A stretch of 64,000 nucleotides of DNA, from assembly GCA_014905635.1 (NCBI GenBank), contig JABVCE010000018.1, positions 248,001-312,000 on the forward strand, in the 5' to 3' direction. The stretch comes from Scenedesmus sp. PABB004 (Eukaryota). The first letter of the stretch is position 1. Every line of letters begins with the position of its first letter. The position numbers were made by a program, and so were the translations under genes. Shown here one piece after another: positions 1 to 64,000 of this stretch. Under the pieces are notes generated by a model. It searched no databases. It worked only from the letters and a program-made list of their open reading frames with translations, and was not told the DNA's origin.

Positions 1-161
1 GCTCGGCCCGCGCCCCAGAGCCGCGCCCCGCACCGCCGCGCCCGCAGTCGCTCCTCCGTTGTACTCTCCACCCGCACGTACCGCGCGATTGCGCTGTGGA
101 GCGGGCGCGCGCGCGCTCGACACCTCAGCAGCAGGCGTGACGCAGGCGCTCGCGCAGCGCC

Positions 162-1199
162 ATGCTGGCCGCCCGCCCGCTGGCCGCGCGCCTGGCGCGT
201 AGCGTGGCCACGCTGGAGCGGCCTGCAGGGCGGGCGCCGTGCGCTCGCGGCAGCCCGGCGCCGCGCGCTAGGCGCAGCCTGGCGGCGTGCGCCCGCGGCA
301 TCAGCCCGGCGCCGTGCGCTCGCGGCAGCCCGGCGCCGCGCGCTCGCCGCAGCCTGGCGGCGCGCGCGGGGCCGCCTGCTGGCAGCGAGCGCTCGTGGTC
401 GGAGATCGCGGCGGAGGGCGCCGAGGTGGTCAAGGCCGCGCTGACCAAGATCAAGGACTCCATACTCAAGCCCGCGGCGCGGCCCCCGCAGGCGCCGCTG
501 CGCCGCCGCGACGGTGCGCAGCTGTCGCTCGGCTCGCGCGGTCGCCGCCGCCGCCCGCGTCTGTCTGCTCACGCCCGCGCCCGGCGCCGCCGCGCGCAGA
601 GCCGCCGCAGCAGCAGGGCCTCGCCGGGCTGCCGGGGGGCCTGCTCGGCGGCCTGGTCGGCGGCCTGGTCGGCAGCGCCGTCAAGGGCCTCGCACGGGAG
701 CTGGAGCGCAGCGCGGCGGACGGCCGCAGCGTGGCCGACACGGCGGCGCGGCGCATCGGCGCCAGCGCGCGCCTGCAGCGCCGCCTGGGCGCGGTGCGGG
801 CCGGCCCGCCGCTCAGCCAGGCGGTCAGCAGCAGCAGCATCAACGGCCGCGTGCAGAAGCGCGTGCAGCTCGTCCTGCCGGTCGTCAACGCCGCCGGCGC
901 GATGGTCGCCCAGGCGCAGGTCACGGCGGTCGAGGGCGACGCGATGCAACACGAGTGCCGCATCGCGGTGCGTGCTGCCCCCCCCCCTGCTGCGCCTGGC
1001 GTGCACGTGGCGGTGCTCCCTGCGCCGAGCCGCCCCGCCCGGGCCCGCGCCGCCGCCGCGGCAGGTCCGCATGCCAGAGGGCGACACGCTGCTGCTGGAC
1101 GACGACGACGACGGCGGCGACGCCGCCGGCAGCGGCGCGCCGCGCGCGGGCAGGCAGGGCGAGGTGATCGTGGACGCGGAGTTCAAGGACCTCAGCTGA
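162..1199 (+). CDS. Hypothetical protein, 3 exons, probable organelle transit peptide
   Basis: ATG 162 in GCCATG context; exons ~162-513, ~600-967, ~1065-1199 join at GT-AG into one frame (SWSEIAAEG...PLSQAVSSSSINGRVQKRVQLVLPV...VIVDAEFKDLS*). Ala/Arg-rich N-terminus contains a ~75-bp internal duplication. Confidence 0.7.
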   Translation: MLAARPLAARLARSVATLERPAGRAPCARGSPAPRARRSLAACARGISPAPCARGSPAPRARRSLAARAGPPAGSERSWSEIAAEGAEVVKAALTKIKDSILKPAARPPQAPLRRRDGAQLSLGSRGRRRRPRLSAHARARRRRAQSRRSSRASPGCRGACSAAWSAAWSAAPSRASHGSWSAARRTAAAWPTRRRGASAPARACSAAWARCGPARRSARRSAAAASTAACRSACSSSCRSSTPPARWSPRRRSRRSRATRCNTSAASRCVLPPPLLRLACTWRCSLRRAAPPGPAPPPRQVRMPEGDTLLLDDDDDGGDAAGSGAPRAGRQGEVIVDAEFKDLS

Positions 1200-1460
1200 C
1201 CAGCTACCTCAGCTAATCAGCTTTCGTGGACGCGGAGTTGAAGGACCGCAGCTGGGGTGCCTGTCAGCTAGCTGATGAGTTGCGGTTGTCAGCCAGCTGA
1301 CCAGCGGCGCACGGACGGCGCGTGAGCGAGTTTGGGGAGGGGGGCCGCGGGCTGGCCGGGCTGAGCCTGCGCTGAGGGGAGAGAACCCAGTTTTGGGGTG
1401 CACACGGTTGCGCCTGCGCGCGAGGGCGGCGAAGACGCGTTGGGGCCTTGGGTTGTCATG

Positions 1461-2627
1461 TCACCCGGCTGCTCCCCCGGCGCCGGCCGCCGGCCGCCGC
1501 GCGACGAGCCACCACGCGAGCGGCCGCCGCCCGAACGCGGCCTCGTAGTGCGGCGTCGGGTCGAAGCGCGTGGCCTGGAGCTGCACCAGCTCAAAGCCCG
1601 CGCCCAGCAGCGGCCCCAGCAGCTCATGCGCGGTCAGCGCGGCCGGCCCGCCCGCCGCCGGCTCGGCGGCGTTGCCGGCCAGCAGCAGCAGCAGCCCACC
1701 CGGGCGCAGCAGGCGGAACAGCAGCGCCGGCAGCGTGTCGCCTGCGCCGCGGGCGTGGTCGGCGCGCAGCGCGTGGTAGGTCTGGCAGTCGTACAGCGCG
1801 TCAAAGCCCCCGCCGCCGGGGAGCTCGTCGGCCAGGCGCTGCGCGTCAAACACGTCGTGGACCATGAACCGCGGGTTGTCGGGCGGCAGTCCTGCGCGCG
1901 CGGCGCCCGCCGCCGCGGCCGCGACCGCGCGCGGCACGATGTCGATGCCGGTGACGGCGAACCCCGCCGCCGCGAGCCACGCCGCGCTCGCGCCGCTGCC
2001 GCAGCCTGCCTCGAGCACCGCGCCGCCGCGCGGCGGCTTGGTGCCGGCGCAGCCGGCGCACGCGTGCAGCGCGGGCGGCGGGCCGGCGCCGGCGGCGGGC
2101 GCCTGCGGCGGCAGCGCGACACCGCCGCGCTCCGCCGCCGCCGCGAGCGCGGCCGCGCTGTTCGCGTCGTCCGCGCCGGCGGGCAGCTGCGGCTCGCAGC
2201 GCGTGCAGGAGGTCAGGAACTCCACCAGCTGCGACGCGGGGCGGTGCGAGTCCCAGGGCGGCTGCTCGCGGTCGTAGTACGCCTCCCACTTGGCGGCGGC
2301 GCTCCGCGGCGGCCCCGGGGCCGCGCCGCCGCCATGCGCGCCAAGCGGCGGTGGGCCGCCAAGTGGCCGCCGCCGCGCCGCCCCGGGGCCGCCGCCGCGC
2401 CGCCGCCCCGGGGGCCGCGCTGGCGCCAGCGGCAGCGGCGTGCCGCAGCGGCGGTCGCGGCAGCACGCGGGCGGGGCGCACGTGTGCGTTGCGGCACGCC
2501 TGTGGAGGCGCGTTCGTGCCGCCAGCGCCTGAATGGACGCGCCGGCGCTGCGCGTTGCGGGCGTCACCGACGCGCCGCTGCCCGTCCGTTTGCCGCCCGC
2601 CGCCGCTGTGCGTCTCCATGCACCCAT
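1461..2627 (-). CDS. Class I SAM-dependent methyltransferase (TPMT/Methyltransf_25-like)
   Basis: WEAYYDREQPPWD, motif I VLEAGCGSG, VTGIDIV, FDALYDCQTYHAL, LLRPGG. True start uncertain; conserved part spans ~1461-2295. Confidence 0.8.
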   Translation of the reverse strand: MGAWRRTAAAGGKRTGSGASVTPATRSAGASIQALAARTRLHRRAATHTCAPPACCRDRRCGTPLPLAPARPPGRRRGGGPGAARRRPLGGPPPLGAHGGGAAPGPPRSAAAKWEAYYDREQPPWDSHRPASQLVEFLTSCTRCEPQLPAGADDANSAAALAAAAERGGVALPPQAPAAGAGPPPALHACAGCAGTKPPRGGAVLEAGCGSGASAAWLAAAGFAVTGIDIVPRAVAAAAAGAARAGLPPDNPRFMVHDVFDAQRLADELPGGGGFDALYDCQTYHALRADHARGAGDTLPALLFRLLRPGGLLLLLAGNAAEPAAGGPAALTAHELLGPLLGAGFELVQLQATRFDPTPHYEAAFGRRPLAWWLVARRPAAGAGGAAG

Positions 2628-2746
2628 TTCGACCCAGACCCCTCACGGCACCGCACAGCGACACGGCGCGCCACCTCCCGCCGCGCCCGCCACACGCGCC
2701 GCCACTTGAGCACGCGACCGCCTGGCACGCTCGGCCCGCGTCCGCC

Positions 2747-3240
2747 ATGGCGGCGTCCGCCCTGGGCGCGCGGCCCCGCACCTGCTGCCTCTGCGCCAGC
2801 GCTGGACCGCGGCGGCAGCAGCCCCGCTCGCCCGCCGCCCGCGCGCCGCAGCAGCGGCGGCAGCCCGGCGGCGCGGGCGGGCACGCGGCGCGGGCGCTGG
2901 CTGCGCGCGCGGCTCGTGACAAGCAGGGCGCCGCCAGCAGCGACGGGAGCAGCACAGACGCACTCATCGACGCGTTCAACGCGCTGGCGGGGCCGCTCAA
3001 GGGGTGCGCGCTGCGCCGCGCACCGCACGCGGGCGCCCGCGCGCCGCAGCCCGCCCGCCGCCCTGCGCCCAGCGCGCGCCGCGCCGCGCAGCATCGTCGG
3101 CACGCCCCTCTACACCGGCATCGAACTCGCGGTGCTGCTGGTGCGCCGCCGCCACACGCCGCCGGGCGCCGCGGGGCCAGCGCCGCGCCGCGCCGCCCCG
3201 CGCCGCCCGGCCCCCACCGCCGCCGCACGCCCCCACCGCC

Positions 3241-3279
<39 letters not shown>

Positions 3280-3611
3280 CGCCAGGCCACGCTGGCGCTC
3301 ATTGACGCCGCGTTCTCCGGCGACTGGTCGCGCATCGGCGTCATCACGCAGGGTGCGCGCCGCGCGGCTCGGCGCCGCCGCGCGGCCCGGCGCAGCGGTC
3401 GCGTTGCCCACCCCGCGCCGCGCGCCGCGCGCCCGCAGACACGGAGACGCTGCTGCAGCGGCTCGTGCTCGTGATCGCCGTGCTGCACGCAGGCACGGGC
3501 GCGGCCGCGGGCGCCGTCGCGGCGCGCCGCGGGCGCGGCGTCGCGGCCGCGGCGCTGCGCGGCTTCCTGTTTGGCACGCTGGGCGTGTACGAGCAGACGG
3601 CGCAGGAGTGA
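2747..3611 (+). CDS. Small conserved green-lineage membrane protein, probably plastid-targeted
   Basis: ATG 2747, transit-peptide-like N-terminus; 4 exons give LALIDAAFSGDWSRIGVITQDTETLLQ (motif recalled from uncharacterised plant proteins) followed by hydrophobic helices; TGA 3609-3611. Confidence 0.7.
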
Positions 3612-3913
3612 CGCGGCGGCGGCGGCGGCTGGCGAGCGGCGGCGCGGGAGGGCTGGGCTGGGCTGCCTGCGCGGCGCTGAGCAGCGCCACGCCAGCGACC
3701 ACTGCCAAACGGCTGGCCAATGGCCGGCCGAGCGGGTCGAGCACCGTCGCGCGGCCCTGGGTGCTCGTGCTGTGCACGCGATGCAAACGTCACATCACGT
3801 GAGGCTGCCCGCCAGCTCGGCAGCCCCGCCGCCCGCCGCCGTCAGCTCGCCGCGGCGAGCGCCTCCACCGCAGCCGGCTCCGCTGCCGCCTGGGCCTCGC
3901 CGCCCGCCGCCGG

Positions 3914-5713
3914 CTAGCCGGCGCCCTCGTCCGCCGCAGCCGCCGCAGCCGCCGCAGCTGGCTCGGCCTCCACGGGCGCCTCAGCGGTGGGCGCCTCAGC
4001 GGCGGCCGCCGCTGCTGTGCCGTTGCTGCCGCCCTCGCCGGCCTCGCCGCCCGCCGGCGGCGCCTCCGCGGCCGCGCCAGCCCCGTGTGACGCCGGCGCC
4101 GCCGCGCCGCCGCCGGCGGCCGCGCCGTCGGCGCCCTCCGCCGCGGCAGGCCCCGACGCTGCGGGCGCCGCCGCCTCGCCGCCCTCCCCCGGCGCGCCGC
4201 CGCCGGGCTGCTGCTCGCCGCCGTCGCCGCCGTCGCCGCCCGCCGCGGCCGCGGCCGCCGCGGCCTCGGCCGCCGCGGCCTCGCGCGCGGCCTGGCGCCG
4301 GCGCTGCTGCTGCAGACGAGCCTCCTTGTCCTCGCGGTCGCCGCGCACGGGTGTCTTGCTCGGCGACACTCTCAGCGGCAGCGCGCCGAGCATCGCGCCG
4401 CTGCAGTTGAGCGCCGCCATCGCCGCCTCGGCCTGAATGAACTCGATGAACGCGATGCGCGTCGAGTGCGCCATGTCGCCCAGGAGCCGGATCTTGCCCA
4501 CCTTGCCTGCACGCCGGCGGCGCGCGGCGCCGGCGGCGAGCGGCGGTGAGCGGCGGCCGGCGCACGGGCGCCCGCGGCGCCGGGCGCGCGGCGGCGTGCC
4601 GGAAAGCGTGCGCAGCGCGCGCGGCGCGTGCGGCAGGGGGCCGCGCACCGCAGAGCTGCTCGAAGAAGCCGCGCACGTCGTCCCGGTCGAGTCCCTTGTC
4701 GATGTTGGCGACGTACACGGTGCGGCTGCAGCGCTCCAGCTCCTCGTGGCTGCGCGGGCGCGGCGGCACGGGCGCGCGGGGCGCCAGGCAGCGGGCGTCT
4801 CGGCCGCACGCGGCGGCAGCCCGTCCTCGCCGCGCTCGCGCTGCCCGTTGCGCCAGCACTGCGTGAGCTGAGCTGGCGCGTGCGTGACACACACACACAC
4901 ACACACGCACCTGCGGGGCATGAGCTCCTTGTTGACCGGGACGATCGCCGTCTTGCTTGGCAGCACGTGCAGCTGGCTGCCGCCCAGCGTGGAGCCGCTC
5001 TTGTGCAGCGCCTGCGCCGCGGCGGCGCGGCGGCGCGGCGGCGGCGGACGCGTGGGCGGCAGCGGCGCGCGCGGCGGCGCGCTGCGGCGTGCTGCGGCGC
5101 GCCGCGGCGCGCGCCTGCTGCGCGCCGGCGGGCTCCAGGAACTCAATGAAGGCGAACCGCATCGCGCTGTTGGGGTCGCCGCAGATGCGGCAGTCCATCA
5201 CGGTGCCGCAGTCGGCAAAGAACGTGGCGAGCGACTCCTCGGTGACCTGCTGGTCCAGGCAGCTGATGTAAACGGTGCGCTTGACGTTTTCCTCAAGCCC
5301 CCGCTGCACGCGCCGCCCGCCGCCGCCGCCGCTGCGGCCCTGCTGCTGCCCCGGGCCCATCTGCTGCTGCTGCAGCGGCCCCTGCTGCTGCGGCGGCCCG
5401 CCGCCGCCGCACGGGCCCTGCCCCGGCGGCGGGGGCCGGCCATGCGCATGCCGTGCATGGGGGGCCCCATCAGCCCCGGGGGCATGAGGCCGCCGTAGCC
5501 GTCCGGCAGCCCGGGGGGCCGCCGAAGCCGGCCGGCACCATGCCCGGCGGCGGCGCGCGCGCGTAGCCCCCGTACGCCTGCTGCGCGCCGCCCGGCGGCG
5601 GCGCGTAGCCGCCGTACGCCTGCTGCCCGCCCGGCGGCGCGTAGCCCCCCATGCCCAGGCGCTCCATGCCCTGCGCCAGCGCCATGGGGTCGCCGCCGTA
5701 GCCGCCGCCGCCG

Positions 5714-5758
<45 letters not shown>

Positions 5759-5913
5759 GCGCCGGGCGGCATCATGCCGTACGGCACCATGCCCGGCGGC
5801 AGGCCGTAGGGCGAGGGCATGCTCATGTAGCGCAATTGCTGCTCGTATGCGGCGCTCCCGCCCCCGCCGCCGCCCCACTGCTGCTGCGGCTGCTGCTGCG
5901 GCTGTTGCGCCAT
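3914..5913 (-). CDS. Two-RRM PABP-interacting protein (plant CID8-13 type) with Q/G/Y-rich N-terminus
   Basis: RTVYISCLDQQVTEESLATFFADCGTVMDCRICGDPNSAMRFAFIEF, VLPSKTAIVPVN, RTVYVANIDK, IRLLGDMAHSTRIAFIEF, LRVSPSKTPVR match CID RRM1/RRM2. Reaching ATG 5913 needs two 1-nt corrections (~5433, ~5512). Confidence 0.88.
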
Positions 5914-6077
5914 TGCGCGCGCCTGCACCACCACCGGCGAGCGAGGCCTGCAGGCGGGCGGCGCCGCGGCGTCAGCGGGCGCGCGCGGCGGTCCGGCGGC
6001 GCGCCGCGCGCCCGCTGACGCCCCAGAGTGTGCCCCCCCCCCCCACACACACACGCCACAGTCGCGCGAGCACCCAC

Positions 6078-7065
6078 CTGCAGCTCCTCCACGCTCGCCT
6101 GCAGCGCCGGGCCTGCGTCGGCCTGCCGCTCCTCGAAGCGCACGCGCCGCTTGCGCTCGCGCCGGCCCTGCGAGCCCTCGCCGCCGCCGTCCTGGGCCGC
6201 GGGCGTGCCCTCGTCGCCGGCTGCGCACGGCGGCGGCGGCGGCGCGGCCGGGCGCGTGAGCGCACGCGCGCGCGGGGCTGGGCGTCCACCGGGCGCCCAG
6301 CGCGGCGCGCGCCCTGCGCGCCCACGCACAGGCCTCGCCCGAGCCGTCCTCGTCGTCGTCCTCGACGCCGCCGCCCGGCCGGGTCGCCTCCAGGCCCAGC
6401 GCAACCTCCTGCGCCGGCGCGGCGCGGCGGGCGTCCCGTCGGCGCGCGCCCTGCCCCGCAGCCGCGCCGGCGCTGCCCGCCGCGCCGCGCGCCGGCGCAC
6501 CGCGGGCAGCCAGTGCAGCGGCGCGTCGTCGCCGGGCGCGGCCTCGTCCTCCTCGTCGCTCGAAAAGACGCGCAGCGGCGGGCGGCTGAGCACGTCGACC
6601 GGCCCGTCCTCCTCCTCGCCGCACGCCTCCTTGCCGCGCGGCGCCGCCGGGGGGCGCTCGTTGACGTCAAACTCGTCCTCCGCCTCCACGTACTCCTCGT
6701 TGGCCTCGAGCTCCTGCGCGCCGCGCCGCGGCGGAGGAAGGGGAGGGGCGGACGTGCGGCGCCGCGCGCGCGGCGACGTGGGCGGCGGCGCGGCGCGGCG
6801 GCGCGCGCGCGCGCAGCGGCAGCGTGGGCGGCTGAGGCCGCGCGGGACCGCGGCCGCGGCGGCCGCGGCGCGGCGCGGCGCGCGCCTTGAACTCGGGCGC
6901 GAACGCGCTCCAGTTTTCGGCAAAGACCTGGGCCCACAGGTAGACCTGCGGCGGCGGCGGCGCGCGGGGCGGGGCGGCGCGAGTCGGAGGCCAGCAGGCG
7001 CGCGAGGCCCGGACCGCGCGCGCGGGCGCGCGCACCCGGCCGTTGCCGGACACCGTCACGAGGCG
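6078..7065 (-). pseudogene. RBBP5: 3' fragment of RBBP5/Swd1 (COMPASS subunit): last WD strand plus acidic tail; no upstream WD40 exons in window
   Basis: Spliced exons read LVTVSGNGR|VYLWAQVFAENWSAFAPEFK|ELEANEEYVEAEDEFDVNE, the hallmark RBBP5 ENWSAFAP.F.ELE.N.EY.E.EDEFD segment. Confidence 0.75.
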
Positions 7066-7072
7066 CTCTCAC

Positions 7073-7695
7073 CCACGCGCGCCCGCCGCGCGGCGCGGCG
7101 GCGTCGGCGGCCTTGGCCGCGTTGTCGCGCTCCAGGAAGGCCGGGTTGGCGAGCAGCTCGGCGGCGTAGACGGCAGTAAAGAGCCGCGCCGGCGGCGGCA
7201 GGCCGCGCGTCGCCGCACCGCCCGGCGCCGGGCCCGCGGCAGCATAGAGCGACAGCAGCGGCGCGTGCATGCGCCTGGCGGCGGCAGCGCGGGCGGGCCG
7301 CGGCGCGGGTGAGCCGCGGCGAGGACTGGGCGGGCGGGCGGCGGCGAGCGCGGGCGCGCGGGCGCGCGCACCGTCGCCAGACCTCCTTGCACTCGCTCGC
7401 CTCGCCCCAGCGCCGCGACACGAGCGCCGCCGCGCCGAGCAGGTCGCCGGCGTCCAGGAAGGAGAGCACCTGGCGCGGCGCAGACGGGGGGGGGGGTCGG
7501 CGGCGGCCCCGCGCCACGCGGGCAGCGGCGGCGCCGCGCCCACCGCCGCCGCCGCCGGCACCGCTGCCTCGGCCGGCCGCACCGTGCGCAGCGTGTGGTC
7601 GCACAGGACCTGGTCGGCCACCTCTGCTCTGCGGCGCACTGGGAGCTCCGCGCTGCGGGCCGCTCGGCCGGGGCGGGCGCCGCTTGCGGTGATGG
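7073..7695 (-). pseudogene. 5' part of an F-box gene, no ATG found
   Basis: Exons give LCDHTLRT|VLSFLDAGDLLGAAALVSRRWGEASECKEVWR (F-box), then ELLANPAF (FBA-like NLLxNP start), ending at W|GTGAGA donor ~7073. No in-frame ATG before the satellite; GCCATC at ~7691-7696 sits where a start might be. Confidence 0.6.
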
Positions 7696-7828
7696 CTGGC
7701 CCGCGGGCTGCGCTGGAGAGGGGGCGCCGCGCAGCTACACCCCGCCGTTCAAAAGCCCAGCGGGCCCCGCCCGCGCCCGCGCCCCGCCGCACTCCTCCCA
7801 ACCCAACGAGGCCTCACCGTCGGTGCGA

Positions 7829-8992
7829 CCCGGCCGGGCCAAAACCCGGCCCCGCCGGGCCAAAACCCGGCCCCGCCGGGCCAAAATTCGCCCTCCCGCG
7901 GCGCCGCCCGGCCAAAACCCGGCCCCGCCCCGCCAAAAGTCGCCCTCCCGCGGCGCCGCCGGGCCAAAACCTGGCCCCGCCGGGCCAAAACTCGCGCTCC
8001 CGCGGCGCCGCCGGGCCAAAACCTGGCCCCGCCGGGCCAAAACCCGGCCCCGCCGGGCCAAAACTCGCGCTCCCGCGGCGCCGCCGGGCCAAAACCCGGC
8101 CCCGCCGGGCCAAAACCCGGCCCCGCCCCGCCAAAAGTCGCCCTCCCGCGGCGCCGCCGGGCCAAAACCCGGCCCCGCCGGGCCAAAACCCGGCCCCGCC
8201 GGGCCAAAATTCGCCCTCCCGCGGCGCCGCCCGGCCAAAACCCGGCCCCGCCCCGCCAAAAGTCGCCCTCCCGCGGCGCCGCCGGGCCAAAACCTGGCCC
8301 CGCCGGGCCAAAACTCGCGCTCCCGCGGCGCCGCCGGGCCAAAACCTGGCCCCGCCGGGCCAAAACCCGGCCCCGCCGGGCCAAAACTCGCGCTCCCGCG
8401 GCGCCGCCGGGCCAAAACCCGGCCCCGCCGGGCCAAAACCCGGCCCCGCCGGGCCAAAACCCGGCCCCGCCCCGCCAAAAGTCGCCCTCCCGCGGCGCCG
8501 CCGGGCCAAAACCCGGCCCCGCCGGGCCAAAACCCGGCCCCGCCGGGCCAAAATTCGCCCTCCCGCGGCGCCGCCCGGCCAAAACCCGGCCCCGCCCCGC
8601 CAAAAGTCGCCCTCCCGCGGCGCCGCCGGGCCAAAACCTGGCCCCGCCGGGCCAAAACTCGCGCTCCCGCGGCGCCGCCGGGCCAAAACCTGGCCCCGCC
8701 GGGCCAAAACCCGGCCCCGCCGGGCCAAAACTCGCGCTCCCGCGGCGCCGCCGGGCCAAAACCCGGCCCCGCCGGGCCAAAACCCGGCCCCGCCGGGCCA
8801 AAATTCGCCCTCCCGCGGCGCCGCCCGGCCAAAACCCGGCCCCGCCCCGCCAAAATTCGCCTTCCCGCGGCGCCGCCGGGCCAAAACCCGGCCCCGCCGG
8901 GCCAAAACCCGGCCCCGCCCCGCCAAAAGTCGCCCTCCCGCGGCGCCGCCGGGCCAAAACCCGGCCCCGCCCCGCCAAAAGTCGCCCTCCCG
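7829..8992. repeat. Higher-order tandem repeat of 21-bp and 31-bp monomers
   Basis: About 47 monomers such as CCGGGCCAAAACCCGGCCCCG (21) and CCGGGCCAAAACTCGCGCTCCCGCGGCGCCG (31); the GGGCCAAAATTCG variant recurs at 7883, 8206, 8550, 8800 (periods 323, 344, 250). Confidence 0.97.
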
Positions 8993-9301
8993 GATTAGGA
9001 TCGGCCCAGGCGGCGGCGTCCGGCGCGCGGGAAAGGGCAGCGGTCGTCTCGGCGCGGCAAGCGGCGGCGCAGCTGCTTCTGCGGCTGCGGCCGGGGCGCC
9101 GCGCGTGTGGGGGCTGCTCGTGGGTGTCTGGGGAGGTCGGGCGAGGTGGGGATACGGGGGTACGGCGGGGTGCGGCGGTGCAGCGCCGCAAGCCCTGCGG
9201 CTCGGTCTGGGCGGCTGCGCGCGGGGGCGGTGGCCGGCAGCTCTCCAGGGCCCGCCGCGTCACACCACGCTGTTGTTGCAGCTCAGGCAGCACAACCGCT
9301 G

Positions 9302-9925
9302 TCACCGCCACGGCCACGCGAAGCGGCCGTCGCCGCCGGGCACGCCGACGAGCACGTCGGACTTGGCCGTGAGCTCCGGCTGCGCCAGCCGCACGAGCGC
9401 GGTGCGATACCCCCGCTCCGCCTGGCCGAGCAGGCGGTCGAGCTCGACGTTGCCCTTGGCCAGCGCCGCGGCCTCGCCGTGGGAGTGGCCCTCGGTGTGG
9501 GAGAAGTCGGCCGCGGCGGCGAGGAGCGGGAACAGGCGCACCGCCGCGTCGCCGCCGCCGCCGCCGCCGCCGCCCAGCGCGGCCACCTGCAGCGGGCTCA
9601 GCGGCTCCGCGCCCGGCGCGCCAGCGGCGCCCTGGGCGGCGGCGGCGACGCGCGCCGCGAGGGCGCCGAGGTGCTCCGAGAGCCAGGCGCTGCGCGGGTA
9701 GGTCATCTGGCCCGCCACGGCGGCGGCCGCGGCCGCGGCGGCGGCGGCGCCGTCGTCGGCGCTGTGCGCGAGCCCCGCGGCGTTGACCTTCCCCACCTTG
9801 CCGATGCAGCACGGGCTGACCACGACCGCCGCGCGCCGCACGCTCGCGACCGATAGCGCCCAATCGGTCGCACCGCCGCAGGCGTGCAGCGCCAGCACCA
9901 CGTCCGCGGGGCCTGGACGCGGGCA

Positions 9926-9968
<43 letters not shown>

Positions 9969-11470
9969 GGTGACGGCGGCGCGCCGCGACCGGCACGCCC
10001 TCGCGCGCAGCACGGCGCGGCGCGCGGCGCGGCCGCCAGCGCCTCGGCGCAGCTGCGCTGGGCGCGGCGCACCGTCGAAGCCCTCGATCGTGCCCTGACG
10101 CACCGCCACGTTGCGCAGCCCCGCCGCCGCGACGCGCTGGCGCAGCAGCGCCACTGCCGAGGGCTTCATGTCGACGCCGGCAAAGTCCCAGTTTGGCAGC
10201 AGGTGCGCGAGCGGGAGCAGGAGGCTGCCGCTGCCGCACCCGCACTCGAGCACGCGCAGCCGCGCGCCGCACGCGAGCGCCGGCGCCGCGAGCTGCAGCA
10301 GGAGCACCAGGAAGCTCTCGACCTGCACGCGCTTGCGCAGCGCGCGCGCGTTCATGCGGCCGCCGCTGTGCCCCGCGCGCACGACGTCGGCGTCCGCCAG
10401 CCGCCCGCCGATGGCCGGGTCGGCGACCGCCGGCAGCCGGCCCCAGTCGAGCAGCGCGGCGCCCAGGACAGCGTCGACGCACGGCGCGGGCGCGAGGCGG
10501 ATGGGCCCCCGCGCCGCCGCCGGCGGCGCGCGCGCGAGGCGCAGCAGCTGCTCGTGCCGGACCGCGTCGCGCAGCGGCGCCGGCGCTGCGGCCAGCAGCA
10601 CCGCGCAGCGCCCCGCCGCATCGTCGCCCGCGGGCAGCAGCGGCTGATAGCTCCCCAGAACGGCGCGCCCGCCCGGCGGCGGCAGCGCGCCCAGCAGCTG
10701 CTCCAGGCTGTCCACCTGCCGCCGCTGCGCGCGCTGCCGCTGTCGCCGGTTGTGCGCGCGCCGCGCCTCGGCCGCCGCCGCCGCCTCGCGCCGCGCGGCG
10801 CGCTCCGCCGGCGTCACTGCGGGGCGCGGCGCCGCGGAGCGCGCTCAGCGGCGCTCGGCGCGGCGGCCGCGCGCCCCCGCTGCCGCCCCCTCCCCCTCCC
10901 GTCAGCGCGCTCACACGTCAGCTCGGGGGGCCAGTGCGGCGGCAGCGCGCGCCGCGCGGGGCCGATCGCCGCGCCGGCGCCCCAGCCGGGGATGCGCGCG
11001 ATTTCAGCCGCCGCGGCCGCGAGCTCCGCCTCGGACGTAAACGCCAGCAGCGCGTGGCCCTTGTGCTGCCAGCCGGCCGCAAAGCGCGAGCGCTGCGCGT
11101 CGCTCGCAAACGGCGCGACCTCGATGCGCGCCGGCGGCGCGCGCGCGGCGGCGCAGGCGGCCGCGAGCTGCTGCGCCAGCGCCTCCGGCGGCGCGCGCCC
11201 GGGCAGGCCGCCCACGAACAGCACGCGGCCTGCCGCCGCTGGTGCTGGTGCTGCTCGGGCTGCTGGTGAGGCTGCTGCTGCTGCTGCTGCTGCTGCTGAC
11301 GCTCCTGCTGCTGCTGCTCCTGCTGCTGCTGCTGCTGCATCTGCTGCTGCTGCTGCTGATGCTGCTGCCCTCGCGGCATGGTGCGGGCGGTGGAGCCGCC
11401 GCAGCAGCGGTGCCGGCGGCGGCCGCGCGGCAGCGCACCGCAGCGGTCGCGGTGGGTCGCGGAGCAGCAT
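9302..11470 (-). CDS. GSTCD/Methyltransf_32-like methyltransferase with N-terminal RRM-like domain
   Basis: 3 exons: RVLFVGGLP...KGHALLAF (RNP2/RNP1-like); RKRVQVESF, VLECGCGSGSLLLPLA, GVDMK; DVVLALHACGGATD, VVSPCCIGKV, VELDR, TAKSDVLVG. Confidence 0.85.
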
Positions 11471-11638
11471 GGCAAAGCGCAGGTGGCGGCCGCGGGACTG
11501 CCTTTGGCGCCGAAGGGGCGGCGCAGCCTTCGCCGAACGTCGGCGGCGTCACGACGCCCGCCCGCCGAGCCGCTGCACGTCGTTGCCCCTGCCGTCACAC
11601 GCTTGCAACCTGCCTGTCGTCGAGGGTCGCGCACCACG
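11471..11638. promoter_or_regulatory. Probable compact bidirectional promoter
   Basis: Only 168 bp between divergent ATGs at 11470 (-) and 11639 (+). Confidence 0.45.
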
Positions 11639-13721
11639 ATGGGCGTACTGCACCAGCGGTGCGCCGCCCCGCCGCCGCCGGCGCTCGCGCCGGGTCGCCC
11701 TGCGCCGCTGGCCGTGCGTCGAGGAGCGGCGCCGACGCGCCTTGCCGGAGCTCTCGGCGCGACGCGGTCGAGCCAGCCCGCAGGTGGGGCGCGGCAGCAG
11801 CGGCGCCGCGTGCTCTCTCGCCGCAGCCCAGCCCTCTTGGCGCGTGGCCCGCCTGCCGCGCTCCCCTCATGCGCGGCGCGACGCCGCCGCTCACCACGCA
11901 GCGGAAGCGCCGGCGATCACGCAGCGGCGGTGGCGCTGCCGCGCTGCAGCTGCTGCGGCCGCGGCGGGCGCGCCGGACGACACGCCCGACGAGCGCGGCG
12001 TCACGTTCCTCGGCCGCGGCACGCGCCCGGGCGAGCGCCTGGTCGCTGACGGCCACGTGGTCATCAGCGGCGACGTGCACGCGTCGTCGTCCATCCGGGT
12101 GCGCTCCGGTGCGCGCCGCTCTCCCGCGCCCCCGGGGCGCGGCGACGCCGGCCGACCCGCCCGCGGCGCCCCCGCGCCCAGGCGGCCGGCAACGTGCTGG
12201 TGTGGGGCCGGCTGGCGGGCCACGTGCACGCGGGGTGCGAGGGCGACGCCGCCGCCACGATCGGCGCCCTGGAGCTGCGCGGCGCGAGCCTGACCATCGC
12301 CCGAGCGACCAGCCTGGCAGCCGCGCGGGTGCGGCCCGCCGAGCGTCAGGCGCGCGCCGCGCCCGCGCGCGGTGCGGCAGCCCGACCCCGCCGCCGCGGC
12401 CCGCGCCGCGGCCGCCGCAGGTGACGGTGCCCGGCCCGCACACCGCGCGCGCCGTGCCGGCGGGCCGCGCGCTCGCGGTGGCGCTGTCGCCGATGTGCGC
12501 CGAGCACCCGCCGCCCTCGCCGTCGGGCCTCGCGCGCGTGTTCAGCAGGCGCGGGCCGCGCCGCGCGCCGCCGCGCCGCGGCCGCGCCGCGAAGCCGCGC
12601 CCGCCCCGAGCCCCTCCGGCCGCGGGCCTCACACACCCCGTCCGTGCACATCGCCGCCGCCGCCGCCGCCGCCGCTGCTGTCGTCCCGGGGGCGCAGGTG
12701 GGTCACTTGGTACCCGGCCGCCGCCGCGGCGCTGGTCACGGGCGTGTACGCGATGCTGGGCGGCCTCTTCCTGTTGCTCGAGCCCACCGCGACGCTGGGT
12801 GGGCGGCGGCGGGCGGCGCGCACGCCCGCGCGGGCCCGCGCCGGCGGCGGCGGCGACGGGCTGACCGCGCGCCGCCCGCGCGCCGCCGCCGCCGCGCCGC
12901 GCCGCGCAGGGCTGCTCTTTGACGCCAGCCGCGTGCCGCCGGGCTGGATCCGCGTCGGCGGCGTCCTCTTTGCCGTCTTTGGCGCGCAGTACTTTGGCGC
13001 GGCGATGCTGGACTGGCGGCTCGCGCGCTCCAGCGGCCTGCCCGGCATGCCCTTCCGGCCGGCCAGCCCGCCGACCGTGCCGCGCGACGCTGGAGACGCG
13101 CAAGCCGGCGGCGGCGGCGGTGGCGGCGCTGGGAGCAGTGGCGGCGGCGCCGCCAGGAGCAGCGGCGGCAGCCTGGACGACGGCGGCGCAGCGGCGAGCA
13201 GCGGCGGCGGCGCGCCCGACCGGCCGCTGGAGATACACGCCGGCTACGTGCAGCAGCAGGGCGCGCCCAGGGCCAGGTCGCCGACCGCGCATGCGGCAGC
13301 CGGCGCCAGCTACGAGAGCCGCGACGACGCGGCGCTGCTGCTGCCTCAGCAGCAGCTGTCTCAGCAGCAGGCGCCTCAGCAGCAGGCGCCTCAGCAGGCG
13401 CAGCAGCCGGCGCGCGCGCCGCCGCTTCAGCTGCCGCCGGAGCCGCCGGGCGTGCCCGGGGCCAGCTGGTGGCGCAGCAGCGTGGGGTTTTACGAGGCGA
13501 CCGTGTGGACGCGCGCCGCGCTCGCCGCGGCGTTTGTGCTGCTCGTGGCGGCGGGCCAGGTCGGCCCGGGGCTGCTCGTGCTGGCAGCGGTCAACGCGTT
13601 TGGCGCGGCCAGCATGGCTGCCGCCCTGCGCCGCCAGTGGCTCATCCACTGCATGGGAGAGCTGCCGGGGAGCGCCTGGGAGCACCCGCTGCCGGCGGTG
13701 CTCGCGGTGTTCGGCTGCTGA
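11639..13721 (+). CDS. minC: Plastid-targeted MinC C-terminal-domain protein fused to a multi-pass membrane domain
   Basis: Spliced exons read GTRPGERLVADGHVVISGDVHASSSIR|AAGNVLVWGRLAGHVHAGCEGDAAATIGALELRGASLTIA (MinC_C beta-helix pattern), then TM segments GVYAMLGGLFLLL, WIRVGGVLFAVFGAQY, FYEATVWTRAALAAAF, LLVLAAVNAFGAASM. Confidence 0.8.
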
Positions 13722-14034
13722 CGCGTGCGGTGCAAGACCGGCCCGCCGCCTGCGTGTGCCAACCCGCTCCTCGCTGGCCTGCGTCTGCCAACCCGCCAGC
13801 CGTCATCATCTTCGCTTCGCTCCTCTAACGCTCACACCGTCACCGGCAGCGGGTGCCTGCAGCCAGCGAGCGCCGGCGCGCGCAGAACCCAGGGGCGGCC
13901 CGGACCGCCGCCGCCGCGGACGCCCCAACCAGCCCGCCGCGCCCGCGCGCCATCTGATTGTTGTCCGCACCTTAGGCGCACACTCGCGACCATCCAGGAC
14001 AGCTCCGGCGCGCCTGCCGCCCATCCAGCGCGCG

Positions 14035-15766
14035 ATGGCCACACCATCATCGCTCACCTCGCGGCGAGCAGGCGTCCAATTGGGCGCCCCGGCCCGCGTG
14101 CGGCGAGGCGTGCGCTGTGCGGTCGCGCCGGGCGGCGGCGTGCCGGAAGCGCTGGCGCACGCGCGCGCGCCGGCCCCGCCTGCTGCTGGCCGCACCATCC
14201 TGGCGGAGCTGGCGGAGGCGGCCTGCTGCAGCGGCAGCCAGGTCGCCTCCGCCACGTCGCCGCCGGGCGGCCCTCTGGGCGGCGGGCTGGCGCCGTGGGC
14301 GCTCGGCGCGGGCGCGGCGGTCGCGGCGGCGCTCGCGCTCAAACGTGTGTACGACACGCCCAGCCGCGCCTACGACGGCAACGTCGGCGACGAGTACGAC
14401 GCCTGGACGGAGGAGGGCATCCTGGAGCACTACTGGGGCGAGCACATCCACCTGGGCTATTACACCGAGGCCGAGCGCGCGGCCGGGTGGTGGCGCGCCG
14501 ACTTCAAGGCCGCCAAGCTCCGCTTCACGCAGGAGATGTTCCGCTTCTCCCGCGCGGCCGCGCCCAAGCGCATCCTCGACGTCGGCTGCGGCTTTGGCGG
14601 CAGCAGCCGCTGGCTCGCGGCGCAGTTCCCGGACGCAGAGGTCGTCGGTGCGCGCCGCCCGCGCGCGGCGTGCCGCCACCGCGCGGGCGCGGCGCCTCGC
14701 GCGCCAGCGCCCGCGCCCGTGGCGGCGGCCCCCACCTCACCTGCGCCCGCGCCCGCGCCGCCTCCAGGCATTACGCTGTCGCCGAAGCAGGTCGCGCGCG
14801 GCACGCAGCTGGCGGCGGAGCGGGGGCTCACCAACGTCCAGTTCAAGGCGCGCCGCCGGCGGTGCAGCTCGCCCGCCAGCCCTGGCGCGCCCTGCCGGCG
14901 CGCAGCGCCTGCCCGCCCGCCCGCGGCGCCATGACCTACCTCGCTGCCCGCCCGGGCATGGCGCGGCGCAGGTCATGGACGCGCTGGCCATGGAGTTTGC
15001 CGACGACTCGTTTGACCTCGTGTGGGCGTGCGAGAGCGGGGAGCACATGCCGGACAAGCGCGCGTACGTGGAGGAGATGGCGCGCGTGCTCGCGCCCGGC
15101 GGCCAGGTGCGCCGCCGCGGCAGCCGCGGCCAGGCGCGCAGGCGCGGCCGCCGTCGCGCCGCGGCCGCCGACCGACGGCCGCGCGCGCGGCGCGGCGCGC
15201 GCAGATGGTGATCGCGTGCTGGTGCCAGCGCGAGGCGGGCGTGGGCGGCGCGCCGCCGCTGAGCGACGCGGAGCAGCGCGAGCTCAACTTTCTGTATGAG
15301 GAGTGGGCGCACCCCTACTTCATAAGCATGCAGGAGTTTTGCCGCCTCATGTCGGTGCGTCGCGCGCGGCCAGGGCGCGGCCAGGGCGCGGCCGGCCGGC
15401 TGTCGCCGCGCGCGCGCCCACAGCTCTGCGCGCTGCCGCCGCCGCCGCCCGCGGGCGCAGGGCAGGGGCAAGCTGGAGGCGGTCGAGGCGGAGGACTGGA
15501 CGCCGCAGACGATCGACAGCTGGCGGCACAGCAACCTCGTGGGCGTGCTCGACCCCTGGTTCGTTGTGTTGAAGTGGAACCCGGCGCTCTGGTACAAGGT
15601 CACGCGCGAGATCGTGACGCTCGAGCGCATGCACCAGGCCTTCGCCAAGGGGCTCATGCAGTACGGGCTCATGCGGGGCACCAAGCCGCCCGCGCCGGCG
15701 GCCGCGGCCGGCACGGCGGGCGCGAGCGCGGCGGGCGCGGCCGCGGCCGCGGGCGCGAGCGCGTGA
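14035..15766 (+). CDS. Cyanobacterial-type MPBQ/MSBQ (tocopherol/plastoquinone pathway) methyltransferase, plastid-targeted
   Basis: YDAWTEEGILEHYWGEHIHLGYY, ILDVGCGFGGSSR, GITLSPKQV, FDLVWACESGEHMPDK, EEMARVLAPGG, FLYEEWAHPYF; 5 exons. Confidence 0.88.
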
Positions 15767-16554
15767 GGCGGCGGCGGCGCGAGCGGTAACGGCGTCACGC
15801 CTTACGTCGGCGTGCTCAGCGGCAGAGACCGCGCCCGCGCCGCCGCGCGGGCCCCGCCGGTGCGCCGCGGCGGTCTTGCGCGCCGCACCGCGGCGCCGCG
15901 CCGCCGGGTCGCCGCTCCCTGCTCGCGGGTCGCCACTCCACGCGCGCATTCAGGTGGCGGGCGGTCCAGCGGGCCAGGCCGCGGCGTGAGCGGCCGGCGA
16001 GCTCTCGGGAGGTCCGCCCGCACATCGCGCTCGTCCAATCCAACGCCGCCGTGCTGCCCTCGGCTTTCAGGCGCCAGATCACTGCCTCAGCGGCATCGTG
16101 GAGGCGCCGGGCGCGCTGCTGGTGCGCGCCTGCGCCGCGCCACCGCCCGCCTGCGGCGCGCGCGGACGGCCAGTGCGCGCGTGCACCGGCCAGGCGGGGT
16201 CCAATTGGCCCTCGCCGCGGCGCCTGGAGCCCGCTTTCCGGCGGCAGCCGGGAACGGCGTGGCTCCTGCGCGCCCAGGGCTCGAGCAGGCAGCCGGATTC
16301 ACGGCGCAGCAGGCCCCGGACGCGTGGCACCGCGAGCAGCCCGCGGCGGCGCTGCCGGCCGCGCCGCGCCGCCGCCGCCGTGGCGCCGCTGCTGCGCGGC
16401 CCCGCTGCGGCGGCGCCCGGCCCGCCTCAACCCCGCCCCGCCGCACCCCTGCCCCCGCACTGCCGCAGGCGCACGCGCCGTAGCTGCGGCGCGGCCGCAG
16501 GCCGCCAGCGCGGGGGCCGCCGCGCGCGGGCGGGCGCGGCAGGCGGCAGGCAGC

Positions 16555-17165
16555 ATGGGCCAGGGCGCCAGCAAGGAGGACGGCGCCGGCGATCAGGCCG
16601 CAGCGGCGGCGGCGCGCGACGAGGCCAAGGCTGGCCTGGCGAGCTGGAAGAGGCTGGGGCGCGGGCGGCCGAGCAGCGAGTGAGCCAGCGGCGCTGGCCG
16701 CCGCGCCGTGCGCGCGCGCTGCGCGGCCGCGCGGGCGCGCCGCCGACCGCCGCCGTGCCTCGCAGGTCCCGCAGCAGCTGCAGCAGTGGCGACGTACGGC
16801 AGCTGAAGGCCGCCGATGGCTCAGGTGTGTCTGTGTTTTGGGGGTGGGGCACCGGCGCGACGTGTCGCGCCCGCTAGTGCACGCCTGCGCACCTGCTGAT
16901 GCGCGCCCGCCCCGCACGCCGCGTCACGCAGCGGGCCGCGCCAGCCAGCAGGGCGCTGGGGGCCGGGCGGCAAGGGGCCGCAGCCGAGCGCGCTGCCGCC
17001 GCGGGCGCCGACCGGTCAGGCGGGCTTTGTCAGCAGCAGCAGCAGCAGCGAGGGCAGTTCGCGCCCGGGGCGCAGCCTCGATGTGGCACCGGCTGGCTGC
17101 GCGACAGAGCAGGTGGCACAGGCGGCGATGCAGCAGCAGGCAATGCAGCAGCAGCAGCAGCAGCA

Positions 17166-17206
<41 letters not shown>

Positions 17207-17207
17207 C

Positions 17208-17243
<36 letters not shown>

Positions 17244-20200
17244 GCAGCAGCCGCCCCAGCCGCCCAAGCCGCCGCGCTCGGTGACGGGGCGCGGCAGCGG
17301 CCAGGGCGCTGCGCGGCCGGTGCTGCGGCCACTGGAGGCGCGCGCCGGCTCAGTGACGAGCCTGGGCAGCACGGGCAGCCTGGAGGCCGCCAGCACCGGC
17401 CGCGCCTCGTTCAGCCGCGACGGCGCGCTGGGCGACGTCGCGGTGGCGCACAGCAGCAGCCTGTACGGCGGCAGTGGCGGCGCAGGCAGCTCGGGCAGCG
17501 GGGCCGCCGACGCCCTTGCCAAGCACGTGGCGCGCAGCGGCAGCGGCAGCGGCGGCGGCGGCGGCGGCGGCGGCGCCGCCGTCACGCGCGCGAGCATGGA
17601 GAGCTGCGGCAGCGCGGGCGGGCGCAGCGTGCGCAGCGCGCGCAGCAGCTTTGCGGCCGAGGCCGACCCCGGCCCGCTCGACGACTATGGGCGGCCCAGC
17701 TTTGCGCCGTTTGAGGCGCTGGCGCGCCCCGGCGCGGGCCGCGGCGCCGTGTTTGAGGCGTCGCTGCCGCCCGACCTCGCCGAGATGTACCGCCGCCTCG
17801 CGGTGCTGCTGCCGGGCGCGCCGATCCCGCTGGTCACGGTGCTGCAGCTCTGGGGCGTGACCGACCCGCGCGAGGCGCAGGAGAGCGTGCGCATCTTTGT
17901 GATGCAGGGCGTGCTCAAGGTCGCGACGCTGCCGGACGGCGCGACGTGGCTCATGGTCTCGCCCGACCACCAGCAGTTTGTCCTGGTGCGCGCGTGCGCG
18001 CATCCACACGCGCCGCGCGGGCGCGGGGCGTCCGCGCGCGCGCGCGCCGCCGCCGCCGCCGCCGCGCCCGCCGCCGCCGCCGCCGCGGCCCACGCCGCCG
18101 CCGCCGCGCCGCCGCACACAGGCGGACCACCCCGAGGCGGTGCGCGAGTGGCACTCGGCGGTGCTGGAGATCTACAGCCGCCAGGTCATCGCCGCCCGCT
18201 ACGTCGCGGCGACGGCGGCGGGTGGCGCGCCCGAGCCGGCCGCGCTCGACCCGCGCGACGTGTCGCCGGCCCAGTTTGCCAACGACGGCTACGTGTGGCT
18301 CGCGCTCACGCACCACCTGCTCGGCGCGGGGCGGCTCGGCGACGTGCGTGCGCTGCTCGTCGACCCGGCGTGGCTCGAGGTCAAGCTGCACTGCTACGGC
18401 GTCGCGGCGGTGGTGGAGGACTTTCGCGCCTACCTCCAGGCGCGCGCGCGTGCACACCCGCGGAGGGAGGGGGGCGCTTGGGCCGCGAGCGGGCCCCTCT
18501 GATCCGCGCCGCCGGGCGTGGCGGCGCATTGCCGGGCCGCCGACCGCGGCTGCGCGCCGCTGTCCGCGCGCGCCGCAGGTGTGCGGCGACCTCACGGTCA
18601 AGGCGGTGCTGCAGGCCTTCCAGATGAGCCTGCCCTGCTGCATGGAGCGCAGCCACCTGCCCATGATGCGCCACCAGCTCATCTTGCGCCTCATGGCCGC
18701 CGCGGCCGCGGCGGCGCGCGCGGCGCGCGACGCGCCCGACCCCGCCGGCGGCAGCGGCGGCAGCGGCGGCGCGGCCTGGCGCGGCGGCGGCGCCGGCGGC
18801 GGCCGCGGCGCGGGCAGCAGCGACAGCGCGGCGGGCGGGCTGCCCAGCGGCGCGGCGCGGCGCGCGTACGACCGCGAGATGCCCGCCTGGTTTGCGGCGC
18901 AGTACGGCGCCGCGCGCGCCGCCGCGTCGCTGCCCGCGCCGTCCCCGCCGTCGGGCGCGGCCCCCGACGCCGCGGGTGCGGGTGCCGCGGCCGTGGCACC
19001 GCACCTGCTCGGCTACACGCCAAGCCTGCGCCAGGCGGGCGGGCGGCACCGCATGGCGCTGCGCGGGCACGCGGGGCCCATCCGGACGGTCGTCATCACG
19101 CCCGACGGCAAGGACGTGCTCACCGCCTCGGACGACGGCGGCGTGCAGGTGCGGGGCGCGTGGCGGGCGGGCGCGCGCGGGCCCTCGGTCAGCGCGGGCG
19201 CCGCGCGGGCCGCCGACGCGGGGGCCGCCGACCGCGCCGCCGCGGCGCGGCGCGCAGGTGTGGGACATGGACATCGGGGACTGCGTGATGCAGCTGCACC
19301 CACCCGACGCGGCGGCGCCCGCGCCGCTCACGTGCCTCGCCGTCGCGGCCGACGGCGTGTGCTGCCTCTCGGCCGACGCCGAGGGCTGGCTGAGCTGCTG
19401 GAGCCTCAAGTCGGGGCAGCTGATGCACCGCGTGCGCGCGCACGTCGGGCGAGTGTCGGCGCTGGCGCTGGACGCGGGCGGCGCGCGCTGCCTGACGGGC
19501 GGCCAGGACTGCGCCGCCAAGCTCTGGTCCCTGCCCGCCGCCGCGCCCACTGGCGGCGGCCTGGCGGGCGCGCTGGCTCTTGAGGCAGAGCTGGGCGGGC
19601 TCAACGCGGAGCACGCCGCCGGGGCGGTGCTCGACGTCGCGCTCAGCAGCGACGGCGCGCTCGGCGCCACGGGTGCGCGCGCCGGCCGCGCCGCTGCACC
19701 GCTACGCCGCCGCGCCGCGTCGGCCCCGCGCCCCTGCCTCGCTGCGGCCCCACGCCCGCGCCGCCGCCGCCGTGCCCCGGGTGCGCAGTGGGTGACGACA
19801 TGCTGGTGAAAGTGTGGGACCTGGCGCTGCAGCGCTGCATCCAGGTCTGCCGCGGCCACACCGGCTGGGTGGTGTCGGTGCGGGTGAGTGCGAACGCGCG
19901 CGCGGCGGCGGGGCGGCGGCCGGTGGCGGCGCGGGTGGGGCCCGCTTGACGCAGCGCGCCCGCGAGCTGCCGGGACGCGTCCGTGTCCCGCCCGGCCGCA
20001 GTTTATCGGCTCGACCTGCAACCTGGTGACTGCATCGCACGACGGCACCGCGCGCGCGTGGGACGGCTGGTCGGGGGAGTGCCTCGGCACGCTGCTGGGG
20101 CACGACGGCCGGGTCAACGCGGTGCGCACGAGCGCCGACGGCCGCACCGTGGTGACGTGCAGCGACGACCAGACGGCGCGCGTGTGGGAGACGCGCGACT

Positions 20201-21987
20201 TGACCTGCGTGGGGTGCGCACCTGCGTGGGGCGCACCCGCGGGCCGCGGGCCGCGTCGCGCCTCGCGCGACCGCGAGGCTCTGCCGCTCACCGCCGCGCC
20301 GCACGCCCGCGCTTGCTGCCGCAGCGTGCTGCGCGGCCACTCGAGCTGGGTGAACGACGTGGCGCTTGCGCGCGGCGGCTCGCAGGCCGTGACCGTCAGC
20401 GGCGACGGCAGCGCGCGGCTGTGGGACACCGCGAGCGGGCGGTGCCTGCAGGCGCTGACGGGGCACAGTGACGACGTGACGTGCGTCGTGCTCACCACGC
20501 GCGGGCGCTTTGCCGTGACGGGCAGCGTCGACGGCACCGCGCAGGTCTGGGACCTCGCGGCTGAGGACATGGCCTCCGCCGACACCCACGCTGGCAAGGT
20601 GATCGCCGTGGCGGCCGACCCCGCCGGCGCGCACGCCGCGTCGGTCGGCACCGACGGCCGGCTGCGCGTGTGGAGCGTGGCGAGCGGCGCCTGCCTAAGC
20701 GACCAGCCGGGGCACCTGGTGGCCGTGCCCAACTGCCTCGCCGTCTCTCTCGACGGCACGCGCGCATTCACGGCCGGCGGCGACCGCAAGCTGCTGGCCT
20801 GGGATCTGCAGGTGCGGCGGCGCCGCCCGCAGGCGCTGCCACGCCGCGCCCCGCTCGCCGCGCCCGCCCCCGCGCGCGCCCGCCGACGCCGCCGCCGCGC
20901 CGCGCCGCGCCGCGCCGCGCCGCGCCGCGCCGCGCCGCGCGCGCGCAGAGCGGCGCGCCCAGCATCCTGCTGCCGGCGCAGCAGGGCAGCCGCGCCAAGT
21001 GCGTGGCCGTGAGCGCCGACGGCTCCACCGCGGTGTGCCTCCTCTTTGACAGCAGCATCGCTGTGCATGACACCGACGGCGGCACCCTGCGCGCTGCGCT
21101 CATGCAGCGCGGCGAGCGCGACCCGCAGCGCGTGCACTCGGGCGGCGTCAACGCGGTGCTGCTCACCGCCGACGGCCGCCGCGTGCTGAGCGTGAGCAAG
21201 GACGCAACCGCGCGGCTGTGGGACACGTGCACGGGCGCGTGCTTGCTGGTGCTGCAGGTGCGCGCGCGCCCCGGGCCGATGCCGCCGCCGCGCCCGGAGC
21301 AGCAGCCCGCCGCCTGCCGCCCCGCGCGCCGCCGCGCTCTTCCCTGTTGACGCCGCGCGTCGCCGCGCGTCGCCGCAGGGCCATGAGGACAGCGTGCACG
21401 CCGGCGCGTTCAGCGGCGACGAGCGCCTCATTGCCACGGCCAGCTTTGACTGCACCGTGCGGGTCTGGGACGCCGCGAGCGGCACGTGCCTGAAGGTGCT
21501 GCAGCACGCGGACGCCGTCACGCGCGTGTCGTTCGGGCCCGCCCCGCGCGGCGGCAGCGGCGCCGGCGAGCGGCTCGTCACGGGCTGCGACGGCCGCGCG
21601 CTGTGGCTGTGGGACGCCGACAGCGGCGCCTGCCTCGCCGCGCTGGCGCAGCACAAGGAGGCGGTCAGCGCCACGGCGTTCAGCCCCGACGGCCGCTGGC
21701 TGGCCAGCGCGAGCCAGGACCGCAGCGTGCTCGTGTGGGATGCCGCCAGCGGGCGCCTCGCGGGGCTGTATGTCGGCGACTCAGCGATGACCAGCGTCGC
21801 GTTCGCGCCGCGCCCCGCCCGCGGCGAGGCCGGCGGCGGCGCGGCCGACGGCGCCGACGCGCGCGGCGAGGCGGGCGGCGCCGACGGCGCCGGCGCGCCG
21901 CCGGGCGTGGTCGCGCCCGCGCCGGGCGGGCTCACGCTGGTCGCCGGCGACGCGGGCGGGGCCGTGCACTTCATCGATTGCCTGTGA
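16555..21987 (+). CDS. Myristoylation-motif protein with APAF1-like winged-helix/helical domains and a long WD40 array
   Basis: MGQGAS start; polyQ; YRRLAVLLPGAPIPLVTVLQLW; DGYVWLALTHHL...LLVDPAWLEVKLHCYGVAAVVEDF; more than 12 GH...WD repeats (LRGHAGPIRTV, LLGHDGRVNAV, LRGHSSWVNDV, LTGHSDDVTCV). One 1-nt correction needed at ~16960. Confidence 0.85.
17131..17241 (+). repeat. (CAG)n microsatellite encoding polyQ
   Basis: Interrupted CAG run inside the WD40 gene; similar CTG/CAG runs at 5714-5757 and 11271-11367. Confidence 0.9.
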
Positions 21988-23103
21988 CGCGTGTGCGCGG
22001 CGGGCCGTGCGGGAGGGGCGGGGCAACGTGGGGGTGACGGGCGTGCTCACAACAAAAACGAGGGGGATGGCGTGCGGCGCTCAGCGCTTGCGCCGGCCGC
22101 CAGGCCCGGCCGCCCCGCGCGGCGCGGCTGGCCGGCCGGCCGGCGCTGCGCAGGGCTGATGGCGCCCTGCTGCCCGCAGGGCGAACGCATGGCGCGCAAT
22201 GTCTCGCGCGGCGGCGAGTTGTGTCTGGTTGGTTCGCGGCGTGCTGCCCGGTTTTGCGCAGCGACCGGCGGCGGCGCGCGCGCGCGCCTCAGGGACTGCC
22301 GAGCCTGGGCCGCGCGCGCCGCCGCCGCGCCACCAAGAAAGTCTCCAGAAAGTCTAGTTCCTGGGTGCGCTGCATCTGCTGCCTGAGTGCCAGCTCGCGC
22401 GCTGCCCGCGCAGATTGGCGGGGGGAAGGGGGGGGCCTGCACTGCGAAGCACCCGCCCGCCGGCCAGCGATCGGCCGGCCGGGGGCGCGGGAAATGGCAC
22501 ACCATGATGATGCTGATGCTGGCTGGCCTCTTGGCCGCCTCTTTGGGGCGCGCGCTCGCGCGGATTTTGGGCGGGCTTCCTGTCTGTTATATGCGCGCGC
22601 TGACGCCGCCGCGCTCACGCTGCGCTGCCCCACGGCGGCGGGCGCCGCCGCACCCCCACGCGCTTGCGCACCCCTGCCAACACCACTTCACGAGCAGCAC
22701 CCCACATGCCTCCAACTGGGGCGGCCCCGGGCGCCGGATTTGGCGGCGGCAGTTGGCAGCTGAGCAGCTGCTGCGTGCGTGGCGGCCGATTTTGTGCGCG
22801 CGCGGGACCCGGCGCCGACGGCAACCTTTTTTCCGCGGCGTGCGCTCTGGGGAAGCGCCCAGCAGCAGCGATCAGCGTTGGCGGGATGACAGTGGGCGGC
22901 GCGCCGGGCTGCCGCGGCGGCGCAGGCGCGCGGAGCACCGCGCTGCACCGCCGCGCTTCAGCCCAGGTCGCGGTCGGCTCCCGAAGCGCGCGCCCCGCCA
23001 CGGCAGCTGGTGAGCCATCATCCGCGACCCGCCTCCGCGCAAACGCGGAGTTCCGCCGCTGCCGCCGCGCGCGCCGCTGCTGCCGCCGCCGCCGCCGCTC
23101 CCC

Positions 23104-23817
23104 ATGCAGGCCACCGCCCGGTCCTTCGCCCCCGCGCTCCGCAGCAAGGCAGCAGCCTCCCTGACCGCCGCGCGGCCGGCGCGGGTGCTGCAGCGCGTGC
23201 AGCGGCGCGGCATGGCAGCGGCGGCGGCGGCCAAGCAGGTCATCGCCACCGAGGAGGCGCCCGGCGCGCTGGGGCCCTACAGCCAGGCGCGCGCGGCCGC
23301 GGGCGGCCCTGGCTGGCAGCGCAGCGGTGCTGGTGGGCCCGGCATTGGCGCGCGCGGCGCGCGCGGACGGCCCGCGCGCCGCCGCCCCGGGTGTGGCGCA
23401 GGCGATCCGGGCCGGCAACACGCTTTACGTGTCGGGCCAGATCGGGTTCGTCCCCGGCACCAAGGAGTTTGCCTCCGACGGCGTGGAGGGCCAGACCGAG
23501 CAGGCGCGCGCCCGCGGCGCGCTGCTGCGACGCGCTGCCGCGCGCCCGCGCGCCGCGCCGCAAGCGACCACCCCGCCGGCCGCCGGCCGCCCGGCCAGGT
23601 GATGAAGAACATGGGCGCCATCCTGCGCGCCGCGGGCGCCGACTACGGCAACGTGGTCAAGACCACGATCCTGCTGGCAGACATGGCCGACTTTGGCGCC
23701 GTCAACGCCATCTACGGCCGCTTCTTCCCGTCCGACCCGCCCGCGCGCTCGACGTTTGCTGTCAAGGCGCTGCCGCTCAACGCGCTCGTGGAGATCGAGT
23801 GCATCGCCGTGCTGTGA
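23104..23817 (+). CDS. ridA: RidA/YjgF/UK114 reactive intermediate deaminase, organelle-targeted
   Basis: APGALGPYSQ|AIRAGNTLYVSGQIG...QTEQ|VMKNMGAIL...VVKTTILL...PPARSTFAVKALPLNALVEIECIA; both introns are GC-AG (23287-23401, 23504-23598). Confidence 0.95.
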   Translation: MQATARSFAPALRSKAAASLTAARPARVLQRVQRRGMAAAAAAKQVIATEEAPGALGPYSQARAAAGGPGWQRSGAGGPGIGARGARGRPARRRPGCGAGDPGRQHALRVGPDRVRPRHQGVCLRRRGGPDRAGARPRRAAATRCRAPARRAASDHPAGRRPPGQVMKNMGAILRAAGADYGNVVKTTILLADMADFGAVNAIYGRFFPSDPPARSTFAVKALPLNALVEIECIAVL

Positions 23818-24576
23818 GGAGGGGGCTGCGGCGCTGGCGGCCGCGGGCGGGCCGCGCGGGCGCGGCCGCGCGCCGCGCGCAGCGGCGTCCGGCGGCGGCC
23901 GGTGACGCTGCCGCGGCGGCAGTGTGGCGCGAACGAGGGGCGGAAACCGCGAGGTCGTGCCTGACGGCGCCGCGCGAGCATCGCGGCACTGCAGCAGCGG
24001 AGTGGGAACTCGCTACACAACAAGGCGTAGCTGCCCCCGGGAGCCCGCTGGGCAGCCCCCTGCACGGGCACCGCAACGCACTAGGAGCGCGCGAATTCTG
24101 AACGGCCGCGCGAGGCGCGGCCGCCACCAGCAGGCAGGCTCCAACAGCAGCACGACGGCAAAACCCGGGCGCGGCCAGCACACCTTGTTCAGGTGGCCTG
24201 CTGGTGTTCTTTATTAGCCGCACACACACGTGTGTGGCGCCCGGGGCCGCTTGCCCCCAGACGCGTCGGGCGTCCCGGCGGGACGCCCCGCGAGGGCGCA
24301 GCGTGCTGCTGTGCACACGGTCATCGACCGCACACACACCACACATGAGCAGACGCGCAGGCAGGTCCTGAGCAACTCGGACGCAGGCGCCGCTCAAACC
24401 CATTTAAGCCCGGCACCCGCCGCGACCGGGCACCGGCCGCCGCCGGGCGCGCGCCCCGGCGGCGGCGACGGCTGGGACCTCGGACCTCCGACCTCGGGAC
24501 CTCAAACTCAACTTCAGCCCGCGCCTGGCTCCCAATCCATATCGTCGCCGTCACGATATGTTGAGACTGGGGCGGC

Positions 24577-25089
24577 GTGAGCTCGCCCCCGCCGCCCCGC
24601 CCGCGCCAGCCGCGCCCGCGCCGGCCGCCGCCCCGGCCCCGCCCGCCGCCGCGCCCGCGCCCGCCGCCGCCGCCGCCGCGCCCGCGCGTGGCGCGCGCGG
24701 CCGCGCGCACCGCGCGCGTCGCCGCCGCGCCGGCGGTCGTGCTGGCCAGGCCGACCTGCGCCTCGGTGAAGCCTGGGTTACGCATGGGCATGCTGGTGCA
24801 GTGCTCGGCCATCGAGCGGCCTCAAACAGCCTGCGGCGCGGCGGCGGGCGTCGGTGTTGGCGGCGTCGCGGCGCGGCGCGGCGCGGCGCGGCGCGGGGCA
24901 GCGATCGCGTGGCAGCGACCGCGGGGCGCGCCTGGTGATGGCGTTGACGACGCGCGCGAGGCCGGGCGGCGCCTGGCTTGGGATGTAGGTCGCGGCGCTG
25001 CCCGCGGCCGGCGCGTCGCGCAGGAACTTGTCCTCCGTCGTGGCCACGTGGGGCCGCACGACGTGGTCGATCAGGCCCGTGGCGGCCAT
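24577..25089 (-). CDS. Small hypothetical algal protein; second-exon frame and 3' end uncertain
   Basis: GCGATG at 25089, MAATGLIDHVVRPHVATTEDKFL...RVVNAITR|LFE across a GC-AG intron (~24831-24931); TATA-like element upstream. Confidence 0.5.
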
Positions 25090-25245
25090 CGCGGACAGCG
25101 GCGCGCGGCGGCGGCGACGGGGCGGCGACGGGCGGCGACGGCGGCGGCGCGGCGGCGCTGTGCGGGCGTGGGCGAGGGGTCGTGTGGGCGCGGGCGCGGT
25201 CGGCACACGGCACGGGAGAGTGGCAGGGCGCAGCGATCGCGGCGG

Positions 25246-25254
25246 CCTATAAGG
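25246..25254. promoter_or_regulatory. TATA-like box (CCTATAAGG)
   Basis: Isolated TATA in a very GC-rich intergenic stretch between divergent genes (ATG 25089 - and 25676 +). Confidence 0.45.
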
Positions 25255-25675
25255 CGGGGCGCCGCGTGCGCGACGGCGACGCGAGCGTCATGTGACCGCC
25301 GCGCCGCGATGAGCGCGCGAGAGCGCCCCTGTCGCGCCCGGAGAGCGCGCCCCGGCGCCGCCGAGGCCGCGGCTCGCGCGGCGCGCGGCGACAGCTGTCG
25401 CCGGCCGCGCGCGGCGTGTGCGCGATCTGGCCAGCGCGGCGCGGTGTGGCGCGCAGCCTGCCGGCCGCAGCACCGGGTTTTACGCGTGGGACCAGGCGCC
25501 TGGTGCGGACGCCTGGGTGCGGCAGCAGGTTGCGATTTACAACTCGCGCGCAGGCCCAGCGCGCGTGCCCAGCCCGCGCCGCCTGGCCCCGATGCACAAG
25601 TTCCGCTCGGCTCACCTCGCCCGCTGTACACAGCCTGGCGATGCCGCGGCCTCGACGCCGTGAGTAGGCGGGCGC

Positions 25676-28600
25676 ATGGCGGCCGGTCGCCCGCGCGCAG
25701 CGGCGCTCCTGGTGCTTCTGGTGCTTTTGGTGCTGCCGTGGCGCCTGGACGCGGCGGCGCAGGCCGGCGTGGCGCAGGTGCGTCTCGGCGCGCGCTCGCT
25801 CCTCGCCGCGATCCGCTCGCGGCCCGACAGACGGCGCGGGAGGTGGGCCGTGGGCTCGGGGTGCCGTGTGAGCGCGCGCGGCAGCAGCAGCGGCGTGGTC
25901 AGGCCGGGCGACAGCGGCAGCAGCACCAGCATGCGGCAACCTTCTGCGGCCAGGCCCCGGGCCCGCGCGCCCGGCGCACCGTCGCAGCGCCGCCCTCGCC
26001 CCGTGGGCCGTCGCATGGCGCAGCACTCAGCAGCAGCAGCGCCGGCGGCACCCGCGCGGCGCCCACGCCGCCGCCGCGACCCCCGCGCCCGCCGCAGCTC
26101 GCCGCGGAGCTGTACCCCGGGCATGTGCTGCTGCAGCTCGCGCCCGGCAGCACCAGCCGGCTGCAGGCGGCCGCGCGCGCGGCGGCGGCGCGGGCGCGCA
26201 GCGGGCGCGTGCTCGTGGTGCTCGACCCCGGCGGGCCCGGCGGCGGGGCGCTGACGGTGGACGTGCCGCTGCAGCTGCGCGAGGGCGAGGCGCTGGTGCT
26301 GGCCACGCCCGCGGCGCTGCGGGCGGCGGCGGACGGCCGCGGCGGCGGCGGCCGCGGCGCGGCGGGCCGGGCGCCCGCGCCGCAGCTGCTGCGCGTCGAC
26401 TGCGCCAGGTCGGCCGCGCTCGCCGTCGCGGAGGGCGCGCGGCGCTGGAGCTGCTGGGCCTGTCCGTGCGCGGCTGCCGCGGCACCGCGGTCAGCATGCA
26501 GGGCGGCAGCCTGCTGGCGCTGCAGGTGCGCGGGCGCGGGCGCGGGGGCTGCGCGCGCGGGGCGGGCAGGCGCGCGCTCTGGGGTCGCGCGCCGCCGCCC
26601 GCCGCCCACGCCGCGGCGCCGTCGCAGGACGTGGAGCTTCTGGGCAACAACCACAGGGCGCAGGAGGAGCTCGGCGGCGGCGTGGCCGCGCAGGACGTCG
26701 CGGCCGTCACGCTGACGCGCGTCACGTGCAGCCACAACTTTGCGGCCACGCGCGGCGGCTGCGTCAGGGCGCTGCGCGTGCGGCGGCTCGACGTGGTCGA
26801 CAGCACCTTTGTGGATAACTGGGTGCGTGCGCCGGCAGCGCGCCGCGCGCCGCTGCGGCCCGCGGGCGGCCGCAGGAGCAGCCCCGGCGCCGCGCGCGCG
26901 ACGCACATGCTCACATGCTCACCCGGCCCTGCCGCCCTGCCGCCCGGGCAGATCAAGAACCCGGACGAGGCCAAGAGCGGCGGCGGCGCGCTCAGCGCGA
27001 CGCTGGTGGACGCGGTGCGCGTGACGCGCAGCACGTTTGCGAACAACACCGCCGCCGGCAGCGAGACCGAGGGCGGCGCGATCGACGTCGCCACCAGCGG
27101 CACCCTCGCCATCGCCGGCTGCACCTTTCACAACAACAGCGCGCAGCTCCACGTGCGCGGGGGGGGGGGGGGGGGCGGCGCGGCCAGCGGTCGGCGCAGC
27201 GCGCAGCGCGCCCGCGTGGGCGCCCGACGGCCCCCGCCGCCGCCTGCCGCGCGCGCGCAGGGCGGCGCCGTCGCCGGGGACGAGGTGGACGCCGTGGAGG
27301 TGAGCGACTGCCGCTTCACGCTCAACGGCCACTTCCGGCTCACGCCGGCCGAGCTCGAGGCCTTTGAGGGCTTCCCCTGGGTCTTTGCCGGTGGCGGCGT
27401 GTCCGTGTCCGGCTACCGCAGCGTCGCGGTGACCGTGCGGCGCTGCAACTTTACCGACAATGCCTCCGAGTCGGGCGGCGGCGTCGCGCTCACGCAGTGG
27501 GGCTACATGCGCGGCCGGCTCGACGTGCACGGCTGCCGCTTCGAGCGCAACAAGGCGCGCGCGCGCGGGGCCGCGCGGGGCCCGCGGCCCTGCCCGCCGC
27601 GCGCCGCGCGCGCCACGCCGCACGCGCGGGGCCCGCGGCCCTGCCCGCCGCGCGCCGCGCGCGCCACGCCGCACGCGCGCGGCCGGCCGCCGAGCGCGCG
27701 CGCGCCGCCGCCGCGCCCACCCGCGCGCCCGCGTAGGCCGACATCGGCGGCGGGGTGTTTGTGAACGAAAACATGGGCTCTAGCCTCAACGCGAGCGACT
27801 GCGTGTTCCTGCGCAACAGCGGCGACTTTGGCGGCGGCGCGGGCGCCATCTACGACACCGACGCGATCATCACCAACACCCTGTTCGAGGGCAACACGGT
27901 GCGCCGCAGCGACCAGGGGCGCCGCGGGGGGGTGGCCTGCGGGCACGCGCGCAGCCGCGCGCGCGCCGGGGCGGCGGCCGCGCCCGCCCACGCGCCGCCG
28001 CGGCGCCGCGCCGCGCGCAGGGCAACTCGGAGGGCGGCGCGCTGCACGTCGAGACCGAGTGGGCGGCCGGCAGCGGCAACGCGCTGCGCCTGGTCGACGT
28101 GCGCTTCGTTGGCAACAGCGCCAAGGTCACGGGCGGCGCGGTTGTGTGCAACGGGCAGGGCCTGGCGCTGACGCGCGCGGCCCTCACAGGCAACACGGTG
28201 CGCCGCCGGCCGGCCGGTCGGCGCCCCGGCCGCGCCGCGCCTGCCTCGCGCCGCGCCTGCCGTGCGCCGCGCCCGCTGACTGCGCCCGCCCGCGCGCGCC
28301 CCAGGCCGGGCTGGACGGCGGCGCCGTGTCGGTCACGGGCGCGCAGGGCGTGGCGCTGTCGGACGTTCAGCTCGTCGACAACGCGGCGCGGGCGGGCGCA
28401 GGCGGCGGCGCGCGGGTCGCGATGTCGTCCGACGTCGCCCTCACGCGCGTGTCGCTGCGCGGCAACCGCGCGGCCGAGGGCGGCGGGCTGCACCTCTCGG
28501 CGCTCTCCGGCGCGGACCTGGCCGGCCTGGTGTTTGAGGCCAACGCCGCCGCGCGCGTGGGCGGCGGCCTCGTCGTCGCGGGCTGCGCGCGCGTGGCGGT

Positions 28601-31600
28601 CAATGACAGCGTGCTCGTCCGCAACACCGCGCTGCTCGGCGCGGGGCTCGCCGCCGACAGCAGCGGCCTCGCCCTCACCGGCGTCAACCTCACCTCCAAC
28701 GTCGCGCTGCTCAAGGAGCAGGCGGAGGCCGCGAGCGCCGCAGAGGCCGCCGCGGCCGCCGCGGCGGAGCAGGCGGCGGCCGACGAGGAGGAGGAGGCGG
28801 AGGGCGGCGGCGGCGCCGCCGCGCCGGCGGCGCCCGTGCTCTCGGGCGTGCTGCAGTTTGCGTCGATCATCTACGCCCACGGCAGCGCCGGCGCCGCGCT
28901 GGTGCAGCGCTCGGCGCTCAACCTCACGCGCTGCGCGCTCGCCAACAACACCGCCGGCTGGGAGGGCGGCGCGCTGCTGCTGCAGCAGCCCGCCGCCTTT
29001 TCCATCGTGGACAGCCGCTTCGCGCACAACCGCGCCGAGGGCGGCGCCGGCGGCGCGCTTGCGGCGCGCGGCGGCGGCGGCGCGGCGGCCGCGCGCGGCC
29101 GCCTGGACGGCTGCACGTTTGCGCACAACAGCGCGGCCGACGGCAGCGGCGGCGCCGCGCTGTACGACTCTGGCATCGGGCCGCTGCGGGTGGAGCACGA
29201 GGGCTGCAGCTTCAACTCCAACGAGGCGGGCCAGGACGGCGGCGGCGTGGCGGCGACCGGGCCGACCGCGCTCGGCTGCAGCGACTGCGCCGCGGACCGC
29301 AACACCGCGGCGCGGCGCGGCGGCTGGCTCGCGTGCGCCGGCTGCGCGGCGGTGGACCTGGCCAGCGTAAACAGCACCGGCAACGCCGCCGCGGTTGCGG
29401 GCGGCGCGGTCAGCTGCGACGGCTGCGCCTCGTTCGCGGCGCGCGGCGGGCGCTTTGCGAGCAGCACCGCCGCGGACGGCGGCGCGCTGGCGCTGCAGGG
29501 CACCGCCGCCGTGGAGGTGCGCGGCGCGACGCTCGCACACAACGCCGCCGCGGCGGGCCTGCTGGTCGCGAGCGGCAGCGAGGCGCTCGCGCGCGAGGGC
29601 CGCCTGCCGGCGCGGTGGCAAGCGCTATACGCGCTCGCCGCGGGCGGCGGCGCCGTGGCGGGCAGCCCTGCCGCCGGCGCGGGCGGCGGGCTCTTTGTGG
29701 CAGGCGGGGGCTCTGCGGTGCTGGCGGACGTGGTGCTGCAGAACAACACCGGCGCGACCGGCGGCGCCGTGTTTGCGGCCGTCGGCGGCTGCGCGCCCGG
29801 CGGCGACGGCGCCGGCGGCGGCGCGAGCGAGGGCGCCTGCCGGCTGCTGCTGGCCAACGCGACCGCGGTGGACAACTCGGCCAGCCACGCCGGCGGCGTC
29901 ATCTACACCAGCACGCCCGCCGCGCTGGTCGTGGCCGCCGGCAGCGGCGACGCGGCGCCGGAGCAGCAGGACGCGGCCCTGGCCCTGCTGCGCTACGACA
30001 ACAGCGTGGCGCGCGGCGGCTACGGCCCGGGCGCGGCGAGCTTCCCCGCCGCGCTGTCGCTGCTGCCGCCCAACGCCAGCAGCGCGGGCGGCGGCGGCGG
30101 CGCGCCGGCGCCCCAGCCCGCGCGGCTGGTCGCGGCGGCGGCGCCGCCGGCGGCGCTGGCGCGGCAGGCGCCGCAGGCGGGCGAGCTGCTGGGCCGCGGC
30201 CGCCGGCTCGCGCAGCTCGGCGGGGGTTCATGTCGCAGCTCGCCATCGCGAGCGACAACGTGCTGCACAAGGCCTCGGACGTCATCGACGCGACCTCCGC
30301 GGGTGCGCACTGGGCGGCCGCTGGGCGGCCGTGGGCGTGCGCGCGCGCGCATGCACGCGGCCCGCCGCCGGCCGCGCGGCCGTCAGCACGCGCCGCGCGG
30401 TGCGTCCCCGCTCCCCTCCCCGCGCAGGCGTGGCGCTGGACCCCGTGTGCCCCGCGCTGGGCGCGACGGTGCTGGGCGCCGCCGAGGCGGCGATCGACAG
30501 CCACCAGGCGTTTGCGCTGCCGGTGCACAGCATGGACGCGTTTGACTCGCAGGTCTCGTCCGGCCCCGGCGCTGACTGGGCGATCGCGCTGCAGCAGCCG
30601 CGCCTGCTGTCCGGCGGCGCGGGCGGCACGGGCGGCGGCGCGGGCGGCGTGCAGCTGCTGAGCGCGGCGCGCGCGCGGCTGGCGTCGGGGCGGTCGTGCT
30701 CGAGGGCCTCAGCGTCGCCGCGCCGCCGGGGAGCACCGTGGGCATGCAGCTCAACGCCTTTGCCGCGCAGGGCGGCGGCGGGCAGGTGCGGACCCGCGCC
30801 GCGGCCCGGGCGCGCGCGCGCGGCCGCTCGCCCCGCTGACGGGACCCCTCCGCCGCCGCGCCGGCGCCGCGCATGCGCCGCCGCGCGCAGCAGCTGGTGA
30901 GCGACCTAGTGGTGCACGTGCGGCCCTGCCTGCCGGGGCAGAGCGCGGTCATCACCAACACCACGGCCGCGGGGGTCGTGCAGACCTGCCTGCTCTGCCC
31001 CGCGCCGTCGTTCAGCTTCACAGCGTACGTCAACGGCAGCAGCGCCCGCCGCGCGGCTGCGCCGCCGGGCGAGCCCGGCGGCGGCGCGGTCGCGGGCGCG
31101 TGCCAGCGCTGCCCGCCCGGCGGGCTGTGCGTGGCGGGCATGGTCATCCCCCAGCAGGCCTGGTACCAGCCCCACCCGCGCAGCGCCTACATCCGCGCCT
31201 GCCCGCACGCGGCGGCGTGCACGCGCGCGCCGGGCGCGGTGCTCAACCTCCAGGCCTTCCAGTGCGCGATGCGGCGCGAGCTCGACCCGGGCGCGATCGA
31301 CGCGCGGCCCTACACCGCGCTGCAGTGCGCGCGGGGCTACGCGGGGCCGTTCTGCGCAGCGTGCTACCGCCCCGGCCGCCACGCGTGGCTCTCGCAGCCG
31401 GGGCGCGGCGCGCTGCTGCTCGCCGACGTCGGCGGCGGCGCGCGCGGCTACGCCGTCGCGGCGCAGGGCGTCGCGCTCGCGGCGCCGCAGCCGGGCTTTG
31501 GCCCGGCCGAGGTCTACGGCCGCGCCGCGGGGCGCTGCGTGCGCTGCCCGCACCTCGCCGCCGCGTGGCTGGGCTGGCTCGCGGCGCGCGTGCTCGACCT

Positions 31601-34600
31601 CGCGCTCGTCGCCGGCCTCGCCCTGCTCTGGCTGCTGCTCGGCGCGCTCGCGACGTCGGGCGCGGCCGACGCGCTCGCGCGGCTCAAGGCGGCGCACGCC
31701 AAGGAGCTGGCCTACGGCGACCGAGCGCTCATCGCGCGCGTGTCGACCACGATACGCCGCGCGAGCAGCGAGCTGCGGCGCACGGGCTCCGCGCTGCTCG
31801 GCCCGCGCCTCGGCTCGGCGTCTGGCCGCAGCGTCGTGCCCGCGGAAGGTGGCCTGCCGCCCGGCGCGCAGCGCTGGCCGTCGGCGCCCACCGACGGCGC
31901 GCGCGGCTGGGCCGGCGGCGGCGCGCCGCCGGCCGAGGCGCAGCCGGGCGGCAAGGCGCCGCCGCTGCGCAGCGCGGGCAGCATCCCGCTGCCCCGCAAC
32001 ACGCGCTTCCTGGGGGAGCCCTATTACCGGAGCATGGCCCTGCCCTCGTCGCCGTCCCTGCTGACGCCCGCGGCGCCGCTCGCGCCGGTCAGCAGCGCGG
32101 GCGAGGAGGGCGAGGGCGGCGGCGGCGGCAGCGGCGCGTTGGCGCCCGCGGGCAGCGGCGCGGCCTCGGCATTCGAGTCGCCCTTTGCCGCGCCCGGCGT
32201 GAACGCCGACAGCGGCGCCGACAGCAGCGCCGCCGGCGGCGCCGCGAGCGGCTTTGGCGCGACGAGCGGCGACGGCAGCTCGGGGCAGCTGGCGGACAGC
32301 GGCAGCGGCGGCGTGTCGCCGTTTGTGCTGCAGCTGCAGTCGCAGGCGGCGTCGCAGGCGGCGTCGCAGGCGGCGTCGCAGGCGGCGTCGCAGGCGGCGT
32401 CGCAGCGCGCGGCGCGCTCGGCGCTGGCCGACCTCGACGACAGCGCCGCGCCGCCCGCCGGCGGCGCGCACGGCAGCCTCGCGGCGTCGCCGTTCAGCGG
32501 CCCGCTGCCGCTCGCGGGTCAGCCCACGCTGGCCAACCGGCTCTACGCGCCCGGCAACGTGCTCAACTCGCCGCTGAGCATCACCTGGTCGACGGCGGTC
32601 AACCTCATGGCGCAGCAGCAGCAGCAGCAGCAGCCGCCGGGCCAGGCGCCGGGCCCCCGCGACGGCGGCTTCCTGGGCGGCGCGGCGGGCGGGCAGGCGC
32701 CGCGCGACGGCCGCGCGGTCGCCGCCGAGGCGCCGGCCGACGAGCGCCTGGCGCTGCTGCTCATTGCGGTGCGGCACCTGGCGTGCACGGCCCAGGTGCT
32801 GCTGGACGGCGTGCAGATCGCGGCAGTCATCCTCTCGCTGGACGCCTGCTACGCCCTGCCCGCCTGGACCGCGGCGGGGCTCTCGGCGGTGCTGATCACG
32901 CAGTCCAACACCTGGCAGTGGGTGCCGTTTGACTGCCTCCTGCCCGGCGGCTCGCCCGCCTCGGGCGCGGCGGCGCAGTCCGTGCTGATCATGCTCCTGC
33001 CCGGTGAGCGGCCCGCAGAGCCGCTGCGGCGCCCCCGGCACGGCACGCGCGCCCACCTGGCCCGCGCACGCGCGTCGCTGACCGCCGCCCTGCCGCCTGC
33101 CCCGCTCGCCGTCCCCGCCGCCGCCCGCAGCGATTTACACGGGCCTGCTGCTGCTGCTGCTCGTCCAGCTGCGCAAGTGCAGCGGCGCCTGCCTCGTGCG
33201 CTGCAGCGAGCGCCGCGCGGCGGCTGCCGCGGCGCGCGCGGAGGCGCGCCAGGCCGCAGCGGCGGCCAGCGCGGCGAGCGCGGCGCGGGCCGCGGCGCAG
33301 AAGCGCGCGGCCAAGGAGGCGGCGCGCAAGGCCGCGGCGTCGCCGCCGCCGCCGGCGCAGTGCGACGTGGACGGCGCCCGCGACACGGGCGCCGGCGCGC
33401 TGCCGCGGGACGGCGACGGCGACGGTGACGACGCCGCGGCGTCGCCGTTCATGGCGGCGGCGCACCTCGCGCTGCCGGGCGGCGCGCTCGCGGGCGCGGA
33501 CAGCGGCGCGCTGCCGGCGTGCGACTCGGGGACGGCGCGGGGCACGCCGCCGACGCCCAGCGCTCAGTACAGCCCCGCCGACAGCAGCGCCCTCGCCGCC
33601 GACGACTCGGTGTCGCCCTTTGCGGTCGCCGGCGCCGGCCGCGCCGCCGCCGGCGCCGGCCCGCCGCCGGGCTGGCTCGCGGGCGCGCTCGCGGCGCTGT
33701 GGGCGCTGCTGCGCCCGCAGCTCGCCAACACGGCCGCGCTCGCCGCCGCGCTGGCGGCCGCGTCGATGGGCTACTGCTACGCGCACTTTGCGGCGACGCT
33801 GCTCGGCGCGTTCAGCTGCATGCCCCTCGCGGGCCGCCCGAGCCTGCCGGGCGAGGTGCGCCTGCACGGCCGCATGTGGATTCCCGACATGCAGATCACC
33901 TGCTGGCGCGGGCAGCACGTGCCCGTGGTGATCGCGGCCGTGCTCGTTGGCATCCCCTGCCTGCTCGCCTACTGGCTGCTCCTGCTGGCGCTGGCGTGGC
34001 CCGACGCCGCGACGCGCGCGGCCAACGCGGCCGGCGCGACCGCGCGCGCCGCGGCGGCCGCGAGCGCGCGCGCCGCGGCGGCCGCGGCCGCGCTCGCGGG
34101 CGTCGCGGGGGGCAGGCCCGCGCGGGCGCCGCGCGGCGCGCGGCGCCGCGCCGCGGCCGCGGCCGTGCACCGCGCCGGCGCCGCCGCCGCGGCCGCCGCG
34201 CTGCGGCCGCTCGAGGCGGCCGCCACGGCGCTCGGCGCCGCCGCGGCGGCGCGTGGCGTGGACGGGCTGCGCTGCGCGGGGCTGGGCGTGTGGAACGTCG
34301 AGTGGCGCTGGTGGTGGCTCGCGGCGCGGGAGTGGGCCAAGCTGGCGGTCATTCTCACCGCCGTCGCGGCGGGCATGCGCGCGAGCGACGCGCAGGCGCC
34401 GCTCGTGCTGTTCGCCGTCGTGGCCGCGAGCGTCGCCGCGTGGTGGGCGCAGCCGGGGTGCAGCACGAGCATGAACCGGCTCGTGTTCATCATGTGTGGC
34501 CTGTGGCAGGGCCTGGCGCTGCTGGTGCTGGTGCTGCTCGTGCCCGCCGCGCTGCACGTCGAGGCGCTCGGCGGCGTGCTCTTCGGGCTCACGCTCCTCC

Positions 34601-34713
34601 TCCTGCTGCTGTTCGGCGGCCTCGTCGTCGGCTCGCTCGCCTGGCGCTGCGTGGTCGCCGCGCGCGGGCTGCCGGCGCCGGCCGTCGCGCCGGCGGCGTC
34701 TCAGCGGCCCTGA
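25676..34713 (+). CDS. Very large cell-surface protein: signal peptide, Pmp-like beta-helix repeats, Cys-rich region, multi-pass C-terminal membrane domain
   Basis: Signal peptide LLVLLVLLVLPW; many FxxN...GGA(I/L/V) repeats (FANNTAAGSETEGGAI, FTDNASESGGGV, FAHNRAEGGAGGAL); CQRCPPGGLC...WYQPHPRS...CARGYAGPFCAAC; WVPFDCLL; several TM helices to TGA 34713. Three 1-nt corrections needed (~26438, ~30224, ~30689). Confidence 0.8.
32339..32405 (+). repeat. 12-bp coding tandem repeat (SQAA)x5
   Basis: GTCGCAGGCGGC repeated five times in frame. Confidence 0.9.
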
Positions 34714-34725
34714 CAGGCTGTGCGG

Positions 34726-37640
34726 CACTGCACTGAACCCAATCCGCATTGCAGCGTCTTTCATCGCCGGGCGGGCGCGCGCGGGTCCTCCAACTCCATC
34801 CATTTTGCTTGGCGAGCCTCGGCGCGGCGGCGGGGGCGGCAACACGGGCCGGTGCTTGGAAACACTGGGCGGACGCGCGTCGTCACGAGGGCCGGGCGGC
34901 GGCGCACCGGCGGGGCGCAGCGGGCAGCGGCCACCTTGTCCCGCCCCCCGTCCCAAGGCGCCCGACCACACCGCTGCCGCACACGCCCCTGCTCGGACCG
35001 CGCGGAGCGAGCAGTAGCGCGCGCAGCAGCCCGCGCGCCGCCAGCGCCCACGATCTGAGCCGCGGCCGCTCTCCGCGGCCAGGAGCTGACTGAGAGGGCC
35101 TCACACAGGTGCGGGAGCGCGCGCCGCGCCTGCGGGCGGGGCTGGGGCCGCGGCGGGGCCGCGCGAGCAGGCGGCGCCGCTTGCGCTCGCGGCGCGCACA
35201 CGCGCGGCCGCCGGCCAGCGCCGTGGGCTCACGCTGCGCCGCGACGCGCCTCGCAGGCGGTGGCCAGCGAGCGAGGCGCCAAGCGCAGCCGCGGCGGCGG
35301 CGGCGCGGCCGAAGCAGCAGCGGCAGCGCACAGCGGCCCGCGATGGGCGACCTCCGGCAAGGGGGCATGGCGGCGGCAGGGGCCGCGCCGCCAGCCAAGC
35401 AGACGGGCCGCCGTGACGGCCGTGGCGAGGGCGAGGGCGGCGCGGCGCCAGCACAGGCGCCAGCGCCGGAGCTGGAGCAGCCGTGGCCGCTGCTGCTGCA
35501 GCACGCCAGCATCGCCAGCCGGCCGCGGATCGTATGCCGGCTGCTGTGCGGCGGGCGTGGCGCGCCACTGCGCCGGCCGCGTGGCGGTGGACGCCAGCAC
35601 CTGGCGCAAGTGCGACGTCACCGTCGTCGGTGCGTTCTGTGCGTGGCTGGCCAAGCACGGCCGGCTGCTGGCGACCCTGGACGTGCGTGCCCTGCCCACT
35701 GCCGAGATGCTGGATGACGACGAGTATGACGGCAACGACCTGATGGCCTCCAGCCTGATCAGCGCGGCGGAGGCGGCGGCGGCGCCGGCGGACGGCGCGC
35801 CGCCGGGCGTGCTGCTTCTGCGGTCGCCCGCCAGCCGATGGCTGATCAGCCACCCGCGCCAGCCACAGCTGGCGCTGCTGGGCCGGCTGGAGCCCAGCCG
35901 CCTCGCTGAGCTGACCCTGGACCTCTGCGGCACGGACGAAACGGCCCGCCGGCAAAAGGCAATCGCGCGCGCCGCGGCGGCGGCGCTGGCCAAGCTCACG
36001 GCGCTGGCGCGGCTGCAGCTGGTGGTCGGGGGCTGCCCCACGACCCCCGTGTTTGCGGCGCTGGCCGGCCTGACGCGGCTGCGCAGCCTGTTGGCGGTGT
36101 TTGAGCCGGCGGGCCTGCCGGGCCTGGCCAAGCTGCCGGCGCACCTGGAGGAGCTGACGCTGGGCGTGCCGCGGCGCCCCGCGGCATCCAAGCTGCAGCT
36201 GGGCCACCTCACGGCGCTCACGAGGCTCTGCGCGGCGGACGCGGAGACCGTGCGCTGGCTCCGCATCCTGTGCCCTCGTCTCGATGAGAACTGTGCCGAC
36301 GAGTACAGAGTTGCAGAGCTGCCTGAGCTCACCGCGAGCCCGCTGGCGGTCTTCCGCGGCGACGTGCTGCCGCCGCACCTCAAGGAGCTGCAGCTGGAGG
36401 GCTATGGCAGCTGCGTCGCGGTGGAGCCGCTGCTCGCGCTGCGCGGCGAGCTGGCCGCGGTCTCGCTGCGGCTGCTCAGCCCGGCGTCGCAGCAGCTGGC
36501 CGACCTGCGCCGCCTGAGCGAGCTGGCGCCGGCGGTGGTCGACATCGCGCTGGCGTGGGACGGCCGCTGCGATGAGAACGATGATGGCGAGCCGTATGAG
36601 TTTGACCACGTTGAACGCTCGGGCGCGGCGGGCGACTTTGCGCCCGACTGGAGCGCGCTGGCGGGCGTGCGCGAGCTGAGCTTTGTGGGGCAGGACCTCT
36701 TCGGCGAGCGCGGCGAGCACAACCCCCTGGACTTCCTGCCGCGCGTCGCCAGCAGCCTGACGCGCCTGTTCATCGACGACCACCGGGGCATGGAATCGTT
36801 TGCGACGCAGCTCGCCGCGCTCAGCGAGCTGCGGGAGCTTGAGCTCTCTGGCAGCTGGGACTACCTGGAGCTGGAAGGCGCGGCGGTCGTCGCGGCGCTG
36901 CCCCAGCTGCGCAAGCTGGCGGTGCGGTACGCACAGAAGATCCTCGACCACCTGCCGCACGTGGTGCGCGACTTGAGCCGCCTGACCAGCCTTTCCCTCG
37001 ACAGCATTGACGGCATGCGCGACGCCCACGTCGAGCTTCTGGCCGGCGCGCTGCATGGCCTGCGCGAGCTGCGGCTGAACGAGCGCTGGGCCGCCCCCGC
37101 ATCTGTGGACATCACCGACGCGTGCCTGCCGGCCGTCGTGGCGGGCTGCCCGCAGCTCACCAGCCTGGACCTCAGCAGAACCAAGGTCACCGACACGGGC
37201 GTGCGCCAGCTCACGGCGCTGACCGCGCTGCGCGTGCTGGACGTGGCTCACGCGGGCGTGTCGCAGGCCACCGTGCACGAGGTGCTGCAGGCCGCGTGCG
37301 AGTGAGGGAGTGCATGCATGCTGCCATGGGGAGGGGTTTGACGGCGGGCAGGTAGGCGGGCGGGCGGGCGCGCGGTGCTTGCGCCTGGGGCGGGGAGACG
37401 CGCGGCAGCTGAGGCGCGGCCCCGGCCGAGCAGGCGCGCCCGCTGACGCGCGAGCTGCTGCGGGCCCGGCGCAAGTTGACGAGTTGCAATTGCAACCGAG
37501 TTGCCGACGCCGCTGCGACGCGCGCGCCCCCACCTCACGCGCAGCGCTGGTGCGGCGCCCGCCACGGCAGCCCCAGCAGCTGCAGCAGGTCCTGCTCCCG
37601 CTCGATGCGCCGCGCGCTGCCCACACCCAGCCCGGCCGCG
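34726..37640 (+). repeat. Segmental duplication, copy 1 (~2.9 kb)
   Basis: Aligns by eye with 49440-52388 from CACTGAACCCAATC through upstream region, LRR gene, 3' UTR and the 3' end of the Pol X gene. Confidence 0.95.
35367..37305 (+). CDS. Intronless F-box-like/LRR (RNI-like) protein, copy 1; frameshifted by a 17-bp deletion at ~35550 (possible pseudogene)
   Basis: LRR units LAKLTALARLQL, LGHLTALTRL, LSELRELELSG, LSRLTSLSLD, CPQLTSLDLSRTKVTDTGVRQLTALTALRVLDV; lacks GTGAGCCGCGGCCTTGC present in copy 2. Confidence 0.85.
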
Positions 37641-40171
37641 TCGCCGGCCGCGGGCGCCCAGCCGGGCGGCCAGCGCGGCTTGCCGTGCCGGTCGTTCGGC
37701 GGGGCCTCGTCCGGGACCGACAGCACCACGTGGCTCACGCCCGACGCCAGCGCGGCGGCCACGCGGTCGACAGCCTGCGCCTCGCCCGGCGCGGGCGCGG
37801 CTGCACCTGCGGCTGCGCCGCCGCCCGGGCCGGCCGCCGCCGCCACGCTGCGGCTGGCCTGGCCCGCTGCCGCGCGGGCGCCGGCGGCGTCGCGGGGCAG
37901 CTCGACCAGCTTGAGCAGGACGTGGGAGTTCAGGTGCATGTCGCACTGCCGGGCGTGCTCGCGCAGGAACCTGCCGCGCGGGCGGGCAGCGCGTCGGCGC
38001 GTTGCTCGCAAGCAGGCGGCCAGCCCCCGAGCCGGCCCGGCGGGCGCCCGCCCGCCCGCGCCAGCGCTGGCGCGCCGCCGGCGCGCGGGCCGCGCGCGCG
38101 CCGCGCCTGAGCCACTGCGTGGAGCCCGTCCAGCCCACGAGCGCGAGCGTCCAGTCGGCGGGCGGCACAAGCACCAGGTCCACGCGGCGCGCCCGGCCAG
38201 CGGCGGTGATGAAGACGCCCATCACGTGGTCGTACGCGTCCAGCCGGCCCTGCGTTTTCACCCAGCGATTACTGAGCACGTCCTCGCGAACGCGCGCCCG
38301 GTACGCCGGCAGCCCGCCGCTCTGGACCATGGCAAAGCCCTCGCCGCGCCGCACGAGGCGCCCCGCCGCGGCGAGCGCGTCGTACAGCCGCGTCGCGAGC
38401 CCGGGAAGCAGGTCGGGGCGCGAGGGGTGCGTGATCAGCCAGTCGAGGTCGTGCCGCGCGTGCTCGCGGCGCGCGCCCCCGACCGGCTCGATTCGCCAGC
38501 CGTCCGGCTCGCCGCTCACGGCTGCGAGCGCGGACGCGACCACGCCCGCAATCTCGTCCGCCTCGTCGGCGATCGCGCCCGCCGTGAGGTCGGCGGCGTG
38601 GCGCAGGCTGTGCACGATGGCGCGTGGCAGGTTGGCGAGGCGCGGCGGCGCCGGCGACTGCTGCTGCTGCTGACCCGGAGCCTGCTGCCCTGACTGCTCC
38701 TGCTGCTCCTGCTGCTCCTGCTGCTCCTGCTGCAGCGGCGACGCGCCATGCCCCACCGCCGCCGGGCCTCCGCCGCTCCCGCCGCCCGCGCCGCTCTCGC
38801 CGCCCTCGCCGGCGGCCGCGAGCACCTGCTCCACGCTGGCCAGCCCGAGCTGCCACCAGGTCAGCGCGAGCGTCGCGCCCACGCCCGGGAGCTGCTTGAA
38901 CGCCGCGCGCGCGGCGCCGCCCGCGGTCGAGGGGCGCAGGGAGCCCTTGGAGTCGGTGACCGGTCGGTTGGACCGGAACGCGTCGAGCTGAGGGCAGGTG
39001 CCTGCACGGCGCGGCGCGGCGCGACGGCGCGCGTGAGCGGCGCGCCCACGGCGGCGGCGGCAGCGCGGGCCGGCGGTGCTGCGCGCGCGCGCCTGTGCGC
39101 AGCAGCTGGTCGATGATGCGCGCCACGTGCCCGCCGCAGCACGGCAGCAGCGCCTCAATGCGCGCCGGCCCCAGGGTCGCGGCGTCGAGCGCAAACGCGC
39201 ACGCCCGGACCGCGGCCGCGGCGCGGTGGTACGTGAGCGCCTCGTGGCTCAGGAGCGTCGTCGTCGCTGCGGGCGCGGGCGGCGCAGGCGCGGGCGGCGC
39301 AGGCGCGGCTCGGCCGCCCGGCCCGGGGCGCCGGCGGCCTCGGCGCGCCGCGCCGCGCCGCGCGCGCACCGGGCTCGGCCTCGCGGACCGCGACCGCCGC
39401 CTCAAACGCGGCCAGCTCCTTGAGCGCGGCGCGCACCGACTCGTTGGCCCCGCGCGCCGCCGCCCCGGCAGGCTCGTACGACGCCCACAGCATCAGCTCG
39501 ACCTGGCCAGGTTGGTGTGGCAGGGCGGCGCGGGGGTGAGCGAGCTCGGCGCGCGCGCGCTCGGCGCGCGCGCTGCGCCAGCCAGCGCCGCGCCGGCCGC
39601 GCGCCTGGCTGACGACGTCGTCCAGCCCGGCCTCCCAGCCCCCGCGCCACGCGAAAAACTTGCCCATCGGCGCGCCGGGCACGGGGCGCAGGGCCGGCAA
39701 GTCGCGCGGCGCGCCGACCTCGCCGCCGCCGCCGCCACTGGGGCTGGCGCCCTCGCTGGGGCGCGGCAGCAGGTGCGCGAGGCTGTGCTGCCCCGGCGGC
39801 GGCAGCTGCCCGCCAGCGGCCAGCCCCCCGCCCAGCACCGCGTCCAGCCACGAGTCGGCGACGACGGCCGGCGGCGGCCGTGCGGCCGCGGCGAGCTGCA
39901 GCAGCCCGCCCACGCCGGCGGGCACGCCGCGGCCGTCCGCGGGCGCGCGCAGGACGACGTGCGACACGCCCGCCAGGTCGCCGGCGGCCGCACCATGCGC
40001 CACACGCGCGCCCAGCTGCTCCAGGCGCTGACGCACCAGCCCCAGGCGGCGCTGCAGCAGGGGGATGGAGACGTGAAGGAAGACGACCGGGGCGCCGGGT
40101 GCTGCTGCCGCTGCGTGTCGTGCGGGCTCGATCGCTGCGTCAAACCGCTGGCGCTTGGGCGCGCTGTCCAT
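37535..40171 (-). CDS. X-family DNA polymerase with N-terminal BRCT, Pol mu/TdT-like
   Basis: NLS PKRQR; BRCT-like (LGARV...VSHVVL...VVADSWL); 8-kDa domain YHRAAAAVRA; HhH FKQLPGVG; VGGARREHARHDLDWLITHP; RRVDLV; LVGWTGS; EQDLLQLLGLPWRAPHQRCA. Confidence 0.92.
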
Positions 40172-40553
40172 GTTCAGCGCCGTCGGCCCGCAGCGCGCGG
40201 CGCCAGCGGCGGCGCAGCAGCGGCGCGCTGCGCAGCGGCCGCTGCGCGCCAACGCCGGCTTCTTACATGGCGCCCCAACGCCTGCTGGACACGGGCAGCC
40301 AGCCTCACAGCGATTTTGGCCGAAACACGCAGGCCCGTCGCGCGCGCATCACTGAACCCACCGCGCGCATGTGACGACCGACCGCCGCCGCGCGCCATGA
40401 CGATCGCCGGTCGCTGCCCTCACCACCAGAGCGTCAGCATGTCCGCCGCGTCCGCCGCGCCGCTGGCGCCGGCGTCGCCGCTGGCCAGCACGGCGAGGCC
40501 CGTGAGCACCACGCCTGCGCGGCGTGGGCGGCGGCCGGCTCGCTCGCTCGAGC

Positions 40554-41729
40554 TCACGCGGCGACGAGGCCGAGGCCGAGCAGGACCAGACCTGCGTAAA
40601 CGGTGAAAATGACGCCCGCGATCGCCCAGCCCGAGGGCTCGTACGGCTCGTAAGGCACCAGCCCGGCCGCCTCCAGCTCCTCCAGCTCGTCGGCCGCCAT
40701 CAGTGACCGCGCGCCCGGCGCGCCGCGCGCGCCCGCGCCGCGCCGCGCGCCGCGCAGCAGCGACGCGTCGCCGCCGGCGCCGCGGAGCCCGGCCGCCGCG
40801 GCCGCCGCGGCCGCGTCGCCGCCGAGCGCGTCGTCCGCGTAGCGCCAGGGCTTGGCGCGCAGCGCGCGCGCGCTCGCGCGGCGGCCCCACACGCTCGCGG
40901 GCGTGCGCGCGCCCGGCCGCGGCGCCGGCGCGCCGGCCAGCCCGGGCGCGAGCGCCGCGGCGCCTGGCACGGCGCCGCGGCGGACCAGCAGCGCCTGCGC
41001 GATGGCGAGGACCTCCGGGTCGAGCAGCTCGGGGTGGCTGATCAGCCCGCCGCCCCCCGGCGCGGCGTCGAGCGCGTCTGCGGGATCGCCGCTGAGGCGG
41101 TCGTCCCACGCTCCACGACCAGCGGCGGCGGGCCAGGGCGCCTCGGCCGGCTGCGCGAGCGACTGCTTGAGCAGCTCAAGCTCCAGAAAGGACAGCCGCT
41201 CCTCGAGCGCGCCCAGCGCAGCCGCCGCGGGCTCGCCGCCAGCTGCGCCGGGCGGCGCGTCGCCGGGCGGCGGCGGCGCAGCTGCCGGCGCCGGCGCCGC
41301 CGCGCTGCCCGGCGCTTGCAGCTCGGGCGGGCCTGCGGGCGCAGCGTCGCGCGGCGCGGGCGTCGGCGCGCCGCGCGGGCGCGGCCGCATGCACACGCGG
41401 GCGGCGGGCGCGCTGCCAGCCTGGCCGACCGGCGGTCGGCGCGGTCGGCGACCGCGCTCACCGGGGCGCGGAACGCTTGCTCGCGCGCCGACCTCAAGTA
41501 TGAGTGACGCCTGGTGGTGGCTGAAGCCGGACTCCATCAGCACCCTGTGCTGGTGCAGCAAGCGCGCGATCGGCGACGGCGCCGTCGCTTGCGCGGCGCC
41601 ACCGCTGCCGCCGCCGCTGCGCACGCGGGCCGCCGCGCGGGCGCGCCCAGCGTGCAGTCGCGCTGGTGCGACACCGACGGACTGCCGGGTCAGGGCGCGC
41701 GAGCCCTTCAGGGGCCGCACGCAATCCAT
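40554..41729 (-). CDS. Hypothetical protein, transit-peptide-like N-terminus and C-terminal TM helix
   Basis: ATG 41729; exon 1 ends MESGFSHHQASLILE|GT; exon 2 LEERLSFLELELLKQ...WAIAGVIFTVYAGLVLLGLGLV; may extend to a further exon ending at 40420. Confidence 0.6.
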   Translation of the reverse strand: MDCVRPLKGSRALTRQSVGVAPARLHAGRARAAARVRSGGGSGGAAQATAPSPIARLLHQHRVLMESGFSHHQASLILEVGARASVPRPGERGRRPRRPPVGQAGSAPAARVCMRPRPRGAPTPAPRDAAPAGPPELQAPGSAAAPAPAAAPPPPGDAPPGAAGGEPAAAALGALEERLSFLELELLKQSLAQPAEAPWPAAAGRGAWDDRLSGDPADALDAAPGGGGLISHPELLDPEVLAIAQALLVRRGAVPGAAALAPGLAGAPAPRPGARTPASVWGRRASARALRAKPWRYADDALGGDAAAAAAAAGLRGAGGDASLLRGARRGAGARGAPGARSLMAADELEELEAAGLVPYEPYEPSGWAIAGVIFTVYAGLVLLGLGLVAA

Positions 41730-42048
41730 GCGACCGGCGGCGCTCGAGCGTCGCCGGTGCGGGCTTGGTTTCGGCCTGGGCGTGAGCGAGCTCGACGTGC
41801 TGATGCCAGGCGCGCGCGGTGCGAGCTCGGGAGGAAGAAGCGCGCAAAGACCGGCGGCGGCGGTTCCGCGGCTTCTGCGGCGCGAACGGTCTGTCGGCGC
41901 CTGCCTGCCAGGCCCCGCGCCCCACCCAGACCGACGCGCCGCCTCCGAAGACCCCTCAGGAGCTCCCCCGTCGCCCGCTGCCGTGCCGCGTGCCGACAGC
42001 CGCGCTCCGCTGCTGACTGCTGCTCGCGCTGCTCGCGCCGGCCGCGCG

Positions 42049-42987
42049 ATGGACGTCGGGGCCGAGCTGGACGCCCTGGACGCCGGCCTGTCCGCCCTGG
42101 CGGCGGAGGAGGGCATCACGCTGCCAGCGGCGGCGCCCGCGCCGGACCAGCTGGTCGTCCAGCTGCTGGCGCAGCAGTCAAAGCTGCTGGAGCTGGTGGC
42201 GGTCATGGCGCAGACGGCCCAGCGCCACGCCGAGGCGGCGGCGCACACAGCGCCGGCCGCCGCGCCTCCGCCGCACCACGCGGCGCCGCCGGACGACGCG
42301 GCGTTGCTGAAGCGCCGGTGGTGCAAGGTGCAGCGCGCGCTGCTTTCGCACCTCGCGGACGCGCGGGCGCAGCTGGCGGCCGCGGACTCGGCGCGCGAGG
42401 CGGCGTGCCGGCGCGAGGCGCGCGCGCTGTCTGCCGCGGCGGCGCTGCGCGCCCGGCTGCTGGAGCAGGAGCAGGAGCTCGTCGCGGTGCGGGAGCAGCT
42501 GCAGGAGGTTGCGCAGCTGCACTCGAGCAAGCTGGCGCGCGCGAAGCAGCGGCTGCAGCAGCGCTACGAGGCGCAGCTGGCGGCGACCACGGCGGCGTAC
42601 GCCGAGGAGCTGGCGGCGATCCAGCCGCGCACGCGCGCCTGCGGGCGCGGCGGCGGCGGGGCCGAGGCGCCGCGAGTGCCGCAGCAGCCCGGCGCGCCCG
42701 CGGCTGGGGCGCGGCAGGCCGGCGCCGGCGCGCAGGAGCACTGCGACGAGGCGCCGTGGCAGCGCCCGCGGGGTCGCCACCAGTGCGGTGCGCTGGGCTG
42801 CTGCGCCCCGGGCGGCAGCCAGCCGGGGGGCCGTCCGGGCGCCGCTGAACGCCGCCGCCGGCTGCCCGCGCAGGCGAGGGCGGCGGCGAGGGCACGACGC
42901 GGCCGCTCACGGCGCCCTCGTCGGACCGCCGCGCCGGCGCCAGCCCGCCGCGCAGCGCGCGCGTGTCTGCCGCCGGCGGCGCGCTGA
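42049..42987 (+). CDS. Hypothetical coiled-coil protein
   Basis: GCGATG 42049; heptad-rich RARLLEQEQELVAVREQLQEVAQLHSSKLARAKQRLQQRYEAQL; 3' end uncertain. Confidence 0.6.
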   Translation: MDVGAELDALDAGLSALAAEEGITLPAAAPAPDQLVVQLLAQQSKLLELVAVMAQTAQRHAEAAAHTAPAAAPPPHHAAPPDDAALLKRRWCKVQRALLSHLADARAQLAAADSAREAACRREARALSAAAALRARLLEQEQELVAVREQLQEVAQLHSSKLARAKQRLQQRYEAQLAATTAAYAEELAAIQPRTRACGRGGGGAEAPRVPQQPGAPAAGARQAGAGAQEHCDEAPWQRPRGRHQCGALGCCAPGGSQPGGRPGAAERRRRLPAQARAAARARRGRSRRPRRTAAPAPARRAARACLPPAAR

Positions 42988-43226
42988 GCGCGGCAGGCGG
43001 CCTCGGCGGGCTGCGGGCGAGCTGACCGACGGCGCGGCCGCGGCCGTCCTCGGGGGCAACGCGGTTGCCCGCTCGCGCACACCCGCGTGGCGCCAATCCT
43101 GCGCCGCCAGCCCTCGTCACTCGCTCTCCACGTGCACGTTTTCAGTGCGACCCGCCGCCGCCCCGCCCCGGCGCTCCGCCCCGCACGGCCGCGCCCGGGG
43201 CTGCTGCGCCGCTGCCGCCGGCAGCC

Positions 43227-44057
43227 TCACGCCCGCTGGTAGTCAGGGAAGCATTGCTGCGCGCGCGCGGCGGGAGGGCGGGCGGCGGGGCAGGCCGGTG
43301 AGCGCGCCCGGGCGGCGGGGCAGGCCAGTGAGCGCGCCCGTCCCGTGGCCGCGGGGCAGCCGCGCGAGCGAGAGCGCGCCGCCGCCGCCGCCGCCGCCGC
43401 ACCTCGAACGTGCTCTTGGGGTGCTTGTTCTCCTGGTGGTCCTTCAGCTGCTGCTCTTTGCTCTGCGCAGCGGCGGCGGCGGGCGTGTGGACGGGCGCTC
43501 GGGCCCCAGCGCCCTTGCGCGCCGCGCGCGCCCTTGCGCCGCGCCGCGTGCGCCGCGCACCGTGCAGATGAACGTCGTCAGGCACACGCTGCACTTCATC
43601 GTCAGCGCGGCCGCGTTGGCCTTGAGCTGGCTGCCTGCGCGCGGCGCGCCGCGGCGAGCGGCGCGGGCGTGGGCTTCGCGCGGTCCGCGGCCGCCGCGGC
43701 CGCCGCGGCGCGCGCGCCGCCCACCCTTGGGCTCCTTGAGCTTCTCCGCGTTGCGGGCGCGCTTGGTCGCCGACTTCTGGCCGTTGCCGCCACCCTGCGG
43801 GGGCGCGGCAGGGCGTCGGCAGCCGCGCGGCGCTGCTCCGGCGCGCCGCCGCGCGCAGCCGCCGCCTGCCCGCCGGGCTTTGGCAGCACGCGCGCCCCCG
43901 CCGCTGCTCGGGAGCGGCGTCCGCCGGCCCGGGCGCGGCCGCCCCGCGGCGGCGCGGGCAGCGCCGGGCGCGCGATGCAGGCGCGCGCCGCGGCGCGCTG
44001 CCCAGGGCCGCCGCCGCGCGCCCAGGTGCCGCGTCTCGCGGCGAGGGCGCTCACCAT
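43227..44057 (-). CDS. Small SERF/ZNF706-like C2H2 protein (At2g23090-like)
   Basis: M|GGGNGQKSATKRARNAEK...GSQLKANAAALTMKCSVCLTTFICT|SKEQQLKDHQENKHPKSTFE|QCFP; first coding exon is only ATG (ATG|GTGAGC at 44057-44055). Confidence 0.9.
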
Positions 44058-44371
44058 GGTGCCGCGCCGCTCCTCTGCGGCCGCGGGCTGCGCGCAGCGA
44101 GGTGCGCGTGGCGGGCTCGTGCGGGGCTGGCGGTGTGCAGCTGTCGAAGCCGGCGAGGGCGAGAGTGGCGCGGCGGTCGCGCGGCGTCGCAGCGTGTGCT
44201 GCCGCTCAGGTTCACTTATGCGCGGCCGCTCTCGAAAGCGAAAAAGGCCCGCCGTCCACGCACAAGCCCGCTCCACAGCCTCCGCACGCACGCACACCGC
44301 CTCCGCCGCACCCGCGCCGGGCACCCACACACCGCGCCGCGCGCGCCGCCACCGCTGCTGCGTGCTCGCGC

Positions 44372-44721
44372 ATGTCCCAGCAGCAGCAGCAGACGCCGCC
44401 GCCGGCCCTGCCCGGCCACCTGGCCTTCACCCCGGGCAGCGCCATCAGCACCGGCGGCGCCGCGCCGCCCCCGCACCGCCAGCAGCAGCAGCACGCGCCG
44501 GCGCCAGCGCCCGAGCAGCACCGCGGTGCGCCGGCCGTCGCTGCAAGCGTCTCCCCCGCCCGGCGCGCGCGGCGCGACGCGACGCGCCGCCCGCCCGCCG
44601 CACCGCGCCGCGCCGGGGCGCAGAGCTGCTGGCAGAGGCGCTGGCCGCGCTGCGAGGCGAGGTGGACGCGCTCGCGGAGGACGGCTGGATGTTTGAGGCG
44701 CCCCGCCACTCGCTCCGCTGA
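44372..44721 (+). CDS. SAMBA: SAMBA-like small APC/C regulator
   Basis: 2 exons; C-terminus ELLAEALAALRGEVDALAEDGWMFEAPR resembles plant SAMBA (LDEDNWMFEGPR). Confidence 0.6.
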
Positions 44722-44780
44722 CGCCCGCCGCGCGGTCGCCGCCGCCGCCGCCGCCGCGGCCGGCTCGCGGCGCGCCCGCC

Positions 44781-46468
44781 ATGGAGCCGGACGACGCCGC
44801 GCCGGGGGGCCGCACGCCGCTCGCGCAGCGCGCCGAGTGGGCGGACGTCACGCCGTGCCCCGTGCCGGCGAGCGAGGCCGACGGCGCCGTCGTGGCGGTC
44901 CAGTACAGCGCGGCGCACCGCGAGGCCTTGGGCTACCTGCTCGCCTGCATCGCCACGGCACGCGCCGCCGCCGCCGCGGGACGCCGCGGCACGCCGCGGG
45001 CAGCCGCGCGCCCGCGCTCGCCGCTCGCCGCCGCGGCGGCGCCCGCGCCCGCGCCCGCCGCGGGCGGCGCCCCGCCGAGGCCGCGCCGCCGCGCTGCCGC
45101 GGCGCCGCGCAGGGCGAGCGCAGCGCGCGCGTGCTGGCGCTGACGGCCGACGTGATCGCCGCCAACTCGGCGCACTACACCGCGTGGGAGGTGCGCTGGG
45201 AGTGCCTGCTCGCGCTCGGCGCCGACCTGCGGCGGGAGTATGAGTTCACAGAGTGAGAGGCCCGCTGCGGCCGCCGCTGCCCGCTGCCCGCTGCCCGCTG
45301 CGGCGGCCGATGCCCGCTGCCGCTGCGGCGGCCGCGGCGGCTGCGGCGGCCGCGGGGCTGCGCCTAGGACGCGCTCCGAGCGGCCCCGAGCGCGCGCGCC
45401 TGCGCGCCCGCGCCTGCGCTCACCCGTGCGCCCGCGCAGGCGCGTGGCCGAGGAGAACGCCAAGAACTACCAGCTCTGGAATCACCGCCTCAAGCTCGCC
45501 AAGGCGCTCGGCCCCGACGCCACGCAGGCGGAGCTCGAGTTCTGCAAACGTGCGCGCGCCCGCGTCCGCGTCCGCCGCCGCCGCCGCCAGACGCGTGCTG
45601 CCAGGCGCGCGCGCCGCCGCCAGGCACCCGCCCACGCCCGCCCGCCCGCGCGGCAACTCTCGCGCGCAGGCGCGCTGGACGGTGACGCCAAGAACTACCA
45701 CGCGTGGGCGCACCGCCAGGTCGTGGTCGCCGCGGGCGGCGCGTGGGCGGCGGAGCTGGGCTACGTGGAGGAGCTGCTCGCCGCCGACGTGCGCAACAAC
45801 TCGGCCTGGAACCAGCGCATGTTTGTGCTGCAGGTGCGGCGCGGCGCGCGGGCGCGCGGCGGCGGCGTGCGGCTGCAGCGCGCGGCGCCGCGGTCGCCGA
45901 GCGGGCCGTGCCCGTGCTGCGCGCGCGCGCGCGCGCGCAGCACACGCTGGGCGAGCACGCCAGCCTCGAGGCGCTGCTGCAGCGCGAGCTGTCGTACGTC
46001 GCCGCCGCGGTGGCGCGCGCGCCGGACAACGAGAGCGCGTGGAACTACCTGTGGGGCCTCTTCTCGCTGCCGGGCTGCGCCGACGACGCGATGGGCCTGC
46101 AGGACGAGGCGCGCACGCGCCGCGTGCGGTTGGCGGGCCGGCCGGCACGGCACCGCATGGGGTGGCGCGCGCGGCCGGCGGCCCACGCGCGGCGCACGCG
46201 CGCCCCGCACGCGGTGTCGCCGCAGGTCTTTGCCGTCTGCCGCGACGCGCTGGCGCGCAGCGCGTCGTGCAAGCCCGCGCTGGACACGCTCGCGCAGGCG
46301 TACGCCTGCCTCGCGCGCGCGGCGGCGGCCGCCGGCGACGCCGGCGCGTCGGCCGCCGCCGCGCGCGCGGGGCTGCGCGCGCTGGACGCGGCCGCGGTGG
46401 CCGACCCGATGCGTGCCAACTACTGGCACCACCGCCGCGCCGAGCTGGAGCCGCTGGCGGGCCGCTGA
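44781..46468 (+). CDS. FNTA: Protein farnesyltransferase/GGTase-I alpha subunit
   Basis: EWADVTP, NSAHYTAWEVR, NAKNYQLWNHR, DAKNYHAWAHRQ, DVRNNSAWNQR, PDNESAWNYL, DPMRANYW (PPTA repeats). Confidence 0.95.
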
Positions 46469-46628
46469 GCGGCGGGGCGGGGGCGTGCAACGACGCAGCG
46501 ACCGGCCGCGGATGCGTCACCGACGTCGCGTCAGAGCCAGATGCAGAAGCGCCGCAAGCGCCGCCGGTGCCGCCGCCGCGCTTTCCTCCTCGGCGTCACC
46601 CGGGCGGGCCAGAGCCCCGGCTGATGTG

Positions 46629-49360
46629 ATGTTGAGGATGCACGGGGGCTGGGTACCGCTCCTCGCCGCCGCGCTGCTGCTCGCCAGCGCCCGGCTCAGC
46701 AACGAGCGCGACTTGTTCAGCGGCGCCAGCAGCAACCCTAAGCTCGCTGCGTCGAACCGCAGCGTCACGGAAGATGGCGGAGCAGAGGCCGCCAGGGCGG
46801 CGGCGATGGAGGCGCTGTTCGCGTCCATACGCCGCGACGGTGCCGCGCTGACGGCCTTCTTCACGGCGTGAGCCTAGCGCTGGTGCAGCGCCTGCGACTC
46901 GCCGGAGCAGCTCCCGCTTCCGCCGCGCCGGGGCGCCGCGGCTGGCCGCACACCCGGCCGCCGCTGCCCTCGTCCGCCCGCAGGATGCCGGGCAAGAGCG
47001 AGCTCCACTACCACTACGAGTGAGCGCCGGGCTGGGCTGGGCAGTGGAGCTGGGGCGCGCGCGCTCCCCGGCGGCAGTCAAGCTCAGCGTGGCGGGCGCG
47101 TGGTCCGGCGGACCGCGCGCCCAGGCGCCTCCAACCCGCGCCGCGCCGCGCCGCCGCGCCTCGCCCCCCCCCCTCCCCGCAGCGGCGGCGTGCCGACCGA
47201 GGACCTCATCGACGCCGCGGTGCGCGCCGACCTCGCGCTCTGCCCGGCCACCGCGACGGTCGCGGCGCGCGCCAACGCCGACCCCGCGGCCTGCGCGGGC
47301 GGCGGCTGGACGCCGATCGGCCGCTTCGCCTCCGAGCACGGCGGCGCCGCGCTGAGCTCGCTGCTGCTCGAGGGGTGGAGCACCTACAACTACGAGGGTG
47401 GAGCTCGAGGGTGGAGCAACTACAACTACGTCCAGACGCCGCGCGAGGCGCCCGCCGCGCACTTCTTCAGCGCCTTTGCCCGCTTCGCCGCCGCCAAGGC
47501 GCGCCGCCCGCGCGCCGCCCCTCGCCCGCGCCCGCAACGCCGCACGCGCGACGCCGCACGCGCCGCCGCCGCACGCGCCGCCGCCGCCGCGCGCCCGCGG
47601 CGCGCGCAGGACGTGGACCCGCGCGCGATGCTGCGTGCGACCAGGGCGCGCGCCGTGGATGAGGGCACTGTCTATATGGAGGTCATACTGCTTATGCTCA
47701 GGTGAGCGAGGCAATACGAGTGAGGCCAGACGAGTAGATCCTCACCTGAGGCGGGCCGCCCGCGCCCGCCGCGCCCGCCGCGCCCGCCGCGCCCGCCGCG
47801 AGGCCACAGCACTGCGCGCGCGCGCGGCCAGCCCCTGCGCCTGGCGGCCGCGCGGCCACAGCAGAGCGAGCGCGCACCGCCGCCGCCGCCGCCGCCGCCG
47901 CCGGCGACGCCGCGCGCGCAGGGGCCCGGCGCTGAGCGCCGCGTTCGAGGCGCGCCTGCGCGGCGCCGCGCGCGCGCGCGACGCGGCCGCCGCGCTCGCG
48001 GCGCTCGACGAGGCCTTTGCCAGCGTGCCGCGCGCGGCCTGGGACGGCGCGGCCACGGCGTACGCTCGGTCGGTGGAGGCGCTGGGCGCCGGCCTGGACG
48101 GCCCCAACTTTGCGATGCGCTTCGTGGGCTGGGCGCTGCGGCTGCTGCCGCCGCTCGACGTGTTCTCGGCCGCCGCGGTCGGCTTCCTCGCTGCGGGCCG
48201 CAGCCCGCTGCTCGTCGGGGTCAACCTCGTCGGCCCCGAGGCCGACCCCGTCGCGCTGCGGGACTACTGGCTGCACATGGTCATGGTGCGCCGCCCGGCG
48301 AGCGGCCTGCGGATCGGGCCTGGCGTCGGCCCTCCGCCGCCGCGCGGGCGCGCGAGCCCTGCGCAGCGCCCTGCTGGCGCGCGCGCGCGGCCAGGCGCCT
48401 GAGCGTCGCGCCGCCGCCCCGTGTCGCTGCGCTGCGTGCCAACACAACAGTTCAAGTACCTGCGGTCCAAGTTCCCGGCCGTGCGCGTCGCGCTGCACGC
48501 GGGCGAGCTCGAGCTCGACCTCGTTGCGCTGCAGCACCTCACGTGCGCGCCGCGCTCGCGCCGCGCCGCGCCACGCCCGAGCCGCGCCCGCGCGCCGCGC
48601 TCAAGCGCGAGCCTGAGCCGCGCCCGCGCCCGCGCGCCGCGCGCAGCTCGCACGTGGCCGACGCGGTGCGCATCGGCGGCGCGCACCGCGTGGGGCACGG
48701 CGTGGCGCTGCCGTACGAGCCCGACCAGGCGGCCACACTGGAGTACATGCGGGACAATGGCATTGCGCTGGAGGTGCTGCTCACCTCGAACGAATTCGTC
48801 CTCCCCCAGACCGCCGGCAGGCACCCGTTTGTGTCCTACCTGCGCGCCGGCGTGCCGGTGCGCTGGCGCGGCGCGCGGCGCCCCTGCGCCGCGCGGCCCC
48901 GGGCGACTGGCAGGGCCCGCGCCCGCGCCCGCGGCGCAGCCGAGGGAGCCCGCGCGCCGCGCCCGCGCGCCGCGCCGCCGCAGCTGGTGATCTCCAGCGA
49001 CGACCCGGGCATCCTGCGCACCAGCCTGACCGAGCAGTACGTGACCATGGCCCTCCACTACCCTGCCGTCACGTGAGTGGCTGGCCATGGCCGACGCAGC
49101 CGGCGGCCGCCTGGCCCGCGGCACGCGCGGGGTCACCGGCCCCGCCCGCCGGCGCCCGTCCCTCCCAGCCTGACGCGCCGCCGCGTGCGTGCACACACGT
49201 GCGCAGGTACGCCGACCTTCGGCGCATGACGCTCAATGGGCTGCGCTTCTCTTTCCTGCGGGAGCCGCAGCTCAAGCGGCGCCTGCTGGGCCGCGCGGAG
49301 GCCGACCTCGCGCGCTTTGAGGCCGACGCACTCGCCGGCAAGGTGGTGGTGGGGGCCTGA
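46629..49360 (+). CDS. Secreted adenosine deaminase-family protein, bacterial-like
   Basis: Signal peptide; MPGKSELHYHY (HxH metal site); VGVNLVGPE...ALRDYWLHM; VALHAGEL; RVGHGV; EVLLTSN; HPF; VISSDDPGILRTSLTEQY; about 8 introns. Confidence 0.88.
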
Positions 49361-50094
49361 GCGGGGGAGCGAGCTGGGGGGCTGGCGAGAGGCGAGCTGC
49401 AGCCCTCTGAGCACTGAACCCGGCGCCTGAGGAGCGCGAGCACTGAACCCAATCGCCTTTCATCGCTGTTTCATTGCCGAGCGGCGCGCGCGGCGGGACT
49501 CAATCCATCCATCTAGCTTGACGAGCCTGGGCGACGGGGCGGTGCGGTGCTTGGAACACTGGGCGGACGCGCGTCGTCACGAGGGCCGGGCGGGCGGCGG
49601 TGCAGTGGCGGGGCGCAGCCAGCGGCGCGGCGGCCAGCTTCCATCCCTCCCCGCCCCTCAAGGCGGCCGATCACACCGCTTCCGCACGCGCCCCCGCTCG
49701 GACCGCGCGGAGCGAGCAGCAGCGCGAGCAGCAGCCCGCGCGCCGCCAGCGTGCACGATCTGCGCCGCGGCCGCTCTCCGCGGCCAGGCGCTGACTGAGA
49801 GGGCCTTACACAGGTGCGGGAACGCGCGCCGCGCGCCTGCGGGCGGTGCCGGGGTCGCGGCGGGGTCGCGCGAGCAGGCGGCGCCGCGAGCGCTCGCGGC
49901 GCGCACACGCGCGGCCGCCGGCCAGCGCCGTGGGCTCACGCTGCGCCGCGACGCGCCTCGCAGGCGGTGGCCAGCGAGCGAGGCGCCAAGCGCAGCCGCG
50001 GCGGCGGCGGCGCGGCCGAAGCAGCAGCGGCAGCCGCGGCTGCAGCAGCGGCAGCGAGCGCACAGCCCGCGAAAGGCGACCTCCGGCAGGGGGC

Positions 50095-52058
50095 ATGGCG
50101 GCGGCAGGGGCCGCACCGCCGGCCATGCAGGCGGGCCGCCGTGACGGTCGTGGCGAGGGCGAGGGCGGCGCGGCGCCAGCACAGGCGCCAGCGCCGGAGC
50201 TGGAGCAGCCGTGGCCGCTGTGCTGCAGCACGCCAGCATCGCCAGCCGGCCGCGGCTCGTGTGCCGCCTGCTGTGCGTGAGCCGCGGCCTTGCGGCGGGC
50301 GTGGCGCGCCACTGCGCCGGCCGCGTGCCGCTGGACGCCAGCACCTGGCGCAAGCGCTACGACGTCGACGGGCTCGACGTCAGCGCGTGGCTGGCCGAGC
50401 ACGGCCGGCTGCTGGAGACCCTGGACGTGCGTGCCCTGCCCACTGCCGAGATGCTGGACGAGTACGACGACGACGACGACCTGATGGCCTCCAGCCTGAT
50501 CAGCGCGGCGGAGGCGGCGCCGGCGCCGGCGGACGGCGCGCCGCCGGGCGTGCTGCTGCTGCGGTCGCTCGCCAGCCGATGGCTGATCAGCCACCCGCGC
50601 CAGTCACAGCTGGCGCTGCTGGGCCGGCTGGAGCCCAGCCGCCTCGCTGAGCTGACCCTGGACCTCTGCGGCACGGACGAAACGGCCCGCCGGCAAAAGG
50701 CAATCGCGCGCGCCGCGGCGGCGGCGCTGGCCAAGCTCACGGCGCTGGCGCGGCTGCAGCTGTTGGTTGGGGGCTGCCCCACGACCCCCGTGTTTGCGGC
50801 GCTGGCCGGCCTGACGCGGCTGCGCAGCCTGTTGGCGGTGTTTGAGCCGGCGGGCCTGCCGGGCCTGGCCAAGCTGCCGGCGCACCTGGAGGAGCTGACG
50901 CTGGGCGTGCCGCGGCGCGACGCGGTGCCCAAGCTGCAGCTGGGCCACCTCACGGCGCTCACGCGGTTGTGCGCGGCGGACGCGGACGCCGTGCGCTGGC
51001 TCCGCGACCTGTGCCCTGGTCTTGATGCGATGTTTCAGATGCCGCTTGAGAGCTTCATGATAAGTGAAGACCTGCCCGACCTCACCGCCGGCTCGCTGGA
51101 GGTCTTCCGCGGCGATGTGCTGCCGCCGCACCTCAAGGAGCTGCAGCTGGAGGGCTATGGCAGCTGCGTCGCGGTGGAGCCGCTGCTCGCGCTGCGCGGC
51201 GAGCTGGCCGCGGTCTCGCTGCGGCTGCTCAGCCCGGCGTCGCAGCAGCTGGCCGACCTGCGCCGCCTGAGCGAGCTGGCGCCGGCGGTGGTCGACATCG
51301 CGCTGGCGTGGGACGGTCGCTGCGATGAGAACGAGGATGGTGTGCCATACGAACGTGAATGCTATGACCGCTCTGGCGCGGCGGGCGACTTTGCGCCCAA
51401 GTGGAGCGCGCTGGCGGGCGTGCGCGAGCTGAGCTTTGTGGGGCAGGACCTCTTCGGCGAGCGCGGCGAGCACAACCCCCTGGACTTCCTGCCGCGCGTC
51501 GCCAGCAGCCTGACGCGCCTGTGCATCGACGACCAACGGGGCATGGAATTGTTTGCGACGGAGCTCGCCGCGCTCAGCGAGCTGCGGGAGCTTGAGCTCT
51601 CTGGCTGCTGGGACTACCTGGAGCTGGAAGGCGCGGCGGTCGTCGCGGCGCTGCCCCAGCTGCGCAAGCTGGCGGTGCGGTACGCACAGAAGATCCTTGA
51701 CCACCTGCCGCACGTGGTGCGCGACTTGAGCCGCCTGACCAGCCTTTCCCTCGACAGCATTGACGGCATGCACGACGCCCACGTCGAGCTGCTGGCCGGC
51801 GCGCTGCATGGCCTGCGCGAGCTGCGGCTGAGCGCGCGCTTTGGCGCCCGCGCGTCTGTGGACATCACCGACGCGTGCCTGCCGGCCGTCGTGGCGGGCT
51901 GCCCGCAGCTCACCAGCCTGGACCTCAGCAGAACCAAGGTCACCGACACGGGCGTGCGCCAGCTCACGGCGCTGACCGCGCTGCGCGTGCTGGACGTGGC
52001 TCACGCGGGCGTGTCGCAGGCCACCGTGCACGAGGTGCTGCAGGTCGCGTGCGAGTGA
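50095..52058 (+). CDS. Intronless F-box-like/LRR protein, copy 2; 1-nt frameshift at ~50220
   Basis: Same LRR units as copy 1; CCGCTG-TGCTGCAG versus CCGCTGCTGCTGCAG in copy 1. Confidence 0.85.
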
Positions 52059-52281
52059 GGGAGTGCATGCATGCTGCCATGGGGAGGGGTTTGACGGCGG
52101 GCAGGTAGGCGGGCGGGCGGGCGCGCGGTGCTTGCGCCTGGGGCGGGGAGACGCGCGGCAGCTGAGGCGCGGCCCGGGCCGAGCAGGAGCGCCCGCTGAC
52201 GCGCGAGCTGCTGCGGGCCCGGCGCCAGTTGACGAGTTGCATTGCAACCGAGTTGCCGACGCTGCTGCGACGCGCGCCTCC

Positions 52282-52388
52282 TCACGCGCAGCGCTGGTGC
52301 GGCGCCCGCCACGGCAGCCTCAGACGCTGCAGCAGGTCCTGCTGGTGCTCGACGCGCCGCGCGCTGCCCACGCCCTGCCCGGCCGCGC
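52282..52388 (-). pseudogene. Duplicated 3' remnant (~35 codons) of the Pol X gene
   Basis: GVGSARRVEHQQDLLQRLRLPWRAPHQRCA* versus GVGSARRIEREQDLLQLLGLPWRAPHQRCA* at 37535-37640. Confidence 0.85.
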
Positions 52389-52519
52389 CACGACCCCGTG
52401 CGCCGCCAGGGGCGGCGGTGCAGCGCGGCGGTGCAGCGGCGTGACGCACGCTCAGCCAACGTCTCCCACGGCCGCACTCACGCGACAGCTCCGCCCCTGG
52501 AGGCAGATCGCCCTGCAGG

Positions 52520-53463
52520 ATGGACGAGCCGACGGCAGCAGCAGCGGTGCGCGACAGCGGCGCCAGCGCGGCGCCGGCGGACGACGAGCCGATGCAAACG
52601 GACGACGTCGTGCCCACGGATGGTGTCGAGCGCAAGCAGGTGCGCGCCCCTGCCGGCGCTCGACCGACAGCAGCGGCACGCGCGCTGCGAGCGGGCTGGC
52701 AGCGGCGGCCTGCGGCTCCCGGGCCCGTGGCGCCGGGCGCGGTGCCTGGGCCGCTGGCGCGAGCGGCTGGCGCCGGGCGCGTCGGGCGCGCCGCCGGCTG
52801 CGCGCCGACCACGGCGCCGCGCAGGCGGGCGAGCAAGGCGAGGACGACGAAGAGGACGACGACGAAGACCTCTGCGCCGTGGGCGGCGACCCCCTGGGCG
52901 TGGGGCCGACCTGGGGCCTCGCCGACGACCCGACGTCGGGCCTCGGCGGCCTCGGCCGCGCGCTCGCCGCGCCGCTGGCGGGCGCGGGCGGCGGAGGGCC
53001 GGCGCTGGGCGGCGGGCAGGCGCCGGGCGGCGCCGGCGCGGCGGGCGGGGCGGGCGAGGCAGACGAGGAGGAGTACCCCGACGGTGACGTGCTGGACGCC
53101 GGCGCGATCGGGGAGGGCGAGTTTGTGGCGCAGCCGTTCACGCGCTCGTCGCGGCGAAGCGGCGCGGTCGGGCCCGCCGGCCCCGACCCGCGCGCGCGGC
53201 CCGACCCCGACCCCGGCGGCGCGCACGGCGGGAGCCGGCACGGCGTCGGCGCGGGCGACCTGGCGATGGGTGGAGTCGCCGTGCAGGACGCGGTCGCGCT
53301 GGTGGGCGCGGGCGCCCACGGCGGCGGCGCGCGGCCCGAGCTGCAGCCGCTCGGCGTCGGCGGCCTGCGGCCGTCGCGGGAGGTCGCCGCGGGCAGCGCG
53401 GCGCAGCCGGGCTCGGCCGCTGACGCGGCGCACCTCGCGGCGATGGGTTTTGGCGGGCGGTGA
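52520..53463 (+). CDS. Hypothetical acidic/Gly-rich protein
   Basis: MDEPTAA...GVERKQ|GT intron ~52640-52824 |AGEQGEDDEEDDDEDL...GFGGR*; strong GC3 codon usage; could be the 3' part of a gene cut by the duplication. Confidence 0.55.
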
Positions 53464-53731
53464 GCGTTCGGAGGGCGCGGCACCGGGTGAGCGGGCGTGT
53501 GGCGCGGCTGGCGCGGCAACTCGTCACACCTCGAGCCGTGGACCCGCCGCAGCCACACACCAGCGCACCCGGCGCTCCCTGCCGCGCCCGCCGCCGGCGC
53601 CAACGGTTGGCAGCCAACCCTGGTCGCTCACACATGATGAGAGCACCCGGCCGGCCGGCGGGCGCCGGAGCGCACGCAAAGTAATGTACACTCGGCGAGC
53701 GCGCGCGCGCACACACTCCGCGGCCGGCCCG

Positions 53732-56385
53732 TCACCAGCGGTCAAGGCGCTGCCAGTCCGCGTCGTCGCGCCTGCCGGTGCCGCCGCGGCCGCGCCCGCC
53801 GCCGCCGCCGCGGCCGCGCCCGCCGCCGCCGCCGCGCGCGCCCCAGTCGACCTCCACCTCCTGCGACTCGCGCTGCTGCTGCGCCCGCCGCGGCGGCGCC
53901 GCGCCGCCGCCGCGGCGGCCAAACACGTCGTCGATGCGGTTCTCCCGCCCCGGCGGCAGCCACGGCCGCTGCTCGCCGCGCCCGCGCGCGCCGAGGCGCG
54001 CGTCAAAGTCGTCCTCCTCGTCCGCGTTGGCCTGCGCGTCGGTTGGCGTCTCGGTAGTGTACACGATGTCGGCCCGCCCCAGCACGCGCGTCGTGCCGAG
54101 CTCGCGCGCCGCCGCCGACTTGGCCGCGAGCGCGGCGTCGCCGCTCTGCAGCAGCGACACCGCCTGCAGGCGCGCGTCGTTGCGCTCGTCGATCGCCGCG
54201 TTGCGCCGGCCGTCGACGGCGAGGCGCAGCAGCGGCATCGCGAAGAACGCGGCAGCGTAGGTCTGCAGGTAGGGCAGCAGGCCGAGCACAAAGCCCAGGC
54301 CCTGCCGGTACAGCGCGAGCTTGGCCAGCGGGTCGGCGAGCAGCGTGGAGAGCGTGATGACGCCCACGACGTTGACGACGCCCAGCAGCAGCGCGCCCGC
54401 CTGCTGCCCTGCGCGGCGCGGGGGTCCGCCGCGGCAGCGGGCGTCGGCGCGGCACGGCGCGGGCGCGGGGGCGCGGCGGGGACGGGGGCGGGCCGGCGCG
54501 GCCGCGCACCCGGGCTCGCGGCGCTGAACTCAAACTCGCGCTCCAGCGGCACCTTGGCCTCCGCCGCGGTGAGCCGCACCGACGGCGCCGCGGCGACGAC
54601 CTGGAGGCGGCCGCGCGCGGGCCGCGCGGCGCGTGAGCGCGCTGCGCGTGCGCCGCGCGCGCCGCGCGGCTGCAGCGGGCCCCGCGCGGCGCGGCGGCAG
54701 CAGCAGCCCCCGCGCGCGCCTGCAGGTCAGGGAAGCGGTAGAGCAGGCGGCCGGCGTCGTCCACAAAGGGCTCGCCGTTGAAGCGGATCAGCGCGGGCAG
54801 CACAAACGACTCGTCCTCGTACTTGGCGGGCCCCGGCGGCGCGGCACGCGGCAGCGGGGGCGGGTCGAGGAAGGGCGCCATCTCCTCCGCGCTCAGCACG
54901 CCGCCGAGGCGCTGGATGTGCGCGCCGAGCGCGCGCCAGCGCCGCTCCTGCGCGGCGCGGCGCGCGGCGCGCGGCGCGGCGCGGGCTCTCGGGGTCGGCG
55001 CGCCGGCGCGCACGCCCCGCTGCGCCCCGCTGCGCCCCGCTGCGCCCCGCTGCGCCCCGCTGCGCCCCGCTGCGCGTCGACGTGCCTCCCTCCATGGCGC
55101 GTGCGCGTGCCCGCCCGCCGCGCGCCGCGCCCGCCGCGCGCCGCGCGTGCCGCGCGCCTGGAAGTTTGCGTTGGGGTCGCCGTCGCCAAACACGACCGAG
55201 AAGACGGCCTCCACAAACGTGAGCCCGCGCCCCTCGTCGACGCGGCGCCGCGTGTGCGGGCCGTAGCGGGGGTCCAGAATGAGGAAGAGGTCGGTGGGGT
55301 CGATGAACACGTAGCCCCGCCCGCCGTAGCCGCCGTACCCGCTGTCGCGCCTGCGCGCGGCGGAGATGCGGCGCGAGTGTGGGTGGGCGCGTGCGGGTGG
55401 GTGGGTGTGGGTGGGTGCCCGGTGTGCGTGGGCGAGGGTGCGGGCGGGCGTGTGGGCGTGAGAGAGCGCGGGCGCGCGGCGGCGGCGGCAGCGGCGGCGC
55501 GCGCGGGGGCCGGAGCGCGGGCGCGCACCGGTCGCTGTCGCGGGAGCTCGTGAGCGCGAGCACCGCGAGCCACACGACGACGGCGCTGACGATGAGCGCC
55601 GTGCCAAACGCGGCGCGCGCGAGGTAGCTGCCGACCGCGGCGGCGCGCCGCGCGAGCGGGCGCAGGCGCTGGCTCCAGCTGCGCGCGCGAATGCGCGACA
55701 CAAAGTCGCGCTCAAACGCGTACACCACCTCACCCTCGCTCGACACCTGGCGCGGGCGCGGCCGCGGACGCGGATGCGGACGCGGCGGCGGTGTGTCGTG
55801 TCGGCGGCGGCCAGCTCTCACGCGCGCGCGACGCCGAGGAGGCCGGCCGGCCCGCCCGCCCGCCCGCGCGGGCACGTGCTTGCCGCCGCGCGCCGCGCGC
55901 CGCACCTCGAGGTGGGCGAGCGAGTCGTACGCGAGCGCCTTGAGCGCCCGGTCGGCGTCGCTGACCTTGACGCCCGCGCGCGCCGCGACCTGGCCGACCG
56001 TCACGCGGTACCCGAGGCCCGCGACCGCGCGCTCCACGCCCTCGCGCAGGTCGGCGTCGAGCTGGTTGCTCTGCATGCCCAGCTCCGCCTTGATCGCCGC
56101 GACGGGGTTGGGCGGCGGCGGCGGCGCCGGCGGCGGCGCGCCCCCGGCGTCGCGGGTCGCCGCGGCGGCGGCGCGCCAGCGCGGGAGGGCCGCCGCCGCC
56201 GCCGCCGGCGCGCCGCCGCTGCTGCTGCAGGCGCCACGGCCGCTGCTGCTGCTGCTGCTGTCACCGCCGCGCGGGCGCGGCGCCGCCGCCGGCCGCCGCG
56301 CCGCCAACAGCGCCAGGCGCGGCCGCGCGCAACCGACGCTGCCCGCCAGGCGCGCCGAGCCGCCCAGCTGCGCCCGCAGCTGCAT
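53732..56385 (-). CDS. At5g03900-like conserved chloroplast membrane protein
   Basis: LGYRVTVGQVAARAG...ALKALAYDSLAHLE|VSSEGEVVYAF, AFGTALIVS, FVEAVFSVVFGDGDPN, GGVLSAEEMAPFLD, ESFVLPALIRFNGEP...YRFPDLQ. Confidence 0.88.
55014..55075. repeat. Intronic 10-bp minisatellite (CCCCGCTGCG)x6
   Basis: Six perfect tandem copies. Confidence 0.95.
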
Positions 56386-57068
56386 GGCTGCCCGCCAGCA
56401 CCCGGGCGCCGGTCCGGGCGGGCTGCGGTGCCTCGCGGCCGCGCGCGAGTGGTCTCCGCTGCCGCGCGCGCCTGCGGCGGCGCGGCGGCGCGCGCGTGAG
56501 GCGGGGCTGTGCATGCGCCCGCCCGGGACCGCCATGGCAGCGGGGGAGAGCTGGATCTCTCGTCTGAGCGGCGGTTGCCTGGCGCTGGCGCGAACGGCAG
56601 CAGGAGGCCGCTGGCCTCGCGCCCGCAACCCGCCCCGCAGGCGCCCCAGCTCCCTGGCGCCCCGCGCACGCGACGCGCCCTGGCGCACTCCACGCACCTG
56701 ACAACGACGTGTGCACCTTCTCGCGCGGGATGCGCCGAGGGCCGGGCGTTCGGGCGCGAGCTGCCTGCTGGCGCGGCGTGGCGCGGTGGTGCGGTGCCGG
56801 GAACGGCTCGGGAGTGCTGCGGGACCACGCGGCGGTGCGGGCGACGAGCTTTGGGGTAGGTTCGCGTCCGCTCGTGTCCCAGGTCCGCGTGCGCTCCGTC
56901 GACCCCGCCCACACGTCGATCCGCTCACACGTCGATCCGCTCACACGTCCTCGCTGCGTCGCGCCGGCGCGCCAGGAAGCAGCAGCGGCGGCGGCGGCAG
57001 CGGCGGCAGCAGCGGCGGCAGCAGCGCGCTCGCTCCCCCCTCGTCCTCGCTGCCCGCGACCCGCCGCC

Positions 57069-58142
57069 ATGGCGGCCCCGGAGGACGAACAGGACGACAA
57101 GCCCTGGCGCCGCCTGTACCACGCCCAGGAGGTCGAGGTGCGCCGCCGCCGCCGCGCCGCGCGGCGCCGCCGCGGCTGCGCCGGCGCCGCTGAGAGCCGC
57201 CGCGCGTCGATGCAGGAGGAGGAGGCGGCCGCGCGGGCGGCGGCGCTGGCGGCGGCGCGGGCAGAGGCGGCGCGCGGCGGCGGCTGGGCGCCGGCGGGCG
57301 CGGCCGAGCAGCAGCAGCAGCCTGGCGGCGCCGCAGCGGAGGCCGCGGGGGCCGGTGGCGCGGAGGGCGAGCAGGAGGAGGAGCTGGGCGAGCTGCAGGC
57401 GCAGCTGCTGCTCTGGTACCGCAAGACGTGCCTCGCCGCGGGCGTGGGCATGGGCGGCGCGTGCTGGCACTGGTACGCGCGCGGCCGGCGCGCGGCGGCC
57501 GACGTGTTCCTGCCGCCGCGCGCGGCGGCGCTGCCGCCGGCGGTCATCGAGGCGTGGCGGCGCAAGGCGCAGATGCGGGAGGGCATGCGCACGGTCGGGC
57601 GGCACACGCTGTTTGTGACGGGCGTCGCCGCGCTCTACTTTGGCGTCGAGCTGGGCGCGGGCCTCGCGCGCGGCGCCGTCGGCGACTGGCCCAACACCGC
57701 GGCCGCGGGCGCGGTCGCGGGCGGCTTCCTCGGCGCGCGCGGTGCGACCGCGGCGCGCGGCCGCGCGCGCGCTGCGCTGCGCTGCGCGCCACGCGCGGGG
57801 CGCCGCGCGGCCGGCCGAGCGCCCGCCGCTGCCGCCGCGGCGCGCAGCACCGAGCTCGATGCGGGGACGGACGCTGGCGATGGGGACACTCGCGGGCGGC
57901 CTGGTGCGTGGCGGTGGCTCTGTTGTGTCACAACTGCGGCAGCAGGCCCGCGCACGCACTTGCGCGGCGCGGGGTAAACGGCGCCGCCGCGCTCACGCCG
58001 CCGCCGCGCGCCCGCCCCGCGCGCCGCGCAGCTGGGCGCGCTGTCGGGCTGGAGCCAGCAGCGGCTGGCGGAGCTGGCGGCGGAGAACGAGGCGGGCTAC
58101 GCGCAGCAGCAGCAGCAGCGGGACGGCAAGCCCGACAGCTGA
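57069..58142 (+). CDS. Tim17/Tim22/Tim23-family-like membrane protein
   Basis: GVAALYFGVELGAGLARGAVGDWPNTAAAGAVAGGFLG (R...D..N...AG...G family motif) with Gly-rich TM helices; 4 exons. Confidence 0.7.
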
Positions 58143-58551
58143 GCGCCGGCGCCGGCGCAGCAGCAGCTGCTGCTGCGCCTGGGGCGCCCCCGCGCGCCCG
58201 CGACCTGGAGCAGCTGTGACACGCTGAGCCGGCCGCGGGACGGCGCCGCCGCCCGGCCGCGCGTGCGGCCCACGGGTCGGCTGCGGCCGCCTGGCCGCGG
58301 CATGGGGCGTGGGTGGTGGTGGTGGTCGGCGCTGGAGGCAGCCCTCCAGGGAAGAGCGCGCCCGGCCGCGGTCCGGCGGCCTGCGGTGGCCGGCCGGCCG
58401 GCGCGTGGGCGAACGGCGACGGCCGCTGCTGAGACAGCGCAGCGGCCGCGCGTCGGCGCTCACCGGCGCGACGTCTGCGTGTGGTGTGAGGCGAGGCAAA
58501 GACGCCTTGCCGCTTGGAGGCGCGTGGTGCAGACAGAGCTGGCGCGTGCGG

Positions 58552-59359
58552 TCACGCGTCCAGGAGGAACTGCGCGAGCGTCGCGTCCGGCACCACCGTG
58601 ACGGGGCAGCGCTGCAGAATGACCGCCAGCCGCGCCGCGAGCTGGTGCTTGCACTGCGAGGCGGCCGCGCCGGCGGCAGCGGCGGCGTCCGCGGGGCGGC
58701 GCGCGCGCTCGCGAGCCCCCGCCCGCAAGCCCGCGCCCGCGCGGCGCGGCGCTCACGTAGGGCGCCTCTGCCTTGCACACGACCTCATAGTAGTGCGCCT
58801 GGCACGCGCAGTAGGTGCGCGCAAAGGTGAGGTACACGCCGCTCTTGCCCTTGACCTGGAACACGCGCCGCCCGCTCGCCTCGCCCTCAAAGCACTCCAC
58901 GTCGCCGCCGTCGACGACGGACAGCGCCTTGGCCCAGTTGCGGCCGAGCAGGAGGCCCAGCCTGCGTGTGCGCGCGGGGCGTCGCGCGGGCGCGGCGTCG
59001 CCCGGGCGCGGCGCCGCGCGGGCGTCGGGGCTGGGCGAAGCCGCTGCGGCGCCGCCGCCGCGCCGCTCACTTGGACAGGTGCTCCACCGTGACTGCACGC
59101 AGCGGGCGGCGGGCGCGGCGTCAGCGGCAGCGTGCGGCGCGTCGGCGCTGGCCGGCGCGGCGCCCCCTTCCAGCTCACTCTGACCGCCGGCTTCCACGTG
59201 GGCGGCGAGCTCCTCGAAGCAGCGGTCCGCGACCCTGCGCGGCCGGTTGCGCCGGTTGCGGCGGTTGCCGCTGCTGCTCCGCCGGCGCGCGCGCTGCGAT
59301 CGGCGCAGGGGCGCCGGCGGCACGCACTGCGCGATGCTGGGGATGGCGGGGCCGTCCAT
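58552..59359 (-). CDS. ZSWIM7: SWIM zinc-finger protein ZSWIM7/SWS1 (Shu complex)
   Basis: ALSVVD...SGRRVFQVKG...YCACQAHYYEVV...Y|CKHQLAARLA (CxC...CxH SWIM motif). Confidence 0.88.
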
Positions 59360-59748
59360 GGCGACGAGCGCCGGCTGCGGGAGGCCCTGCCGGAGCGAAC
59401 GCAGCGCCGCGCGGCGGCGCGCTGCAGCGCGAGCGGCGCGAGCGGCGCGGAGCGCGCGGGTGTGCTGACGAGCGAGGAACACACAGGGTCGGGCCGGGGA
59501 GGGGAGTGGCCCACGCCGCCGAGCGCGCGGCCGCGTGCCGCGTCGCGCCGTCGCGCCGTCGCAGGCCGCGGTTTGCTGCACGGTCGTCGCCCGGCCCTGG
59601 TGGTCCCGCGAGAATTGCTCCGATTCCGCAGCGTCACCCCGTGCGATCGCAGGCCGAGCAGCCATGCAGCGCGGGCGCGCCGCGAAGACCGCGCGCGCCG
59701 CAGAGGGACGGCGCTCCCCCCCAACCGCCGTGTAGCCAGCAACTCAGG

Positions 59749-61021
59749 ATGTCGCGCCCGGGCGAGCAGCAGGGCGAGCAGGTGCGGCCGCGCGCCGGCG
59801 CCGGCCAGCCCGCGCGCTGCTCAGCCCGCGCGCTGCTCGCCAACGCGGCTGCTCGGCGGGGCGCAGGCGCCGGGCTGCCCCGGGAGCAGGGGCAGCCTGC
59901 GGCAGTCGCTCTACCCGCCGCCCCGCGCGGCGGGCGGGCGGCCGTCGCCGAAGCTGGCGCCGCTGGACGCCAAGGCGCTCGGCGCTGCCGCGGCGGCCGC
60001 CAAGGTGCGCACGAGCGCTCGGGCGCGCGCCGCCGCCGCCGCCACCGCCGCCGCCCGTGCCCACGAGCCCTGCCGCCGACACGCGCCGCCCCGCGCGCCC
60101 AGGAGCCGCGGCTGCTGCCTGGCGCGCTCGAGGAGCCGCGGCAGCAGCTCGCGCCGCTGAGGCCGGGGGGCGCGCCTCCGCTGCGCGGCAGCTTTGCGGC
60201 GGTCCAGCACCTGAGCATTGACACCGGCGGTGAGGGCGGCGTGGGCAGGGGTGCGCGCGCACGACGACGACGGCGCGCGTGCAGGCGGCGCCCGCCGCCC
60301 AGCCGCGCGCCCTCACCGCCGCCGCGCCGCAGGCGCATGGGGCGGGCTGGCCTCGCCCGCGCCCCTGGCCTCGCCCGGCACAGGCTCGCCCGGCCCGCGC
60401 AGCTCGCTCGTGCTGCCCGGCAGCCCCATGGCGCCGGGGCCGGCGCCGCGCGGCGCGCCGTCCTCGCCGGCCGCCGCCGCCCGGTCGCCGATCGCCAGCC
60501 CCGCGAGGGGCGCGCCGCCGGCTCCGGCGCCGGCGACGCCGCTGGCGGCGCAGCAGCCGGTGACGGCCGCCTCTGGCGAGGGCGCCGCCGCGCCGCCCAG
60601 GGCGCCGCCGCAGCAGCAGCAGCAGCAGGACGAGTACCAGTACCTCAAGTGCGCGCGCGCGCGCGCTGGCAGGGCTCGCGCCGCCGGCCGTCCTGCAAGC
60701 CGTCCTGCAAGCCGTCCTGCAAGCGCGCGCGCGCGCCCCCGCCCCCGCGCCGCGCGCAGGCTGCTCGCCACGCTGCGGCAGTACCCGGCCACGCAGGACT
60801 TTGTGTACCTCCGCCGCTTCACGCGCTGGCCCGCGAGCGCCAACGCGTTCGCGCTCGAGGTGGCGCAGTTTGGAGCGGTGCCGCCGGGCGACTACTACAC
60901 GCTCTCGACGCGCGGCGTCACGCGCTACGTGGACGGGCTGCACGCCGAGTTTGCGAGTGCGCGCGCCGTGCGAGCGCCCGCTCGCAGCGTCCCGCGCCGC
61001 CGACCGCCTGCGCCCCGCCGA

Positions 61022-61057
<36 letters not shown>

Positions 61058-64000
61058 ACCGCCCACCGCCGCCGCCGCCGCCGCCATTTCGCCGCACGGC
61101 CGCAGCGCTGGATGAGTGGGAGCGCGAGGTGCAGCTCTTTGTCGCGCTGCAGCGGCTGGCGCTGTTCCGGCAGCACCGCCTCTGGAAGGCGTTCCGCGTC
61201 TGGCGGCGCGCGATCGGCGCGGCGAAGACCGCCGCCGCGCGGGGCGCGCTGGGCAAGCAGCTGTTCGCGCTCAGCCCCGTGTTTCAGGCCCCGCTGCGGG
61301 CCCTGCACGAGCGCTGCCACGAGCTGAGCACGCTGCGGCTGCACGCGCTCGAGCCCGGCCAGGCGCTCACGCCCGCGCAGTTTGCAGAGCGCCACGCGGC
61401 GCGCGCGGCGGCGTGCGCGGCGCGCCTCGCGGCGTTCGGCGACGAGGCGTCTGCGCTCGTGGAGGCGGCGTGCCGCGACTCGCTGATCGCCCTGCAGCAG
61501 CACCTCGAGGCGCTCGGCGGCAAGGGCAAGGCTGCCGGCGGCGGCGCGCCCGCCGCAGCCGCGACCTCGTCGGCCGGCGGCCGCAACGCCGGCGCCGGCG
61601 CGGGCCGGCAGGGGCGCACAGCGTCGGGCGGCGGCCCTTGCAGCCCTGGCGCCGCCGGCGGCGCGAGCCTCACGGGCGCGCGGCCCGGCGACAAGCCGGC
61701 AGCGGAGCAGCAGGTGCGTGGCACGGGGCGCGCGAGCGCGCGCATGCGCGCCCGCCGCTGCCCTGCCTGCTCGCCGTGAGCCCACTGCCGCCGCGCGTGC
61801 CGCCGCGCTGCAGGAGTTTTCGTTCACCGTGGCTGCTGCGTGCCGCAGCGAGCAGCGCCGCCTGCTCTGCTTTGTGCGCATGGCTGACTACGTGATGGCC
61901 GCCTGCCTGCGCACCATCCTGGTCGAGTCGGTGCGCGAGGTGCTGCAGGCGGTGCGGCCGTCGCTGACCGTGGGCCCGGCGCCGGCGGCGGCGGCCGGGC
62001 CCGGGCGCGGCTGGCCGGCCAGCGCGGCGCCCTCGGCCGGCGCGCGGAGCCTGCAGGGCATGTCCACGCTGCTCAGCGGCAGCCGCCGCCAGCGCCAGGT
62101 GGCGGCAATCGCGAGCATGCAGCCCATGCCCGTCACGACGGCGCAGCGCGACGCGGCGGCGGCGGCCGCCGCCGCCGCCGCGGCCGCGGGCGGCGACGGC
62201 CCGCGCGCCACGCCGCGGCCGCCCGTGTTTGAGCTGGAGGTGCTGCTCAGCCCCAGCCTGGAGGCTCTGGAGCTGGAGCCCGACCCGGGGCAGCTCCAGG
62301 TGTGCGTGCGCACGCGCACGGCCAGCGCCGCGCGCCAGCGCCGCGCGCCAGCGCCTGCGGGGCGCCTGTGGGGGCGCAGCCCAGGGCGGCGGCGCGCACG
62401 ACCGCGCCGCCCCGCGCGCTCGCGCGCCTCGTCGCAGGCCCAGATGGCGGCCGTGCTGCTGGGCTTCCGCTCGGCCGTGACGAGCGTGCCGCGGCTGTAC
62501 ACGCGGCCGGCGCTGGCGGGCGTGCTGGGCGCAAAGCTGGAGGAGCTGCAGGAGGAGACGCCGCTCGCCGAGCTGGTCGTCGCGGGCGACTGCGAGGAGC
62601 TGGTGCGCCGCGCTGCGGCGCCGGCCGCCGCCGCCTAGCCTGCCTGGGTGTGGCTTGGTCGCGCCGACGCTGCGCGCGCCGCCGCCGCCGCCGCCACCGG
62701 CAGGCGTCCGCGACGAGGGCGGCGCTGGACGTCGCGCTGGCGCGCGCGGGCGCGCAGCGCACCGCCTACGCGCCCTTCCGCGACATGCTGTCCTTTGCGC
62801 GCGGCCTCGACCTCGCCAGCCTCGCGCCGGCGTTCAAGGCTGCGAGCGGGTTCGCGGGCCTGGCTGCGGCGGCCGGCCGCGACGGCGGCGCGACGAGCAG
62901 CGGAGGTGCGGGCCCGCCCCGGCCCCGGGCCACCTGCCGGGCCCTGCAGCTGCGCCTCGCCCCGCGGCCGCCGCCGCTCACCAGCGCGCGCTCGGCCGCG
63001 CGCAGACGGCGCGGCCGCCGCGGAGCCCAGCCTGGCGGGCCTGCCCAGCGCGGCGTCGCTGGCGCCGTCGGGGACCGAGTGCGACGCCGGCGGCGCCGTG
63101 TGCCTCGGGACGTTCCGCGCGCTACTCGAACGACTGGGCGCGCACCGGGCGGAGATCGAGAGCCTGCTGCCGGCGTGCGACGTCGACGTCGTGCGGCTCA
63201 ACGTGGCGGCGCTGCAGCGCGCGCTCGCGCCCTGGCCGGCCGGCCGCCTCGCAGAGCTGCACCGCGCGCTGCCCGCGCTCGCCGCCGGTGCGATCGCGCG
63301 AGCGGCGCTCGGCCGCCCCCTGCTCCCTACGCCACTGCTCAGCCGCTCGCGGCCGCGCCGCAGAGCTGCTGCGTGAGTACATGGACGCCCTGCATGCGGC
63401 GCAGTCGCGCCTCGCAGCCGCGCCCACGTGCGTGCAGGACTACGCCGACAAGACCACCTTCCTCGCGGCGTTCTTGCGCCAGCGCGGCGCCATGGAAGCC
63501 GCAGCCGCGCAGGTGCGACCTGTGCGCGGACGAGGCGCAGGCGGCCCAGCGTTGGCCGCCGCGCAGGGCGCAGCGCCGCCGCGCGCGAGCGCGAGCTCGG
63601 CGTCGCTGCGTGGCGCACACCGCGCGTGCCGCGCGTGCACCACGTGCTGCCCCGCTGCCGCCGCCGCCGCGTGGCGCAGGTCCACGCGCTGTACTCGCTG
63701 CTGGACGAGTGGCGCATCCCCGTGCCCGCCGTCGACCGCGCCGGGTACGCGAGCCTTGACAGCAGCTCCGCGGGGCTCTGGGCGCTCGCCGAGGAGGTGG
63801 AGGCGGGGCGCGACGAGGCGGTGGCCAAGTTCGCTGCGCAGCTCGATGCGGGTGCGCGGCGGCGGGGGCGGTGGGCGGGGGTGGGGAGCGCGGAGACCGT
63901 GGCCTCCGAGGGGAACCCGAGGGGGGAGCGCGTGCAGGAACGCCCGGCGACCGCGTACGCCGCGTGCGCAGGCGTGGAGTCGCTGGCCGCCGATGTGGCA
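59749..64000 (+). CDS. Axonemal inner-arm dynein heavy chain (DNAH6-like), N-terminal portion; continues beyond window
   Basis: DFVYL...FALEV...DYYTLSTRGVTRY...EF..LDEWERE..LF..L..L.LF...RLWKAFRVWR; RRLLCFVRMADY; PVFELEV. Motor domain not in window. Confidence 0.8.

Follow-up and report, generated by a model that had tools for sequence, protein, structure and literature searches.

Duplicated genes in which gene conversion is combined with local selection carry a published signature, low divergence broken by narrow peaks. In its available text, a review of the subject (PMC3924837) connects such peak-of-divergence duplicates with Innan 2003 and Teshima and Innan 2008 and counts the human red/green opsins among them. 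LRR genes provide a second point of reference: plant NLR families are described, in the available text of PMC6771003, as multi-member, with many donors and with variability located in solvent-exposed beta-strand residues. The locus described here lies in a 64,000-nucleotide stretch of the genome of Scenedesmus sp. PABB004 (the window) and is a small, clean case of mosaic divergence between duplicates in a very GC-rich (~79%), repeat-poor green alga, repeats being reported at 1.31% of the genome in the accessible part of PMC12571836.

The duplicated unit is ~3 kb long. Copy A, the parental locus, occupies 34730..37679 on the forward strand and adjoins an intact family X DNA polymerase gene (Pol X); the derived copy B, at 49440..52429 on the same strand, holds a relic of the 3' end of that gene. 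The two copies are spaced 14.7 kb apart and are 91.1% identical across 3026 columns (blastn). The borders of the unit are real, as the flanks beyond them are unrelated: four comparisons between the flanks of A and B returned 0 tblastx matches. Upstream of copy B lies an adenosine deaminase gene (47181..49360, forward strand; PF00962). The NCBI model KAF8060027.1 joins this gene and the LRR gene of copy B into one, despite the deaminase having its own stop codon at 49358-49360.

Identity falls towards the ends of the unit. The 5' edge shows 59, 71 and 77 identities per 100-column row and the final 200 nt at the 3' edge are 91% identical, whereas long stretches of the interior reach 98-100% and the non-coding 3' sequence is ~98% identical. 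Outside the coding patches described below, the differences are over-dispersed, with a variance/mean of 2.86 that was reached in 0/5000 shuffles: the first 200 columns hold 17 of them and the final 200 nine, and five bins of 100 columns are free of any. Indels of 22, 17 and 1 nt, absent from the first-pass annotation of this DNA, separate the copies in non-coding or 5' sequence. Because the edges are so much more diverged than the interior, the duplication appears to be an older one that was later homogenised.

Differences were counted over a core alignment of 2700 columns (A 34990-37636), 214 of which differ. As many as 154 sit within 316 patch columns, where identity drops to 51%, and the remaining 60 are spread over 2384 non-patch columns (97.5% identity). 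If each gap run is counted once, the core holds 160 difference events. Clustering in 30-column bins gives a variance/mean of 4.79; shuffles average 0.95, and none of 5000 attains the observed value. The first-pass annotation had reported four short divergent blocks in two LRR genes that were otherwise near-identical, synonymous sites and 3' UTR included. Translations and nucleotide alignment locate all four pairs where it had placed them, and the near-identity is borne out by a non-patch dS of 0.019 and by ~2 differences within 37306-37436 of the 3' UTR. Two further coding patches, p2 and p3, bring the total to six. Patch p1 (A 35611..35640, B 50355-50384; all patches are on the forward strand) lies in the N-terminal region and differs at 16 of its 30 columns, which at the codon level are better read as two offsetting 3-nt indels. 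Patch p2 (A 35715..35734, B 50459-50475) is an acidic loop rich in GAC/GAT/GAG with a 3-nt indel, p3 (A 36178..36187, B 50919-50928) emerges from the nucleotide alignment, and p4 (A 36277..36347, B 51018-51100) carries a net 12 nt more in B. In p5 (A 36582..36621, B 51335-51374), which is of equal length in the two copies, 15 of 40 columns differ and many of these differences are silent; p6 occupies A 37079..37101 and B 51832-51854. The nucleotide alignment gives four of the six patches the same length in A and B (30/30, 10/10, 40/40 and 23/23 nt), and a codon-by-codon likeness is still visible within them.

The contrast extends to silent sites. The six patches (72 codons) have a dS of 0.65, a dN of 0.53 and a ratio of 0.82, values near saturation, and the ORF outside them (517 codons) has a dS of 0.019 and a dN of 0.020. 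Selection on the protein alone cannot produce such a difference at silent sites next to non-coding 3' sequence that is itself ~98% identical. An excess of replacement change, which marks a peak in the sense of Teshima and Innan, was not found over the 72 patch codons. Outside the patches, 22 replacement and 8 silent differences amount to exactly the neutral ratio; a dN/dS of ~1 could mean that the genes are decaying. The AT-richness remarked upon in the first-pass annotation holds: GC3 is 0.72 in the patches of A (68 codons) and 0.76 in those of B (71 codons) compared with 0.94 in the 517 non-patch codons, and no 40-mer in the window is poorer in GC than one in p4 of B (0.42; the 64 kb average 0.79). 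Amino-acid-specific codon usage would lead to a GC3 of 0.93-0.94, 0/20000 simulations were as low as the patches, and local GC content at the first and second codon positions fails to account for the deficit. Most of the A/T-ending patch codons differ between A and B. The low GC3 points to locally faster, mutation-driven turnover or to young sequence, and the silent-site AT excess is beyond standard conversion-plus-selection models. The patch spectrum, 42 transitions and 53 transversions, shows no difference from that outside (26 and 29). All substitution classes are represented in the patches (W/S 56, S/S 12, W/W 6), and neither an adenine-specific nor a C-to-T-dominated, deaminase-like spectrum was found there.

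LRR gene A extends over 35367..37305, from an ATG at 35367 to a stop at 37303-37305, with the LRR frame open from 35548; LRR gene B extends over 50095..52058, from an ATG at 50095 to a stop at 52056-52058, and both are on the forward strand. A 17-nt deletion at ~35546 in A and a 1-nt deletion at ~50220 in B, the latter in a (CTG)3 run, shift the ATG frame off the LRR frame unless an intron removes them. A hypothetical GT-AG intron (A 35483..35597, 115 nt; B 50211-50341, 131 nt; forward strand) spans both frame-breaking indels and might restore the frame in the two copies; with 13 other introns in A and with 20 in B the frame would stay open as well. The translations match the LRR profiles PF24758 (32.7/31.4 bits, cutoff 27) and PF25013 (27.2/30.0 bits, cutoff 27), and PF23598 scores slightly below its cutoff of 40 (39.9/39.5 bits). 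Neither translated copy shows an F-box family at E<=0.1, the N-terminal frame being uncertain, and FBXL-like Atlas matches rest on the LRR portion. An AlphaFold model built on a 68-row alignment (pLDDT 70.1, pTM 0.64) shows regular E/H repeats at residues 110-240 and 400-600 that form a curved solenoid. Foldseek retrieves 457 PDB matches at E<=0.001; those listed are LRR proteins and include TIR1, COI1, TLR7 and TLR9 (E 1e-9 to 1e-7), at TM-scores of just 0.3-0.46. When the patches are mapped on this predicted structure, a step that the first-pass annotation had proposed, they fall in solenoid loops: coil accounts for 57 of the 71 patch residues and for 236 of the 542 others (Fisher 4e-9). Patches p1, p4 and p5 are predicted loops with a block-mean pLDDT of ~55 or lower (~42-51 in p1, 34-43 in p4 and 44-53 in the predicted coil of p5), and p6 is a loop right after a beta-strand in a confident part of the model. 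Despite the change in sequence, the loops retain their acidic/aromatic make-up across A and B.

Convergent with gene A and 230 nt downstream of it is the 3' part of the Pol X gene (37535..39250, reverse strand; stop 37535-37537, thumb end 37538-37612, palm ~38085-38609), and the first-pass annotation had correctly recognised this neighbour as a family X polymerase. The thumb, PF14791, is the sole Pol X domain above its curated cutoff (29.4 bits, cutoff 25); the fingers, PF10391 (E 0.08), and HHH_8 (E 0.007) are under theirs. The Atlas score is 0.94, with 199 shared features and clusters that carry palm, thumb and fingers. The best PDB match of the palm is human Pol mu (phmmer, E 1.8e-8), Pol lambda (2e-3) and TdT chimeras (5.5e-3) being weaker. 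The motifs HDLDW and RVDLV line up with HDVDF and RVDLV of human Pol mu, and the aligned Asp residues are presumably the three catalytic aspartates of the palm. The same alignment places a His before the first of them, which we take to be a Pol mu-type feature and which, judged from sequence, would have the corresponding role. No BRCT was found at E<=0.01 in the frames upstream of this 3' part, where the gene model is incomplete at its 5' exons. Copy B retains only the last ~35 codons of the polymerase gene (52282..52387, reverse strand), with no Pol X upstream of the relic; compared with the live gene, 5 of 30 residues and ~9% of bases are changed. As the relic is far more diverged than the LRR interior, the interior appears to have been homogenised after the duplication. 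The adjacency of LRR gene and polymerase follows from where the duplication ended, the relic having fallen inside the unit, and Pol X is a bystander, its 3' end having been swept up with the copied DNA. The linkage does not recur between the two copies, and the functional tie between polymerase and LRR gene on which the first-pass annotation had speculated finds no support.

The reading that these observations make on balance probable is an older duplication whose interior was later evened out by interlocus gene conversion, leaving loop islands in which divergence was retained or accelerated. One LRR gene, its promoter region, its 3' UTR and the last ~35 Pol X codons would have been copied 14.7 kb away, earlier than the 2% interior divergence implies. 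Interlocus (ectopic) conversion would then have overwritten the interior repeatedly, coding and non-coding sequence alike, and the unit edges and six short coding segments would have escaped. These segments, which encode irregular loops of the predicted LRR solenoid, would have gone on accumulating silent and replacement differences alike. Their escape may be due to selection for differing loops in the two paralogues, or to dense mismatches and indels that block or restore heteroduplex. As in concerted evolution, the interior is closer between the copies than the edges are, silent and non-coding sites included, and the differences are clustered; from two sequences, conversion suggests itself as the homogenising process, and selection or mismatch barriers as what spared the patches. 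Some considerations count against conversion: unconverted old relics should show the codon equilibrium of the genome, which a patch GC3 of 0.72-0.76 does not, and a tract that runs across a patch should wipe it out, save where selection or mismatch rejection steps in. The first-pass annotation had offered three explanations for the patches: the gene-conversion mosaic agrees with the present evidence, selection on the loops is compatible with it, though the patch dN/dS of 0.82 does not exceed 1, and untemplated synthesis is unsupported.

Patch GC3 far under equilibrium in both copies, with A/T-ending codons mostly unshared, would also fit a fairly recent duplication in which loop segments and non-coding edges evolve far faster locally. 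Clustered multi-nucleotide mutations, slippage and small indels would accumulate in loosely constrained or positively selected loops, and AT-ending silent changes would hitchhike by linkage. The indels in p1, p2 and p4, the GAC-type codon repeat of p2, the position of the patches in loops modelled as disordered and the persistence of acidic/aromatic make-up as the sequence shifts all favour this explanation; however, it requires a ~30-fold silent rate limited to segments of 10-80 nt, it needs a separate account of why the non-coding edges and the Pol X relic have diverged, and the patch spectrum does not depart from that outside. It is rather unlikely, if with an appreciable chance of being right. 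Young duplicates could instead have received their patches by short-tract conversion from distant family members, as in plant resistance-gene clusters, and the sharp borders, the lengths within a few codons of each other and the mixture of silent and replacement differences fit tracts from diverged donors. Donors are what the searches failed to provide: the best patch matches within the 64 kb window are 12-14-mers with E 0.06 or more, only the window's own protein falls below 1e-30 among 1.84 billion representatives, neither a third family member nor any other close relative occurs among annotated public proteins of 350-3185 aa, and two metagenome scans were empty. With a genome reported as repeat-poor and the diverged edges left without account, patch import is improbable.

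The Pol mu-type palm encoded so close to copy A, together with a patch composition out of equilibrium, could speak for programmed or somatic diversification, in which targeted breaks in the loops undergo error-prone or untemplated repair by the neighbouring polymerase. Yet the patches of copy B are equally divergent next to a dead relic of 35 codons, four of the six patches keep their length together with residual codon-by-codon likeness, and neither a shared border motif, donor cassettes in the window nor an A-specific or C-to-T-dominated spectrum is found; no k-mer is shared at the 12 patch flanks beyond controls. TdT additions are G/C-rich, unlike these AT-rich patches, and in eukaryotes the family X polymerases belong to the ordinary repair machinery. 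The chances of such a system are exceedingly remote. Barely less so are those of a broader version in which an active, local mutational process acts on the patches of both copies, for example recurrent breaks and error-prone synthesis, conceivably with the Pol mu-like enzyme acting in trans, that would have left the AT-shifted silent sites as its footprint; if true, a green alga would possess a mechanism for diversifying a receptor. It is likewise very improbable, by a slightly lesser degree, that moderately diverged paralogues were homogenised by polishing with cross-mapped reads, segments that were too different being left alone. The ~79% GC of the genome and the 14.7 kb spacing of the copies would lend themselves to such an artefact, and the 1-nt frame-breaking indel of B in its (CTG)3 run could be a consensus error, but the smooth edge gradient and the scattered single differences (60 in 2384 columns) are unlike wholesale cross-polishing, and the assembly is reported at 77 contigs with an N50 of 1.3 Mb (PMC12571836, in its available text).

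Homogenised tracts, six narrow LRR-loop peaks and a datable edge relic all lie within 18 kb, which makes the locus convenient for measuring ectopic conversion, GC bias and barriers to conversion in a chlorophyte. Of its features, only the AT-shifted silent sites of the peaks fall outside the predictions of standard conversion-plus-selection models; should the shift stem from local interference of adaptive substitutions or from a special mutation spectrum, its interest would extend beyond this LRR gene.

Among known systems, TdT/Pol mu N-addition, lamprey VLR and diversity-generating retroelements share with this locus a receptor-like repeat protein, localised variability and, here, a Pol mu-like enzyme nearby. 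The locus differs from V(D)J, VLR and DGR in having no signal motifs, no cassettes in the window and no adenine-specific pattern, most of its changes leave the length intact, the polymerase is missing at copy B, and no reverse transcriptase was seen near either copy. In TIR1/COI1 and TLR7-9, ligand-contacting specificity resides in long intra-repeat loops. The present proteins resemble the F-box LRRs TIR1/COI1 and TLR7-9 in their LRR solenoid (Foldseek) and in patches that form irregular insertions between repeats, and differ in that no F-box was detected and TM-scores are low. Like plant NLR and other resistance-gene LRR families such as RPP8 (PMC6771003, as far as its available text goes), the copies are LRR paralogue mosaics of exchanged and divergent segments that vary chiefly in the LRR part; unlike them, they have no NB-ARC attached, they number just two as far as is known, and they vary in loop insertions, not on the beta-strand face. 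Compared with the peak-of-divergence duplicates, as these appear in the available text of PMC3924837, the locus has six peaks, some with indels, in the loops of an LRR protein, a peak dN/dS of 0.82 and an AT shift at silent sites for which that model makes no provision. It agrees with those duplicates in consisting of linked paralogues tens of kb apart, near-identical even at silent and non-coding sites, and interrupted by narrow, sharply bounded coding regions of high divergence.

The duplicated unit consists of copy A (34730-37679, plus strand) and copy B (49440-52429, plus strand), which lie 14.7 kb apart in direct orientation and are 91.1% identical over 3026 columns by blastn. Beyond its borders nothing is shared even at the protein level, with 0 tblastx matches in four comparisons of the flanks. 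Two occurrences of the 11-mer GCACTGAACCC, 29 nt apart, lie at the 5′ border of copy B (49411-49455) and one more at that of copy A; they may be a microhomology that the duplication left at its junction. Global alignment of the two copies reveals runs of 100-200 identical bases interrupted by short, near-random blocks. Within a core of 2700 alignment columns, 214 differ: 154 of these fall in 316 patch columns (51% identity), and 60 are scattered over the other 2384 (97.5% identity). Counting each run of gaps once leaves 160 events, whose clustering was reached by none of 5000 shuffles. The first-pass annotation had proposed that these leucine-rich repeat (LRR) paralogues differ in sharply bounded patches; that observation is confirmed and statistically strong, and all four peptide pairs quoted in its support are present in the translations of A and B. 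The coding patches number six: p1 (A 35611-35640, B 50355-50384), p2 (A 35715-35734, B 50459-50475), p3 (A 36178-36187, B 50919-50928), p4 (A 36277-36347, B 51018-51100), p5 (A 36582-36621, B 51335-51374) and p6 (A 37079-37101, B 51832-51854). Patches p2 and p3 are additions to the earlier description, as are a 22-nt indel upstream of the ATG and indels of 17 nt and 1 nt downstream of it.

Synonymous positions share in the divergence. The 72 patch codons show a dS of 0.65 and a dN of 0.53, against 0.019 and 0.020 for the 517 other codons, where 8 silent and 22 replacement changes correspond to a neutral ratio. This 30-fold contrast at silent sites means that selection on the protein cannot be the only cause. 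Inside the patches the ratio of 0.82 offers no hint of positive selection, although divergence there is close to saturation. The substitution spectrum is unremarkable, with transitions and transversions at 42:53 inside patches and 26:29 outside; by class, the patch changes comprise 56 W/S, 12 S/S and 6 W/W. A RIP-like or deaminase-like spectrum was rejected because transitions are not dominant, and a DGR-like adenine bias because the patch spectrum is not adenine-specific. In the nucleotide alignment four of the six coding patches are of equal length in both copies; p1, followed codon by codon, looks like two offsetting 3-nt indels, and in p5 the codon frame is still recognizable (D-G-x-P-Y-E...R-S). 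No motif is shared among the 12 patch borders.

GC content is approximately 79-80% across the whole window. The genome of Scenedesmus sp. PABB004, listed as GCA_014905635.1, is tabulated in PMC12571836 at 39.8 Mb, 77 contigs, 7,092 genes, 78.5% GC and 1.31% repeats, figures that agree with the composition of the window; a literature search for the strain's genome paper returned only works that use or tabulate the genome. In both copies patch codons end in A or T much more often than any other codons compared: their GC3 is 0.72 and 0.76 versus 0.94 expected from amino-acid-specific usage, and 0 of 20000 simulations gave values as low. Local context was rejected as the cause, since 2174 codons of other genes have a GC3 of 0.88-0.95 in every local-GC12 bin. 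The AT-richness previously noted by eye in the two middle blocks holds, p4 of copy B containing the 40-mer with the lowest GC in the window (0.42). In a test of an AT-rich origin relaxing to GC, W/S changes accounted for 56 of 74 patch substitutions, only slightly more than bases of that composition would yield if paired at random. Compositional equilibrium would be expected of simple relics, which the AT-ending patch codons do not fit; the excess possibly reflects interference from recurrent adaptive change in loops, a local mutation spectrum that differs from the rest or a relatively young insert.

Both LRR ORFs match LRR models, and no F-box was detected in either. AlphaFold, supplied with a 68-row alignment of distant LRR proteins, predicts a repeat solenoid (pLDDT 70.1, pTM 0.64); with a 2-row alignment only, the model was unusable (pLDDT 31.9). 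Its Foldseek neighbours are LRR proteins, namely NLRP LRRs, Roco, internalin, TIR1/COI1, ribonuclease inhibitor and TLR7/9. Coil is assigned in the model to 57 of 71 patch residues versus 236 of 542 elsewhere (Fisher 4e-9): p1, p4 and p5 are modelled as loops with a block-mean pLDDT of ∼55 or less, and p2, p3 and p6 as loops immediately following beta-strands.

The 5′ ends of the genes are less straightforward. Copy A is missing 17 nt at ∼35546, with TGCG microhomology at the bounds, and copy B is missing 1 nt at ∼50220 within a (CTG)3 run; because of these independent losses neither copy reads from the ATG into the LRR frame. A homologous GT-AG intron candidate (A 35483-35597, B 50211-50341) would excise both indels and restore both frames. 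Candidate introns that restore the frame number 13 in A and 20 in B, so that in such GC-rich DNA the shared intron is only a possibility. Either an unannotated intron spans both indels or the original N-terminus is gone in both copies. An exhaustive HMMER search of 1.84 billion representatives identified one protein 100% identical to copy B across 610 residues, NCBI KAF8060027.1, labelled 'add [Scenedesmus sp. PABB004]'. This model (47181-53460, plus strand) gets round the broken frame in copy B: it splices exons of the upstream adenosine deaminase gene over an 880-nt 'intron' into the LRR ORF and continues beyond its stop through another intron into two more low-complexity exons. The fusion is probably a chimera produced by gene prediction, as the adenosine deaminase frame already terminates at 49358, 10 nt past the supposed donor. 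Copy A was not found among annotated proteins of 350-3185 aa.

Eukaryotic genes in the window encode an APAF1_C helical domain with WD40 repeats, a prenyltransferase alpha subunit, methyltransferases and a family X polymerase. The APAF-1/STAND-like gene (17903-22000, plus strand), in which many WD40 repeats come after an APAF-1 helical domain (PF17908, E 3.7e-5), sits ∼13 kb upstream of copy A, and the neighbourhood may therefore hold several surveillance-type genes. An ORF at 25872-27761 (plus strand) contains a right-handed beta-helix region (PF13229, E 4.9e-8). Low-complexity GC-rich stretches at 34000-34250, 47770-48015 and 53780-53917 match one another in both orientations at 73-87% and probably represent simple-sequence repeats of coding or spacer DNA, with no relation to the duplication.

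The polymerase gene (Pol X, 3′ part at 37535-39250, minus strand) is convergent with the LRR gene of copy A. The C-terminus of its thumb matches PF14791 at 29.4 bits (cutoff 25) on the minus strand downstream of the copy, with the stop at 37535-37537. Among solved structures the palm (38085-38609, minus strand) is closest to human Pol mu (E 1.8e-8), with Pol lambda (2e-3) and TdT chimeras (5.5e-3) behind it, and HDLDW and RVDLV in the palm correspond to HDVDF and RVDLV in Pol mu. Atlas neighbours (score 0.94) have thumb and fingers domains as well as a palm; the palm used as a search query gave no match. In the palm, RHDLDW aligns to GHDVDF of Pol mu, placing a His directly ahead of the first catalytic Asp, which we take to be a feature of the Pol mu/TdT type and not of the Pol beta/lambda type. 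The enzyme can fairly be described as a family X polymerase with a Pol mu-like palm, and such an enzyme in a chlorophyte may deserve separate study. The duplicated unit extends about 100-140 nt into Pol X, so that copy B holds the last ∼35 codons of the gene (52282-52387, minus strand). Five of 30 residues are changed in this relic and none of the gene lies beyond it, which shows that copy B derived from the A locus.

The identity profile bears on the age of the duplication. Counted per 100 columns, identity climbs from 59 through 71 to 77 at the 5′ end and lies at 93-100 in the interior, and the final 200 nt drop back to 91. The 60 non-patch differences are over-dispersed (variance/mean 2.86, 0 of 5000 shuffles): 17 lie in the first 200 columns, nine in the last 200 and eight beside p4, and five 100-column bins are empty. 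A recent duplication would predict a uniform ∼98% identity up to the breakpoints, unlike this profile. After an older duplication, ectopic conversion would repeatedly overwrite the interior and give exactly the profile observed. Patch distance, at about 0.5-0.65, is comparable in magnitude to that of the 5′ edge.

The rival explanations carry different weight. Faster local turnover of the patches is ranked second and is rather unlikely, but it draws support from the AT-ending codons at odds with simple relics and is kept alive by the several possible causes of that excess. Import of patches from unseen paralogues, ranked third, is improbable: no patch has a donor within the window, where only chance-level 12-14-mers were found. 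Searches further afield gave 9 matches among 8000 scored near-length proteins (best 35% identity over 23% of the query) and 15 among longer ones, covering proteins of at least 350 aa, with the window's own protein the only close one. Two metagenome scans produced 88 and 596 pattern matches, 0 confirmed by tblastn; the freshwater metagenome runs X1 and X2 contained just 0.11 and 0.05 of the words sampled, and no RNA run was listed as containing them. An assembly artefact, fourth in rank, is very unlikely, and a diversifying system driven by the polymerase comes last, being scarcely credible. The first-pass annotation had raised the latter link as speculation, with recurrent linkage as a check; the polymerase accompanies one of the two copies only, copy B having the 35-codon relic in its place, and the adjacency is therefore an accident of the duplication endpoint.

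The most likely mechanism, with odds a little better than even, is interlocus gene conversion that keeps a two-copy LRR family evolving in concert while loop-coding islands escape it. Literature on GC-biased conversion in green algae yielded nothing usable. Duplicates under conversion that retain narrow peaks of divergence are a published picture, as described in PMC3924837, and the A/B unit resembles those duplicates in having such peaks within otherwise similar copies. The locus adds a case to a known kind of evolutionary pattern; it does not constitute a new system.
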